IMG/VR virus record: IMGVR_UViG_3300048592_000656
Length of the DNA stretch: 46,127 nucleotides
DNA from: a virus
Direction: 5' to 3' (one strand)
The position numbers and the translations under genes are program-made. Positions 1 through 46,127 of the stretch are shown piece by piece (positions within the stretch are counted from its first letter, which is position 1; the number at the start of each line of letters is the position of its first letter). The notes beneath the pieces are model-generated. The model was not told the origin of the DNA and did not search any database. It was given only the letters and a program-made list of their open reading frames with translations.

Positions 1-127
1 GACTTCCAGTATGTCAATCATCAAGCTCCACCAGGGTCAGGTCCAGGAGATCCCCTTCAAGCAGGGGGACAATCTCCTGGAGCTCACCAGAAACACGTTC
101 CACAGCAAGACCTTCACCGTGAGTCAC
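1..127. repeat. Terminal direct repeat, copy 1 (exact duplicate of 46001-46127)
   Basis: Read base by base: 1-127 (gacttccagtatgtcaatca...ccttcaccgtgagtcac) is identical to the last 127 nt. The repeat cuts through the first CDS (ATG at 11 equals ATG at 46011). Confidence 0.97.
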
Positions 128-400
128 CAGTACCCGGTGATGGTCGACAACGGCAAGCGGGAGGAGCACATCGTCGTCCTCTGTGATGACGAAGGGCTTC
201 TGATCAGCGGGATCGCACCGGAGTACGAAACCCCGACGCTTCTCCGACCGTGGGATGGTCACCCTCTGTTCGGGCCGATCCTGTTCACGCAGATCAGCAC
301 GGACCTCGAGGGTGAGCAGGACTTCGGGCCTCTCGATCCGCAGGTCCAGGACATCCTGATGGCCGCTCTGATCGTGCTCGGCTACCGGAAGGTGGGCTGA
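11..400 (+). CDS. Hypothetical protein (129 aa)
   Basis: ORF track. When the circle is closed a GGAG lies upstream (acgacGGAGacttccagtATG, 45991-46013). No motif recognised. Confidence 0.6.
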   Translation: MSIIKLHQGQVQEIPFKQGDNLLELTRNTFHSKTFTVSHQYPVMVDNGKREEHIVVLCDDEGLLISGIAPEYETPTLLRPWDGHPLFGPILFTQISTDLEGEQDFGPLDPQVQDILMAALIVLGYRKVG

Positions 401-402
401 AC

Positions 403-645
403 ATGGGGCTCGGACTCGACATCAAGGAGATCCTGGAAGACTACAAGGCGGCGGTCAAGCGCTACGAGAATGCGATCGACGAAGCCAGGGCAGCAGCGGA
501 AGACGCTGAATCGGCGATCGACGCTGCTCGGGTGCTCCGCACGGAGCAACTCGATCAATTTCTCCAGCTCTGCGACTTCGAGGTCCCGGATATGTCGGAG
601 ATTCCGAATCTTCGGAAGATCAGGGGGTACAATGAGCCGGTGTGA
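403..645 (+). CDS. Hypothetical helical/acidic protein (80 aa)
   Basis: ORF track. Starts 2 nt after the previous stop. Ala/Glu-rich helical sequence, no motif recognised. Confidence 0.5.
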   Translation: MGLGLDIKEILEDYKAAVKRYENAIDEARAAAEDAESAIDAARVLRTEQLDQFLQLCDFEVPDMSEIPNLRKIRGYNEPV

Positions 646-823
646 AGACTACCCCTGCTGTGGTCACGGGCCTCCGCCGATGGGCGACGGAGGTGGCTGT
701 CCCGACGCGGATGGCAGATTCGACTGCGTTCTCTGTGGTAGGAAACTGCCACGGCTGGCGACGTCTTCGATCTGCACCCAGTGTCGGAACAGCCGGAAAC
801 TCGAGGAAGAGGGGGACTGGTAA
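632..823 (+). CDS. Small Cys-rich protein (63 aa) with a CEDYPCCGH motif
   Basis: Internal ATG (632) of track ORF 470..823, with AGGGGG 5 nt upstream. Sequence MSRCEDYPCCGHGPPP...CVLCGRK...CTQC has 8 Cys in 63 aa. Confidence 0.5.
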   Translation: MSRCEDYPCCGHGPPPMGDGGGCPDADGRFDCVLCGRKLPRLATSSICTQCRNSRKLEEEGDW

Positions 824-1110
824 TGCCCCGACCCAAGCGAAAGGGCTCCTACCGGAAGCCCGAAGCCAAGAAGGACTGGACGTCACGGAGGAAGGCTCTG
901 TTCGAGAGGAACGTAGTCTTCGCCGCGACGCTCCGGTACTACCGCATCAGCAAGGACGTCACGGCCAGGGAACTGGCCCTCGAGCTCGGGGTCGCGGTCA
1001 CCACGGTTTACAACCGTGAGTCCGGGAGAATCAACCTCGACGATATCAAGGTCCACAAACTGATCGTCGCGATCAACCGGATCTCGAAGAAGATCCACAA
1101 AGCGGCCTAG
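823..1110 (+). CDS. Helix-turn-helix DNA-binding protein (95 aa)
   Basis: Internal ATG of ORF 781..1110 forming a TAATG overlap with the previous gene. Basic N-terminus, then an HTH-like segment VTARELALELGVAVTTVYNRESGR. Confidence 0.6.
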   Translation: MPRPKRKGSYRKPEAKKDWTSRRKALFERNVVFAATLRYYRISKDVTARELALELGVAVTTVYNRESGRINLDDIKVHKLIVAINRISKKIHKAA

Positions 1111-1187
1111 TCATCCGCAGGACGGCCACATAACCTGTGGTCGTCCGATCGATGGCTAATCCATCGACAACAGGGAGAAGGAAGGAA

Positions 1188-1289
1188 ATGGCGAAGCAAA
1201 AGACTCGAAGGCAAAGCAGCCGCGGAGTCAAGACCCTGCGAACGATCACGGAAGTCCGCCGGATTACCCGAACCTCATCAAGTGGATGA
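1188..1289 (+). CDS. Possible small basic ORF (33 aa)
   Basis: Not in the ORF track (too short). Strong SD GGAGAAGGAAGG just upstream of ATG 1188. MAKQKTRRQSSRGVKTLRTITEVRRITRTSSSG, stop TGA 1287-1289. Confidence 0.3.
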   Translation: MAKQKTRRQSSRGVKTLRTITEVRRITRTSSSG

Positions 1290-1334
1290 GGGGAAGGTGT
1301 TTTCCAGGCATGGAACAAGCTGAAAGGGCCTACT

Positions 1335-1613
1335 ATGCCCAGAAGGCACAATCTCCAGACTAGTCCTCAGTTCAAGTTCCTCGAGGCCGGGATGTGGGCA
1401 TCGTTCTACGAATGCCGACGTTGCAAAGTCAAGATCCTCATCGATCCCGAGATCAATGAGGGTTGGGAGATCGAACATCAGTGCGATCTCCGACAATGGG
1501 CTCGGGAACAGAAGCGTGAGAGAACCCGAAGAGCTCGGAAGAGGGAAAGGTATCTCCGATTGTACTCGGGGCGGCCTTTCACTTGGAAGGAGTTCCAGGG
1601 CTACCTCAAGTAG
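1335..1613 (+). CDS. Hypothetical protein with CxxC and a basic tail (92 aa; alternative start 1392)
   Basis: ORF track. YECRRCKV...HQC, then an Arg/Lys-rich C-terminus. ATG 1392 has GAGG 5 nt upstream. Confidence 0.5.
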   Translation: MPRRHNLQTSPQFKFLEAGMWASFYECRRCKVKILIDPEINEGWEIEHQCDLRQWAREQKRERTRRARKRERYLRLYSGRPFTWKEFQGYLK

Positions 1614-1621
1614 CACAGTTG

Positions 1622-1657
1622 GACCGGCGATCTCGCACAGGGGTCGCCGGTCTTTCT
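1622..1657 (+). terminator. Intrinsic-terminator-like hairpin
   Basis: gaccggcga (1622-1630) pairs with tcgccggtc (1644-1652), a 9-bp GC-rich stem with a 13-nt loop. It is followed by tttct and lies 9 nt after the stop at 1613. Confidence 0.6.
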
Positions 1658-1722
1658 GTGCAAATCAGGTGAAGTTCTGCCTTGAGACCGAGGTGAATTT
1701 CGTCGTTTACAAGAAGGCGTAA

Positions 1723-1735
1723 CCTGCGATATGAT
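1723..1735 (+). promoter_or_regulatory. Promoter-like motif CCTGCGATATGAT (member of the CCTGNGATAT family)
   Basis: Intergenic, 30 nt upstream of ATG 1766, with the -10-like TATGAT at 1730-1735. Embedded in the small inverted repeat gcgat-atg-atcgc. Confidence 0.45.
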
Positions 1736-1765
1736 CGCAATCGGTTCGCAACGGGGGGATCTAAG

Positions 1766-2026
1766 ATGAATCCGAAACCGATCAAAAATGCCCAGTATCG
1801 GCTGGGGCCGACTCTGTTTGTCGTCCACGAGGTGTCTCAGGGGCGACACGCTTTGTCGGTACAGTTCCGAGGTGAGATCGTTCGCGAGCCGGGGGCAATC
1901 GCCTCGGGCCGACTGATGGATCGATTGACCATCAAGTACAGGGATCGGGAGTTCCACGCGGTTATGCCCGAGCTGGGTCTACCTCGAATCTTCGAGATGA
2001 CCGCTCTGGTGCCGTGGAACCGCTGA
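1766..2026 (+). CDS. Hypothetical protein (86 aa)
   Basis: ORF track. GGGGGAT SD upstream of the ATG. No motif recognised. Confidence 0.5.
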   Translation: MNPKPIKNAQYRLGPTLFVVHEVSQGRHALSVQFRGEIVREPGAIASGRLMDRLTIKYRDREFHAVMPELGLPRIFEMTALVPWNR

Positions 2027-2292
2027 GGTACACCCTAGAGGTCATCGTCCGAGAGGGTCCCATCGTAGGATTCAGGGACCCTTTCGGACAACCCCTCTGG
2101 GCGTACCACAAGATGTACGAAGTCTCAGTGTCAAATCAGTTCGCCTCATCCCACAACTTCTTTGAAGCTGTGGAGGAGGTCAATGAGTCGATTGCCAAAA
2201 TGACTCGACTCATGAACGATCTTGGGATAGTCGTACACTACAAAGTCCGAAGCTGTCATCACGTGTTTTTCCAGGAGTTCATCGCAGAATGA
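2014..2292 (+). CDS. Hypothetical protein (92 aa, GTG start)
   Basis: ORF track. Overlaps the neighbours by 13 nt and 4 nt, typical operon packing. No motif recognised. Confidence 0.45.
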   Translation: MEPLRYTLEVIVREGPIVGFRDPFGQPLWAYHKMYEVSVSNQFASSHNFFEAVEEVNESIAKMTRLMNDLGIVVHYKVRSCHHVFFQEFIAE

Positions 2293-4241
2293 GTTTGGAA
2301 CCCGATGTCGAGTTCTTGGAGTCTATCTTCCAAGAGCAGCCTGGAAAATACATCGCACTCTCGAGGAAGAAACAAGGCAGGTGGAAAGATCTTTTCTTCC
2401 CGAACCTAGAGGAAGCTGTCAACTGGATCAAGCGTCAATCAAATGACACAGACGTCTACTTTTGTCCGACCAAGCTCACTAGACGACGCCGGAGAAAGGA
2501 GTACGTCGCCCCGTCTAAGTTCCTGTGGGCTGATCTAGACGAAGCCGATCCGCGTGACTTGAAGCAAGCGATCAAGCCTACACATGCCTGGGAATCCAGC
2601 CCAGGGCGATTTCAGGCTCTATGGGAACTCGATAAGGCATATTCCCCACAGGAAATCGAGGGTCGCAACAAGGGGATTGCCGAAACTGTAGGCGCAGACA
2701 TTAGTGGTTGGGACTTGACACAGGTCCTTCGCGTCCCCGGAACATACAACAACAAATACCCCTCCCAGCCTCACATCGCCAAGATGTGGATCGATCACTC
2801 TGCTATTCGACCCCTCGTGAACTACCCAGATGCGTCGATAGCACCAATTCCAGACGACGAACAGGACACTTCGCTGGTCGCTAATCGCGCGTTCGTATCG
2901 CGTCTTTTGCGACCCTGGCGACATGCGATTCCGAAGAAGGTAGTCAGGTTGCTGCTGTCTGACAAGGCTACCACAGGTAAGCGATCAGACATGCTTTGGT
3001 ATATCGCTCACGAGTTGATTAAAGCTCGTGTGCCCGAGGATACAGCATTCCAGGCGATCAGGAACTCGGTATGGAACAAGTATCGAGGACGCCGGGATGA
3101 AATCCAAAGGCTTCAACATGAAATTGAAGAGGCTAGGAAAAGAGAGCGGCCTCAAGACGAAGCGATGGATCGCGAAAGACCGCTCTTTTCCATTGTAGAC
3201 CATCTTCAATTGATGGCTTCAGTTCACAGCAGGCCAAACTGGCTCATCGAGCAGTTTTGGTCTTACAACAGCCACGGGATCATCGCAGGCGAACCGAAGA
3301 CGTTCAAGTCTACGCTATGCCTCGATATGGCTATCTCTGTGGCATCGGGGACACCGCTCTTTGGCACATACAAGGTCACTGAGCCTGGGCCTGTTCTAGT
3401 CATCCAGAACGAGAACTCGGATTGGATCATGCAGGACCGCTCGAGGAAAATCTGTGCCACAAGAGGACTCGTTGGGGAAATGCATAGGAGAATCGATGAC
3501 GAGATCATCGTCCATGCACCTCCCAAGCTTCCCATTTACTACGTGAACCAACAAGGCTTTTCCTTCACCGATCCGATGCATACCGAATTCATCGAGGCTT
3601 GGTGTCAGGCGATCAAACCTAGGATGATCGTGTTCGATCCCTTGTATCTCATGTTCGACGGTGAGCTCAATTCCTCGAAAGACTTGAATCCCGTCCTTAG
3701 CTACCTCTTGTATCTCAAACAGGAATACAAGACAGCTATTGTCCTCATTCATCACTGGAACAAAGGTGGTCTCAGTAGTCGAGGTGGCCAACGAATGCTT
3801 GGATCTACAACCCTTCATGGTTGGACCGAATCGGCTTGGTACCTCAGCATCCGAGGCGTTGAGATCGAGAAGAAGGGCGAAGAGGAAGAAGATGAGCCTA
3901 CTGGAGTTCGACCCGCACTAGCCAAGCTAGTCATGGAACGCGAATTCCGTGGTTCTGGTATCTTCCCGAAGGTAGAGATGACTGTGGCAATGGGCGAATA
4001 TGGCAATGATCTTTATGCCGTCAACTTCGATTCCTATAAGCCACAGGCGCAACCGAAAGCATCTCGAGACGACCTCGAGGGCGATATCCTGAATCAGCTC
4101 CAGCTGAATGGAAAAGCTTCTCTTAAGAAGCTATCCGAACTTGTAGGAACTAGCCGTCGACTTGTAAGAGAGGTTACAGTGTCGATGGAGAAGAAGGGGA
4201 TATTGAAGAAGGTGGGCCAGACATACTCGGTGAAGGGGTGA
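2289..4241 (+). CDS. Bifunctional AEP primase-polymerase / RecA-like (RepA/AAA_25-type) helicase with a C-terminal winged helix
   Basis: N-terminal AEP motifs: WADLDEAD (DxD), SSPGRFQALW (sGxG.h-like), DLTQVLRVPGTYNNKY. Central P-loop IIAGEPKTFKSTLCLDMA, Walker B-like MIVFDPLYLMFDG and LIHHWNK. C-terminal LKKLSELVGTSRRLVREVTVSMEKKG. Confidence 0.85.
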   Translation: MSLEPDVEFLESIFQEQPGKYIALSRKKQGRWKDLFFPNLEEAVNWIKRQSNDTDVYFCPTKLTRRRRRKEYVAPSKFLWADLDEADPRDLKQAIKPTHAWESSPGRFQALWELDKAYSPQEIEGRNKGIAETVGADISGWDLTQVLRVPGTYNNKYPSQPHIAKMWIDHSAIRPLVNYPDASIAPIPDDEQDTSLVANRAFVSRLLRPWRHAIPKKVVRLLLSDKATTGKRSDMLWYIAHELIKARVPEDTAFQAIRNSVWNKYRGRRDEIQRLQHEIEEARKRERPQDEAMDRERPLFSIVDHLQLMASVHSRPNWLIEQFWSYNSHGIIAGEPKTFKSTLCLDMAISVASGTPLFGTYKVTEPGPVLVIQNENSDWIMQDRSRKICATRGLVGEMHRRIDDEIIVHAPPKLPIYYVNQQGFSFTDPMHTEFIEAWCQAIKPRMIVFDPLYLMFDGELNSSKDLNPVLSYLLYLKQEYKTAIVLIHHWNKGGLSSRGGQRMLGSTTLHGWTESAWYLSIRGVEIEKKGEEEEDEPTGVRPALAKLVMEREFRGSGIFPKVEMTVAMGEYGNDLYAVNFDSYKPQAQPKASRDDLEGDILNQLQLNGKASLKKLSELVGTSRRLVREVTVSMEKKGILKKVGQTYSVKG

Positions 4242-4267
4242 GTTTTTTCGTACGGACCTGCGGTCCA

Positions 4268-4280
4268 CCTGTCCTATAAT
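4268..4280 (+). promoter_or_regulatory. Promoter-like element CCTGTCCTATAAT (-10 TATAAT 4275-4280)
   Basis: Intergenic, after the PrimPol-helicase stop. TATAAT is followed by 7 nt (gcaattg) and then an in-frame ATG at 4288. A T5-6CGT run lies 27-32 nt upstream, as at 4916 and 8138. Confidence 0.5.
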
Positions 4281-4506
4281 GCAATTGATGGGGGGCGAAA
4301 TGATGACACGGCTACGAAGGATGCGAGAAGAGCGAGGATGGACTCGAGCAGATTTAGCCCGTCGGGCTCGAGTCTCTCTTCGTACTCTATACACCGCTGA
4401 AAAGACGGGTAACATCTCACAAAGGAAGAAAGTCCGAATCGTCCGGGTCTTCGGACTTTCCTGGCAAGAAGTATCCGAGGTCTTTTCCATGGTGGAACAT
4501 GTTTAG
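4279..4506 (+). CDS. XRE-family helix-turn-helix regulator (75 aa; probable real start 4288 or 4300)
   Basis: MTRLRRMREERGWTRADLARRARVSLRTLYTAEKTGNIS is a classic XRE/Cro-CI HTH. The track start 4279 lies inside the TATAAT box; ATG 4288 fits a leaderless start. Confidence 0.75.
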   Translation: MQLMGGEMMTRLRRMREERGWTRADLARRARVSLRTLYTAEKTGNISQRKKVRIVRVFGLSWQEVSEVFSMVEHV

Positions 4507-4903
4507 AGTAGTCATACGATTCAAAGATGAATCTAGAATCATCTCCAGGTTCTACAAGAAGACCGATGCCGAGGTTTTCAAGAGGATCTGTGAAGAACAA
4601 ATCAAACCGCCGTTCCTGCACGAGATATACGTCATCAATGCCCTTCGATGCATACCTCGTCCAGCGGACTTTCCAATCAACCGAAGGGAAAAGACAAATC
4701 GTCTCTGGTGTACGATCTGTGGATCTTTCCAAGTGTTCAAGCCTTGGACCAAGGGGATTCGTCGATGTCCTCGATGTGGAATCTCAGACCAGGACTTCAA
4801 CATTAGGAAAGAGAACGGATTGTTCCTGGATGACATCGAGTCGTTCATCCTCACAAGCAACTTCAGGTTCAAGGAAAAGAGGAAAGGCGAGGAGAAGAAG
4901 TAA
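4499..4903 (+). CDS. Hypothetical zinc-ribbon protein (134 aa)
   Basis: ORF track. CTICGSF...CPRCG (CxxC-x18-CxxC) and a Lys/Glu-rich tail. Confidence 0.55.
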   Translation: MFRVVIRFKDESRIISRFYKKTDAEVFKRICEEQIKPPFLHEIYVINALRCIPRPADFPINRREKTNRLWCTICGSFQVFKPWTKGIRRCPRCGISDQDFNIRKENGLFLDDIESFILTSNFRFKEKRKGEEKK

Positions 4904-4938
4904 TATCTCGCGGAGTTTTTCGTTCGACAGGTCGGCAA

Positions 4939-4952
4939 GCATGTTGTATAAT
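4939..4952 (+). promoter_or_regulatory. Promoter-like -10 (TATAAT 4947-4952) upstream of the nucleotide cassette
   Basis: Intergenic gcatgttgTATAAT. A T5CGT run (4916-4923) sits at the same ~27-31 nt distance seen at 4243 and 8138. GGAGGTGG SD, then GTG 4979. Confidence 0.4.
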
Positions 4953-4978
4953 TCAACCCTAAGTATCGGAGGTGGATC

Positions 4979-5497
4979 GTGATTATCGTTGAGGGAATGG
5001 ACAACTCGGGCAAGACCACACTCGTGAACTATCTCGCGGAGACTTTCAACCTACCCGTCATACACTCGCCGGGTCCAAAGGCCGATCTCAATTACTTCAT
5101 GGTCGAGGCCATGATGACTGAGCTGAAGAACGAGCAAGTCATCTATGACCGATTCCCGGCATTCAGTGAAAGGGTTTACGGCCCGATCCTCAGAGGCCGA
5201 GATCACATCCAAGAGCGATACTTGGTACTGCTCGCCGCTCTCAAACCATACATCATCCACTGTGACCCAGGTCTGCACACAGTCCTGAGCACGATCAAAG
5301 ATCGTGAACAAATGGAGGGTGTCGAGGATCAGGCAGAACGTCTTTATCATCGGTATGAGAAGATCATGTTTCCCGAGGGAAACAAGCTTTTCTCTTTCCA
5401 TGTGACTCGATACAACTGGCATCATGAGATGTCTTACTCCTACATCAAACACAACGTAGCCCATTACCTCCAAACCCGAAAGGACAACCCGTGGTAA
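4979..5497 (+). CDS. dNMP kinase / thymidylate-kinase-like P-loop protein (172 aa, GTG start)
   Basis: N-terminal MIIVEGMDNSGKTTLVNYL matches the IxxEGxDGsGKTT P-loop signature of dTMP/dNMP kinases. First gene of the cassette. Confidence 0.65.
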   Translation: MIIVEGMDNSGKTTLVNYLAETFNLPVIHSPGPKADLNYFMVEAMMTELKNEQVIYDRFPAFSERVYGPILRGRDHIQERYLVLLAALKPYIIHCDPGLHTVLSTIKDREQMEGVEDQAERLYHRYEKIMFPEGNKLFSFHVTRYNWHHEMSYSYIKHNVAHYLQTRKDNPW

Positions 5498-5919
5498 ACA
5501 TCAAAGACATCGACCAAATGGAAAAAGAAGAAGATCATGGCCTCAAAGACAAGCTGGAAATCCTCTGGTGGAGACAGGGCCAGCTTCGATCTCGGTATGC
5601 AGAGATCGAGATCAAGAATGGTTTCCACGTGCCTGCTGGCGTGGCAGATCTCGACAATGCCAAGGATCAGCATTTCCTCAAAGACTTCGCCTGGCGAATC
5701 ACGGAGGAACTCGGCGAGGCAATGAACTGCCTCAAGAACAAGCCGTGGAAGCAGACGCACATGGAGACCGACAAGGAACACTTCGTGGAGGAGGTGATCG
5801 ACGGCTTCCATTTCTACATCGAAATGATGCAATGGATCGGCATCACTCCCGACGACCTCGTCGATCTATATCTCAAGAAGTCTCGAGTCAACAAGTTCCG
5901 TCAACGGAGCGGGTACTGA
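5491..5919 (+). CDS. All-alpha NTP pyrophosphohydrolase (dimeric dUTPase / MazG-like family)
   Basis: ITEELGEAMNCLKNKPWK...EHFVEEVIDGFHFYIEMM...YLKKSRVNKFRQRSGY resembles the dimeric dUTPase (dUTPase_2) pattern: ExxE, KxWK, ExxD, and a C-terminal K..N..R..gY. GTG start with a GAAAGGA SD. Confidence 0.6.
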   Translation: MVNIKDIDQMEKEEDHGLKDKLEILWWRQGQLRSRYAEIEIKNGFHVPAGVADLDNAKDQHFLKDFAWRITEELGEAMNCLKNKPWKQTHMETDKEHFVEEVIDGFHFYIEMMQWIGITPDDLVDLYLKKSRVNKFRQRSGY

Positions 5920-6167
5920 TGAAGCTCAGGCAGAAGCGATATATCTACGAAATCATCTTCAAATCGAAGCAAGGAGAAGTCACAAGAGCCGAGTTCGGTC
6001 CATGCCTCAACCCACCGAAGAGACTCAGCGTCAATGAAGACGGAGTCATTCGGATCGGGGTCTTTTCACACTGGTTCAAGGTGATCGACACAGACCGATA
6101 CTACGCGGTCTACAACGAAGAAGAAAGGGCACAAGTTGCTGACGATTCAGTCCAAGACGCTCTATAG
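5919..6167 (+). CDS. Hypothetical protein (82 aa) inside the nucleotide cassette
   Basis: Internal ATG of track ORF 5568..6167 forming an ATGA-type overlap (TGATG at 5917-5921) with the upstream gene. MKLRQKRYIYEIIFKSK...; no motif recognised. Confidence 0.5.
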   Translation: MKLRQKRYIYEIIFKSKQGEVTRAEFGPCLNPPKRLSVNEDGVIRIGVFSHWFKVIDTDRYYAVYNEEERAQVADDSVQDAL

Positions 6168-6957
6168 GTGCTGGAAAGACCTCAACCGAGGCTTCCTGAA
6201 CCCGGAGCTCGACAACACGGGAATGCTCATTCCCAACCGAGACTTCTCGAGGGTCATTCCACACGTTCGTCTAGTGGCCGAAGAGGGGTTCGGCCTTCCG
6301 TCGAACCTCAACAAGCTGCCTCAGTTTTTCTCCAACTATGATCGGCGAATGACCCTTCTGGGAAATCGCTACATCGATCCCGAACTGTGGCAGGAAGGCG
6401 TCGAACGGCTCGTGGCTCGACGAAGTCGAATGGCACGGACCAATCCGCTCAGCTTCGTCATTCCGTTCCACAGGAGGGCAACCAGCGAGCGAAAGGTACC
6501 GGCTGGTGGTGGGTGCCTGCAGACCATCACGTTCATCTGGGTGAACGGCCGATGGGAACTTCACGTCGCACTTCGAGCTTCCGAGATCACCGCAAGACTG
6601 ATCGCCGACATGCTGTTCGTGAAGCGATCCGTCAATGCCATCGTCGAGGAAGTCAACTTCAAGAAGTGGGAGCCCAAGACTCGGATCGTGTGGGACATCG
6701 CTCTGGCTTCCCAGATGAAGTACTTGGTACCCCTCTACGTCCTGTTCGCCGAAGGAGAGGGTCAAGTCATCAACGAGTACACTTCGGGAAAGCCTGAAGG
6801 TATCTGGCAAAACATTATCTGGGAGCACTTCTGGGATACGTTCATCTATCCCGAACGGATCACGTGGGCACAGCGCCGAAAGTGGTCCGAGAAGTTTCTG
6901 GAAATGACCAGCGCACCCTGGGCCAAGCTGGCCAAGGCAGGAAGGGACTTCAAGTAA
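6136..6957 (+). CDS. Divergent thymidylate-synthase-fold (ThyA-like) paralogue 1 (TTG start; alternative ATG 6223)
   Basis: Core GGGCLQTITFIWVNGRWELHVALRASE reproduces the ThyA active-site spacing C-x5-F-x4-G-x8-R (E. coli [23 protein letters not shown]). The N-terminal half is unlike canonical ThyA. Confidence 0.45.
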   Translation: MLTIQSKTLYRCWKDLNRGFLNPELDNTGMLIPNRDFSRVIPHVRLVAEEGFGLPSNLNKLPQFFSNYDRRMTLLGNRYIDPELWQEGVERLVARRSRMARTNPLSFVIPFHRRATSERKVPAGGGCLQTITFIWVNGRWELHVALRASEITARLIADMLFVKRSVNAIVEEVNFKKWEPKTRIVWDIALASQMKYLVPLYVLFAEGEGQVINEYTSGKPEGIWQNIIWEHFWDTFIYPERITWAQRRKWSEKFLEMTSAPWAKLAKAGRDFK

Positions 6958-7655
6958 TGCGAATCTACAAGACTTTCATCGAAGCAGTGAGCGAGATGCG
7001 ACGGGACCTCAAGGAAATGGGTATCGAGGTACATACCCAGACATACCAAGACAAGCACATCGGTCTCGACCCGAAGATGGCAACCCTCGAGCTCCAGAAC
7101 TACATCTTCACAGTCACGTACCCCAGCCTGGCCGACCTCGAGCCGGTTCAGCCCTGGGCTGATCTGGAATTCGAGGAGAGGGTTCGCCCTCCGCACCCTC
7201 GTGGCGTGAACCCGGGTGAAGCCTACAAGGCTCGAATCGACGTCTGGGAGCAATTCCTCGAGCGCGATGGCTGCTTCGGGTACACTTACTCGGATCGAAT
7301 CAACAACAACGATGGAGCCAGCCAAGTCGATCAAATCGTCAGGGCAATTCAAATCGATCCGAGCTCGAGACAGCTCTTCATGTCGATCTGGGAGCCCGAG
7401 GACCTTTTCAACATCGGAGGAGCTCGTCGAGTCCCGTGCACGCTGGGCTATCACTTCCAGGTTCGACGAGGTCGGCTCAACATCACGTACCTGCAACGAT
7501 CCGCTGACATGGCCACCCACCTTCAGAACGATCTCTATCTGGCTGCCCGGATGCAAGCTCACGTCGCTGAACTGACTGGGTATGAGGTAGGTACCTATAC
7601 CCACTGGTTCGGCTCCCTCCATGTCTTCAAGAAGGACGTCGAGGGCGTATTCTAG
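6957..7655 (+). CDS. ThyA-family enzyme, deoxypyrimidine-monophosphate hydroxymethylase/methylase-like (232 aa)
   Basis: Internal ATG of ORF 6864..7655 (TAATG overlap at 6955-6959). DPSSRQLFMSIWEPEDL, RRVPCTLGYHFQVRRGRLNITYLQRSADMATHLQNDLYL and GSLHVF align with the ThyA motifs sRR.i.s.WnP.d, PC...F.V..G.L....QRS.D......N and gd.H.Y. Confidence 0.8.
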   Translation: MRIYKTFIEAVSEMRRDLKEMGIEVHTQTYQDKHIGLDPKMATLELQNYIFTVTYPSLADLEPVQPWADLEFEERVRPPHPRGVNPGEAYKARIDVWEQFLERDGCFGYTYSDRINNNDGASQVDQIVRAIQIDPSSRQLFMSIWEPEDLFNIGGARRVPCTLGYHFQVRRGRLNITYLQRSADMATHLQNDLYLAARMQAHVAELTGYEVGTYTHWFGSLHVFKKDVEGVF

Positions 7656-7656
7656 C

Positions 7657-8136
7657 ATGGACGCAGTAGATCCGACCTTGGCGAGTCTTTTGGCAGTCGA
7701 CACCCAATGGGATCGATTGCAAAGAGATGAAATGTTCCTCGCCATCGCCAAGGTCGTTTCTCTGCGAGGAACCTGCAGAAGGGCTCAAGTGGGTGCGGTG
7801 ATCGTCAAAGAGAACCGAATCATCTCCACAGGCTACAATGGGTCTGCCCCGGGTATGCCCCATTGCTATGAAGATGGTTGTCTCGAGGACGTGAATGGTG
7901 GGTGCACTCGGACGGTACATGCTGAAGCCAACTCGATTCTGTGGGCAGCGAGGTTCGGGGTATCGGTTGAAGACTCGGTGATGTATTCAACTCATTCCCC
8001 TTGTCTCTACTGTGCAAAGATGATCGTGGGGGCTGGCATCGTCAAGGTCACCTATCTGCACCCATACCGAGACCCCGCTGGGCTTGACTACATGCACAAC
8101 TGTGGGCTACGATACTGTCACCTTCAGGTTGGGTGA
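7657..8136 (+). CDS. dCMP deaminase (CMP/dCMP-type zinc deaminase)
   Basis: VHAEANSILWAA (HAE) and HSPCLYCAKMI (PCxxC) zinc-binding motifs. Start taken at ATG 7657, 1 nt after the upstream stop. Confidence 0.85.
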   Translation: MDAVDPTLASLLAVDTQWDRLQRDEMFLAIAKVVSLRGTCRRAQVGAVIVKENRIISTGYNGSAPGMPHCYEDGCLEDVNGGCTRTVHAEANSILWAARFGVSVEDSVMYSTHSPCLYCAKMIVGAGIVKVTYLHPYRDPAGLDYMHNCGLRYCHLQVG

Positions 8137-8162
8137 CTTTTTCGTTTGGGTTCCTGGGTACG

Positions 8163-8175
8163 CCTGAGATATAAT
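8163..8175 (+). promoter_or_regulatory. Promoter-like 13-mer CCTGAGATATAAT (-10 TATAAT 8170-8175)
   Basis: Intergenic and identical to the 13-mer at 13436-13448. ATG 8187 is 11 nt after the -10. TTGGGT lies 18 nt upstream, and a T5CGT run is at 8138-8145. Confidence 0.6.
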
Positions 8176-8186
8176 TGGAGAATCGT

Positions 8187-10799
8187 ATGGCAACAGTAAA
8201 CGGCGATCCTCGATGCACGTTATGTCCCCTTCACAAGACTGCACAGATCGTGTGTCTTATGGGTCGGGGGCCTCTCCCTTGCAAGGTGATGATCGTAGGC
8301 GAGGCACCTGGTCGAAGGGAGGATGACGTTGGTAAGCCCTTTCAAGGTGCTGCTGGGCGCGTTTTGGACGAGGAGCTTTCGCTCAACGATGTATCGAGGA
8401 ATGACGTTTACATCACCAACACAGCCCGATGTAGACCACCCAGGAATCGAACTCCCAAGGCCGTAGAGATTCGTGAATGCGCCATCTGGATGGAGAAGGA
8501 GTTCAAGGAAGTTCAACCCAAGTTCGTTCTCTTGATGGGTCGAACTGCTTTGAAGACCGTGCCATTCTGGAAAAAAGCGAGCATCACGAAGATCCGAGGC
8601 CAGATCTACGAGCACGATGGCGTCTATTACATGGCTACGTTCCACCCTGCAGCCTGTCTGCCTGGAAGAGATACTGGCCGTGATAAGAAGCGCCCGGCAT
8701 TCCGAATCGACTTGAGTACCTTCTTCAAGTTGGTACGAGACGGGAAACCCCAGGAAACTGAGGGATTGAACGTCCAGATAGTTCGGAATGCCGACACTTT
8801 CAACGAGATGATCGACGACCTTCGAGAATGTCCCGATCCCTCGTATGACTTGGAAACCATGGGCCTTCGACCTCACGTGCCAAAGAAAGACATAGTCCTG
8901 GCTGGCTTTGGTACAGAAAAAGCTCAATGGGTCGTACCCATCAATTATCCCACAGCCGACGGAGGCAACAAGGCCCCGTTCAAGACTCGTCGGTCTAGGA
9001 AAATGGCTTGGGAATTGATCGGCGAAGCAATCCACGGTAAAAAGCTCATTACCCACAATGGCAAGTTCGACGCTTTGTGGGCATATACGAGATATGGCGT
9101 GATGCCGTATATTGGCTTCGACACGATGCTTGCTCACTATGTTCTAGATGAGAATTCACCGCACGCTCTCAAGTACCTTGGCCCTCTCTACTTTGGTATC
9201 CATGATTGGTCATTGGATATGGAAGGCGAATGGTGGCTCAGGTATACGCTCAAGGAATCGTCGAAGTATCTAGCTCAGGATCTTTTCTACACTCGAAAGT
9301 TGAAAGGCATCTTGTATGCTGAGCTAAGAAAAGACCCCGCGCTACTCCGATTCTACCGAACAATCCTTCTGCCTGCTTTCAGGCTCTATGCTCGAGTCGA
9401 AAAGGAAGGTATGTTTCTCAATATGGCCAACTACGAGGCGGCCAAATCTCACGCAATGAATCTTTGGGGTAGGGCATGCCTCGAGGTCAATAGAATCGAC
9501 CCCTCCATCAATTGGGGATCGCCGAAGCAAGTAGCCAAAAAGCTATATGAGGAGTTTGGCTTTCCCATCATCAAGACGACAAAGAAGGGAGCTCCGTCGT
9601 CAGATGAGGCCACACTTACCATCTTGGCTGAACCCCCCGACAAACCCATCCATATGTCTATCACTCGGCCAAATGAAAATCCAAAGATATTCGGCTCGAG
9701 AAAGACTATCGAATGGTGGTCCGGATACAAACACGAGATTCCACAAGCTCTTTTGAATCATCGGGCAGCGAAGAAAATGAAGGAGTTTGTGGATTCGTGG
9801 GAAGAACACCAGCAAGGTGGGCTAATTCACCCGTCTTACAAATTCCTCACCGTCACGGGTCGACTCTCTTGTGAAGGTCCTAACATTCAGCAAACGCCTC
9901 GAGAAAAAATCTTGAGGCAATGCTTTGATGCCCCCTTTCCGTTCATCTTCGTCGAGGCCGACCATTCACAGGTCGAACTCCGAGGCGTAGCGATGTTCGC
10001 TCCCGAGCCTACGATGAAAGCCATCTTCATCGCAGGCGAAGATATTCACAGGATGACTGCTCGAGACATCATTGGGATTGCTAACCCTACAGCCGAAGAC
10101 CGAAAGAAAGCAAAGGCAGTCAACTTTGGTCTCATCTACAGGATGGGCTGGAAAAAGCTACGAATCTACGCTCGTACCAAGTACGGAGTTGAGCTTTCTC
10201 CCGGGGAAGCGAAGAAGATCGTCAAGAATTACTTCCTGAAGTACAATCGACTCCGGTATTACTACGAGAAGCAAGAACGAGTAGCTCGGATGAATGGCTA
10301 TGTCCGTCATCCGTTGGGTCGCGTTCGCCACCTTCCCAATATCTTTTCTGAAGACGAACAAGAGCAGAACGAGGCAATTCGACTTGCCATCAATTCCCCG
10401 GTTCAGGGGTTCGCTTCAGATTACAATCTAGCGGGCATGGTTGACGTCGACCTTGAATTCAATCCCACTTGGGATGGTCCGCTACGAATCGTAGGAACGG
10501 TTCACGACTCGGGGCTGATGTGGGTCCATGCTCTTCATCTCCGTCGAATCCTCCCGAGGGTGAAGGAGATCATGGAGCATCCGCCCCGAGTCAAGAACAA
10601 AATCGGATTTACTCCTACGGTGCCTTGGAAGGTCGATTTCAAGATCGGCCCTTGGGGCGCTGGCAAGGAAATCGATCCGATGGCATGGGAAAATTGGGAA
10701 GTCTTCGTCAAAGACATGAAGGAGTCTGGTCAATGGGAACGGTACAAGCAGGCGAGGGAAGCGAAGAAGATCGACTCGTCGTTTCCCTCAGTCGGATAA
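8187..10799 (+). CDS. polA: Family-4 uracil-DNA-glycosylase domain fused to a family A DNA polymerase with 3'-5' exonuclease
   Basis: UDG4: CTLCPL, GEAPGRREDDVGKPFQGAAGRVLDE, ARCRPPRNRTP, FHPAA. Exo: YDLETMGL, HNGKFD, YLAQDLFY. Pol: ADHSQVELRG (motif A), KAKAVNFGLIYRMG (motif B), GTVHDSG (motif C). ATG 8187 is preferred over the track TTG at 8175. Confidence 0.9.
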   Translation: MATVNGDPRCTLCPLHKTAQIVCLMGRGPLPCKVMIVGEAPGRREDDVGKPFQGAAGRVLDEELSLNDVSRNDVYITNTARCRPPRNRTPKAVEIRECAIWMEKEFKEVQPKFVLLMGRTALKTVPFWKKASITKIRGQIYEHDGVYYMATFHPAACLPGRDTGRDKKRPAFRIDLSTFFKLVRDGKPQETEGLNVQIVRNADTFNEMIDDLRECPDPSYDLETMGLRPHVPKKDIVLAGFGTEKAQWVVPINYPTADGGNKAPFKTRRSRKMAWELIGEAIHGKKLITHNGKFDALWAYTRYGVMPYIGFDTMLAHYVLDENSPHALKYLGPLYFGIHDWSLDMEGEWWLRYTLKESSKYLAQDLFYTRKLKGILYAELRKDPALLRFYRTILLPAFRLYARVEKEGMFLNMANYEAAKSHAMNLWGRACLEVNRIDPSINWGSPKQVAKKLYEEFGFPIIKTTKKGAPSSDEATLTILAEPPDKPIHMSITRPNENPKIFGSRKTIEWWSGYKHEIPQALLNHRAAKKMKEFVDSWEEHQQGGLIHPSYKFLTVTGRLSCEGPNIQQTPREKILRQCFDAPFPFIFVEADHSQVELRGVAMFAPEPTMKAIFIAGEDIHRMTARDIIGIANPTAEDRKKAKAVNFGLIYRMGWKKLRIYARTKYGVELSPGEAKKIVKNYFLKYNRLRYYYEKQERVARMNGYVRHPLGRVRHLPNIFSEDEQEQNEAIRLAINSPVQGFASDYNLAGMVDVDLEFNPTWDGPLRIVGTVHDSGLMWVHALHLRRILPRVKEIMEHPPRVKNKIGFTPTVPWKVDFKIGPWGAGKEIDPMAWENWEVFVKDMKESGQWERYKQAREAKKIDSSFPSVG

Positions 10800-11737
10800 A
10801 GCTATTCCGACAATGCACGATGGCCCATCATTACAGGTACGTCGAGAAACTCGAGCCTCGGCAAAAGCCAATCTACATGGAGCTGGGTCATCTAGTCCAT
10901 GAGCTGCTCGAGTGGGCGGCAAAGGGCAAGGACTGGGAAGCTCGATTGACCGAAGTGGAAGAAGATCGAGGCAATTTGTTCAAGCTCGAGTGGGAACATT
11001 ACGGAGACGTAATCAAAGATGCCCACAGCATCGTTCGCCGTTACCATAGAAGGTGGAAGCACGAGCCCCTCGAGTTTCTCTTGGCGGAGCCGGACTTCGA
11101 ACCCATTCCTTTCACAGACTACGAGGGCGAGACCATTTGGATCGTAGTAAAGCCCGACGGTCTTGTCAAGAGCGTTGACGGGGATCAATGGGTCCTCGAG
11201 CGAAAGACCGTACGCAAGTTCGGAGACGTCGAACAGCGAGTCTTCGATCTACAAACCAGTCTCTACATCTGGGGCCTCGACGTCCTGGGTTACTCGTGGT
11301 CGACGGGAGTTCTGTGGGACGAGATTCGAGCGAAGCGACCCAAAATCCCTGCACTCACGAAGAAGGGCTCTTTGAGTCGACGCAAGAGCATCGACACCGA
11401 TTGGCCGACCTATCTTCGAGCCATCAAAAAGCATGGCCTTGACCCTAGCGACTATCAAGATATGAAGTCGGCCATCACAGCAGACCCTGAGAAGTTCTAT
11501 CGGCGAATCCCGATCACCACAAGGCCTCCGATTGTCAAGCAAATCGTGGTCGAGGCCAAGCGTACCGCGAAGCAAATTGCTCGCCGCGACAAACCTGTGA
11601 TGGAGCTGGGGTTCCAGTGCAAGTCTTGCACATTCAATCGAATCTGCCGGACTCGGTTGATGGGCGGGGATGTCAATTTCGTCAAGAAGGTGGAATTCAC
11701 CAGAAGGGAAAGGCGCAATGCTAAAAAGGAAGCGTAA
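10733..11737 (+). CDS. PD-(D/E)XK exonuclease, Cas4/RecB-like, with Fe-S cysteines
   Basis: VKPDGLV...WVLERKTV (D..E.K), QTSLYIW, N-terminal FRQC plus C-terminal CKSCTFNRIC (C...CxxCx5C). ATG 10733 is chosen because the conserved N-terminal Cys lies upstream of the next Met. This gives a 67-nt overlap with polA. Confidence 0.65.
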   Translation: MGTVQAGEGSEEDRLVVSLSRIKLFRQCTMAHHYRYVEKLEPRQKPIYMELGHLVHELLEWAAKGKDWEARLTEVEEDRGNLFKLEWEHYGDVIKDAHSIVRRYHRRWKHEPLEFLLAEPDFEPIPFTDYEGETIWIVVKPDGLVKSVDGDQWVLERKTVRKFGDVEQRVFDLQTSLYIWGLDVLGYSWSTGVLWDEIRAKRPKIPALTKKGSLSRRKSIDTDWPTYLRAIKKHGLDPSDYQDMKSAITADPEKFYRRIPITTRPPIVKQIVVEAKRTAKQIARRDKPVMELGFQCKSCTFNRICRTRLMGGDVNFVKKVEFTRRERRNAKKEA

Positions 11738-12542
11738 GCCCGACTCGATGAGCGAGTCCAAGGGCACAGCATCAGAGAAGATCAAGAAGAGGATCAAGCC
11801 CATCGCTGCTCTGGAACTGATCCTATCCGTCCTGATCTACGGAAGATCTGGTACGGGCAAGACCAGCTTCGCAGCCACAATGGCTGACATCGTTCCCGAA
11901 GGGAAGAAGGTACTCCTGATCGACGTCCGAGAACAGGGTCAGGATTCGATTTCAGAATACGGTGACCGAGTCGACGTCTTCCGAGCAGATACCTGGGACG
12001 ACTTCGTCGGAGCCTACTGGTATCTCAAGGAAATGGAACATCCCTACGGGGGCGTGATCATCGATACCGTCACACAGGTTCAATCTCTGGCAATGCAGTG
12101 GGCCAAGCAAAAGGCCAAGAGTCCCGAAGTGATGTCAAGAAGGGCATGGGGTTTCCTAGGGTCTGCACTCAGTCCCGTACTACTGGACTATCGAGACCTT
12201 CCCATCCACACATGCTTCTTGGCTCAGGACCGAAAGTCGATCAATGACGATACCGAAGAGGAGATGGGCGATCTACTTCCTGACTTCGGCCCGGCCATGA
12301 TGCCCTCTGTGGCAAAGGACCTCAATGCGATGGTAAAGGCCATCGGTCAGACTCACATCAAGCAAAGGGAGAAAAAGAAGGACGGCAAAATCACCAAAAT
12401 CACGGAGTTCCGGATGCGACTTGGGCCTCATCCGGTATATCTGACCAAGGTTCGATCGCCCAAGGGTTCCAAGGTACCGGGATTCATTGTGGATCCCACG
12501 TTCGAGAAAATCCTGAAGATCATGAAGGGAGAATCGGTTTGA
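11718..12542 (+). CDS. AAA_24 / Sak4-like RecA-fold ATPase (recombination-associated)
   Basis: LIYGRSGTGKTSFAATMA (Walker A), VLLIDV and GVIIDTVTQVQ (Walker B region). ATG 11718 with a GGGAAAGG SD. Confidence 0.7.
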   Translation: MLKRKRKPDSMSESKGTASEKIKKRIKPIAALELILSVLIYGRSGTGKTSFAATMADIVPEGKKVLLIDVREQGQDSISEYGDRVDVFRADTWDDFVGAYWYLKEMEHPYGGVIIDTVTQVQSLAMQWAKQKAKSPEVMSRRAWGFLGSALSPVLLDYRDLPIHTCFLAQDRKSINDDTEEEMGDLLPDFGPAMMPSVAKDLNAMVKAIGQTHIKQREKKKDGKITKITEFRMRLGPHPVYLTKVRSPKGSKVPGFIVDPTFEKILKIMKGESV

Positions 12543-13102
12543 AGAGCAAGAGTTCGACCAAGTCGAAGAAGACTTCCTCGAGCACGTCCTCGAAGGACAC
12601 GAAGTCGATCGACTTCTCTGGCGTCCAGTCTGGTGGTCGCAAGAAGATCCCCGAGGGTGACTACCGCTTCAAGGTGGACAAGGCCTACTGGGATGAGTCG
12701 GAAGCGGGCAACGACATGGTCGTGTTCGAGTCCGTCGTAGCAGAGGGCGCCCAGAAGGGATGGCGAGGCTGGACCTACTGCGCAGTCACGCCGAAGGCTC
12801 TGTGGAAGCTCCGACAGATGCTCGAGGCTCTCGGGGTCGAGGTTCCCGAAGGGAAGAAGCTCGCCGTCAACCCGAAGAAGTACATCGGTCTCGAGCACGG
12901 GGGAACCGTCGAGTCCGAGGAGTACGACGGCAAGAAGCGGTCCAAGATCACGGACATCTTCCACGTGGATCAACTCGGTGATGGGGAGGAGGAAGAAGAG
13001 GAAGAGACCGAGGAAGACGATTCCGAAGAAGAAGAGGAAGAAGAGGAAGAGTCGGACGACGACGATTCCGAAGAGGAAGAAGAAGAGGAAGAGGACGACT
13101 AG
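12539..13102 (+). CDS. Probable ssDNA-binding protein (DUF669-like) with an extreme acidic tail (TTG start)
   Basis: Lies immediately after the Sak4-like ATPase. IPEGDYRFKVDKAYWDESEAGNDMVVFES core. The last ~45 aa are almost entirely Glu/Asp. Confidence 0.45.
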   Translation: MKSKSSTKSKKTSSSTSSKDTKSIDFSGVQSGGRKKIPEGDYRFKVDKAYWDESEAGNDMVVFESVVAEGAQKGWRGWTYCAVTPKALWKLRQMLEALGVEVPEGKKLAVNPKKYIGLEHGGTVESEEYDGKKRSKITDIFHVDQLGDGEEEEEEETEEDDSEEEEEEEEESDDDDSEEEEEEEEDD

Positions 13103-13105
13103 ACC

Positions 13106-13411
13106 ATGAGCTCTGAAGTCGATCTCGTAGAAGCGATCAGAGAAGCCCTCGAGAACGGCTTCAGAGACTCTGTCTGGTACAAGATCCACGGTGGCCGTTT
13201 CCAAGAGAAAGGCATCGCGGATCTCCTGGGCTGCGTGGAGGGTGTATTCTTCGCTCTGGAAGTCAAGCTTCCGGGGAAGGAGGATACACTCTCCCCTGCC
13301 CAGGGCTATCAGATTCGACGAGTGCTTAAGGCCAAGGGCCATTCCGCGATGGTCAGTAGTATTCCACAGGCTTTCACACAAGTTCGTCGAGGACTGAAAA
13401 ATAGACGTTAG
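13106..13411 (+). CDS. VRR-NUC domain nuclease
   Basis: GIADLLGCVEGVFFALEVKLPGKEDTLSPAQGYQIRRVLKAKG fits the VRR-NUC PD-(D/E)XK pattern (D...E.K...Q). Sits upstream of the SNF2 helicase, a common pairing. Confidence 0.7.
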   Translation: MSSEVDLVEAIREALENGFRDSVWYKIHGGRFQEKGIADLLGCVEGVFFALEVKLPGKEDTLSPAQGYQIRRVLKAKGHSAMVSSIPQAFTQVRRGLKNRR

Positions 13412-13435
13412 CAGGTCCTTTACGAGACGACCTCG

Positions 13436-13448
13436 CCTGAGATATAAT
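13436..13448 (+). promoter_or_regulatory. Promoter-like 13-mer CCTGAGATATAAT (-10 TATAAT 13443-13448)
   Basis: Intergenic. TTTACG lies 18 nt upstream of the -10. ATG 13456 begins exactly 7 nt after the -10, so a leaderless transcript is predicted. Confidence 0.6.
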
Positions 13449-13455
13449 AACCGAA

Positions 13456-14835
13456 ATGACGAAAATCCCTCTCAAACTACACCAAAAGCTTGGCATAGCC
13501 CGAGCGATGAAGTTTGACGGTTACGCTCTTTATTTCAAACAGGGAGTAGGGAAGACTGCTGCAGCCATTGGTTATCTCGAGGCTAGGCAACCAATCTCTA
13601 CAGTCCTTGTTATTTGTCCGCCGGTCGTGATTGATACATGGCTGGAAGAAATCGAAAAGTTCGCCGACTTTGAGCGAAGGGTGATCCGGTTAGATGACTT
13701 CGGAGCACTGCAGGGAGCTGAGTTTCGATCGCTCGTTAGGAAATCAAGGGGTGCAAAAAACACCCTAATCGTTCTCGCAGGCTATCAGCTCGTAGTCCGA
13801 AGGAAGAACTGGTTCAAGAGACTGCGATGGGACGTCGCGATTGCCGACGAATCCCATATGATTAAGAAACATTCCTCGAAGCAATCTAAAGTCCTATATC
13901 AAATTGGGAAATTGACCCAGTACAAATTGCTTTTGTCTGGGACCCCATTTGATAAGGGCGGTCTCGACGTCTTCGCCCAATACCGATTTGCATGTCCCGA
14001 AGTGTTTGGGACCCATTGGGGTAAATTCACCGAGAGATATGCCAAGAACATCGGGTATGGGTACACTAAGCTTGTGGTCAAAGAGACTAAGAAGGCCAAG
14101 CTTAGGGAAAAGATTCATTCACGGATGATGAGGGTTGAGATCGAGGACGTCGAGCAAATGCCCGAGCTCAATCATTCCGTGAAGCGGTTCGATCTCGAGC
14201 CCGACGTCAAAAAGATATATGATGAGCTCGAGGCTGAAGCTGTGGCAGAATTCAAGGGCAAGATGGCTTTTGCTCCTGTGGTTCTAGCGAAGACTACCCG
14301 TCTGCAACAGATTGCAGGAGGTTTCTTCGTAGACGATAGGAAACAAATTCACAGGATTAGCCGAGCTAAGACTCGGAAGCTAAAAGAACTTCTCCAGCAG
14401 ATCGGGAATGAGAAGGTCGTAATCTACTGTAGATTCAGACCCGAGATAGAAGCAGTTGCCAAGCTTTGCACTGCTATGGGTCTCAATCCCATCCAAATGC
14501 ATGGGGGCATTAACCGAAGAAAGCGAATGCCGCTCCGAAAGCAGTTTGTGCAGGACCGGTCGGCAAAAGTCTTCGTTTCACAGATCCGTGTCGGTGGGAT
14601 CGGGGTTAACGAGCTTCGGGTAGCTCGCATTGGGATTATGTACTCCACGACGCACTCGTGGATTGATTTCGACCAAGCCGTAACACGCCTATACAGGAAA
14701 GGACAGACTAGGAATGTAATCTTCTATCATCTGATTGCCAGAGACACAGTGGATGAAGATATCTACAAGACCGTTAAATCCAAGGGTAAGCGTACACAAG
14801 TCCTTCTTCGGATGGAACAAAGGAGAACCGCTTGA
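13456..14835 (+). CDS. SNF2-family DNA helicase/translocase
   Basis: FKQGVGKTAAAI (motif I), IADESHMIK (DExH), LLLSGTP (motif III), and C-terminal helicase motifs SQIRVGGIGVNEL and QAVTRLYRKGQ. Confidence 0.85.
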   Translation: MTKIPLKLHQKLGIARAMKFDGYALYFKQGVGKTAAAIGYLEARQPISTVLVICPPVVIDTWLEEIEKFADFERRVIRLDDFGALQGAEFRSLVRKSRGAKNTLIVLAGYQLVVRRKNWFKRLRWDVAIADESHMIKKHSSKQSKVLYQIGKLTQYKLLLSGTPFDKGGLDVFAQYRFACPEVFGTHWGKFTERYAKNIGYGYTKLVVKETKKAKLREKIHSRMMRVEIEDVEQMPELNHSVKRFDLEPDVKKIYDELEAEAVAEFKGKMAFAPVVLAKTTRLQQIAGGFFVDDRKQIHRISRAKTRKLKELLQQIGNEKVVIYCRFRPEIEAVAKLCTAMGLNPIQMHGGINRRKRMPLRKQFVQDRSAKVFVSQIRVGGIGVNELRVARIGIMYSTTHSWIDFDQAVTRLYRKGQTRNVIFYHLIARDTVDEDIYKTVKSKGKRTQVLLRMEQRRTA

Positions 14836-15206
14836 GTGCTGTCCCGGCCGAGAAAGAGGCCATTGTCAAGAGGGTCAAGGAACTTTTCGAGATCGTTGAG
14901 GCAGAAGCCAAGGTCAGACGAAAGAAGCGGCCCGTCACACCTCCGTCCAATCAACCGAATTACCAATCCTACGCGGCTACGCAATCCACAAAGCGACGGA
15001 AGAAGGCTAGAAAGCCTGGAGCCGTCGAGGGTCCCGTGGTCACGTTGAAAGAATTGGCATTCGACCACAAGATCAGTGCAAAGGATCTTCGAAGGATGCT
15101 CAGGAAGGCTGGGATCAATCGACCTGGCGGAAGGTGGGAATGGCCGGTCGGGGGCGATGATGCGAATCGGATTCAGCAGATCATCGCTAGGAGGAAGAAG
15201 AAATGA
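14832..15206 (+). CDS. Hypothetical basic protein (124 aa, TTG start)
   Basis: ORF track. AAAGGAGA SD 7 nt upstream. VTLKELAFDHKISAKDLRRMLRKAGINRPGGRWEW resembles the N-terminal region of the protein at 44874..45332. Confidence 0.5.
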   Translation: MSAVPAEKEAIVKRVKELFEIVEAEAKVRRKKRPVTPPSNQPNYQSYAATQSTKRRKKARKPGAVEGPVVTLKELAFDHKISAKDLRRMLRKAGINRPGGRWEWPVGGDDANRIQQIIARRKKK

Positions 15207-15283
15207 ATACACTCCTCATCATCGTGCTGCTGCTGGCATTGCTGATTCTTCTAGTCTTTTTCATGCTCGGTCTGTACGAGTAA
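15203..15283 (+). CDS. Possible 26-aa single-pass membrane peptide
   Basis: Not in the ORF track. ATGA overlap with the upstream gene. MNTLLIIVLLLALLILLVFFMLGLYE, stop TAA 15281-15283. Confidence 0.3.
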   Translation: MNTLLIIVLLLALLILLVFFMLGLYE

Positions 15284-15622
15284 CTATCTCGGAGGTCCCC
15301 GAGTTCGTTGCTTCTTGTATGGCCACCTAGTCCATCCAAGCTCTCGGACTACGCGGTAATACATCGAAGCAACTTTCTCGGGGACCCCGTAGAGAATCAA
15401 CTCATAGAATAGCTGAGCATCCGCTATGAGTCGATCCTCTTCGGTTCCACCTACCCAATACGCAGAATCATGATTCAGACAAGGGATACCGCCCGCTATG
15501 TCAGGCGAAGCGGTACAACCCTGGTCTGCTGATCCCAAGACATACTGGGCTGATTCTTCACTGTGGAGCCAAGTCGGAGCACAGGCCAGACTGAGGAGTA
15601 AAACTACGGTGAATCTTTTCAC
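15284..15622 (-). CDS. Secreted small protein with an HDxxY motif (DUF1353-like from memory)
   Basis: Signal-peptide-like MKRFTVVLLLSLACAPTWL. PDIAGGIPCLNHDSAYWVGG...RLIADAQLFYELI. Confidence 0.5.
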   Translation of the reverse strand: MKRFTVVLLLSLACAPTWLHSEESAQYVLGSADQGCTASPDIAGGIPCLNHDSAYWVGGTEEDRLIADAQLFYELILYGVPEKVASMYYRVVRELGWTRWPYKKQRTRGPPR

Positions 15623-16074
15623 TTGGTCTTTCTCCTGAGTTTTACTAGTGCTCGAGTCACGCTGAATCGACTTAGTCCTACCTCTTCAGCAATGACTTTG
15701 TGAGTTGCTCGTCGGTTGGGATTTAATTCCAACCACACTCGAACCTTACCCTCTGCCGTTCTATGAGAAAGGCATCGGAGGGCCATGACTATGACGTGGC
15801 GTTGTTCCTGTGGCAGCGATTGAGCCATTCTTGTGGCCCTATCTGCTAGGTTACGACTCCATTGATCCGTTTCGGGTTCTGGGGCCTGAGCCAATTCTTC
15901 GGGTAAGATAGGGACTATGTTTCTGGGTCCCATCTTGCCTCGACCTAACTCTTTCCTGAGTTTGTCGATTGCAAGCCACTTCTTTTTCCTAGGGGGCCTA
16001 CCTTCTCTTGCAGCCTCGAGCTTTTCTAGTTCGAAGTCTTGATCGAGGTCTTCATCTACTCCAGAGGGGCACAC
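15619..16074 (-). CDS. DNA-binding protein with a sigma-70 region-4 / LuxR-like C-terminal HTH
   Basis: LPQEQRHVIVMAL...NRRATHKVIAEEVGLSRFSVTRALVKLRRK. Acidic N-terminus. Confidence 0.5.
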   Translation of the reverse strand: MCPSGVDEDLDQDFELEKLEAAREGRPPRKKKWLAIDKLRKELGRGKMGPRNIVPILPEELAQAPEPETDQWSRNLADRATRMAQSLPQEQRHVIVMALRCLSHRTAEGKVRVWLELNPNRRATHKVIAEEVGLSRFSVTRALVKLRRKTK

Positions 16075-16298
16075 AGTCTATTGATCTCCGCGCAGATCTG
16101 TGAACGATCTTCGAACGGCCATCCGTAGTATGTCTCGAAGCCCCATGCACCGTCGGGACAACCGTCTTCATCGTAGACTGCATGCATCGGAGGACAGCTG
16201 GGAGTAGCTAGCTGGTGGCATTCACTAGTGGAAAGGAGCACGGAACCAACGATACCCCAGAACGCGATTCTTCGGGAAAGGTGCCACAGTGATTGCAT
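16056..16298 (-). CDS. Small Cys-rich membrane/secreted protein embedded in the 3' end of the endolysin gene (possible spanin-like)
   Basis: Internal Met of track ORF 16056..16346: MQSLWHLSRRIAFWGIVGSVLLSTSEC..., a hydrophobic N-terminus then 6 Cys. Overlaps the endolysin out of frame by 74 nt. No canonical lipobox. Confidence 0.3.
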   Translation of the reverse strand: MQSLWHLSRRIAFWGIVGSVLLSTSECHQLATPSCPPMHAVYDEDGCPDGAWGFETYYGWPFEDRSQICAEINRLCAPLE

Positions 16299-16698
16299 TG
16301 GATTGATTTGCTCCGAGTACGAGGTTGTTTTCTCCGAACTGACCAACCCAGATACCTACGTGTCCTTCCCAGCTTGTCTTCGACCCGCGCCACATCACCA
16401 CTACGCACCCGGGCTTGGGTGTTTGGATCGCTTCGCCGACCGTGAGTAACGAACGCGCGAGAGGTTTCCCAGTCGCATTCGGCACCCTGGACGTCACGAG
16501 TGCCCATCTAATCGCTGCAGCGCACCAGTTGGTTTCATCTCCGTTGGGCGGCGTGAAACCAGGGCACCCTACTCGGAAATATTCCAGGATGCGGGTATTT
16601 TCACCCGGATCGGGCCACTCTTTGATTCCAGTGATGAATTCCTGGAAGATGAGCTCGGCCCAAGGGGCGTGTGTGAAGACGGGTATGGCGGCACTCAT
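16225..16698 (-). CDS. Endolysin, CHAP / NlpC-P60-like peptidoglycan hydrolase (TIGR02594-like)
   Basis: ATGA overlap with the upstream gene (cat at 16696-16698). TNWCAAAIRWAL (catalytic Cys context), PGCVVVMWRG...WEGHVGIWVG (His). Confidence 0.75.
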   Translation of the reverse strand: MSAAIPVFTHAPWAELIFQEFITGIKEWPDPGENTRILEYFRVGCPGFTPPNGDETNWCAAAIRWALVTSRVPNATGKPLARSLLTVGEAIQTPKPGCVVVMWRGSKTSWEGHVGIWVGQFGENNLVLGANQSNAITVAPFPKNRVLGYRWFRAPFH

Positions 16699-17621
16699 GT
16701 CATGGTCCTTACTTGCATCTCGCCGATCAAAAGTCCGGCGACCTCGGGGTATTTCTCTGTCCACAGCCAGCGGCGGCCCTGATTGGCATAAGCCTCGTTG
16801 AGAAGAATCTCGATACCCGCCATTCGCATCCGTTTGGTCAGGACCATGAAACGATCCAGAAACTCACCAGGCTTATAGTGAGCATACGTCAGCATCGTTC
16901 CACCAGGATTGTGGGGCCGACTCTGCCAGGTCGACTCGCCGTTCTGGTACTCGAGCTGGTGAACGGAATCGGGCAACACTATCTGTGAAGGCGTATTCTC
17001 GTTCAGGCCAGATTTGAAGCCGTGCCAGAAAGTCCAACAGCCAGTAGCCTTTGCCATCTCGAGGGACTTCTCGATCAGCCAATCGAACCAACGGTCTTGT
17101 CGAACGTCCATTGCATAGCAATAGATGTTCAACGTCTTGTTGGTCGCGTTGACTTGGACGTAGGGTACCGGAACCTGGCCTCGCTTCGCCAGGGCCGTCT
17201 CGAGCTGCCCCTGCAGGGAAGCGATGCCCGAGTCATATCCCCACTTCCATCCATTGTTTTCCCAGTTGCGACGAGTTCGGTCCCAGGCTTTTTCGGACAT
17301 CCCCAAGCCCCAGCTCGGGTCGAAGCCGATGAGATCGCCCATGTAAGGATAATGGACGATGACGTCGGCTCGAATCCCACCGATGAGCCATTGGACTGGC
17401 TTCACGCCTTCTTTGGCTTGGAGTCGATTGTTGATCGCCACGATCATTTGACCACGGACGATTTCATCCCAGATGAAACGAGACCAGCGATCGGGCTTGT
17501 GACCCACTGCAGGATTGGCGGAGTGAACGAACATTCCACAGCGAGCAATCTGCTCCATGCTTTTGCCGCGGATCTCTTCGTCTCGGACTTTGACCATGTC
17601 GACGTAGTTGGGTTCAATCAT
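16695..17621 (-). CDS. Hypothetical protein (308 aa) between the holin candidate and the endolysin
   Basis: ATG 17621 (MIEPNYVDM) with a GAGGAAG SD; the track ORF extends to 17702. Trp/Tyr-rich, with no motif I can name. A role in cell-envelope hydrolysis is conceivable from context only. Confidence 0.6.
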   Translation of the reverse strand: MIEPNYVDMVKVRDEEIRGKSMEQIARCGMFVHSANPAVGHKPDRWSRFIWDEIVRGQMIVAINNRLQAKEGVKPVQWLIGGIRADVIVHYPYMGDLIGFDPSWGLGMSEKAWDRTRRNWENNGWKWGYDSGIASLQGQLETALAKRGQVPVPYVQVNATNKTLNIYCYAMDVRQDRWFDWLIEKSLEMAKATGCWTFWHGFKSGLNENTPSQIVLPDSVHQLEYQNGESTWQSRPHNPGGTMLTYAHYKPGEFLDRFMVLTKRMRMAGIEILLNEAYANQGRRWLWTEKYPEVAGLLIGEMQVRTMT

Positions 17622-17907
17622 CTTCTTCTTCTTCCTCTTTGTCTTCTTTGGAAAGGCGTTCGAGATAATAACAGGGACAATCCTCACTTTCACAAGAGCC
17701 ATCCTTGTGAAGGTTTAGATATAGTCCCTGTGCCAGGATGCGGTGATTGTTTTCGGCTTTCCGCAGGCGCTTCGAGATTGGACGGAGTTCCGTCTGGATC
17801 AGGTGCCTCACCTGCTTCTTGAGATAAGCGCCTACGCCCACAGCAGCACTGAACGCGACGCCTATTGTCTCAATCGCCGTCTTCAAGAACTCTTGGTTGA
17901 TCTCCAT
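17614..17907 (-). CDS. Holin candidate (97 aa, one TM, charged C-terminus)
   Basis: TAIETIGVAFSAAVGVGAYL hydrophobic segment, a basic region, then the acidic tail KEDKEEEEEDD. Sits at the head of the lysis cassette. Confidence 0.45.
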   Translation of the reverse strand: MEINQEFLKTAIETIGVAFSAAVGVGAYLKKQVRHLIQTELRPISKRLRKAENNHRILAQGLYLNLHKDGSCESEDCPCYYLERLSKEDKEEEEEDD

Positions 17908-20435
17908 TATTCGCTGTTATCCAAGCGGCTCGTGCAACCGGTATCCCAACCCGGACCGCTTTCGTTGAAGTCCACAAGACCATCAGAATCGTTGTCTACC
18001 ATGTCGTAACACTGAGGTTCGGGCTCTACCGGGATGGTAGAGAAAGTGAGTTGCATTTCAGCGGTATTGCCACAGCTATTGGTGATGTTTCCACAGGTGC
18101 TGCTGGGGCAATCGCCATCGACTTCGCAATCCCAGTTGGCTCGAGTTCCGCCGTTGCATCGTTTCAGCTGCTGGAATTGAAATCGGATTCGCTCACCAGC
18201 CTTGATGAGACCGTTGTTGATGACGTTGTATGTCTCTCCCTGTTGATCTGTGGAAATTGATCGAAGGGAGCTGGCGGCTTCACCGTAGTGAATCTCATTC
18301 CAGCCTCCATGGCTACGGCAATTTCCCGCGCCAGAGCCCGAGCAGCAAGCATGGGGAGTGTTGTCTGCCGTGCACGTGCTATTCATCATCCCGTAGTTTG
18401 AAAAGGTCGTGGACCCCACATCTACGGATTCCTGAAGTGCGATCATGCATGAAGAGCTTGCAACTGAATCTTCGGTCAGCTTGATCATCGAATCAGTGAG
18501 GAAAACATCCTCCTTGAAGTCGATGTATGCCGTAGCATCACAAGTCCCGATGGTGGGTGTAGCCGACAGCGGATTCAGGATGCACTTTCCAGATGCAGAT
18601 GTTCCATCCGGAACTCGGATGGTGTAGTACTTCTTCTGAGGATGATCGAAGAAGATCTGCTGAGTATCGTCGAACTTGGTAGGGGGTGCGGAAAACCACG
18701 GACCCTTTCCCATTCGACGAGATGCCGCCAGGTTGACGATACAACGTGGAGATGGAGTGAATGTCATGTTTAGACACCCGAAGATTCCACCATTATCACC
18801 GTTGTATGTATTCCAGAAAGTGCCATTTGCAATGATCCTGTGGGGGTAATTGGCATTGATGTTAATGCCAGTGAACCTTACAGGCATGTTGAGTGATTGA
18901 GAACCTACTACGTCTGCGCCGTCGAAAGTGATGACCGTTCCCTTTGCTCCCGAGCTGGTTGCAAAGTTTAGCGTCGGCTTGGTCGTGGCAGAAGAACTGA
19001 GTCTACCTCGAAGAGTGACTCTTTGTGCATCTTGAGATTCTACGGCCCCCAGCGGGCCACCTTCGATTCGGCTCCCATCCAGAATCTCATAGCTTCCATC
19101 GAAAGTGATGGCATTGGTATCACCGTAGATGTTGGCATTTGACGCACTACCAAAGTAGAGAGTAGCGGGAGTAAGGTCACGACCAAACCCCAAGCCACCA
19201 ACATTCGACGTTCCAGCGATGCTGATGCCGTTTCCTTGGAAAAATGCAGCGGCGAAGGAGGGCTGCACTTCTCTGGTGAAACCCGGCTGGATGTAGGCAT
19301 CCATGTTCACTTTGAGATTGATTCCTACGAAAGTAGGATAGAAGGCGGTGGTGGTACTGATACCGTCGGTAAGTGTCTTGAACTTCCATCCAATTTCTCC
19401 GCTGCAGCCGTCACAGAAGATCGGCATTACCCGATTCCACGGGTATGCGGTAAGGATGGAGTGATGGACGTCGTCTGCCCAGATCCACGGCCAATCGACA
19501 TTCACGTACCCAGCTTCATCATTCCAGAGGTCACCGATCCAAATCATCGCATCCGGGCCACTGGCATTGGGTTCCCACGGGTACGGATCATTGACTCCGT
19601 CTGCGGTGCCCTTGATTCTGACGGTATCCCAGGGACCAACGCCATGGATCACGGGCATCAGATTTTGATTGGCAGCGTCGCAGGACGGTTCATTCGACCC
19701 CGTGGTGGAACCCGTACTGAGGCAGATTCGGACTCGTTGTCGACAGTCATACTCGCCGATGGGAGGAGCGGCCAAGTAAATGTCTTGGTAATCTCCCCAG
19801 TCGGGTCGACCCGGATCGATGAGGTAATTGACTCCGATCTGGAGATCGTCACAAATGTCGCCGTCAGCATCCGAATCTCTGATGGCTCGACAGGTGGTCG
19901 TGTTGTCTCCACAGGGAAGTGAAGAGGCGTCGATCAGGGGGTTGCCCGAAATGCCGTTGGCATTTGTGATCGCCAGACCACCTGCCACAGAGAGGGTTCG
20001 GGCGGTGTAGTTGTTCTTCGAGGTTCGTACCAGGAAGCCACCGGCTGCTGCCGGATCAGTGAGGCTTTTGATTGCTTCTGCGGGCAGCGAAGATGTGACC
20101 GTCTTGGACCCTGCAGGGAAGTTCACCAATGCATTTGCATTGGTGGAGTACAGAACCACATCACGCTGGATTCGATTCGGACCAGTCAGGAAGGTACCTT
20201 CACCTACCTCGATGTCCGTGTTGTTGTAGATCGTGTAGAAGACTTTGTCATTGTTCGCGATCTGCGAACCGAAAGACAAATATCCCGATGCAGCACCATC
20301 GAGAGTGATTGTACCCGTTCCGGTGGAATTGGTACTCTCTCGGACCGCGTTCGGAAGATCGAATGCTGCTTGAGCGGGGACTGTCCCCACAACTAGCGCG
20401 AGAGCGATGACCAGAAGTCGAATCAGCCGAGACAT
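17907..20435 (-). CDS. Tail fibre / receptor-binding protein (842 aa) with a signal-peptide-like N-terminus and a Cys-rich C-terminal region
   Basis: Last and largest tail-module gene, with a TAATG overlap upstream. MSRLIRLLVIALALVVGTVPAQA-AF. Gly/Thr/Asn-rich beta-type sequence. C-terminus has many Cys and CYDMVDNDSDGLVDFNE. Confidence 0.6.
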   Translation of the reverse strand: MSRLIRLLVIALALVVGTVPAQAAFDLPNAVRESTNSTGTGTITLDGAASGYLSFGSQIANNDKVFYTIYNNTDIEVGEGTFLTGPNRIQRDVVLYSTNANALVNFPAGSKTVTSSLPAEAIKSLTDPAAAGGFLVRTSKNNYTARTLSVAGGLAITNANGISGNPLIDASSLPCGDNTTTCRAIRDSDADGDICDDLQIGVNYLIDPGRPDWGDYQDIYLAAPPIGEYDCRQRVRICLSTGSTTGSNEPSCDAANQNLMPVIHGVGPWDTVRIKGTADGVNDPYPWEPNASGPDAMIWIGDLWNDEAGYVNVDWPWIWADDVHHSILTAYPWNRVMPIFCDGCSGEIGWKFKTLTDGISTTTAFYPTFVGINLKVNMDAYIQPGFTREVQPSFAAAFFQGNGISIAGTSNVGGLGFGRDLTPATLYFGSASNANIYGDTNAITFDGSYEILDGSRIEGGPLGAVESQDAQRVTLRGRLSSSATTKPTLNFATSSGAKGTVITFDGADVVGSQSLNMPVRFTGININANYPHRIIANGTFWNTYNGDNGGIFGCLNMTFTPSPRCIVNLAASRRMGKGPWFSAPPTKFDDTQQIFFDHPQKKYYTIRVPDGTSASGKCILNPLSATPTIGTCDATAYIDFKEDVFLTDSMIKLTEDSVASSSCMIALQESVDVGSTTFSNYGMMNSTCTADNTPHACCSGSGAGNCRSHGGWNEIHYGEAASSLRSISTDQQGETYNVINNGLIKAGERIRFQFQQLKRCNGGTRANWDCEVDGDCPSSTCGNITNSCGNTAEMQLTFSTIPVEPEPQCYDMVDNDSDGLVDFNESGPGWDTGCTSRLDNSE

Positions 20436-21862
20436 TAAACCAGGCCCTCCACTTCGAATCCTGCTTCGAACAGGCTGAAGTTTTGATGAACATTCTGTGA
20501 TACGGACGCCATTAGTCCGTAATACATCCTTTGGATGCGAAAGCCGTCGTCATCTGGGTCTAGGATTACCAGAACTTCTCTGGACCCTCCCACCCTACGT
20601 TGCATTTCCATGACATTGGCTCTGAGCTCACGCTCATTCGTGAATTGGATCGCGTACTTGGCAAACGGCACATTGGCTCCACGACGAATGGATACCGAAC
20701 CACTAGGTGCTCGGAATACGTCGCTTTGGTCTCTGTGGCCATATGCCGCGTTGTACTTGTAGTTGCGACTGGGCTGATAAGCCTTCGAGATGACTACGCG
20801 ACCAAGCTCGACATTGGACTTGCCAGGGTCACGGAAATCCAACCGAACGTACCTTTGACCATTGATGTCTGCGACGTTCGGGAAATAGTACATGCCATGG
20901 ACTCGGTCATAATTGTCAAGGCCTGCAGAAGCCCAGACAGGCATCCCGTAAGTCCAATGATATGTTCCAGAGAGAGCCATCGGTCGAGGATCACTACCCG
21001 CGCCAACCTCGGCGGACGCTGCCACAGAAGATCCAGTGTCTTCTGCCATCGGCCAGTAGGACACGAGGTTGGGGTAAGTCCAGGGGTATTGGAGGGGTTG
21101 CGAAGCGATCTCAGCAATCTGCGTAGCATTCTTCGCATAGTCCCAGAGACTTACCTGCTGAACCATGAAGTCAGCTCCAGCCGTAGAGCTACCAAAGACT
21201 AGATCATACCCACTGTCTTGTGCCACGTTATCCGTGTGGGTATTGACTGCCATCAGTTTCGTATTCCAAAAGAGCTGCAATTGACGGGTAACCGAATCAT
21301 ACGAGACTGCACAGTGATGCCAGACTCCGGGAATGATCTCGATGGGAAGTTCAGCGTAGGGGTGACTGGGAACTCCCCACCGAAGCTTGGGACCACCAGT
21401 GACATTGATGATATTCAGATTCATGGAGTATGGTGCAGTCCCAGTTTTGCTCATGATCAAGCCATCGCGAGTACTTCGAAGAAGGATTCGGAATGCGACG
21501 GTAAAGCTTTGGAAGCTATAGCCGTTGTAATTGGTCCGCATTAGCCCATTATCCAAAGAAATAGCTCGGCCCCAAGTGCTTTCGGAGTCGTGGGCATTGC
21601 TCGCAAAGGTGGGGTCAGCTCCAATGCGAGCTCTCCAGGTTGCGTACTTTGAGCACCTGGAGAATAGTGGGGAAATGAGATTGAGTTGTCGACTGATACC
21701 AGCGTCGAATGTGATGTAGGGGTTTGGATTGCTACCCGAACTCCACAAAAGAGTCGGATCAGTCTTAGTCAAGTTGCTCAGGGGCGTACCAACGGGATTG
21801 TCTGATCCGCCGATTGTAGCCGTATCCCAATCGAACGGAGAAGCCATCAATAGTCGACCCAT
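20435..21862 (-). CDS. Tail tip/baseplate protein with a LamG/concanavalin-like segment (475 aa)
   Basis: Position in the tail module. FTVAFRILLRSTRDGLIMSK...WHHCAVSYD...LQLFWN resembles a LamG jelly-roll. Confidence 0.5.
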   Translation of the reverse strand: MGRLLMASPFDWDTATIGGSDNPVGTPLSNLTKTDPTLLWSSGSNPNPYITFDAGISRQLNLISPLFSRCSKYATWRARIGADPTFASNAHDSESTWGRAISLDNGLMRTNYNGYSFQSFTVAFRILLRSTRDGLIMSKTGTAPYSMNLNIINVTGGPKLRWGVPSHPYAELPIEIIPGVWHHCAVSYDSVTRQLQLFWNTKLMAVNTHTDNVAQDSGYDLVFGSSTAGADFMVQQVSLWDYAKNATQIAEIASQPLQYPWTYPNLVSYWPMAEDTGSSVAASAEVGAGSDPRPMALSGTYHWTYGMPVWASAGLDNYDRVHGMYYFPNVADINGQRYVRLDFRDPGKSNVELGRVVISKAYQPSRNYKYNAAYGHRDQSDVFRAPSGSVSIRRGANVPFAKYAIQFTNERELRANVMEMQRRVGGSREVLVILDPDDDGFRIQRMYYGLMASVSQNVHQNFSLFEAGFEVEGLV

Positions 21863-21863
21863 G

Positions 21864-23489
21864 TTATCCCCAGATTAGAAGGGTTGTATTTCCGCTGGCG
21901 ACGTTTTCATCCACGCCAACGACGATGAAATCCCTCGTAGAAACATTCCAACGAGGCCAATTGATGTTGATCGTGATACCGGGGACCACGATCCACGAGT
22001 TGTTTTTGACCGTAACCTTGTAGAAATGTCTCAATTCATCAAGAAGAGCCATCCTACTAGTAGCTTCGTCTTGGGCATCTGCTGATTCAGTCAGAAGGCT
22101 AAACATCTCGTACAAGGTTGCCTTCAAATGCGCAGTACGGATGGAAGCATTCTCTTGTTCTACTTTTTGATACTCTTTGGATACCGCATCTCGATGCGGG
22201 GGAATTACTCCATCTGCCAAACCATCACGATCTTGAACCATCCAAGCTCGGTTGTAGTTCAAGACCAACTTCCAGATGGGATAATGAGTATCTTCCCTTT
22301 GAATCGCGAGGACATCGCCTTCGTGCACAGTCAGTGCAGGAGTGGCGAACTCGAACCTTGCCACAGAGATGATGCCTTCGCGGTCCACCCTCCAGTAGCC
22401 GAAGACTGAGTGTACGACCTGATCGATGAGATCGCGGTATGTGACTGTGTTGGTGGAAGTGTAGAAACCAATCACATACGGGAAATTGGTATCGAGGGTG
22501 TCAGCAGAGACAGTGTCAATGAGTGCGCTACTGATACCCGCTCGAGTCAAGAGGCGGACAAATAGCTCGCCAGCGAGTTGACTATATCCGCCATCATTGC
22601 TACCCTTGACGTCGCCAGTCACTGCGCCAATGGGAGGAGCGCCTAGACGAACGATCCCTCGAGCGAGATCGGTGATGTATTGCCCTCCAACAGGAGTCCA
22701 ATCGAAGACGTCGGCGATGGCCAAATCCGTGATGTCGTTGGCTCCGGAATTGGCTTTGACAAGTTCGTTACCCTTGTCGTAGATTGCATCTACCGCTTCT
22801 GCTGGTCCATCGTTGAACTGATAGACGTCGAACCCATCGTTGATGAGAACGAGTTCGACGTTCCTGGCTGCGCCCCAGGTCAGGGGTTTTAGGGTACCCG
22901 TTAGTTGGGGGTTCGCGTCGTAACTCTCACCGACACCATCCCCAGCGTATGTGTTCTCCTGAATGGGAACGGCCAGTCGATCCAGTTGGTCCTCGACTTC
23001 GAACTCAATGAACTGTTCGTTCCAATTCACGTCTTTCACGAATCCAGTGTAGACTCGTTGGAATTGCTCGAACTCGTAGTGAGGTTCCCCGATGTAGATG
23101 TTGATGGCACGACCATCCCAATAGTAGTCCGTGAGATTGTCGTGTTCTCCGTCACCCCATCCCAACGTGATTGTACCCAGAGAACTAGCTTCGGTCTGTT
23201 CTGTGGGCAGGTTTCGCTGGAAAAGTCGATACTTCACAGACAGGGTATTGACGAGCTTGGCAGGGAACAGGAATCCCGAGAAAATGCATTTCCGATTCTG
23301 TTGAGCAGGGTCTGAGAAACCTACTCGGATGATTGCCTCTTCTACAGGGTCCCAGGGAAAGGCTTCTACGAGGTATACGATATCTCTGTTGAGAAGTGTT
23401 GAAGGGTCGAACGGGGCACTTTCTGCCCCAGCCTCTCCACCACCTACGCCAAAAGGCGGGATACCAAACGGGTCAATTCCGATTGTCAT
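21864..23489 (-). CDS. Tail tip protein (distal tail/hub candidate, 541 aa)
   Basis: Immediately downstream of the tape measure with a 4-nt overlap. No motif recognised. N-terminal PFGIPPFG. Confidence 0.55.
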   Translation of the reverse strand: MTIGIDPFGIPPFGVGGGEAGAESAPFDPSTLLNRDIVYLVEAFPWDPVEEAIIRVGFSDPAQQNRKCIFSGFLFPAKLVNTLSVKYRLFQRNLPTEQTEASSLGTITLGWGDGEHDNLTDYYWDGRAINIYIGEPHYEFEQFQRVYTGFVKDVNWNEQFIEFEVEDQLDRLAVPIQENTYAGDGVGESYDANPQLTGTLKPLTWGAARNVELVLINDGFDVYQFNDGPAEAVDAIYDKGNELVKANSGANDITDLAIADVFDWTPVGGQYITDLARGIVRLGAPPIGAVTGDVKGSNDGGYSQLAGELFVRLLTRAGISSALIDTVSADTLDTNFPYVIGFYTSTNTVTYRDLIDQVVHSVFGYWRVDREGIISVARFEFATPALTVHEGDVLAIQREDTHYPIWKLVLNYNRAWMVQDRDGLADGVIPPHRDAVSKEYQKVEQENASIRTAHLKATLYEMFSLLTESADAQDEATSRMALLDELRHFYKVTVKNNSWIVVPGITININWPRWNVSTRDFIVVGVDENVASGNTTLLIWG

Positions 23490-26400
23490 TTGGTAGCCAG
23501 CTCCCTACGGAGGAGACGAATCTCGTGGATCAGCTTGTCCATTGTAGCCGTGGAATCCGAGTTGCCTCGAGTAATCTCTTGACCGACGTCCTTGAGCCCA
23601 CGCAGCATTGCCATCTGGTCAGATTGCCTCGAGATCGAAACCCTTTCTCCACCAGAAGCCTTGAACTTGACCACTCGAGTGTCGGGGCCCGTATTGCCCG
23701 GGATGACGAAAGAACCACCTGTGGCAAACGCCGGAAGCTGCGGTTCCGATACATCCTGGGCAGTAGACCGAGCTTGTAGAAGAGCAAGGACCTGGTTGAA
23801 GACTGCAAAGAACTGGGGCCCGCTGGCATACAGATTCTCTGCCGCATTCAAGAGATTCGTAGCTGCCTCGCTGATCTGAGTCAATGCCTCGGCACGAAGT
23901 TCCGGCGTAGCTGCTGTCTGCGCATCCAGATTCAGCTTCATGAGCTCGGTGAAAGCATTGTCAAAGACGGTCTGTGCAGACAACGGAGACGACGAACCTT
24001 GGGTAAGCTCCTTGATGAGATCTTTGATGCTGTCTCGAGCGGCCTTGAAGGAGTTGACTCCAGATTGATTGTATTCTTCGATGATCCGAAGCCGTTCGAG
24101 CCCATACAGCTTCTCGATTTCCACAGTCGACAGGCCGAGTGTGGTCGCGTTCTTGATCTGCTCGTCTCGCCACTCGTCGAGGGCCTTGAGCGAAGCAGCC
24201 AACGGGTCTTCGAGCTCCAGAATACGATCCGAAATCGTTTTCTGGAAGTTGGTCACGATCTGGGCCCGTTGTAGACCAAACAGATACTCGATCCGAGTAA
24301 TCTCGAGACCAAGGGCCTGGGCGTTCTTGATTTGTTCTTCTCTGGCCTTGTCGAGTTCGTTGAGTTGGCTCTGGAGAGGATTCTCGATCTTCAGGATCTC
24401 GACTTCAGTGTTGTCTGTGAACTCGTCCTTCAGGCGTTGCAAAGACTGTGCACGAGCCGCATCGATCCTGGACTGTTCTTCTCCGTAAACCTTCGCAGCC
24501 TCAGAAAGCTCTTTGAATCGGTCATCCAACTCTTTGAGAGCCGCTTCAGCTTCGCCCAAGGGACCAGCCTCGAGCTCTTCCAAAGCCTCGATGAACGACT
24601 TCCTTTCCTCCAAAAAGCTTGCAGCACCTCCGGTCAAGGCCTCGAGGTAGGCGGCATTCGGAGTGTTGTTATTCGCGGCAGCGGCTTGGCGCTCGATGCT
24701 TACAAGCTGTTCTCCAAGACCCAAGGCCGCGAACTGTTGGGCCAGTCGAGACTGAACCACGACCGCAATGTCATTTTCCGAGAAAGACTTGCCACGAGTG
24801 TTGACCTTGGGGCCCAAAGTCCCCTCGATGGCGGCCCTTACTCGTTCAATCTCGGCATCAGTCAAGCTCTTGGCGATTGCGGCATCTGAAGCGCCTAGGA
24901 AATTAGCCAATTGCTGGGAAAAGTCTTGACCGACCTGAGTACCTTTGGTGCCCAAAATCCCCACTCGACCAAAGGGACCTTCCGAGAATGCTCCATCTTC
25001 GAAGATGTTGGCGGGGGTACCAACGCCTCCGCTATAGATTTGGAATTCCTGATGATCGGGTCGATTCTTCGGGATCAGCGAGCCAGCGGCAACGCCAAGG
25101 AATGCTCCAATGGCCGCACCGATCGGACCGGCGAAAGTTCCCAAAGAGGCACCCATCAAAGCGCCACCTGCGATGCCTCCACCAATTCCACCAACCAAGC
25201 CAAGGCCACCGTCGATCAACCCATTGCCCGAACCCAACCCGAGGGCCTGAGCGCCAAAGGCTCCCAGAGCCCCACCAATGCCTGCCAACGGTGAGAAGGC
25301 CGAGATTACTCCCAACTGCTGTGCACCCGAGAGGGTAATGCCAAGCCCGTTGAGGCCTCGAAGTGCAAGACCGGCGCCGTATCCCCCGAAGGTTCCCACA
25401 GAGGTCAGGCCCGAGAGGCCGTTTACGAGCTTGCTGCCCAGACTCAGAATGTTCTGGAAAAAGCTCGGCGAAGGTGCGGTGCTTGAAGCTCCACCCGACA
25501 CATTCCCGAAGGTACCGCCAGTACCAATGGCTGCCGAGGAACCTGCACCGAAGAGTGCAGAAAGAATGCCTCCGCCTGCGTTGCCTCCTCCGAGGATGGA
25601 AGTAAGTCCAGCAGTACCAGAGAAGCTTTGCAGGATGGGTCTGAAGATGAGGAGAGACGCGATTTCAGCCGCAAGTCTCTTGAAGATCGAGAAGACTTCA
25701 CCCGCTAAGTCCTTGAAGCTGTCGATGCCACCATCAAAGACCTTCTCGAAAGTGTCGGCGAACAGCCCCTGGACCGAACGAGCCGCTTCCTTGAAAGGTT
25801 CGAGAAGCAAATCCCTTTCGGCTTCTCGTCGCCTTTCAGTTTCAGCTTCTGCATCCTTCTGGGCCTTCTTTACCTTTGTCAATTCTTGCTGAAGGTCGAA
25901 GAGTTTTCCAGCCTTCTCTTCGATGATTCGGACCTCTTCGGCCTCGAGAGGCTGCTTTCGCTCGAGGGCCTTTGCCCTTGCTTCCACAAGGGCATTGTCG
26001 ATGGCTCGAGCTCGAGCCAAAGCCGTAACTGCAGCTTCCCCCTGACGAGCAGCATTGACGTCCTGTTGTGCCTCAACGACCGATTGATTGAGGGCCCCGA
26101 TGTATCCAATGAGCTCGATGGTAGCCTGGCCGCGTTCCTTTGCAGCCTGTGCAGCGGCCTTTTCCGCTTCACGTTCGGTCTTTGCCAATTCTTTGGATGC
26201 ACCAGAGGCACGATCCATCTCTTCCTTGGCAATGACCAAAAGCTCGTTGTATCGGGCCTGGGTGATGTAGCCCTCTTTCAGGCCCCGATCGAGTTCCAGG
26301 ACTGTGGCATTGTATTCTTCATGTGCCTTCTTGACTTTGTCAAGATCGGACTCGAATTCACTGAAGGCTTTCCGAGCACGTTCAGTCTTCGTAGCTTCAT

Positions 26401-28750
26401 CTTCCACAACAGTGGCTGCAGAAGCTACAGCAGCTGCATAGGCATCGGTTGTGGTAGTAGTCTCTTTGACTACTCCTTGAAGCTCAAGAACCTTGGCTCG
26501 TTGCCTTTCGATGTCACCAATCAATTGCTGTTCAGCGAAAGGAGTCAGTGAAGTAGTGGCATAGGTCTCTTCGAGCTCTGCCAATACCAAACGAGCCTGC
26601 TTCAAGCCTTCGGGATCAAGCTTGATAGCAATCTCGCGTTGTTGCTTGAGACTTTCACCGAGATTGTTAGCATCGGCTTGTGCCCCAGCCTCACTTAGAT
26701 CGCGATAGGCATTCTCCAGAATCCTGACATTCGCTGCAGCTTTCTCAAACTCAGACTTTTCAGGAGCATTAAGAGCCAAACCAACTTGGACACCGCCAGC
26801 TCCAGCGATTCCGCCCAAGATAGCTCCAAGAGGACCACCCAAAGCCAACCCGGCGCCAGCTCCACCAATGGCCCCAAGAATTGTGAGAATCTGTGTAGAA
26901 TTCTCCACCATATACTTGAGCGTACCACCCAAGAGATTGGCGATGTTCAAGAGACCTTCACGAGTTTCGGGATTAGCTAGTGCGGACCGGAGCTGTTCAA
27001 CTCCTTCCACAAGGGCATCGACGATCCCCGCCTTTCCGGCTTCGACCTCGAGCAGGAAGATCTCGTTCCGCAACCGATTCAACTGACCGAGCAATTCTTC
27101 TGAAGCTTGAAGGGCTTCTGCTCCGAAGAGGTCTTGGAGAGCCTTAGCAAACGCGGGGATGAACTCACTCGCGCTTACCAGGCCCTTTTCCATCGCCTCG
27201 GTCAATTCTTCCGGCGTCTTCTTCAACGCAGCCGCGGCAATGGCGAAGGCACCAGGCAGACGATCACCCAACTGCCTCTTGAGCTCTTCCGATTTCAGAG
27301 TGTTCTGGGAGATGACCTGTTGCAAGGCGTAGAGAACGCCTGCGGTTTCGTCTGCTCCGAGTCGAAGGGCTGCCGAAGCCTGGGCAACACCGAGGAATAC
27401 AGATCGGGCTGTACTCATGTCGTAGTTGGCGGATCGCGCTGCCGCTGCCAACTTGGCGTATTCTCCAGCAGAGAACTTGAGATCAGTACCAAGCCTATTG
27501 GCAACGGCACTGAGGAATTGGAATTCTGCTTCGGCCTTTTCCGTATCACCCGTAGCAGCTCGGAGAGCGCCTCGAATCTTCTCAAACTCGATGCTGGCCT
27601 GAGCGATGTTCTGGACGGCAGAGAAACCAGCGAAGGCTGCTGCCAAAGCGCCTACGCCAGCGATCAATCCAACCTTACCAGCCGTACCTACACCGCCTCC
27701 CCCGACTGCTCCAGAAATCGAGAACAGGGTCTCTTGGATTGTGAGGAGACCAGGGATTGCGAGTGCCGTGGTTCGGCTAAGGGTGCCGAAGCTATCGGCC
27801 AAGGCTGCTATTGAGGCCTTTAGACCGTTTGCCCCTTGGGCTTCTCGTTGATAATGAGCAGCAATCTGTTGCCGCAAGGCAAGCGTCTGACGAGCGTTGA
27901 GAAGCCCCGCCGCTTGAGCTCGGTTGAGAATCGACGAATTGTCTCGGAACTCGAGCTGAGCCCTTTGTTGAGGCGTAGCCGTTCGAGAGCGGAGTGAAGC
28001 CAACTGTCGTTCGATTCTCTGCATTTCTGCGAGACGCTGACCATCCGCACGGCTGAGTTCTCTCGCGGCTCGAAGCCGATCGGCCGCAATTTGACCGACG
28101 ATGCGACGTTCCTCACGAAGCGCTTGTTCGCGTTGGCGAGCGACTTCACGCGCCGCGCTGCGTTCCTCACGAGAAGCCGCCTGTCTTGCCGCACGCTCCT
28201 CCCTCTGCAGCTGCCGTAGACGCTCCGCATCCTGGCGGCTTTGTTGGCTGATGGAGTTTCGCTGGTCTCGACTGAGCAATCGAACTCGAGCGGCTTCTTC
28301 TTGAGCCAGGGCTCGAGCTCGGACCTGAGCTTCACGCTCCGCTGCTCGAAGTCGTTCAGCGTCTAGCCTGCTTTGTACCTGGGCAGCTCGAGCCCGTTCG
28401 CGCGCTACGGCGCTCTCGAGGCTCTGAATCTGCTTCAGGCGGTCAGCATCGAGGCGAGCGGCTTCCTTGATCGCCCGAGCTCGATCTTGCGCGAGAGCCT
28501 TTTCAGTACTGCCAAGCTTTCGAGTAGCGGCCTCGGTCTGTTCGACCGCCGTCTTGGCTTGCTGAAAAGACTGGTTATCTACTTTGAGGGTGACTCCTTG
28601 TGACCGGAGTGCGGACACGGCATCCTGAAGTTGGCGCAATTCTTCATAGGCCCGTTTGGCCGCCTTCGCCATCGAATCAGCACTGGATACGAACTTCCTA
28701 GCACCTTGCTCGGCTCGAGTGCTGTCGATACCAACTTCAATGTCTGCCAC
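23486..28750 (-). CDS. Tape measure protein (1754 aa)
   Basis: Size. Long Ala/Arg/Glu/Gln coiled-coil stretches, Gly-rich hydrophobic segments (GGGGVGTAGKVGLIAGVGALAAAFAG and others). Lies directly after the G/GT chaperone pair. Confidence 0.9.
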   Translation of the reverse strand: MADIEVGIDSTRAEQGARKFVSSADSMAKAAKRAYEELRQLQDAVSALRSQGVTLKVDNQSFQQAKTAVEQTEAATRKLGSTEKALAQDRARAIKEAARLDADRLKQIQSLESAVARERARAAQVQSRLDAERLRAAEREAQVRARALAQEEAARVRLLSRDQRNSISQQSRQDAERLRQLQREERAARQAASREERSAAREVARQREQALREERRIVGQIAADRLRAARELSRADGQRLAEMQRIERQLASLRSRTATPQQRAQLEFRDNSSILNRAQAAGLLNARQTLALRQQIAAHYQREAQGANGLKASIAALADSFGTLSRTTALAIPGLLTIQETLFSISGAVGGGGVGTAGKVGLIAGVGALAAAFAGFSAVQNIAQASIEFEKIRGALRAATGDTEKAEAEFQFLSAVANRLGTDLKFSAGEYAKLAAAARSANYDMSTARSVFLGVAQASAALRLGADETAGVLYALQQVISQNTLKSEELKRQLGDRLPGAFAIAAAALKKTPEELTEAMEKGLVSASEFIPAFAKALQDLFGAEALQASEELLGQLNRLRNEIFLLEVEAGKAGIVDALVEGVEQLRSALANPETREGLLNIANLLGGTLKYMVENSTQILTILGAIGGAGAGLALGGPLGAILGGIAGAGGVQVGLALNAPEKSEFEKAAANVRILENAYRDLSEAGAQADANNLGESLKQQREIAIKLDPEGLKQARLVLAELEETYATTSLTPFAEQQLIGDIERQRAKVLELQGVVKETTTTTDAYAAAVASAATVVEDEATKTERARKAFSEFESDLDKVKKAHEEYNATVLELDRGLKEGYITQARYNELLVIAKEEMDRASGASKELAKTEREAEKAAAQAAKERGQATIELIGYIGALNQSVVEAQQDVNAARQGEAAVTALARARAIDNALVEARAKALERKQPLEAEEVRIIEEKAGKLFDLQQELTKVKKAQKDAEAETERRREAERDLLLEPFKEAARSVQGLFADTFEKVFDGGIDSFKDLAGEVFSIFKRLAAEIASLLIFRPILQSFSGTAGLTSILGGGNAGGGILSALFGAGSSAAIGTGGTFGNVSGGASSTAPSPSFFQNILSLGSKLVNGLSGLTSVGTFGGYGAGLALRGLNGLGITLSGAQQLGVISAFSPLAGIGGALGAFGAQALGLGSGNGLIDGGLGLVGGIGGGIAGGALMGASLGTFAGPIGAAIGAFLGVAAGSLIPKNRPDHQEFQIYSGGVGTPANIFEDGAFSEGPFGRVGILGTKGTQVGQDFSQQLANFLGASDAAIAKSLTDAEIERVRAAIEGTLGPKVNTRGKSFSENDIAVVVQSRLAQQFAALGLGEQLVSIERQAAAANNNTPNAAYLEALTGGAASFLEERKSFIEALEELEAGPLGEAEAALKELDDRFKELSEAAKVYGEEQSRIDAARAQSLQRLKDEFTDNTEVEILKIENPLQSQLNELDKAREEQIKNAQALGLEITRIEYLFGLQRAQIVTNFQKTISDRILELEDPLAASLKALDEWRDEQIKNATTLGLSTVEIEKLYGLERLRIIEEYNQSGVNSFKAARDSIKDLIKELTQGSSSPLSAQTVFDNAFTELMKLNLDAQTAATPELRAEALTQISEAATNLLNAAENLYASGPQFFAVFNQVLALLQARSTAQDVSEPQLPAFATGGSFVIPGNTGPDTRVVKFKASGGERVSISRQSDQMAMLRGLKDVGQEITRGNSDSTATMDKLIHEIRLLRRELATK

Positions 28751-28762
28751 GCCGCACCCCGG

Positions 28763-29529
28763 TCACTTTCCGGCGTTGGTGAGTTTGACCTGTTCAGTCC
28801 AGGCAAGCCGGAATTCGGAATCCATTGCCTGAATGAATGGAAGCCAGGTCAAGAAGATCCACGGACAATCGATGCCTCGGGTGTAGGATTCAACCGATGC
28901 AATATCTATTGGAAATTCCACCGGTTGTGCGAGTCGGAGATGCCAAAACGCTTCCCACAAAGGCATCAAGGCCGGAGGTACATCGGGCTCTTCACCAAGG
29001 AAATCGTCGAGGGCATCCGCTTCGAGCAGGGTTTCAATCTTAACGGGGTCTAGTGACCCAGTGATGACCCTGTAGCGGACTGCCTCTCTCAGTTTCCCTT
29101 GACCTTCTCCTCCTCCGCTTCCTCGACCATGCCCACGCCGCGAACCGCGACCGTGATGGCTTCTGCCACCATGGCGAAGCGGCGCTCGGTCATGAACGAC
29201 TTGGCCTGCTCGGGAGAATACGGGACTTCGACGCCCGACTTGTTCTTCAGTCCCTTCCAGTCGAGAATGCACGCTTCACTGATGCATTCACGAGTGATCC
29301 GTTCGCTCTCGTCCGTCAGTCGGGCAGTCGAGAGACGACCCAATGCACGAAGCTTGGAGAACTTCTTGGTCTGCGCCTTCCGATACGCATCACTGCGAAT
29401 CGACCGGAGCTTGATCTCGAAGTTCGGCTGAACCTCGGACATGGGAACCCAGACTCCGTCGTCTTCCGCCTGGACATCGACTTCGAAGTCGAACTCTTCG
29501 ACTGCCTGAACCAAATCCGAACCTTCCAT
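28763..29529 (-). CDS. Tail assembly chaperone, -1 frameshift fusion product (GT-like)
   Basis: ORF 28763..29272 is in the -1 frame relative to 29089..29565. Slipping at GGGAAAC (29092-29098) joins ...EEEKVKG to LREAVRYRVITGSLDPVK..., and the product ends 12 nt before the tape measure start. Confidence 0.6.
29089..29529 (-). CDS. Tail assembly chaperone (G-like)
   Basis: Acidic ~146-aa protein between the major tail and tape measure genes. ATG 29529 (MEGSDL) has an AGGAGA SD; the track ORF extends to 29565. Confidence 0.65.
   Translation of the reverse strand: MEGSDLVQAVEEFDFEVDVQAEDDGVWVPMSEVQPNFEIKLRSIRSDAYRKAQTKKFSKLRALGRLSTARLTDESERITRECISEACILDWKGLKNKSGVEVPYSPEQAKSFMTERRFAMVAEAITVAVRGVGMVEEAEEEKVKGN
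29092..29098 (-). promoter_or_regulatory. Programmed -1 ribosomal frameshift slippery heptamer G GGA AAC
   Basis: The minus strand reads AAG GGA AAC TGA. This is X XXY YYZ in the zero frame immediately before the stop, and the -1 frame stays open for 110 further codons. Confidence 0.7.
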
Positions 29530-29591
29530 CTCTTTCTCCTGTGGGTAAAGCATCCAGCTACCCACTCAATGACCGGCTTCGCCGGTCGTGA

Positions 29592-30842
29592 CTACACGCC
29601 GAACAGATCGATCTGAACTGCGACGCCGTTGGCATCTTCCTTGGGGAAGAAGCCGATGTTCTGAGCGATGGCTCCCTGTCGACCCTGGATGACCGACTCG
29701 AACTCGCCGAGATCGACCGCGGGGAGCGTGAAGATCGCGGACACGTTGTTCGGCCAGCTGAGCTGCCACGAGATCATCGTCTCCGTGGCATTCTCGATCT
29801 TGTTTGCCATCGAGACGTCGGCCAGGTACAGGGACATTCGACCCTGAGCCGAAACCGAACCCAGACCGATCTCGTCCGGGCCGAGGACCCCGATGGCCGG
29901 GAGATCCTGCAGATTGTTGTTGAACTCGAAGGTGATCTCCGTGGCCTTGTGAGTCGAGACCGAGGCCATCGTACCTTCACGGACGTTGATCACGTTGTCG
30001 ATGGCATTGGCCGGGCGAAGCGTGGAAGCTGCCGCCGGCGTACCCGCGCCCGAGGAACCCGACGTGGTCGGGAACTTGGACCACCATTCCATCGAGCCCG
30101 TCACGATCTCGCGAGAACGCATGTTCAGCGAGAACGTGTTGATGAGGGCTCCCAGGAACAGCTGGTAGACGCCGACGTCCGTGAACTGCTTCTCGATGGT
30201 GAAGCTGTTCGCGGTCGACCCGATCACGAGACGAGTACCTTCGATCACGATGTCGGTCTGGCCTGCCTCGTTCGAGAAGGTTCGACCTTCCACTGCGATC
30301 ACGTTGTTGCTGGTCTTGCCCGTGCATCGGACATAACCGTTGTTGGCCGCCGAAGTGAAGCCCGCGACGCGGAACCACTGCCCCACGGCGATGTTGGCGA
30401 AAGCGTTGGCCGTCGCCGCATCGGTCATGGTGCACGTCTGACCGGCCGAAGCCGAGATGTCGATCGATCGTGCCGAAAGATCGACGTCCGTTGGCGTCGC
30501 TGCGCACATCACCGCCTGAAGCAGCGACTTGAACAGCGTATCGAGATGGGCCTCGAAGTTGATGGGACCTCGGCCCAGGACGTTCGTTCGGATCGCGCCC
30601 AGCGGATTGCGACCTGCTCGAACTTCCTGAGATTCGGTGAGGCTGATGTCGTGCTTCAGGCCCTCGCTCGTGAAGCGAGTGTACTGGAAGCCCGTGCCCG
30701 GATTCACTCCGTAGCTGGACTCCTTGACGACCGCGAGTCGACCGTTGGCTGCTTGAGCCTTGGGCATTTGACTTTCTCCTTCTGTTGATGAGAGCATCCC
30801 TCCAAACGGTGTCGTTCCGAAGGGACTTTCGCCGAAAGACAC
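29592..30842 (-). CDS. Major tail (tube) protein (416 aa from GTG 30842; alternative ATG 30767)
   Basis: The only large gene between the head-tail joining genes and the chaperone. Both candidate starts have strong SDs (AGGAGGGG and AAGGAGA). Confidence 0.6.
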   Translation of the reverse strand: MSFGESPFGTTPFGGMLSSTEGESQMPKAQAANGRLAVVKESSYGVNPGTGFQYTRFTSEGLKHDISLTESQEVRAGRNPLGAIRTNVLGRGPINFEAHLDTLFKSLLQAVMCAATPTDVDLSARSIDISASAGQTCTMTDAATANAFANIAVGQWFRVAGFTSAANNGYVRCTGKTSNNVIAVEGRTFSNEAGQTDIVIEGTRLVIGSTANSFTIEKQFTDVGVYQLFLGALINTFSLNMRSREIVTGSMEWWSKFPTTSGSSGAGTPAAASTLRPANAIDNVINVREGTMASVSTHKATEITFEFNNNLQDLPAIGVLGPDEIGLGSVSAQGRMSLYLADVSMANKIENATETMISWQLSWPNNVSAIFTLPAVDLGEFESVIQGRQGAIAQNIGFFPKEDANGVAVQIDLFGV

Positions 30843-30862
30843 GTTGACCCCTCCTAGGGCTT

Positions 30863-31282
30863 CTAGGCGAAGTCGTTGCCTGTGAAGTCAGTCAACGCTA
30901 TTCCTTTATAGTGTTGACCCTCCCCGCCAACTATGATCAGACGAGTTTCCTCGAACTGAACATTGGTTGTTGCTTTGAGCTGAAGAGCACCAGCAACGCT
31001 GTCTCCAATTCTCCTGAGCCCTCTTTCCCCGTCACCGAGGGGAACGTAGATTTCCACGACCGCGAACCCAGGCCTCTCCATCAGACGACCGCCGGGATTA
31101 CCCAGGCTAGTCAATCGGCTCCGCCGCTCTCTGATTGAGAATCGAACCCAGGATTCTGTCGGTGTGGGCAGGACCGAGGCCTTCGATTGATTTGCCCACA
31201 GGATCAGCAACCCTGGCTGAAGCAACGCAAACTCGACCCGAAACAAGTCTCGAACTTCATCCGCGATGATTTCGAAGCTCAT
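30863..31282 (-). CDS. Tail terminator / tail completion protein candidate (139 aa)
   Basis: Position directly upstream of the major tail gene, with a 4-nt overlap upstream. No strong motif. Confidence 0.45.
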   Translation of the reverse strand: MSFEIIADEVRDLFRVEFALLQPGLLILWANQSKASVLPTPTESWVRFSIRERRSRLTSLGNPGGRLMERPGFAVVEIYVPLGDGERGLRRIGDSVAGALQLKATTNVQFEETRLIIVGGEGQHYKGIALTDFTGNDFA

Positions 31283-31746
31283 TTCAGACCTCGGATAGCC
31301 TTTTGAATGGCTTGTGCGAACCGGGCCGGAGCTTCCAATTGTAGCTCGACGGCGGTCTGTTCGTAGACTAGCTTGGGCTGATTTTCTCCCGACCCGTACT
31401 CGATCGCGGCAGCGTAGGCAATGTCATTGAAGATAACAACCCTCTCATACGGCCCGATGGGGGCCAGGAGATCTTCTACGCCTGAAACGTCGGGTGCCGG
31501 GATCACCGATCCAAGTGTCTTGATTCCCTCGACGGGGGGTTTACTCGGGTGCTCATAAATCAGAGCTCCCTGAGAACTTCCTACCGCGATTTGATGCCGA
31601 GCCCGATATGAACCCGTTAGTACTGGGCTGTACTCGACGACAGCTTCGAAGGCTTCTTGAACCAGTCCATCTCGGGCTTCCTTTACGGCCTTATCAATGG
31701 CACGCGCTTGCTTCGGGAAGCTTTGAGCGAACTGGTTCAGATTCAC
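31279..31746 (-). CDS. HK97 gp10-like head-tail joining protein candidate (155 aa)
   Basis: AVVEYSPVLTGSYRARH resembles the P..TG.LR motif of HK97 gp10-family proteins. Position fits. Confidence 0.5.
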   Translation of the reverse strand: MNLNQFAQSFPKQARAIDKAVKEARDGLVQEAFEAVVEYSPVLTGSYRARHQIAVGSSQGALIYEHPSKPPVEGIKTLGSVIPAPDVSGVEDLLAPIGPYERVVIFNDIAYAAAIEYGSGENQPKLVYEQTAVELQLEAPARFAQAIQKAIRGLK

Positions 31747-32135
31747 GTCAATCCTCGGACGAAGACTTCCCTGGCACAGATGAGCTCGCCAGAGTAGTAC
31801 ACGTTCTTTTGGACCACGAAGAACTTGAGACCGTCGAAGTGAATCTCGTCGAACTCTTGGATGTCGATCACGGCATTTTCTTCTGCAAACCAGATGACTG
31901 AATCGGTAGGCAGAAGGTCCATTCGATCAGGCGTGGCATCTCGTTTGCCAAGCTCACGAACGGAAACCGGCGCCGGAGGTGAACCTTTGACTGTGTATGT
32001 GACTGGAGTACCAACTGTGGTTGCATCCGTGTTGGGATCGTAGGCACGGGTCTTTCGCACCACAGACATCACTTTCCCAACCTCGTCGATGATCAGCTTG
32101 ACTGAGGCACGAAGATCGACGTCTAGTTGGGTCAT
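31743..32135 (-). CDS. Head closure / head-tail joining protein candidate (130 aa)
   Basis: Position between the adaptor and the gp10-like gene, with 4-nt overlaps on both sides. Confidence 0.45.
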   Translation of the reverse strand: MTQLDVDLRASVKLIIDEVGKVMSVVRKTRAYDPNTDATTVGTPVTYTVKGSPPAPVSVRELGKRDATPDRMDLLPTDSVIWFAEENAVIDIQEFDEIHFDGLKFFVVQKNVYYSGELICAREVFVRGLT

Positions 32136-32638
32136 GCTCGGATCAATTCGATCCCACCCGGCTTCAAGAGCGGGGCCAGGATCTGCTCCACGGTTCGGAA
32201 TTTCGGAGAAGAAGGACGCCCGAAGTGACGGAAATACTTGCGGATGGGGCCAACCTGCGTCACTCCTTCCACAGGTTGTGCTGCCGGTACATCGGGCTCG
32301 AGGGAAGTCCCCTGGATCTTGCGAATCGCGAGCTCGAGAGTCGCGTTCACGATCTCCTTGGGGACCTCGTTGCTGGGGAGAGGAAAGCCATTCCGGTCTA
32401 CGACTTCATACCTGGGCCAGTCGAGACCCTGGTCTCGGGAGTTTCGCAACCCCTTCCACCGGGGACCGTACTTCTGATCCAGGTACTGAGAGGCGTTGAC
32501 TAGAGCTTGCTCCCTCGCTTGCGTATCGGCCGAAGAAATGTCGACCCCCCGGTCTCCCGTATAGCTCACCAATTCTGCGACGGCCGCATAACTGTTGGCT
32601 GCCGTGAGTCCCGTACCATCTTCGACCGTAAACGCCAT
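32132..32638 (-). CDS. Head-tail adaptor (gp6-like / DnaT-like connector family)
   Basis: MAFTVEDGTGLTAANSYAAVAELVSYTGDRG is the typical N-terminus of this connector family. Lies directly after the capsid gene. Confidence 0.6.
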   Translation of the reverse strand: MAFTVEDGTGLTAANSYAAVAELVSYTGDRGVDISSADTQAREQALVNASQYLDQKYGPRWKGLRNSRDQGLDWPRYEVVDRNGFPLPSNEVPKEIVNATLELAIRKIQGTSLEPDVPAAQPVEGVTQVGPIRKYFRHFGRPSSPKFRTVEQILAPLLKPGGIELIRA

Positions 32639-32665
32639 GGCTCCCTCTCCCCAGCTCCGAGTTGA

Positions 32666-33631
32666 CTACTGGATCGTGATCTCGACGCCCGGAGTGTCCC
32701 GGTCCGACGTGACCGCCTTGTCCCAGTTGGTTGCGGTCGCGATGGTCGCGTCGTTGGGATTGGCACCGCCGTTGGCGATGTCGTACTTCATCCCCTTGAC
32801 GCGGAGGCTCATCGCGAACTCTCCCTGCATGCGGATGACCAAGTTCTCCAGGCCGGTGATGACCTGGGAAACGATGGTCTGTTCCTCCGACTGGATGACG
32901 GCGACGGCGTTCGCGGTCAGACCGAGCCACTTGTAAGTGACCGGCGTTCCCGCGATGGGGCCGAGGTCCGACTGATCGGCGATCACGACGGGCTTGCCGA
33001 GGGTCGCAGTCACGCCACTGCGAATGGCGATGCCCGTGATCTCGAACAGCTTCTCCGTGATCGCGCTCTTGACCAGATCGAAGTAGGGCTTCGAGTGCGT
33101 GACCCAGCAGACGATGCGGTCTGCCTGATCACCGAACTTGGCCAGGCCGTCGACCAGGTCGGGGTGAGAGATGGTCGCATCGTCCGCATCCACCTTCATC
33201 GTCGACTGGATCGAGGCGATGACCGCCTTCATCGCCACCTTGAAGTATTCCTGCATGATCTGTTCGCCGGCCATCTGACCGATGACGAGGCTGAGCTCTT
33301 CCGAGCTCATGCCGATCTTGCGGAACGAGTCGAAGGTCTGAGCGACCGGGCCGATGCGCCGGTTCAGCTTGACCGCGATGATTTCGTCCTGGGTCATCGA
33401 AGCATCGGCCACCGCGGTGGTGACGGTGGGATCGCGCCGAGCGATGAGACCCGAGACCATCTCGAAGAAGGTCCGTCGCAGGTACTCACCCTTCATTGCG
33501 TCCGACAGGAGCACGATCGCGCCATTCGAAGCTTCGTTGAAGACTCGGACGTTGCGGTCGAGCGTCTCGGCCACGGCCGTATGGAAGATTTCGTCATAGA
33601 TGACGAAACCAGATTTGGTACCGATCGCCAT
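32666..33631 (-). CDS. Major capsid protein (321 aa)
   Basis: Position after the scaffold gene, size, strong codon regularity, and a capsid-like N-terminus MAIGTKSGFVIYDEIFHTAVAETLDRNVRVFNEASNGAIVL. Confidence 0.8.
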   Translation of the reverse strand: MAIGTKSGFVIYDEIFHTAVAETLDRNVRVFNEASNGAIVLLSDAMKGEYLRRTFFEMVSGLIARRDPTVTTAVADASMTQDEIIAVKLNRRIGPVAQTFDSFRKIGMSSEELSLVIGQMAGEQIMQEYFKVAMKAVIASIQSTMKVDADDATISHPDLVDGLAKFGDQADRIVCWVTHSKPYFDLVKSAITEKLFEITGIAIRSGVTATLGKPVVIADQSDLGPIAGTPVTYKWLGLTANAVAVIQSEEQTIVSQVITGLENLVIRMQGEFAMSLRVKGMKYDIANGGANPNDATIATATNWDKAVTSDRDTPGVEITIQ

Positions 33632-33656
33632 TAGGCGTTCTCCGTGTCCCTACCAG

Positions 33657-34430
33657 CTACTGGGCCGGTGCGGGCGGTAGGCTCATGAGCTTGTCTTGGC
33701 CGTTTTCCTTGATCCAGACGGCCTTCTCGTGAGCGTTGGTGAAATCTGCTCGATGCTTCGGCTGACGCTTGCCACCGGCCGGCTGCCGATTCTGGTCGTT
33801 GTTGGAAGCCCCGCTTCCACTCCCCCCGGAACCCTCGAAGGCCTCCGGGTAGAGGTTGACGTAGTCACCGACGAGATCCTTCAGGGTCTTGTCCGCCACG
33901 GCATACCCGCCCTGGAGAACCTCGACCACGAAGTCGTCGCCTTCCTCACGAACCCGAGTGTTGGACTTGGCCTGCGTGAGGATCAGCGGAAGCATGTTCT
34001 TCTTGACGCCAGCATCGACCAGCGCAGAAGTCAGCTCGCTGTCCACAAGCAAGGCCTCGACCTTGCTCTGGAGCTTCTTGGATCGGTTGGTGATCTTTTC
34101 CGTTTCGGTCTTGTGAAGCTCGTCCCGCTCCTTGAGAGCAGCTTCGACCAGCTTGGTCGCGTCATCGGGGACCTTCGCCTTCAGCTTCGAGTTGAGCTGA
34201 AGAATGTCGGCCTCGAGGTTCGTGACACGTTCCGTTGCCGTCCGACGCTCGTCACGGGCACGACCGAGGGAAGACTTCAGGCCCCTGACGTCTTCCAGGG
34301 ACCAGCCTTCTTGAGGTACGACGTCGAGAACGAGGATGTCGAGATCGAGATCCTCACGCTTCTTGTAGAAGGGTCGAAGACTCTCTTCGACGTCTTCCGG
34401 CTTGCTGATGAAAGGCTTCAGAGGCGCCAC
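33657..34430 (-). CDS. Scaffolding protein (257 aa)
   Basis: Between the portal and capsid genes. Charged coiled-coil centre (ERVTNLEADILQLNSKLKAK...) and a Gly/Ser-rich tail. Confidence 0.65.
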   Translation of the reverse strand: MAPLKPFISKPEDVEESLRPFYKKREDLDLDILVLDVVPQEGWSLEDVRGLKSSLGRARDERRTATERVTNLEADILQLNSKLKAKVPDDATKLVEAALKERDELHKTETEKITNRSKKLQSKVEALLVDSELTSALVDAGVKKNMLPLILTQAKSNTRVREEGDDFVVEVLQGGYAVADKTLKDLVGDYVNLYPEAFEGSGGSGSGASNNDQNRQPAGGKRQPKHRADFTNAHEKAVWIKENGQDKLMSLPPAPAQ

Positions 34431-34433
34431 CTC

Positions 34434-36038
34434 TTACTCCTCCTTGCTTCCGGTTTCACCGGGAGCCTTTTGTTGCTTGGTCTTTTGTAGCTCTTGCTGT
34501 TGTTTGAGCTTTTCCTCGGCTTCTTTCTTGACCGCCACCAACTCGATCGCGGCATCGAACGAGGGAGCCAGGACCCCTCGGCGAACCAATTCCTTCCAGT
34601 AGGTCTCCTTGCTCAGAAGACCAGATTCAACGGCTCCTCGTAGCTCGCTGATTTCGATTCCGTCGAAGGCTACGAACTCGTCGTAGATTTCCACGAGACA
34701 GCCTTCGGACATCCCCATGTAGTCCGAACCGTCGTCGAAGCAGGCCTCGATGAATCGCTCGAGGTCACGAACCATGGCTTTCAGGTCACTGGTCGTTTCT
34801 GCCGACTTGATACCTGCTTCGGTCGCTGTCGCGGGGGTCGGGCTGGGGCGCTCGATGATGGGTCGCATCCCCAGTACGACGATCTGCTCGAGAATATCTC
34901 GAAGGTCTTGTCGACCCGCTCCGATTGCTGCTCCACTGTGCTCGACGATCTGAAGCTTGGCTTCGGGGTCTCGAGCGGTCAGCATCACATTCGGACTGAC
35001 CTTGATTCGCTCGCCGTTGTCGTCTTTGAAGTCCTCGTCACTGATGCCCGAACCAAACCAGATCGGTACTCGGGCAATGTGAAGAATGTGACGCTGGTCA
35101 CTGCTGGATTGCCAGTGCTCCAGATTCTTCCACGCGAGGTCTTCGAGAAGAGGCCGACCCATCATGAACCCGATCTTTCGGGTGTAGTAGGTCCGAAGCG
35201 GGATTCGATTGACCGATACTTCCCCTTGATCGATCACTGACCACTTCGAGGTGTCGGGGTTCTTCTCCCACAGTTCCCATGTGGTGCGGCCCTCGAACAC
35301 GCGGAGTCGCCCATTTCGACGACGTGCGCGGCGTGTGCCCGCAAGCTCGCGATTGAAGACTCTGATCCTCTCGTATTCCCGTTCTCCGAACTTGCCGTAT
35401 TGCTTTGTGACAGTTTCCTTGATGCGAAGATGGGTGAGGACTTCTTCACCTCGAAATCGCTGGGAGCGCCAGAAGATGATGTTTTCGGGGGGAACGTGTA
35501 CGAAGTAGGGTCGGATATTCAGAGCGCGTTCATCTGCGAGACTGAGCCCAGGGTCTACTGCGGGCATGTCGACCAGGACGTGAGTAACGCCACGGTCGAT
35601 CGCCATCTCGAGCACGCGCTTCGAGAAGGTCGTGATGTGGGTGCCCTCGAGGTCTACGTCATTCTGCCACTCTTTGATCTCGTTCGGGCCTTCTTTGACC
35701 ACAACGTCCCGCTCGAAGGGACGGGAAGCAATGTGGTGAACCGTGTCACCGTATGCTCCGAAGAGAATCGTTCTTTCGAGACGATTGTTGTAGGCTTCCT
35801 CCGATTCACCTTCTTCCTGAGGCAGGTACTTGGTCCGTGCGGCCCTCATCCCGATGGTACCCTCACCCAGGGTCATCGGCAGATGCCACCGTTCCATCAT
35901 CGCGTCGTAGGCGAGTGACTCCCGTGCCACGTCCTCGTTGTTCGGGCCACCGCTACTTGACACCGTGGTCCGATCGAAGCTGATCTTGACCTTGGCGATG
36001 TCTGTCGCGAAGGGTCCGATGTCAGACGGAATGGGCAT
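34434..36038 (-). CDS. Portal protein (534 aa)
   Basis: Size and position immediately after terL (1-nt overlap). Acidic/basic C-terminal tail. Confidence 0.75.
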   Translation of the reverse strand: MPIPSDIGPFATDIAKVKISFDRTTVSSSGGPNNEDVARESLAYDAMMERWHLPMTLGEGTIGMRAARTKYLPQEEGESEEAYNNRLERTILFGAYGDTVHHIASRPFERDVVVKEGPNEIKEWQNDVDLEGTHITTFSKRVLEMAIDRGVTHVLVDMPAVDPGLSLADERALNIRPYFVHVPPENIIFWRSQRFRGEEVLTHLRIKETVTKQYGKFGEREYERIRVFNRELAGTRRARRRNGRLRVFEGRTTWELWEKNPDTSKWSVIDQGEVSVNRIPLRTYYTRKIGFMMGRPLLEDLAWKNLEHWQSSSDQRHILHIARVPIWFGSGISDEDFKDDNGERIKVSPNVMLTARDPEAKLQIVEHSGAAIGAGRQDLRDILEQIVVLGMRPIIERPSPTPATATEAGIKSAETTSDLKAMVRDLERFIEACFDDGSDYMGMSEGCLVEIYDEFVAFDGIEISELRGAVESGLLSKETYWKELVRRGVLAPSFDAAIELVAVKKEAEEKLKQQQELQKTKQQKAPGETGSKEE

Positions 36039-37441
36039 TAGAACCTCACCTCACCACCTGCAACTGCCTTCCTCGCCGGAGCGATGGCAATTGCTGCGGC
36101 ATCAGCCCGATCAGGGCTGGGAAGTTGCCTACGCTTCATCTCTTCTTTGCGTTCGATCACGATGCGGTTTCGAGCATCGTACTTGTACCTGATCTTTGAG
36201 AGTTGCGCGGCCAACTCTTCATCATGGACGTCGATGTCGATCTTGTTGTCCTCGAACTTCTTCCTGAGAGCCCAGAAGATTTCAGCCCTTCTGTTGATGA
36301 AGAGATCCTTGTCATCCGGAGACTCAGCGAAGTTCACAGGCTTGATGATCCGACGCCCGTGCTTTGCTTTCAGCATGTCGACCACGCCAGCGCCAACACC
36401 GACTTCGTCGATCTTGACCTGTGCGGGCTCGTGCTGACCGATCAGCTTCGTGATTTTTTCACAGACCTGAACTGTGTCGAGGCCCTGGCCCGTACCTACG
36501 AGCCTTAGATGGTCGCCACGTCGGAGATAGATGACGGTTTCCGCGTCGCCATACCTCGCGACGTCCACGCCGAACTCTTTGACCCCAGAGGCTTCGATTG
36601 ATCTGGCCTGAGCCCTTTCGATCCAAGAAAGAGGAACGAGAGCATCACTCGCGCCAGGCGGGAATTCGCCCATGACACGAGCATACCAGAAAGCGGAGTC
36701 TTCACCCCACTTCTTTCGCTTCTCTTCCACCCACTCGGGAGTTACCAAGCCATCGACGAAACCCTCCGGGTCCTCGTCTGTGGCAAACTCCTTTGTGAAG
36801 TTCGGCGTGTCGAAGGCCGAGATCTTCATCTTGAACGCCGGAGACCGATTACCGAACTCCGTGTTGAAAGGCGTATCCGGATCAGTCGGATTGCCGATGC
36901 CCAGGAGGATTGCGTGTCGTCCAGTCAGTACACCTTCGCAGGCTTCCCAGATCTTCGGGTCAATGCCACAGGCCTCGTCAAACACAACTAACATGTGCTT
37001 GGCGTGGTGCCCCTGGAATGCATCGGGATCCTCGGTAGAGAATCCCATTGCAAACCAGCCCGTGTCTACCTTCAACTGAGTGGTATACATCTTGCCACCC
37101 AGCGGAATCCTCGAGTTCTCGTAGAGCTTCTTAACCTCTTGCCACAAGATCTTCTCAACCTGGCGGAAAGTAGGCGCGGTTGTCAAGACCCTTGACTCAT
37201 AGAAGCAGAACGCGAACCAGAGAACCGCTACTGCAGCAAGAAAAGTCTTACCAGCTCCGTGGCAAGACCTGATCATTACCCGACGATTCTTGCAGAGTGC
37301 GCGGAGGGCTATCCGCTGTTTCTTCCAAAGTCGGACGCCCAAAATGTGATTGGCGAAGAAGACGGGATCTGCTTGGCATCTCTCGAAGATCGACCTGACC
37401 TCGAGATTAGAGAGCCGGTAACCACCGGGCGCGTAGGACAC
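36038..37441 (-). CDS. terL: Terminase large subunit
   Basis: Walker A-like IRSCHGAGKTFLAAV, Walker B LVVFDEACGI, and a C-terminal nuclease region with conserved acidic residues (FGVDVARYGDAE, IDEVGVGAGV). Confidence 0.9.
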   Translation of the reverse strand: MSYAPGGYRLSNLEVRSIFERCQADPVFFANHILGVRLWKKQRIALRALCKNRRVMIRSCHGAGKTFLAAVAVLWFAFCFYESRVLTTAPTFRQVEKILWQEVKKLYENSRIPLGGKMYTTQLKVDTGWFAMGFSTEDPDAFQGHHAKHMLVVFDEACGIDPKIWEACEGVLTGRHAILLGIGNPTDPDTPFNTEFGNRSPAFKMKISAFDTPNFTKEFATDEDPEGFVDGLVTPEWVEEKRKKWGEDSAFWYARVMGEFPPGASDALVPLSWIERAQARSIEASGVKEFGVDVARYGDAETVIYLRRGDHLRLVGTGQGLDTVQVCEKITKLIGQHEPAQVKIDEVGVGAGVVDMLKAKHGRRIIKPVNFAESPDDKDLFINRRAEIFWALRKKFEDNKIDIDVHDEELAAQLSKIRYKYDARNRIVIERKEEMKRRQLPSPDRADAAAIAIAPARKAVAGGEVRF

Positions 37442-37454
37442 CGTCCTACTCCTT

Positions 37455-37643
37455 CTACTTGTTGAGCATCTTCTCCAGCTTCGACCCGATGCCGAAGATC
37501 GCGAGGAAGAAGCCGAAACCTTCGGCCACGCTGGTCACGGCGCCGTTCGTACCCGGCGGAACGACGCCCGTCGTCTCCGCGTGGTTGAGGGCCGAAGTGA
37601 TTCCGATCAGGATTGCACCGATGAGAGTCTTCTTTCCGTCCAT
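37455..37643 (-). CDS. Small two-TM membrane protein (62 aa) between terS and terL
   Basis: TLIGAILIGITSAL and GFGFFLAIFGIG hydrophobic segments. Confidence 0.5.
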   Translation of the reverse strand: MDGKKTLIGAILIGITSALNHAETTGVVPPGTNGAVTSVAEGFGFFLAIFGIGSKLEKMLNK

Positions 37644-37661
37644 CTCGTTCTCCTTGTTGAG

Positions 37662-37901
37662 CTACTGTGCCGGAGTGGTCTGCTCGACCACGTCTTCCAC
37701 AGTGACTTCCGTGGGGATCTCGGTGAAGGACATCTCGTACATCCCTCCCTCGCGGATCCCTTCGCAGACGTCGGTCTTCACGAGGACTTCGTAGACCCCG
37801 TGGACGTTGCCGTCATTGATCTTCGTGCTTGTGCCGAAGATCAGGCGATGAAGGCCATTGCCCATGTCGTTCTTGTGGTTGCAGCGAGCCTTGATCTTCA
37901 A
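37662..37901 (-). CDS. Hypothetical protein (79 aa)
   Basis: ORF track. 4-nt overlap with terS. No motif. Confidence 0.45.
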   Translation of the reverse strand: MKIKARCNHKNDMGNGLHRLIFGTSTKINDGNVHGVYEVLVKTDVCEGIREGGMYEMSFTEIPTEVTVEDVVEQTTPAQ

Positions 37902-38458
37902 TGGATCTTCTCCTTGTCGTCCTCGGTTGCGAAGCTGGCCGCGACCGCTTCGGGCGAGAAGTCACTCTCCTCGTCCTCCTCCAGAAGGGCCTCTTCGATG
38001 GGCATCGCAGCCTTCTTCGCCAACTGAGCGAAGGTCACCGCGATGGGATCGCCATCTCGTCCGAAGACCTCGAGCTTGCGGCTGTACTTCGGATGATGGG
38101 CTTCCAGCATCCTGATGGCCAGGATGTCGGAGAACTTCTTCGTCGTTCCGACCTTCCGTCCCATCTGGAAGACGGGCTCGTCCACGCCATCGAAGGCGCG
38201 GCGGGCGGCCTTGGCTTCCCAGGCTCCAACCGAGACCTGAAGAGCGTGATCCCACGCTGCGGACAGGCGGGGATGCTTGTTCTTGAGACGGTAGAGAACG
38301 CGGTCGGACTTGAAGCCTGCCTTCGCTGCGGCTCGATTCACGTTCGGGACTTCGCGGAGCTCCTGGAGGAACTTCTCGATCATCCGCGGTGTCACTCGGG
38401 GCGGAAGAGCCATGCTCTTCTTCTTCCCTTCCGCGATTGTGTTCCTCGCTCGTGCCAT
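37898..38458 (-). CDS. terS: Terminase small subunit candidate
   Basis: Basic N-terminus with an HTH-like VNRAAAKAGFKSDRVLYRLKNKHP. 186 aa with an acidic C-terminus. Lies upstream of terL. Confidence 0.6.
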   Translation of the reverse strand: MARARNTIAEGKKKSMALPPRVTPRMIEKFLQELREVPNVNRAAAKAGFKSDRVLYRLKNKHPRLSAAWDHALQVSVGAWEAKAARRAFDGVDEPVFQMGRKVGTTKKFSDILAIRMLEAHHPKYSRKLEVFGRDGDPIAVTFAQLAKKAAMPIEEALLEEDEESDFSPEAVAASFATEDDKEKIH

Positions 38459-38460
38459 GG

Positions 38461-38835
38461 TTAAAGATCCTCCACGTGGGTCTTGATGTTGTTGCGTCCG
38501 CGCTTGACGAGTATGCTAGTCATCTTCCTCCCTACGGGGAGGTGAGTAGCGCGGAGGACCGATGTCAACTTGCGGATTGACCAGCGATGTTCGTGCCACA
38601 GGACGAATGCCATGAAAGCAATCGGGTCCTCGGCTCTTGCCCTCATCAGCCTGACTGCGAGGGTCGACAGGTCAAGAAGATCGTTTGACTCGGAGTTCTT
38701 CTTTGAGACTTGAACAGCGCCCTTGGGAATTGCACCGCGTGCAGGGTCATACTCCTGAAGCATGTTGACCGATCGGGCTCCCTCGAGCCGCTCGCGGAGT
38801 GTGCGGTACAGGTCAATCGCGTCTCCGGCCTCCAC
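38461..38835 (-). CDS. Hypothetical protein, first gene of the late operon (124 aa, GTG start)
   Basis: ORF track. GGGGATAGGA SD. Possible C-terminal HTH (WSIRKLTSVLRATHLPVGRKMTSILVKRG). Confidence 0.5.
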   Translation of the reverse strand: MEAGDAIDLYRTLRERLEGARSVNMLQEYDPARGAIPKGAVQVSKKNSESNDLLDLSTLAVRLMRARAEDPIAFMAFVLWHEHRWSIRKLTSVLRATHLPVGRKMTSILVKRGRNNIKTHVEDL

Positions 38836-38878
38836 GTGATCCTATCCCCTAGTGGCTGCAAGTCGTGCGATGGATTGG

Positions 38879-38884
38879 ATTATA
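38879..38884 (-). promoter_or_regulatory. Candidate late-operon -10 box (minus strand ATCAGGTATAAT)
   Basis: The minus strand reads ccgatCAGGTATAATcc, 43 nt upstream of GTG 38835. It is related to the GAGATATAAT boxes on the + strand. Confidence 0.35.
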
Positions 38885-39191
38885 CCTGATCGGCACTCGG
38901 CCTGTAAAGGTTGCCCTCGCATCGCTGGCAAGTTAGTCGCAATTCGAGCGCCTAGGAGTTGAGCCCCTGACTGAGTTTCAATTTCTCCCGGTTCTGGCAC
39001 CGGCGTTTCAAAGCCCCAGTTAGACTGGTTGTCTCCGGAAGAGACGGTCTTGTTTGACGTTTGTTGGGCGGGACAGGGCCGCGTTTCGCGCGCGTCGATT
39101 TCGGGGGGTGCGTCGCGACGCGCACACAAACGAAACGCGCGCCGAGTGTCGCCACCCGACGCGCGCTCGTTTGCGCTAGTGCGCTTGCGCG

Positions 39192-39599
39192 CTAGTCGCT
39201 CGCGCGCTCGACGTTCGCCTTGCGCGGCGCAGCGATCGCGAACACGCGAACGCGGCGCGCGTCGTCGCGAACGACGACGCTCGCATCGACGACATGATGT
39301 CGGCGCAGTCGTCGCAGTACTTGGCGCACTTCGCGATACGTCGCGACATCGGCGCATCGCGTCGCGATCGCGCGCGTCGTCGCGACGTCGCCGCGACGCG
39401 CGAGCGCGCGAATCGCATCGACGACGCGCGTTTCGGCGCTCGCTGCGACGAAGCGCTCGTCGGTGTACACCTTCGTGCGCTTCGTGCGCTTCGTGCGCTT
39501 CGTCGTTGCGTCGTCGGCGATGATGGCGTCGTTCGCCGCGTTCGCTTCGTCGTTGTTCATCGTAATCATACTATTTACTCGTTTCGTCGTTTCGTTCAT
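39192..39599 (-). CDS. Winged-helix DNA-binding protein encoded in a CpG-rich island, paralogue of 43539..43928 (start uncertain: 39599, 39569 or 39560)
   Basis: Best reading frame of several open frames. ...(TKR)x3...AIRALARRGDVATTRAIATRCADVATYREVRQVLRRLRRHHVV...RRVRVFAI aligns with QVRQALRRLRRRQRI...QTRVYFL of the + strand gene. No SD before any candidate start. Confidence 0.45.
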   Translation of the reverse strand: MNETTKRVNSMITMNNDEANAANDAIIADDATTKRTKRTKRTKVYTDERFVAASAETRVVDAIRALARRGDVATTRAIATRCADVATYREVRQVLRRLRRHHVVDASVVVRDDARRVRVFAIAAPRKANVERASD

Positions 39600-39867
39600 C
39601 GCGTTAGTGCGATCGAACGAGTGCAGTATCGAACGCGCGCGAACGAAACGCAAGCGCATAACGCGCGAATTGTTTTATACTCGCGCGTTTTATAAATTCC
39701 AACGTCGCGAACGCGCGAACCGCAATCCATCGTCGTCCGTTCATTTCACGTCCGCTCACGTCATCTCACGTCATCTCATCTCACCTCATCCGCGCGCGCT
39801 CGAAACCTGACCTGACCGGACTAGATCGGGCGCTGGGGCCTGACTTGACCAGACCTCGAGTGAGGTG

Positions 39868-40034
39868 GTTCTCAGGCATGAGTCAGGCGCTCCATCGCGA
39901 TCATGCGAGCCCGTTCTCGGTCTCTCTAGATCTGGAGAGATAAAGTTCTCAGGCGTGGGATGGTTCTCAGTAGCAGGTTCTCGGCGTGGTTCTCAGGCGT
40001 GGTATAGTTCTCAGGCCTGCCAGGCTTTGAGAAC
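39868..40034 (+). repeat. Iteron cluster 1: seven direct GTTCTC(A/G)G copies plus one inverted copy
   Basis: GTTCTC starts at 39868, 39913, 39945, 39963, 39977, 39989 and 40007 (extended consensus GGTTCTCAGGCGTGG). Inverted GAGAAC at 40029-40034. ORF-free. Confidence 0.85.
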
Positions 40035-40045
40035 ATGAACCTGGC

Positions 40046-40064
40046 GGCCTGACTAGACCTGAAG
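40046..40064 (+). repeat. 19-bp direct repeat GGCCTGACTAGACCTGAAG, copy 1
   Basis: Identical to 40170-40188. The pair brackets the 17-bp tandem array. Confidence 0.9.
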
Positions 40065-40078
40065 TAAAGACCGTACCT

Positions 40079-40143
40079 GAAAGTAGCCCGAACTAGAAAG
40101 TAGCCCGAACTTGAAAGTAGCCCGAACTTGAAAGTAGCCCGAG
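40079..40143 (+). repeat. Tandem repeat, 17 bp x ~4 (GAAAGTAGCCCGAACTT)
   Basis: Units at 40079-40095, 40096-40112 and 40113-40129, plus a partial unit at 40130-40143. Copies 2 and 3 are identical and copy 1 differs at its last base. Confidence 0.95.
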
Positions 40144-40169
40144 GCTGAGGTATCAAGCCTAGGTACCGT

Positions 40170-40188
40170 GGCCTGACTAGACCTGAAG
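40170..40188 (+). repeat. 19-bp direct repeat GGCCTGACTAGACCTGAAG, copy 2
   Basis: Identical to 40046-40064. Confidence 0.9.
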
Positions 40189-40204
40189 AGAAGAACGAAT
40201 CGAC

Positions 40205-40240
40205 AATCAATCCCCCGCGTGGATCGCGGGGAGATTGATT
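40205..40240 (-). terminator. Hairpin terminator candidate after the 40240..40629 gene
   Basis: aatcaatcccccgcg / tggat / cgcggggagattgatt: a ~15-bp stem with one bulge that abuts the stop codon. On the minus strand it is followed by the moderately U-rich gtcgattcgttcttctcttc. Confidence 0.5.
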
Positions 40241-40629
40241 TACGGCGCCGGAATGATGCGTTCGGCCGGAACCCCGAAGTCGTTGATCAGTTCCTGAGTG
40301 GATTCGTCGTCGTCGGAGATGATGAGGGCATCAGAGTAGTTGATGACGTAGGAGGTCAGTTTCTTGACGAGATCGAAATCGATTATCTCCTGAGCCTGAG
40401 ATATTTCGTATTCGTGGATGAATACGCCAGATTCCCCCCGGAAGACGGATCTCCAGATCGCGTAGAGGAAGTCCTGACAGTTGGGATAATAGTCGAACCA
40501 GGTGTCGTCGCCTGATACGTCGACGGATCCGGATTGTCTCTGAGCGTCTTGATACGTCTTGACGATTTCGTTCGAGAGGGCCTGATTCTCCTCGGATGAA
40601 GTGAAATCGAATCGTTCGTGATCGAGCAT
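40240..40629 (-). CDS. Acidic hypothetical protein (129 aa)
   Basis: ATG 40629 with an AGGAGA SD; the track ORF extends to 40713. MLDHERFDFTSSEENQ...DDDESTQELINDFG. Asp/Glu-rich, no motif. Confidence 0.6.
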   Translation of the reverse strand: MLDHERFDFTSSEENQALSNEIVKTYQDAQRQSGSVDVSGDDTWFDYYPNCQDFLYAIWRSVFRGESGVFIHEYEISQAQEIIDFDLVKKLTSYVINYSDALIISDDDESTQELINDFGVPAERIIPAP

Positions 40630-40677
40630 GATATGTCTCCTGATTTCGTTTTCGTCGCGTTCGTCGCGACGACGATA

Positions 40678-40690
40678 ACGATATCTCAAG
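40678..40690 (-). promoter_or_regulatory. Promoter-like motif CTTGAGATATCGT (minus strand)
   Basis: 49 nt upstream of ATG 40629, followed by the CG-rich leader tatcgtcgtcgcgacgaacgcgacg. Same class as 41432-41444 and 41934-41946. Confidence 0.5.
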
Positions 40691-40753
40691 TGGAAACGCC
40701 TGTCGAATTCCACCTGCCCGGGCCTGAACCATCATGCCTGCCCAGTACCGAGG

Positions 40754-40835
40754 CCTGATACCTACTGGACTCTAAGGCCTGATACCTACTGGACTCTAAG
40801 GTGATACCAAACCTGATACCTACTGGACTCTAAGG
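40754..40835 (+). repeat. 24-bp repeat CCTGATACCTACTGGACTCTAAGG x3
   Basis: Identical copies at 40754-40777, 40778-40801 and 40812-40835. A 10-nt spacer tgataccaaa separates copies 2 and 3, and a partial 4th copy (cctgat) starts at 40836. Confidence 0.95.
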
Positions 40836-40911
40836 CCTGATCTCGCAAACGCAACCTGACCTGACCAGACTAGCTCATATGCCACAGGATATCCCCCTGA
40901 GGGGACCCTGA

Positions 40912-41133
40912 TTAGAACCGGTGGCGGAGAGATTCGTATACTGCCTGAATTCGCTGGCTGATTCCCTGGCAGAAATCGTCGTCGTCGATCTCATCCAGGG
41001 TCTCATCGATGAGTTCGTTGAGATTTGCGTGGGCAGTTCTTAGACCGTTCTCGGTCCAATCATCCCCGACGTGGAGGAGTTGCTCGAGAGCGGAAGTGCA
41101 GTGTTCGACGAATCGCTTGTTGGCTGAGTCCAT
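40912..41133 (-). CDS. Small acidic helical protein (73 aa)
   Basis: ATG 41133 with a GGAGGG SD, 4 nt after the upstream stop. MDSANKRFVEH...ETLDEIDDDDF. Confidence 0.55.
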   Translation of the reverse strand: MDSANKRFVEHCTSALEQLLHVGDDWTENGLRTAHANLNELIDETLDEIDDDDFCQGISQRIQAVYESLRHRF

Positions 41134-41137
41134 TCTG

Positions 41138-41389
41138 TTACCCTCCAATGATGAAGTTGGATTGTGTGGTGAGGATGTGTACGGTAGCATCCTCAGATCC
41201 CGGATCGATCAGAGCGTTGACGGTGCCCTGATCGTTGAATTCGATCCTGAGGAGATACATTTCAGAGTCGGGGGACCTGAATATCTCGTATGAGGAGATT
41301 CCCCATTCGGGATTGAGCTTGACGGGATGAGATTCAGTCCAGTACGCGATACGTTCGATCGCTTGCTGGATCGTATCGTTTCGTTCCAT
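41138..41389 (-). CDS. Hypothetical protein (83 aa), first gene of a leftward two-gene operon
   Basis: ORF track. GGGGG SD-like sequence upstream, and the promoter-like motif 43 nt upstream. Confidence 0.6.
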   Translation of the reverse strand: MERNDTIQQAIERIAYWTESHPVKLNPEWGISSYEIFRSPDSEMYLLRIEFNDQGTVNALIDPGSEDATVHILTTQSNFIIGG

Positions 41390-41431
41390 GATGAGACCCC
41401 CTTCGCGCGTCGTTCGTTCGACGCGATACGA

Positions 41432-41444
41432 ACGATATCTCAGG
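41432..41444 (-). promoter_or_regulatory. Promoter-like motif CCTGAGATATCGT (minus strand)
   Basis: The minus strand reads caCCTGAGATATCGTtcgtatcgcgtcgaacgaacgacgcg. Its downstream end is 43 nt from ATG 41389. Confidence 0.55.
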
Positions 41445-41465
41445 TGTAATCAAAAGTAAATATCC

Positions 41466-41484
41466 TGAGAAAATTATTTTCTCA
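41466..41484. promoter_or_regulatory. Perfect 19-bp palindrome TGAGAAAAT-T-ATTTTCTCA (operator candidate)
   Basis: 9-bp arms around one central base. Lies in the divergent region between the leftward (41432) and rightward (41603) promoter-like motifs. The half-site resembles the TTCTCA iteron core. Confidence 0.6.
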
Positions 41485-41602
41485 AGCAGGCCCCATCTGT
41501 GCGGGCCTGACTAGTCCTGACCCTAAGAGGCTCTCTCTCATGGGCGGCCTGACCTGACCTGCGGAGAATTGTGGGAGAACAAGTACCCACATCCTGCTCA
41601 GG

Positions 41603-41615
41603 CCTGTGATATAAT
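41603..41615 (+). promoter_or_regulatory. Promoter-like motif CCTGTGATATAAT (-10 TATAAT 41610-41615)
   Basis: Rightward, in the divergent intergenic region. ATG 41624 begins 8 nt after the -10. Confidence 0.55.
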
Positions 41616-41623
41616 ACCTGTCG

Positions 41624-41908
41624 ATGGCCAGATCTCTCGACCTTACGATCCGCACCTGTCCTGAGATGCCCCTTTCTCAGGTGGGCTTGCCGGATAACGC
41701 GCGTAAGATTCAGGTGCCGGCTCCTCAGGCCCCGCACCCCCAGGCGGAATCATTCTCAGCCGTTCTCACGCGCGCAAGCTCGTTCTCGGTTCACAGTCCA
41801 TTCTCGCGCTCCCTCGTTCTCGGAAAACCTGACCTGCCTTCAGGTAAAAGACTATTCTCGGTAGAGCCCCTATGCGAAACCCGTGCCAACAATCTTAAAC
41901 TGGACTGA
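41624..41908 (+). CDS. Doubtful ORF (94 aa) overlying iteron cluster 2
   Basis: ORF track. A leaderless-type ATG sits 8 nt after a -10. However the product is low-complexity Pro/Ser-rich, and its repeated FS dipeptides come from the TTCTC repeats. Confidence 0.25.
   Translation: MARSLDLTIRTCPEMPLSQVGLPDNARKIQVPAPQAPHPQAESFSAVLTRASSFSVHSPFSRSLVLGKPDLPSGKRLFSVEPLCETRANNLKLD
41752..41861 (+). repeat. Iteron cluster 2: six direct (A/G)TTCTC(A/G)(C/G) copies
   Basis: Copies start at 41752, 41762, 41782, 41800, 41816 and 41854, in the same orientation as cluster 1. Confidence 0.8.
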
Positions 41909-41933
41909 AAAATTATTATCACCGGATAAATAA

Positions 41934-41946
41934 CCTGTGATATCGT
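41934..41946 (+). promoter_or_regulatory. Promoter-like motif CCTGTGATATCGT heading a 520-nt ORF-free stretch
   Basis: Same motif class as the two leftward copies. The next convincing CDS starts at 42466. Confidence 0.45.
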
Positions 41947-42465
41947 TACGACGATCGAATAACGTGATCGTAGGACTCAGGAAGCTGATACGACGTTCGC
42001 GTTCGGGAGAATCGCCCTCATACAGGCTTCTCTCCCCTCGTTACGATCTTTGACACCACTGACGTACCCACGCTTCGTCGCGCCTCTCAGGATACGACCG
42101 GGGCTAGCGAACCCCGTTACGATCTAAGAGTCGACGATGGCCCACGTCAGTGACAGCCGGTACGCGATAACGCGATACCCCGACGTTTCCGCCCACGCTC
42201 CCAAGCTCCCGCACCTCACTACGCAGCGTTCACGTAGATGAGATAAACGTCGCGCAGTCATCGCCTCTTACGCTACCCCATACACGCTGGAAGTTTCCTT
42301 TCTTCTTCCCCATCGACGACGAGATGAGAAGACAGTTCTCGCTCGTAGTCGAAACTGAGGGGCACGTTCTTCACAGTCTGGTAACCCGGACACCGAGTCC
42401 GTAGCCCCTTAGTTAGCGGGACTTGACCTACCCGCTCTGAAGATGACAGGTCAATCGAAAGGGGA

Positions 42466-42801
42466 ATGAAGATGGAAGACAATGCCAAGGAAACCACCGA
42501 CAAGGTGATGAAGGATTCCGCTCTCTGCGAGAACGAGATCCTTCTCATCAACGAGATGCGCGGAAGACACGCACTCACGATGCGACATCAGGGAAAGGGG
42601 AAACCCACCTCCCTCCTCGTCACGATCCGAGTCACGGTCTTCCCCCACGCAAATCAGGACCCGGTAGCGACATTCAGCTCGTTCTTTCAGAACAATCTGG
42701 TTCTCGCTGCCATCGGTGATCCCCGGATCGCAACGAACTCGAGGCTCCGTCCCGAGATCGAGATCGTGAAGGTGGGGACGGCAAGGAAGACTGACCGATG
42801 A
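42466..42801 (+). CDS. Hypothetical protein (111 aa)
   Basis: ORF track. AAGGGGA SD. No motif. Confidence 0.55.
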   Translation: MKMEDNAKETTDKVMKDSALCENEILLINEMRGRHALTMRHQGKGKPTSLLVTIRVTVFPHANQDPVATFSSFFQNNLVLAAIGDPRIATNSRLRPEIEIVKVGTARKTDR

Positions 42802-43052
42802 AGTCAATCCAAGCCGACGACTACCCGAAGAGGGAGGGTCGATACCCCATCGATGCATACGGATTCATCGTCCGATGCAAAGAGGAACTCAACGACGATC
42901 AAGCGGAGATCCTCACCGAGGAGATCGAAGAAGCTGTTTCAGATGCGTTCTACAACTTCAAAAGAAGCGTGGAACACATCGGCAAGCAGCACAACCTCGA
43001 TCTCAAGGTCACGATCGATGCCGGTGACAACATCGAAATGGAGCTCTTCTAA
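42798..43052 (+). CDS. Hypothetical acidic protein (84 aa)
   Basis: ORF track. 4-nt overlap upstream and a 1-nt overlap downstream. Confidence 0.6.
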   Translation: MKSIQADDYPKREGRYPIDAYGFIVRCKEELNDDQAEILTEEIEEAVSDAFYNFKRSVEHIGKQHNLDLKVTIDAGDNIEMELF

Positions 43053-43393
43053 TGAATGGAATCACATACTGGCTGGGTGAACTCCCCGTCCGATGCGATC
43101 TCTGTTCTCAGAAGATCCAAGACATCGGCGAGTTCATGGATGCACGGACGAAGATGGGGATGTGGGGCACACTCTGTCCCAAGTGCCACGACCGCTATGG
43201 CGTGGGTCTTGGGCCCGGGCGAGGCCAGCACTACAAGCGTACCACCGACCAATCTGGTACCACCAGATACCGAAAGCAGCCTCCCCCGCCTCCGCCTCGT
43301 CCTCCTACCGCTCTCGAGAAGATGACCCGGACGACGACTCCGAAGCGACGAAAGTCTACCGGGATCACGAAGCGGAAGAAAACCGAGGACTGA
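43052..43393 (+). CDS. Zinc-ribbon protein with a Pro-rich basic tail (113 aa)
   Basis: CDLCSQK...CPKCHDRYG (CxxC-x~26-CxxC), then PPPPPPRPP and a Lys/Arg-rich tail. Confidence 0.6.
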   Translation: MNGITYWLGELPVRCDLCSQKIQDIGEFMDARTKMGMWGTLCPKCHDRYGVGLGPGRGQHYKRTTDQSGTTRYRKQPPPPPPRPPTALEKMTRTTTPKRRKSTGITKRKKTED

Positions 43394-43538
43394 ATCCGAG
43401 ATGAGGTAAGCACCCGGGGAGGTCATATGCTCTAGGAAAACAGGAGGGCTAATCGTAGGTGCGGGGCATCACGCTTAGTCCTCCAATTTTCCTGGGACAA
43501 CAAACCACACACCAGGAAATGGGGAAAGGAGAACAACC

Positions 43539-43928
43539 ATGCGAACCCGCGCACGCGCGGCCGTTGCAGCAACCAAGGCAGCGACCAAACAGTCGCTTCC
43601 CGCTGCAAATTCCGCGCCTCAACCGGTTCCCATCATCGTCGAGGAGGTTCCGGACAACCCGGCCACCGCCCCCCGACGGAGAATGAGAAGGCAAGAGCTG
43701 GAAGACGCGATCGTCACCACGATCCCGATCATCAGGCGACAACGCCTACATCCCACACAAGGGTCCATCGCACGGGCCCTCGATCAGGATGTCTTCCAGG
43801 TGAGACAGGCTCTACGTCGTCTTCGACGGCGACAGAGAATCTGCTTCACCCTGAAGGAGATCGTTCCGAATCGTCAAACCCGGGTCTACTTCCTGCCCTC
43901 GAAGAAGAAGACCCCAACCAATGAATGA
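43539..43928 (+). CDS. Winged-helix DNA-binding protein (129 aa), paralogue of the island gene 39192..39599
   Basis: GGAAAGGAGA SD. RRQELEDAIVTTIPIIRRQRLHPTQGSIARALDQDVFQVRQALRRLRRRQRICFTLKEIVPNRQTRVYFL. Confidence 0.6.
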   Translation: MRTRARAAVAATKAATKQSLPAANSAPQPVPIIVEEVPDNPATAPRRRMRRQELEDAIVTTIPIIRRQRLHPTQGSIARALDQDVFQVRQALRRLRRRQRICFTLKEIVPNRQTRVYFLPSKKKTPTNE

Positions 43929-44112
43929 CGCCCAGAAACAACGGATCGGGAATCTCTCGTTGATCAGCGCTCTGTTCGTAATCCGGGGCCTCCCGGAGAT
44001 CGAATCATCGGAAGATCTTGACGAACTCATCATCAACTCCGTATCGAGCGCAATCAACATCGAATCGACGGTGATTCAAACCCTCGACGAACTGGAACGA
44101 CGGATGAGCTAA
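43921..44112 (+). CDS. Hypothetical protein (63 aa)
   Basis: ORF track. 8-nt overlap upstream. Confidence 0.5.
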   Translation: MNDAQKQRIGNLSLISALFVIRGLPEIESSEDLDELIINSVSSAINIESTVIQTLDELERRMS

Positions 44113-44202
44113 GCTGAAGGCTCCCGAATGGGCTACCACCCGGTAGTCCATTCATGGGCAATTCAGCCCAACCAGGATAGAAGAAGAGAAAGGAAACGAC
44201 CC

Positions 44203-44430
44203 ATGCGAAACATCAAGGCCACGGTGAAGAAGAACACTCTCCATCTGGAGATCGATCTCTCCACCGTCGTCGATACCAGCGGAGCTGGCAACGACATCAT
44301 CTGTGGCACCAACAACTGGGAGCAGATCGAGCTCCCCGCGGATCACGAACTGTCCGGATTCCGGTACTCGTTCCGTGGGGTGATGGTCCGAAAGGAGGCG
44401 AAGGCGAAGAACCAGAACGCTTCCAAGTAG
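44203..44430 (+). CDS. Hypothetical protein (75 aa)
   Basis: Internal ATG of ORF 44128..44430 with a GAAAGGAAA SD. MRNIKATVKKNTLHLEIDL... Confidence 0.5.
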   Translation: MRNIKATVKKNTLHLEIDLSTVVDTSGAGNDIICGTNNWEQIELPADHELSGFRYSFRGVMVRKEAKAKNQNASK

Positions 44431-44525
44431 TCCCCACTCGATCTGCACACAGATCGAACCGATTCATCCAATCGGTCCCAAAACCTTTGGATGCGCGTAT
44501 CCCAGCGTCGCGTTCGACTGTGCAA

Positions 44526-44545
44526 CCCCCCTATATATAGGGGGG
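44526..44545. promoter_or_regulatory. Perfect 20-bp palindrome CCCCCC-TATATATA-GGGGGG
   Basis: Read directly. Lies in a ~440-nt ORF-free region. TGCACAGC-type repeats flank it at 44546-44553, 44649-44656 and 44660-44667. Confidence 0.9.
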
Positions 44546-44813
44546 TGCACAGCACAGCGACCTGGATCGCATCCGCCGCCCAGTCACAAATCGCGCGACG
44601 CGAATTGCGACACAGGCACCGGATGCAAATTCGATCTCCCCCACGATCATGCACAGCGTTGCACAGCGGCGATTCCCCACCCCGACCTCACAAAACAGGA
44701 AGGGGTGGGTGAACCGCCATTCCGCACACACAACCCGTGTAGGTATCGATAAAGACGGGGGAGAGTTTCGGCCTCGACAACCACACAGGGTTGTCATAGA
44801 ATGGGAGAGTTCA

Positions 44814-44826
44814 GAGAACGGTTCTC
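44814..44826. promoter_or_regulatory. Palindromic iteron pair GAGAAC-G-GTTCTC (operator candidate)
   Basis: 48 nt upstream of ATG 44874. Same hexamer as the two iteron clusters, in inverted arrangement. Confidence 0.55.
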
Positions 44827-44873
44827 CCGTACTCTCTCACTCATCAGAAGAAAAGAAGAGAAGGAAACTTCAC

Positions 44874-45332
<459 letters not shown>

Positions 45333-45393
45333 CGTCGTCGACCCACTCCTCTAGCTCTCCCGGGGTTTCTTCGTCGTTTCACCGGGAGGGCGG

Positions 45394-45436
45394 GGCCGGT
45401 ATCCATCGCGCATTTGGGTACCGGCCCTCTCTTTGC
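45394..45436 (+). terminator. Terminator-like hairpin
   Basis: ggccggta (45394-45401) pairs with taccggcc (45419-45426), followed by ctctctttgc. It is preceded by a second hairpin, ctcccgg...ccgggag. Confidence 0.45.
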
Positions 45437-45444
45437 CTAGAACA

Positions 45445-45481
45445 GGGGGCCTAGCACTAATCCTGCTAGGTCCCCGATTTT
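45445..45481 (+). terminator. Terminator-like hairpin followed by a T-run
   Basis: gggggcctagca (45445-45456) / loop ctaatcc / tgctaggtcccc (45464-45475): a 12-bp stem with one mismatch, followed by gatttta. Confidence 0.55.
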
Positions 45482-45506
45482 AGGACGAAGAGAAAGGAGA
45501 CCGACT

Positions 45507-45674
45507 ATGTGGAAACTGTTCAGCGTGGTGAAGACGGACAGGGGGGCATCGTTTGCTTCCCTGGGCGAATTCTCCACCAAGAGGGAGGCCGTCTCGAAGA
45601 TGGACTCTCTCAGGAAGCCGAAGTCGGCGATCGTCCGCATCGGACGCTCGTACTACTTCGAGACCGCGCAATGA
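45507..45674 (+). CDS. Small hypothetical protein (55 aa)
   Basis: Not in the ORF track (under 60 aa). AAAGGAGA SD 7 nt upstream of ATG 45507. MWKLFSVVKTDRGASFASLGEFSTKREAVSKMDSLRKPKSAIVRIGRSYYFETAQ. ATGA overlap with the next gene. Confidence 0.5.
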   Translation: MWKLFSVVKTDRGASFASLGEFSTKREAVSKMDSLRKPKSAIVRIGRSYYFETAQ

Positions 45675-45877
45675 AGGCCGCGGAGATCAGGAAGATCTTG
45701 GCTCGGGAGTTCAACCTTCCCGAGTCATATGAATTCTTCCACATGGACAAGCGAGAAGGCGAGACTACCGATCAGATGCTCGAACGTCTCTTCGAAGACG
45801 AGAAGCAGATGCATCTTCTTCGTGGAAACGACGACGCTTCTGATGAAGACATCGTCCTCGTTCTCGCTCACGGGTAG
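45671..45877 (+). CDS. Small acidic hypothetical protein (68 aa)
   Basis: Internal ATG of ORF 45509..45877 overlapping the upstream stop (caATGA). MKAAEIRKILAREFNLPESYEFF... Confidence 0.55.
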   Translation: MKAAEIRKILAREFNLPESYEFFHMDKREGETTDQMLERLFEDEKQMHLLRGNDDASDEDIVLVLAHG

Positions 45878-45934
45878 CCGAGAAGGTCTCGGCAGGTAGT
45901 AGTGGAGATTTAACTCAGCGGTTGGCCTCCACTG

Positions 45935-45977
45935 CTATCACTCTAAAGGCCACCACAGGTGGTCTTTAGATTGATAG
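45935..45977 (+). other. Long hairpin (20-bp stem, 3-nt loop) just upstream of the wrap-around gene
   Basis: ctatcactctaaaggccacc / aca / ggtggtctttagattgatag, with one G-T and one C-T mispair. No T-run follows. A shorter hairpin, agtggag...ctccact, lies at 45901-45933. Confidence 0.7.
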
Positions 45978-46000
45978 CATTCCGCTATCAAAACGACGGA

Positions 46001-46127
46001 GACTTCCAGTATGTCAATCATCAAGCTCCACCAGGGTCAGGTCCAGGAGATCCCCTTCAAGCAGGGGGACAATCTCCTGGAGCTCACCAGAAACACGTTC
46101 CACAGCAAGACCTTCACCGTGAGTCAC
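46001..46127. repeat. Terminal direct repeat, copy 2 (exact duplicate of 1-127)
   Basis: Same comparison as copy 1. It contains the 5' end of the CDS annotated at 11..400, so the unique genome is 46000 bp. Confidence 0.97.

Follow-up and report, generated by a model that had tools for sequence, protein, structure and literature searches.

A conserved RNA fold in the gene-free stretch before the first early gene of a novel tailed phage, probably a structured 5' leader

Introduction

The virus record IMGVR_UViG_3300048592_000656, a DNA of 46,127 nucleotides (the window, as the whole analysed stretch is called here), contains about half a kilobase at 41934-42465 that lies between a promoter-like motif and the next rightward gene. 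What this stretch is, and why a phage should keep it, is the question addressed here. A sequence-only reading had proposed a candidate non-coding RNA or structured leader, on the strength of a missing gene and of a few repeats and complementary segments.

Genome context and the divergent region

The window looks like the complete genome of a novel tailed phage. Pfam recognised in it a family A DNA polymerase fused to a uracil-DNA glycosylase domain, a RepB-primase/AAA_25 helicase, an SNF2 helicase, a Gp13-like capsid protein, a tail tube protein and a large terminase. A phage collection, searched with both DNA and protein, returned no relatives; the best match of the large terminase was 38% identical. 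Rightward genes run from 42466 through the window end and on to about 15206, and leftward genes from 41389 down to 15284; therefore 41390-42465 is the sole point of divergence. This divergence region of 1076 nt holds no credible gene, and the stretch under study is its right half.

Several short motifs are concentrated in and around the region. Four of the five genome copies of ACGCGATA, all three of CGTTACGA and three of the eight of CCTGACCT fall within 41340-42180, nearly all of those in the divergent region on the + strand; the CGTTACGA and ACGCGATA copies share one strand, except one ACGCGATA copy. Five 8-mers are present at least three times in 41390-42465, against 0.12 in shuffles. True iterons lie outside the leader, at 41752-41861, and an AT-rich dip at 41870-41960 adjoins it.

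The left half of the control region forms a conserved module in the relatives described below (L012 1402-2210; L011 2883-3156), where it carries CCTGACC repeats, GTTCTCAG-type sites and a TATAAT promoter. In the window it contains a 94-aa ORF (41624-41908) which is probably not a gene. The ORF starts 8 nt past a perfect TGnTATAAT promoter (41603-41615), which is a leaderless geometry; GTTCTC iterons lie under it and it is open in L011 (92 aa). Several 1-nt DNA indels separate the two versions, the proteins barely align and the codon score is about 0.

Coding capacity of the stretch

It had been claimed that no ORF with a Shine-Dalgarno sequence is present in 41934-42465, and indeed neither strand has a credible ORF. 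On the + strand no ORF with a start codon exceeds 38 aa, and the longest begins at a GTG that is part of the promoter motif. Stop-to-stop pieces of both strands score about 0 bits per codon, compared with 0.15-0.52 for the real small genes of this phage, and they match nothing in Pfam or PHROGs. A tRNA search of the stretch found none. Hidden ORFs and an altered genetic code were considered and rejected. The antisense ORF 42273-42578 was rejected as a gene, having a codon score of about 0 and not being open in L011, and so was the antisense ORF 42451-42858, which is almost entirely antisense to the 109-aa gene that follows the stretch.

A small upstream ORF at AUG 42443 was also rejected: this AUG is out of frame with the gene in the window, and L011 and L012 have it in frame. 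It belongs to the invariant GAAGAUGACAGG and opens an 8-codon frame (42443-42469), which in the window runs into ATG 42466 with an AUGA overlap. No Shine-Dalgarno sequence of its own precedes it, and it is probably as RNA that it is conserved.

The promoter-like motif

The 5' limit of the stretch is set by the following feature.

41934-41946, + strand: promoter-like motif CCTGTGATATCGT, with a TGn-extended -10 element TATCGT at 41941-41946

The genome bears out the promoter-like character which had been ascribed to it. Exact CCTGnGATAT occurs at seven sites genome-wide, six of them co-oriented with the following gene, including 8163 (before the polymerase), 13436 (before SNF2) and 41435 (before a leftward 83-aa gene); the seventh, at 40395 on the + strand, lies inside a leftward 129-aa gene on the opposite strand. 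Between the 41934 copy and the leftward copy at 41431-41445 only one position in 15 differs. The predicted transcription start is at about 41952-41954. In L011 the motif is kept together with a downstream CGTTACG..CGATCGAAT; in L012 it is kept in part only, which leaves an uncertainty of about 20 nt in the position of the 5' end. The upstream sequence 41624-41908 has an SCI of 0.36 and a z of -0.24 between window and L011, that is, no conserved structure 5' of the motif. Conserved structure thus begins at the 41934 motif and not upstream of it, which agrees with a transcript start at that promoter.

Internal promoters at TTGACA 42050 and TTGACC 42424 were rejected, as neither has a -10 element. 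Elsewhere in the genome 7 nt lie between the end of CCTGAGATATAAT and the ATG of the SNF2 helicase gene (13436-13458), and 11 nt in the case of the polymerase gene (8163-8189). Such spacing suggests mRNAs with no leader or almost none, a hint as to the type of host.

Folding and repeats in the single sequence

Folding energies were read against the background of the genome. For 49 sense-strand 300-nt windows taken genome-wide, the mean z relative to dinucleotide shuffles is -1.76 (sd 1.73, 5th percentile -4.8), and coding windows go down to -4 to -7, for example -5 to -7 near 1000 and 37000. Either a general structuring of the mRNAs or further RNA elements may lie behind this genome-wide excess. 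For the stretch itself z is -5.04 (+ strand) and -2.42 (- strand), and local 300-nt windows at the leader range from -2.6 to -4.6. Shuffle-controlled folding had been suggested as a check; the + strand does fall below its shuffles, but with such a background the value is weak evidence. Repeated 8-mers number 10 in the stretch, compared with 3.6 in shuffles (p ~0.02), and one in six other pieces of the genome equals that. A 9-bp inverted repeat, such as had been noticed here, is expected about 0.5 times by chance in 532 nt. Since the genome folds better than shuffles nearly everywhere and repeats are mildly enriched, the single sequence is only suggestive. A CsrA-type GGA sponge was rejected, GGA being not enriched as judged by eye.

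Relatives of the locus

Near-identical contigs (L003, at 99.5%, and L008-L010) carry one SNP in the region, 42388 G to A in L003, which turns a G-U pair of hairpin P6 into A-U. In JGI sample 3300048838 the assembly breaks within the region: L003 and L008, which are 99.5% and 98% identical to the window, overlap only at window 41854-41980, and the break may come from strain mixing at the control region.

More diverged relatives were scarce. In IMG/VR the large terminase, the primase-helicase and three small proteins led only to distant or non-syntenic loci (L001, L002, L004), and a neighbouring protein and conserved RNA blocks matched nothing in scans of metagenome, viral and genome contigs. 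L005, whose terminase is 88% identical, and L008 were discarded as informative relatives, as they end short of the region; L006 and L007 were discarded because their 850-nt gene-free gap is unrelated to the leader.

Two lineages were found to be informative. The first was reached with the product of the CpG-rich gene near 39.2-39.6 kb as query, which yielded a 65%-identical protein on L011, a 5.3-kb ENA contig from a sample that also holds a contig bearing an 88%-identical terminase. In reverse orientation L011 can be aligned to window 41693-42474, with 69% identity over 803 columns, and homologues of the flanking genes show 36-62% amino-acid identity. It has a 542-nt gap without a called gene directly before a homologue (50% identical) of the 109-aa protein. 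The second lineage was reached by an exhaustive profile search with the 109-aa protein family, where a word-index search had found only the query itself; it gave one further homologue (E = 4e-13, 41% identity) on the Logan contigs L012 and L013. L012 has a 1.33-kb gene-free zone before this gene and the layout is as in the window. BLAST of the window against L012 finds only the leader blocks, one short gene piece and, at the far end of the contig, the CpG-rich gene region.

About 540 gene-free nucleotides precede the homologue of the downstream gene in both L011 and L012/L013, and the leaders of L011 and L012 are likewise without coding capacity. The leader is conserved at least as well as the flanking genes. 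Replacement by ordinary genes in relatives had been named as an outcome that would count against a functional RNA; in L011 and L012/L013 the region is conserved and not so replaced. The 109-aa protein itself has no match in Pfam or PHROGs, and its AlphaFold model, with a pLDDT of 55, is too poor for a structural search; PHROGs assigned no function to the early genes.

Covariation and strand preference

All covariation counts were made on sequence-only alignments (MAFFT for window-L011). When the minimum-energy structure of the window was tested in L011, 23 of 29 doubly changed pairs were still canonical, compared with about 40% in slid controls; the reverse test gave 19 of 30. The same pair of genomes served as its own control: 22 of 28 such pairs are kept in the leader, versus 17 of 50 in four control regions (three coding regions and the 41624-41908 stretch). 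The leader has an SCI of 0.71 and an alignment-shuffle z of about -9.3 to -9.9, where the four control regions have SCI values of 0.36-0.58 and z from +0.7 to -5.8.

With all three lineages RNAalifold gives 103 consensus pairs, of which 39 are changed on both sides yet paired. In this consensus 92% of cells are paired, versus 42-46% when partners are slid, and the 39 doubly changed pairs compare with 14.9 +/- 3.0 in shuffles (0 of 500 reach the count) and 4-8 when slid; the consensus was derived from the same alignment, and three lineages are too few for a formal test of the R-scape type. Singly changed pairs in strict column register (window-L011) number 8 kept versus 24 broken, the broken ones being due in part to one-column slips visible in helix P2e and in the 42172-76 helix. 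Folded independently, the window, L011 and L012 show homologous helices. Covariation in related phages, named beforehand as the way to check the proposal, is therefore present in two diverged relatives.

These data bear on two readings in which no RNA is involved. In the first the stretch would be a non-functional spacer or the remnant of a decayed gene, its structure coming from the general folding tendency of the genome; the low background z, the still lower values of coding windows and the unexceptional repeat content of the stretch alone agree with that. Its conservation, the invariant blocks of 23-33 nt, compensatory changes far above those of matched control regions and the lack of any protein-family remnant in Pfam or PHROGs speak so clearly the other way that this reading is hardly credible.

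In the second the stretch would act as DNA, be it a site of replication or packaging, a signal for single-strand initiation or a set of arrayed protein sites, and its hairpins would form in single-stranded DNA. That CGTTACGA (3 copies) and ACGCGATA (5 copies) are almost confined to 41340-42180 and mostly on the same strand fits such an element, as do the iteron arrays and AT-rich dip next door, and the - strand, too, folds above its controls (z -6.6 for window-L011). The + strand is stronger (z -9.3), G-U cells outnumber A-C cells by 23 to 7, and nested helices span up to about 170 nt, all of which points to RNA. Moreover the repeated motifs are strands of conserved helices: within 41934-42465 repeats are few (8-mer p ~0.02) and map onto RNA helix strands. 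A DNA element is thus very unlikely. Taken as a whole, the stretch is very probably a selected RNA structure on the + strand.

Architecture of the leader

The structure consists of a series of domains. Three blocks of its sequence (42036-42058, 42283-42311 and 42421-42454) are identical or nearly so, with free divergence between them. The 5' part comprises the following features.

41961-42003 and 42005-42036, + strand: two hairpins of domain I (domain 41953-42048), found in independent folds of the three lineages with differing sequences
41953-41957 / 42044-42048, + strand: possible closing helix of domain I, GAUCG / CGAUC, invariant
42036-42058, + strand: conserved block CTCGTTACGATCTTTGACACCAC, identical in window and L011, containing the first CGTTACGATCT copy

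The closing helix of domain I, being invariant, offers no test by covariation. The core CGATCwTTGACA of block 42036-42058 is kept in L012 too. Domain II follows directly.

42057-42152, + strand: domain II, a 96-nt irregular hairpin with pair probabilities of at least 0.8
42057-65/42144-52, + strand: helix P2a of domain II
42075-80/42132-37, + strand: helix P2b, UCGUCG/CGACGA in the window, GGGA/UUCC in L011, UUGGA/UCCAA in L012
42084-87/42127-30, + strand: helix P2c of domain II
42090-93/42122-25, + strand: helix P2d of domain II
42099-103/42112-16, + strand: helix P2e, CGGGG/CCCCG in the window, CCGGA/UCCGG in L011, CAUCC/GGAUG in L012

P2a is formed by CACUGACGU/ACGUCAGUG in the window, by CACCAACGA/UCGUUGGUG in L011 and by CCCGUCGCGUA/UACGUGA..CGGG in L012. 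In domain II (consensus helices 2-5 and 7) 15 pairs are changed on both sides; P2a, P2b and P2e differ in each lineage and the apical strands CUCAGGAUACGACC ... GUUACGAUC are conserved. The three nested complementary pairs drawn by the sequence-only reading are P2a, P2b and P2e, and in the relatives these stems change their sequence and keep their pairing. Of the positions given for them, tcgtcg 42075-42080 with cgacga 42133-42138 is exact. For cactgacgt with acgtcagtg 42144-42152 the pairing is present, but the first arm is at 42057-42065 and not 42056-42064; likewise cgggg 42099-42103 does pair with ccccg, which however lies at 42112-42116 and not 42111-42115. The two copies of CGTTACGATCT also exist, the first at 42039-42049 as reported and the second at 42115-42125, one position beyond the reported 42114-42124. 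One copy is a strand of the possible closing helix of domain I, the other the 3' strand of P2c/P2d.

42163-42174, + strand: small hairpin CGCG-AUAA-CGCG, in the tandem CGCGATA copies; RNAalifold consensus helix 8
42181-42252, + strand: domain III, in which P3a encloses hairpin P3b with the invariant loop CAGCGUUCA
42181-88/42245-52, + strand: P3a, CGACGUUU/AAACGUCG in the window, CGUCGUC/GACGACG in L011, two double changes
42215-23/42233-42, + strand: P3b (helix 11), CUACG/CGUAG in the window, CUUUCUCACG/CGUGAGGGAG in L012

The tandem CGCGATA was correctly noticed, with copies at 42163-42169 and 42171-42177. The hairpin has one C-G to U-A exchange in L012; its support is weaker than that of the other helices because the minimum-energy fold of the window uses its bases otherwise. 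Farther 3' lie the following features.

42283-42311, + strand: near-invariant block, about 30 nt identical in L011 and 26 of 27 in L012, where overall identity is 69% or far less
42293-42311, + strand: pyrimidine tract UUUCCUUUCUUCUUCCCC, the anti-Shine-Dalgarno strand of helix P4
42313-42352, + strand: hairpin P5, probability at least 0.86
42353-42414, + strand: hairpin P6, with an 11-bp base 42353-63/42404-14 and an apical stem 42376-81/42386-91
42415-20/42431-36, + strand: hairpin P7 (helix 18), two double changes
42423-29 / 42448-54, + strand: probable H-type pseudoknot, UUGACCU of the P7 loop with AGGUCAA, read by eye

At the position of P5 the relatives have shorter hairpins, UCGGC/GUCGA and CCGG/CCGG in L011 and GAC/GUC and CCCC/GGGG in L012. 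In the base of P6 (helix 16) 7 of 11 pairs are changed on both sides and still paired, and its apical stem reads GUCUGG/CCGGAC in the window and GCUCGG/CCGAGC in L011. Within the pseudoknot arms L012 departs at just one internal pair, where A-U has become G-C and pairing is preserved. An H-type pseudoknot is probable in 42415-42454, just upstream of the Shine-Dalgarno sequence.

Relation to the downstream gene

42457-42478, + strand: Shine-Dalgarno sequence (42458-42465) and start region of the 109-aa gene, with candidate start codons at 42466 and 42472

In the predicted folds the 3' domain is closed on this gene. Helix P4 (42294-42311 / 42461-42478) covers the G-run of the Shine-Dalgarno sequence, both candidate AUGs and the first codons, with a pair probability of at least 0.9 and a duplex energy of -24.7 kcal/mol, a value that 1.7% of shuffled leaders attain, as do 1.7% of other genome pieces. 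Pairing of the C-run with the G-run also appears in the independent folds of L011 and L012, where the flanking pairs differ. P4 has no covariation of its own because the anti-Shine-Dalgarno tract is invariant. The predicted accessibility of this ribosome-binding site is 0.29, the 14th lowest of 64 candidate starts and not exceptional in the genome.

No intrinsic terminator was found on the + strand within the region up to the next gene. Of the two forms in which the proposal had been made, non-coding RNA or structured leader, both agree with a gene-free locus in two relatives and with covarying stems; the leader fits better than a free-standing small RNA because there is no terminator and the predicted helix that closes the 3' domain includes the ribosome-binding site of the gene.

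It could nevertheless be argued that the locus gives rise to a free-standing or processed large RNA which acts in trans, for instance as bait for a defence or RNA-binding protein of the host, or by self-assembly into an ornate RNA of the ROOL and GOLLD type, its place before an early gene being incidental. About 510 nt with at least 10 conserved helices and several invariant unpaired blocks exceed what is needed to hide a ribosome-binding site, domains I-III have no evident tie to the start codon, and large ornate phage-associated RNAs do exist (PMC12286853, PMC5737381). On the other hand, no terminator or other 3' boundary precedes the gene, the 3' domain is closed on its ribosome-binding site in the folds of all three lineages, and the same gene family lies directly downstream in all three. 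Nor does Rfam match the locus to ROOL, GOLLD, OLE or HEARO. We consider a trans-acting RNA unlikely.

The search of Rfam was a wide one. Rfam 15 at gathering scores has no match in the whole window; 41300-42600 at E up to 10 gives only a miRNA and a snoRNA at 12-15 bits, which is chance level; and the leaders of L011 and L012 at E up to 1 have no match. The scan of this kind that had been recommended thus turned up no described RNA family, be it a riboswitch, T-box, thermometer, ribozyme or phage sRNA, and the leader is best filed as a new RNA family of the structured-leader kind.

Discussion

The present study indicates that the stretch is a cis-acting 5' leader of the rightward early operon, about 510 nt long, and we put the probability of this at roughly 0.7. 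Transcription from 41934 and co-transcription with the gene are what we infer from the conserved promoter-like motif and the missing terminator. A multi-domain RNA comprising 41953-42478 of the + strand would be transcribed from the 41934 motif, and possibly also from 41603. It would present in order the two 5' hairpins, domain II, domain III and a 3' domain of three hairpins and a pseudoknot. Folded in this way, the leader could keep the ribosome-binding site closed by laying the tract 42293-42311 on the Shine-Dalgarno sequence and start (42466/42472), and translation of the first early gene would then require the closing helix to be opened. That this anti-Shine-Dalgarno helix does gate translation of the first early gene is a prediction from folding to which we would give even odds. 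Candidates for the opener are a protein that binds the invariant single-stranded blocks, a cleavage of the RNase III type in the 23-33-bp stems of domain II and P6, and the order of co-transcriptional folding.

Few RNAs of bacteria and phages exceed about 400 nt and have many conserved helices; to our knowledge, each one whose role was worked out has proved to be a ribozyme, a riboswitch-like sensor or a self-assembling particle. It is conceivable, though we hold it doubtful, that the leader represents a new class of large ornate phage RNA (about 0.5 kb) in which domains I-III have a function of their own. In that case control of the downstream gene would be just one output, and the RNA could for example bind or titrate a host factor (RNA polymerase, Rho, an RNase, a defence sensor) or enter a higher-order RNA assembly.

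The cis-acting leader, as we read it, sits at the first step of the phage early programme, and it could show how early expression is timed or protected in an uncultured lineage. Its helices are mapped, and with its invariant blocks and a candidate anti-Shine-Dalgarno switch it is a defined RNA that can be tested without a cultured host. More generally, ORF-free gaps in singleton metagenomic phages can be resolved given one or two diverged contigs.

Among known systems, ROOL and GOLLD are large ornate non-coding RNAs associated with phages and prophages (PMC5737381, PMC12286853). The leader resembles them in having several hundred nucleotides and many covarying helices and in being phage-associated. 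It differs in being joined to a ribosome-binding site and in having no Rfam match, whereas those RNAs are free-standing, often near tRNAs, and homo-oligomeric.

A likeness in position is offered by early leaders of well-studied phages, although the present element is several times larger and has none of the sequences that define them or the pseudoknot operators treated below. In the early leader of T7 the tandem promoters A1-A3 are followed by an untranslated stretch of several hundred bases, with the RNase III site R0.3 ahead of gene 0.3. Here too tandem promoter-like sites (41603, 41934) are followed by a long untranslated stretch with long stems and by the first early gene; however, the T7 leader has one processing hairpin and no conserved multi-domain fold, and no sequence relation was found. 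The N leader of phage lambda, of about 220 nt, contains nutL (boxA, boxB) and an RNase III-sensitive structure controlling translation of N, and the structure near its ribosome-binding site limits translation until a factor or processing acts. Both are long untranslated leaders which run from an early promoter to the first early gene and carry structure beside the ribosome-binding site. Unlike that of lambda, the present leader has about 510 nt, at least 10 helices and a probable pseudoknot, and no N-like protein was identified; a lambda-type nut boxA (CGCTCTTA-like) is not conserved, the only boxA-like string, CGCTCTG at 42433-42439, being CGCCCTG in L011 and CACCCTG in L012 as read by eye.

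The 3' end of the leader, finally, recalls the pseudoknot operators at ribosome-binding sites, such as the T4 gene 32 leader, E. coli rpsO/S15 and the alpha-operon/S4, which have 40-120 nt and an autoregulatory protein. Those operators bind a known autoregulatory protein and the present leader is about five times larger, but it shares with them a probable pseudoknot (42415-42454) 3-10 nt upstream of the Shine-Dalgarno sequence and a start region that is predicted to be paired.

Follow-up and report, generated by a model that had tools for sequence, protein, structure and literature searches.

A GC-clamped (TA)4 palindrome between inverted iterons at the probable replication origin of a circular phage genome

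Experiments have located the replication origins of only a few phages, and to our knowledge origins in uncultured phages are essentially unannotated. The window analyzed here, 46,127 nucleotides in full, is a complete circular phage genome (~46,000 bp). Near one end of the numbering, a stretch at 44431-44873 combines a palindrome, short repeats, and several hairpins, and the question raised by this locus is what the stretch does for the phage. The original prediction, made from the letters alone, proposed a DNA-unwinding element or origin, a packaging site, or a regulatory site. Here, we describe the anatomy of the stretch, the recurrence of its central module beside genes for AAA_25/winged-helix helicases, the coordinated variation of iterons and winged helix, and the switch of GC skew that falls within the stretch.

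Anatomy of the stretch between 44431 and 44873

The stretch had been called ORF-free. This is correct in the practical sense, as it holds no credible gene, but mechanical open reading frames do occur: one on the + strand (73 aa), two on the - strand (103 and 88 aa), and one that lengthens the gene starting at 44874 upstream in frame. For these frames there is no ribosome-binding site, no Pfam match, and no PHROG match, and JGI gene calls on two near-identical contigs place no gene in the stretch. A search with the protein of the downstream gene (44874) returned the protein itself as the sole match. A BLAST comparison of 43900-46127 with cultured phages yielded nothing beyond low-complexity similarity in the acidic tail of the same gene.

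The core of the stretch is C6(TA)4G6, a GC-clamped TATATATA at 44526-44545, which is a proposed melting or cruciform site on the basis of its sequence and of the recurrence of the identical 20-mer elsewhere. The perfect palindrome CCCCCCTATATATAGGGGGG was predicted at exactly this position, and its perfection extends to 22 bp (44525-44546). The hexamer TATATA has no other occurrence anywhere in the 46-kb genome. What had been overlooked is that the palindrome continues, with one bulged base, as CTGTGCA-A-C6(TA)4G6-TGCACAG (44518-44552), and the fold carries it still further, imperfectly, across 44502-44565. This extended palindrome is the proposed origin centre. In a strain variant (L004) its left arm is changed and the pairing with the right-hand GCGACCTGG is kept.

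The repeats, hereafter iterons, lie around this core. Because the palindrome continues as CTGTGCA...TGCACAG, a fourth, inverted copy of TGCACAG is present at 44518-44524 (- strand), separated from the core by A44525, and it is the only exact iteron on the left (CTGTGCA, 44518). On the right, a + strand TGCACAG touches the edge of the core at 44546 and is overlapped by a degenerate copy, AGCACAG (44551-44557), so that the pair occupies 44546-44557. Two distal + strand iterons, TGCACAGCG at 44650 and 44660 (44650-44667), follow with a spacing of 10 nt, their TGCACAG copies lying 104-114 nt from the core. The three predicted copies of TGCACAGC are all there (44546, 44650, 44660), the middle one having been placed one base early, at 44649. 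In the whole window this heptamer has four copies, against 0.88 expected from shuffles, and three of the four are inside 44431-44873.

Hairpins surround the repeats on both sides. An inverted-repeat scan finds, right behind the stop codon of the upstream gene, two perfect hairpins back to back at 44438-44476, TCGATCTG-caca-CAGATCGA (44438-44457) and ACCGATT-catcc-AATCGGT (44458-44476), both where they had been predicted; they are not canonical terminators because no T-run accompanies them. A long imperfect hairpin with arms GCATCCGCCGCC and GGCACCGGATGC fills the space between the proximal and distal iterons (44566-44629), and in strain variant L004 its loop changes from CGA to AAT with the stem unchanged. 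Beyond the distal iterons, the repeat scan and the fold agree on a hairpin of CCCACCCCGACCT and AGGAAGGGGTGGG (44676-44709). Two further metagenome contigs, from a query with P0001, conserve the 44431-44873 region with substitutions that preserve pairing; the contigs are short, near-identical, and too alike for covariation analysis.

These features exceed chance. The region has nine perfect stems of at least 7 bp, compared with 0.23 +/- 0.54 in 1000 dinucleotide shuffles, and a count of nine is matched by 0.2% of the other 443-nt segments of the genome. Folded as DNA, a 51-nt segment with the core reaches -16.4 kcal/mol (z = -5.4), and the whole region gives z = -10.2 on the + strand and z = -11.5 on the - strand. 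Hairpins are likewise abundant in other intergenic gaps of the same early block (z about -9 at 45850-46000), and therefore hairpins alone are not diagnostic of an origin.

So stable a fold (z = -10.2) in 440 nt without a credible gene could also indicate a structured non-coding RNA encoded in the gap. We regard this as very unlikely, given that the other strand gives a fold of equal or greater stability, as inverted repeats at the DNA level predict, and there is no strand preference. An Rfam scan of the window gave no match at the gathering threshold and only matches of E at least 0.1 in 44100-46127, and the comparative pattern described below links the core to a DNA-binding helicase rather than to a conserved RNA. 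A tRNA scan found none.

Recurrence of the core beside a family of helicase genes

The exact 20-mer C6(TA)4G6 was sought in three public collections and, with redundancy removed, occurs at about 29 loci. Lineage-specific repeats of 6-9 nt flank the core at about 21 of them, where a locus is taken as iteron-flanked if its best 6-mer has at least four copies within 150 nt of the core. The iterons on opposite sides of the core are mostly inverted relative to each other. Twenty-four loci, the window included, encode one helicase family, defined by an AAA_25 ATPase with a C-terminal wHTH-like tail, and they represent 16 helicase clusters below 60% identity. Members of the family differ in their N-terminal primase domain, which is Prim-Pol, BT4734_N, or RepB_primase, or is lacking. 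The distance between core and helicase gene is 15-225 nt in 13 of the 16 clusters, with the core mostly at the 3' end of the gene.

A second sample, drawn with C5(TA)4G5 in IMG/VR, yields the same picture. Of its 15 new loci, 11 have the helicase, and in 10 the 3' end of the helicase gene is 20-147 nt from the core. Relatives of the helicases were sought with profiles from two sub-alignments. Among the relatives of one helicase of this sample, all 11 inspected carry, directly after the stop codon, iterons, a GC clamp, an AT-rich centre, a second GC clamp, and inverted iterons. The sequence of the clamp varies in these 11, whereas the centre is (TA)4-5 in 10 and the non-repeat TTATGTAATAA in the remaining one (L053). 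No description of the core came up in the full-text literature searched, where the sole match for the core string is a synthetic oligonucleotide. As a separate observation, Bacteroides mobilisable elements encode distant (27%) homologues of the AAA ATPase and have a different, non-clamped TATATA arrangement.

The identity of the neighbouring genes also bears on whether the palindrome could serve in packaging (pac/cos) or be the target of a site-specific recombinase or a telomere resolvase. Its perfect symmetry and 8-bp symmetric centre would suit such a role; one module (L001) lies 1.3 kb upstream of terminase genes, and an integrase is nearby in several loci. Nevertheless, what recurs consistently beside the core in the different lineages is the helicase rather than a terminase or an integrase. 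The terminase of the window (36038-37441, - strand) belongs to a different transcription unit, at a distance of more than 7 kb, and Pfam detects no integrase, recombinase, or protelomerase domain among the 40 larger ORFs of the window. A packaging or recombination site is thus highly improbable, and the packaging option of the original prediction finds no support.

A connection between the iterons and the helicase emerges from one set of close relatives. The helicases of L159 and of L146/L156 are 100% identical over residues 1-330, and their nine substitutions all fall in residues 331-374, the winged helix. The origins of these loci are near-identical as well, save that a single base changes in concert in nearly all copies of the iteron (about eight), from GGGTAC to GGCTAC or, in the other orientation, from GTACCC to GTAGCC. 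As judged from this co-variation, it is the winged helix that sets iteron specificity, and by extension it would do so in the protein of the window. Across the collected loci, the centre is almost always (TA)n, often the identical 20-mer, while iterons and winged helix change specificity together.

The case for an origin at ~44500-44670

The family member encoded by the window is a predicted initiator of 650 aa (2289-4241, + strand), in which Pfam and PHROG recognize a RepB-type primase, an AAA_25 (RepA/DnaB-like) helicase, and a C-terminal winged helix-turn-helix. Its Pfam matches are PF16793 (1.5e-9), PF13481 (1.7e-29), and PF13412 (6.4e-5); the HTH_24 winged helix occupies residues 593-640, after the AAA_25 domain. 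The PHROG match is phrog_3123, and the PHROG matches are DnaB-like helicases. A PDB sequence search with the helicase gave no match. Profile comparison relates the AAA_25, RepA, and DnaB families to a phage RecA-fold protein that acts as a 5'-3' helicase (PMC8965321). The protein of the window clusters with helicases whose genes adjoin the same core. On the circle, its own core lies ~3.7 kb upstream of the gene, with about ten small genes between. A second origin directly 3' of the helicase gene was considered and rejected, as a promoter-like TATAAT and a small HTH gene are all that 4242-4300 contains.

As defined in this work, the module comprises a (TA)4-6 centre, inverted GC-rich clamps, and inverted lineage-specific iterons on both sides, together with an AAA_25 helicase with a C-terminal winged helix encoded in the genome. 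The window has all of these components.

Base composition points to the same place. Around the 46-kb circle, cumulative GC skew reaches its lowest value at 44,736, within the region, and peaks at 23,416, on nearly the opposite side; the two positions are separated by 21.3 kb one way and 24.7 kb the other. Neither extreme matches a switch in transcription direction. Among + strand genes, five of six left of the proposed origin have negative skew and 18 of 23 to the right have positive skew. The amplitude of the skew is small, about 0.02-0.05, and third-position skew is mixed to the right.

Because of the comparative genomics, the co-variation of iterons and winged helix, and the skew minimum at 44,736, we consider ~44500-44670 to be probably the origin of bidirectional replication of this phage. 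In this part of the stretch the origin option of the original prediction is therefore retained. The mechanism may be pictured as follows. The primase-helicase (2289-4241) would bind the TGCACAG iterons through its C-terminal winged helix, using this copy of the module. Since the iterons face each other across the core, helicase rings could assemble on both sides of it; such double-ring loading is proposed by analogy with the SaPI/PICI Rep proteins. The (TA)4 tract between the C6 and G6 clamps may melt or extrude as a cruciform and so provide single-stranded DNA for ring loading, after which the fused primase domain would prime synthesis. If this origin reading is true, replication likely starts at ~44.5 kb and ends at ~23.4 kb in this genome.

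The close relatives of the helicase complicate this assignment. Among 80 IMG/VR loci with the closest helicase relatives, L063 is the single case of a (TA)n palindrome within 6 kb. No (TA)n palindrome is present anywhere in the genome of a cultured relative, Pseudomonas phage PMBT14, or in the complete genome MW202455. In two other loci with close helicase relatives, L002 and L005, the core is absent near the gene, and L002 bears TTTTCCAAA repeats in its place. It can be argued from this near-absence, from the position of the module away from the rep gene, and from its few iterons that the module, though a real origin, came in by recombination and is here a passenger or relic. It would then be used by the helicase of another element (a satellite or a co-infecting phage) or not at all, with the working origin elsewhere, for example at 39.8-42 kb, a candidate origin too, where repeat arrays are far richer than in 44431-44873. 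Against such a passenger, the skew minimum is here and not at 39.8-42 kb, and the two further contigs conserve the region with pairing kept despite substitutions. Moreover, L063, whose helicase is 43% identical to that of the window, has a (TA)6 palindrome at a distance of 1.8 kb from the helicase gene, with ACCTTACGA iterons of both orientations surrounding it; the clade of the window's helicase is thus able to use a (TA)n-centred iteron site away from its gene. We find the passenger explanation quite unlikely.

The 3' part of the stretch has a different character. A promoter-like TCGACA-17-TAGAAT (44774-44802, + strand), with 10 of 12 consensus positions, precedes gene 44874; its first hexamer, TCGACA, recurs at 4924. 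The hairpin GACAACC/GGTTGTC falls within the spacer of this promoter, at 44776-44795, one base from its predicted position of 44777-44796. Just past the predicted transcription start is the operator-like palindrome GAGAAC-G-GTTCTC, found as predicted at 44814-44826 and enclosed by a larger inverted repeat (44799-44842); further arrays of GTTCTC are present at 39868-40012 and 41750-41860. A leader with the ribosome-binding motif AGAAGAGAAGGAAAC and then the ATG of the 152-aa gene (44874-45332) follow at 44854-44876 (+ strand), and AGAAGAGAAGGAAAC is also found ahead of the genes at 44203 and 45507. It is reasoned from these motifs that 44774-44873 is probably the promoter, operator-like palindrome, and leader of early gene 44874 rather than a part of the origin, and here the regulatory option of the original prediction is the one that survives.

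The regulatory signals could be extended to the whole region, which would then be transcriptional punctuation: the hairpins and the palindrome would end or process the upstream early transcript, and the rest would serve as promoter and operators of the next gene. The region does lie between two co-directional early genes, it does contain the promoter-like site and the operator-like palindrome, and other gaps nearby are likewise rich in hairpins. In addition, the L002 homologue of gene 44874 is a stand-alone unit with its own TTGACA-17-TATAAT promoter and its own terminator. We nonetheless hold punctuation to be an unlikely account of the whole. No + strand hairpin is followed by a T-run, and a terminator has no need of an exact (TA)4 between C6 and G6. 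Punctuation also leaves unexplained why a core with helicase-covarying inverted repeats is found in dozens of unrelated elements, and why the GC skew switches here. An intrinsic (Rho-independent) terminator was examined and rejected in its own right: a stem is present but its tail is TGCACAGCAC, and 43800-46127 has no + strand terminator-like site.

If the origin reading of ~44500-44670 is true, a signature of (TA)n between GC clamps, inverted iterons, and an AAA_25/winged-helix helicase locates the origin. A broader proposal is that the GC-clamped (TA)4-6 palindrome with inverted, fast-evolving iterons forms an origin "cassette" of pan-phylum range, serving the self-loading AAA_25/winged-helix (primase-)helicases that tailed phages and prophage-like elements encode. 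We put this forward tentatively, rating its chances at a little under even. Should it hold, such phage origins would be predictable from sequence alone, and the natural iteron/winged-helix specificity switches would be available for studying how self-loading helicases recognize and open DNA.

Comparison with known replication systems

Several well-studied systems share parts of the proposed arrangement. SV40 large T antigen and papillomavirus E1 use inverted sites to drive head-to-head loading of double hexamers beside a readily melting AT tract or palindrome. They are eukaryotic viral SF3 proteins with no sequence or family kinship to the protein described here, and the likeness is in mechanism only. 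Phage P4 alpha protein combines a primase, a helicase, and a C-terminal origin-binding domain for short repeated octamers in one polypeptide; it differs from the protein of the window in its SF3 helicase and Toprim-type primase. We know of no GC-clamped (TA)n palindrome in P4 ori.

The IncQ plasmid RSF1010 resembles the present system in its RepB'-type primase (PF16793) and RepA-type helicase (PF13481), which are here in one protein. The plasmid has a separate RepC, whereas here a winged helix is fused to the helicase and Pfam scans of the ORFs of the window reveal no RepC-like domain. RSF1010 has direct iterons of about 20 bp, against inverted ones of 7-9 nt here, and its oriV combines them with GC-rich and AT-rich segments. 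Palindromic single-strand initiation sites, ssiA and ssiB, are reported in RSF1010 oriV (PMC8567376).

The closest known kind is the SaPI/PICI-type origin with its self-loading Rep helicase, known from Staphylococcus aureus pathogenicity islands and from Gram-negative PICIs such as EcCICFT073. In these origins, two opposed sets of iterons surround an AT-rich melting site located 3' of the gene for a helicase-initiator that reads them through a winged helix, and the origins are replication-proficient in plasmid tests (PMC9371898, PMC6092414). For the related loci found here, the likeness covers the opposed iterons round an AT-rich centre, the helicase-initiator with a C-terminal winged helix, the fused or adjacent primase, and the usual position of the origin immediately 3' of rep. 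The window shares the iteron orientation, the AT-rich centre, and the winged-helix helicase with a fused primase.

There are differences as well. The ATPase of SaPI Rep is AAA+ (SF3/MCM-like), whereas here it is AAA_25, a RecA-fold RepA/DnaB-like domain according to Pfam. The SaPI/PICI centre is an AT-rich stretch, in place of which the loci here have a sharply delimited, GC-clamped (TA)4-6 palindrome. Each side of a SaPI origin has two or more iterons, while the window has one exact copy on the left, and its origin is 3.7 kb from rep instead of adjoining the 3' end of the gene. Finally, the carriers of SaPI/PICI origins are satellites, and the carriers here include complete tailed phages. If the origin reading is correct, the SaPI/PICI satellite plan also serves complete tailed phages with a different class of helicase; if the cassette proposal is, PICI-type origin organization extends beyond satellites.

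The palindrome and its genomic setting

The region (44431-44873) lies in the early block, flanked by genes for proteins of 75 aa (44203-44430) and 152 aa (44874-45332). All the features named in the original prediction are found in the sequence, two of them displaced by one base. The palindrome is present as well, and it extends beyond the 20 bp first described. It reads CTGTGCA-A-C6(TA)4G6-TGCACAG (44518-44552, core at 44526-44545) with an imperfect extension over 44502-44565, and the GCACAGC repeat therefore also has an inverted copy left of the core, separated from it by one base. TATATA is unique to the core within the genome, and three of the four copies of TGCACAGC in the window (0.88 expected) are inside the region. 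The hairpin density of the region is reached by 0.2% of other genome windows and by none of 1000 shuffles, and its folding is far more stable than that of shuffles on both strands (z = -10.2 and -11.5). This symmetry between strands fits inverted repeats acting at the DNA level, with no sign of a strand-specific RNA. The region was described as ORF-free; the mechanical ORFs inside it lack ribosome-binding sites and match nothing in Pfam or PHROG, and the JGI gene callers place no gene there. The early intergenic gaps at 45850-46010 and 45325-45500 are also very strongly structured (z ~-9 and ~-5), the former containing a 12-bp-stem hairpin, CTAAAGGCCACC-aca-GGTGGTCTTTAG.

Two near-identical metagenome contigs, L003 and L004 (JGI 3300048838 and 3300048839), both break at window 44468-44600. 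L003 begins at the palindrome's right edge (44550), and L004 stops at 44468, within the second hairpin. L004 differs from the window only by an indel-rich patch at 44500-44512 and by CGA to AAT at 44596-44598, and both changes retain the predicted pairing.

The window begins and ends with the same 127 nt (1-127 = 46001-46127), so the assembly is circular and complete, at 46,000 bp; this exact direct repeat is probably a k-mer overlap of the assembly. Genes on the + strand run from ~42.4 kb through the junction to 15.2 kb, the structural genes (tail tube, Gp13-like capsid protein, portal, and large terminase) occupy the - strand at 15.6-39.7 kb, and a gene-poor, repeat-rich stretch at 39.7-42.4 kb separates the divergent late and early blocks. 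The + block encodes a 650-aa RepB_primase + AAA_25 + winged-HTH protein (2289-4241, +), a nucleotide kinase, a thymidylate-synthase homologue, dCMP deaminase, a UDG-fused family A DNA polymerase, a PD-(D/E)XK nuclease, an AAA_24 protein, a DUF669 protein, and an SNF2 helicase. Gene order is common to the window and Pseudomonas phage PMBT14 (Knuthellervirus), whose primase-helicase is 38% identical. The kinase, thymidylate-synthase homologue, deaminase, and UDG-polymerase fusion are located at 4979-8136 and 8175-10799, as in PMBT14, and this gene set suggests that the phage DNA carries a modified pyrimidine. If thymine is the modified base, the (TA)4 core would melt differently.

The cumulative GC skew has its minimum at 44,736, within the region and 190 nt from the core, and its maximum at 23,416, nearly opposite on the circle. 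These turning points are apart from the switches in transcription direction (~15.4 kb; 39.7-42.4 kb). Genes on the + strand have negative skew left of the region (5 of 6) and positive skew right of it (18 of 23), and by our own arithmetic a simple additive model fits the four strand-by-replichore blocks, its replication term equalling or exceeding the transcription term. The skew amplitude is weak and the third-position skew mixed, and the GC skew counts as moderate support for an origin here.

Recurrence of the core beside helicase genes

The exact 20-mer was searched in IMG/VR, GTDB genomes, and JGI/ENA metagenomes, where it occurs in 1, 3, and 38 stretches, respectively; these collapse to ~29 non-redundant instances, the lineage of the window counted. 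In ~21 of them the core is set within short repeats, several copies within 150 nt, that differ from locus to locus around an identical core: for example, TACCCTTA, GTGTACA, ACCCGCA, AGGCTCAA, GGGTCAA, ACCCCGT, GGAACC, GAGACGG, and GTGTCA. Copies left and right of the core mostly face each other. The window conforms to this plan, its repeat, or iteron, being TGCACAG.

All-against-all ORF comparison revealed one dominant protein family in the core loci. Pfam finds an AAA_25 ATPase in every member, preceded by a swappable primase domain (Prim-Pol, PriCT_2, BT4734-like_N, RepB_primase, or none in ~370-aa forms) and followed by a common C-terminal tail that ends in G-x-Y-x-L and coincides with the HTH_24 match in the window protein. 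The helicase gene is present in 24 loci including the window, representing 16 clusters (<60% identity), and in 13 of these the core is within 225 nt of the gene, mostly at its 3' end. A relaxed IMG/VR search with C5(TA)4G5 added 15 loci; 11 bear the helicase, with 20-147 nt between its 3' end and the core in 10.

In a second approach, IMG/VR relatives of the L022 helicase (50-56% identity) were taken without regard to any DNA motif. In all 11 inspected, iterons, a GC clamp, an AT-rich centre, a second clamp, and inverted iterons directly follow the stop codon. The clamps vary (C5-8, CCCCCG, GGCCG, GGGTGCC), as do the iterons (AACCCTCA, AGTCTC[CA], ACAGACA), and the centre is (TA)4-5 in 10, locus L053 having the AT-rich non-repeat TTATGTAATAA. 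The sameness of the 20-mer in the first set is therefore partly a product of the exact-match search, and the underlying rule, as read from sequence, is structural and not a fixed 20-mer: a short (TA)n tract between GC-rich inverted clamps. A 9-kb Phocaeicola plasmid-like element, L143 (OY726037.1), encodes a distant AAA ATPase homologue, and near the 3' end of that gene (5560-5700) inverted GTTTAGTCCG / CGGACTAAAC repeats surround two TATATA(TA)-CACCCG units and may represent an unclamped relative of the module.

A natural comparison points to the helicase as the reader of the repeats. The helicases of L159 (6806-7933) and of L146/L156 (L156:604-1731) are 100% identical over residues 1-330; nine substitutions separate them, all in residues 331-374, the winged helix. 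The corresponding origins (L159:6540-6810, L156:338-608) are almost identical over the aligned stretch and differ mainly in the iterons, where one base is changed in almost all of about eight copies (left copies, GGGTAC to GGCTAC; right copies, GTACCC to GTAGCC). By sequence comparison this is coordinated co-variation of a DNA-binding module with its sites, a natural specificity switch, and the repeats are thus predicted protein-binding sites.

Probable origin and suggested transcriptional control

Recurrence of the core near helicases, the co-variation, and GC skew favour the origin among the functions first proposed for the palindrome, and a replication origin at 44500-44670 is the best-supported explanation, one that we consider probable. 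By analogy and from the co-variation, we infer that in the window phage the winged helix would bind the iterons, the helicase would load on both sides of the core, and the (TA)4 tract would melt or extrude. Three observations count against this reading: the window core is 3.7 kb upstream of the helicase gene and not beside it, only a single exact iteron lies to its left, and the module is rare in the clade of the window helicase (phrog_3123). Among 80 IMG/VR relatives of this helicase, only L063 has a comparable site within 6 kb of the gene (ACCTTACGA iterons in both orientations around (TA)6, 1.8 kb away), and none was found in PMBT14 or MW202455. Yet the window helicase domain groups by BLAST with those of L014, L016, L027, L038, and L040, all of which adjoin the exact core; hence the module may be a lineage-specific acquisition.

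The working origin, or a second one, may instead lie in the repeat field at 39.8-42 kb. This field has ~7 GGTTCTCAGGCGTGG-like units (39868-40012), four tandem copies of GAAAGTAGCCCGAACTT (40080-40145), three of GGCCTGATACCTACTGGACTCTAAGG (40745-40840), and ~6 of [AG]TTCTC[AG]G (41750-41860), with CCTGACCTGACC and CCTGACTAGACCTGAAG motifs dispersed across 39700-42400 and three small - strand ORFs inside. GC skew, however, makes no turn there. Sites for regulators, a site for partition, or a second origin may reside in this field. The left-arm iteron 8-mer CTGTGCAA has a third genomic copy (1656-1663), 43 nt upstream of a promoter-like site (1706-1735) preceding the operon with the primase-helicase; this copy may serve in autoregulation or, since ~1.4 copies are expected, be due to chance.

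Outside the probable origin, the rest of the region suggests transcriptional control. Of the sigma-70-like matches in 39.6-46.1 kb, TCGACA-17-TAGAAT (44774-44802, +) scores best, and it shares its first hexamer with an 11/12 promoter match at 4924. Just past the predicted transcription start, GAGAAC-G-GTTCTC provides two inverted copies of GTTCTC, a motif also arrayed at 39868-40012 and 41750-41860. The 3' third is thus a candidate promoter, operator, and leader, only a suggestion because promoter-like matches overall do not exceed chance. The purine-rich leader/ribosome-binding motif AGAAGAGAA(A)GGA(A/G)AC (44182-44199, 44854-44868, 45486-45500) precedes three consecutive early genes. The 152-aa product of 44874-45332 is Lys/Ala-rich at its N-terminus, contains a small conserved domain, and carries a ~55-residue Asp/Glu/Ser run at its C-terminus, with no significant family match and no Pfam match at gathering score. 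Its domain shares 48% identity with a 64-aa stand-alone early protein of the comparison contig L002, the only detectable homologue, whose gene is a stand-alone early unit with consensus promoter and terminator. The product may act as a DNA mimic or be nucleoid-associated.

Comparison with known replication systems

Full-text literature searches found no description of the core. Among described systems, the SaPI/PICI origin comes closest: two opposed iteron sets surround an AT-rich melting site directly 3' of rep, and the Rep protein, a helicase that loads itself, carries a C-terminal winged helix and has a primase fused or adjacent to it (PMC9371898; PMC6092414). A PICI pri-rep-ori segment suffices for plasmid maintenance (PMC6092414). 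The elements found here follow the same overall plan, but their helicase belongs to the RecA-fold AAA_25 (RepA/DnaB-like) class, a defined GC-clamped (TA)n palindrome forms the centre, and complete tailed phages, the window among them, make up many of the carriers. A phage RecA-fold protein with HHpred links to the AAA_25, RepA, and DnaB families is a demonstrated 5'-3' helicase (PMC8965321). The RepB'-type primase and RepA-type helicase fused in the window protein also recall RSF1010, but Pfam finds no RepC-like domain among the scanned window ORFs, and the iterons differ in kind.
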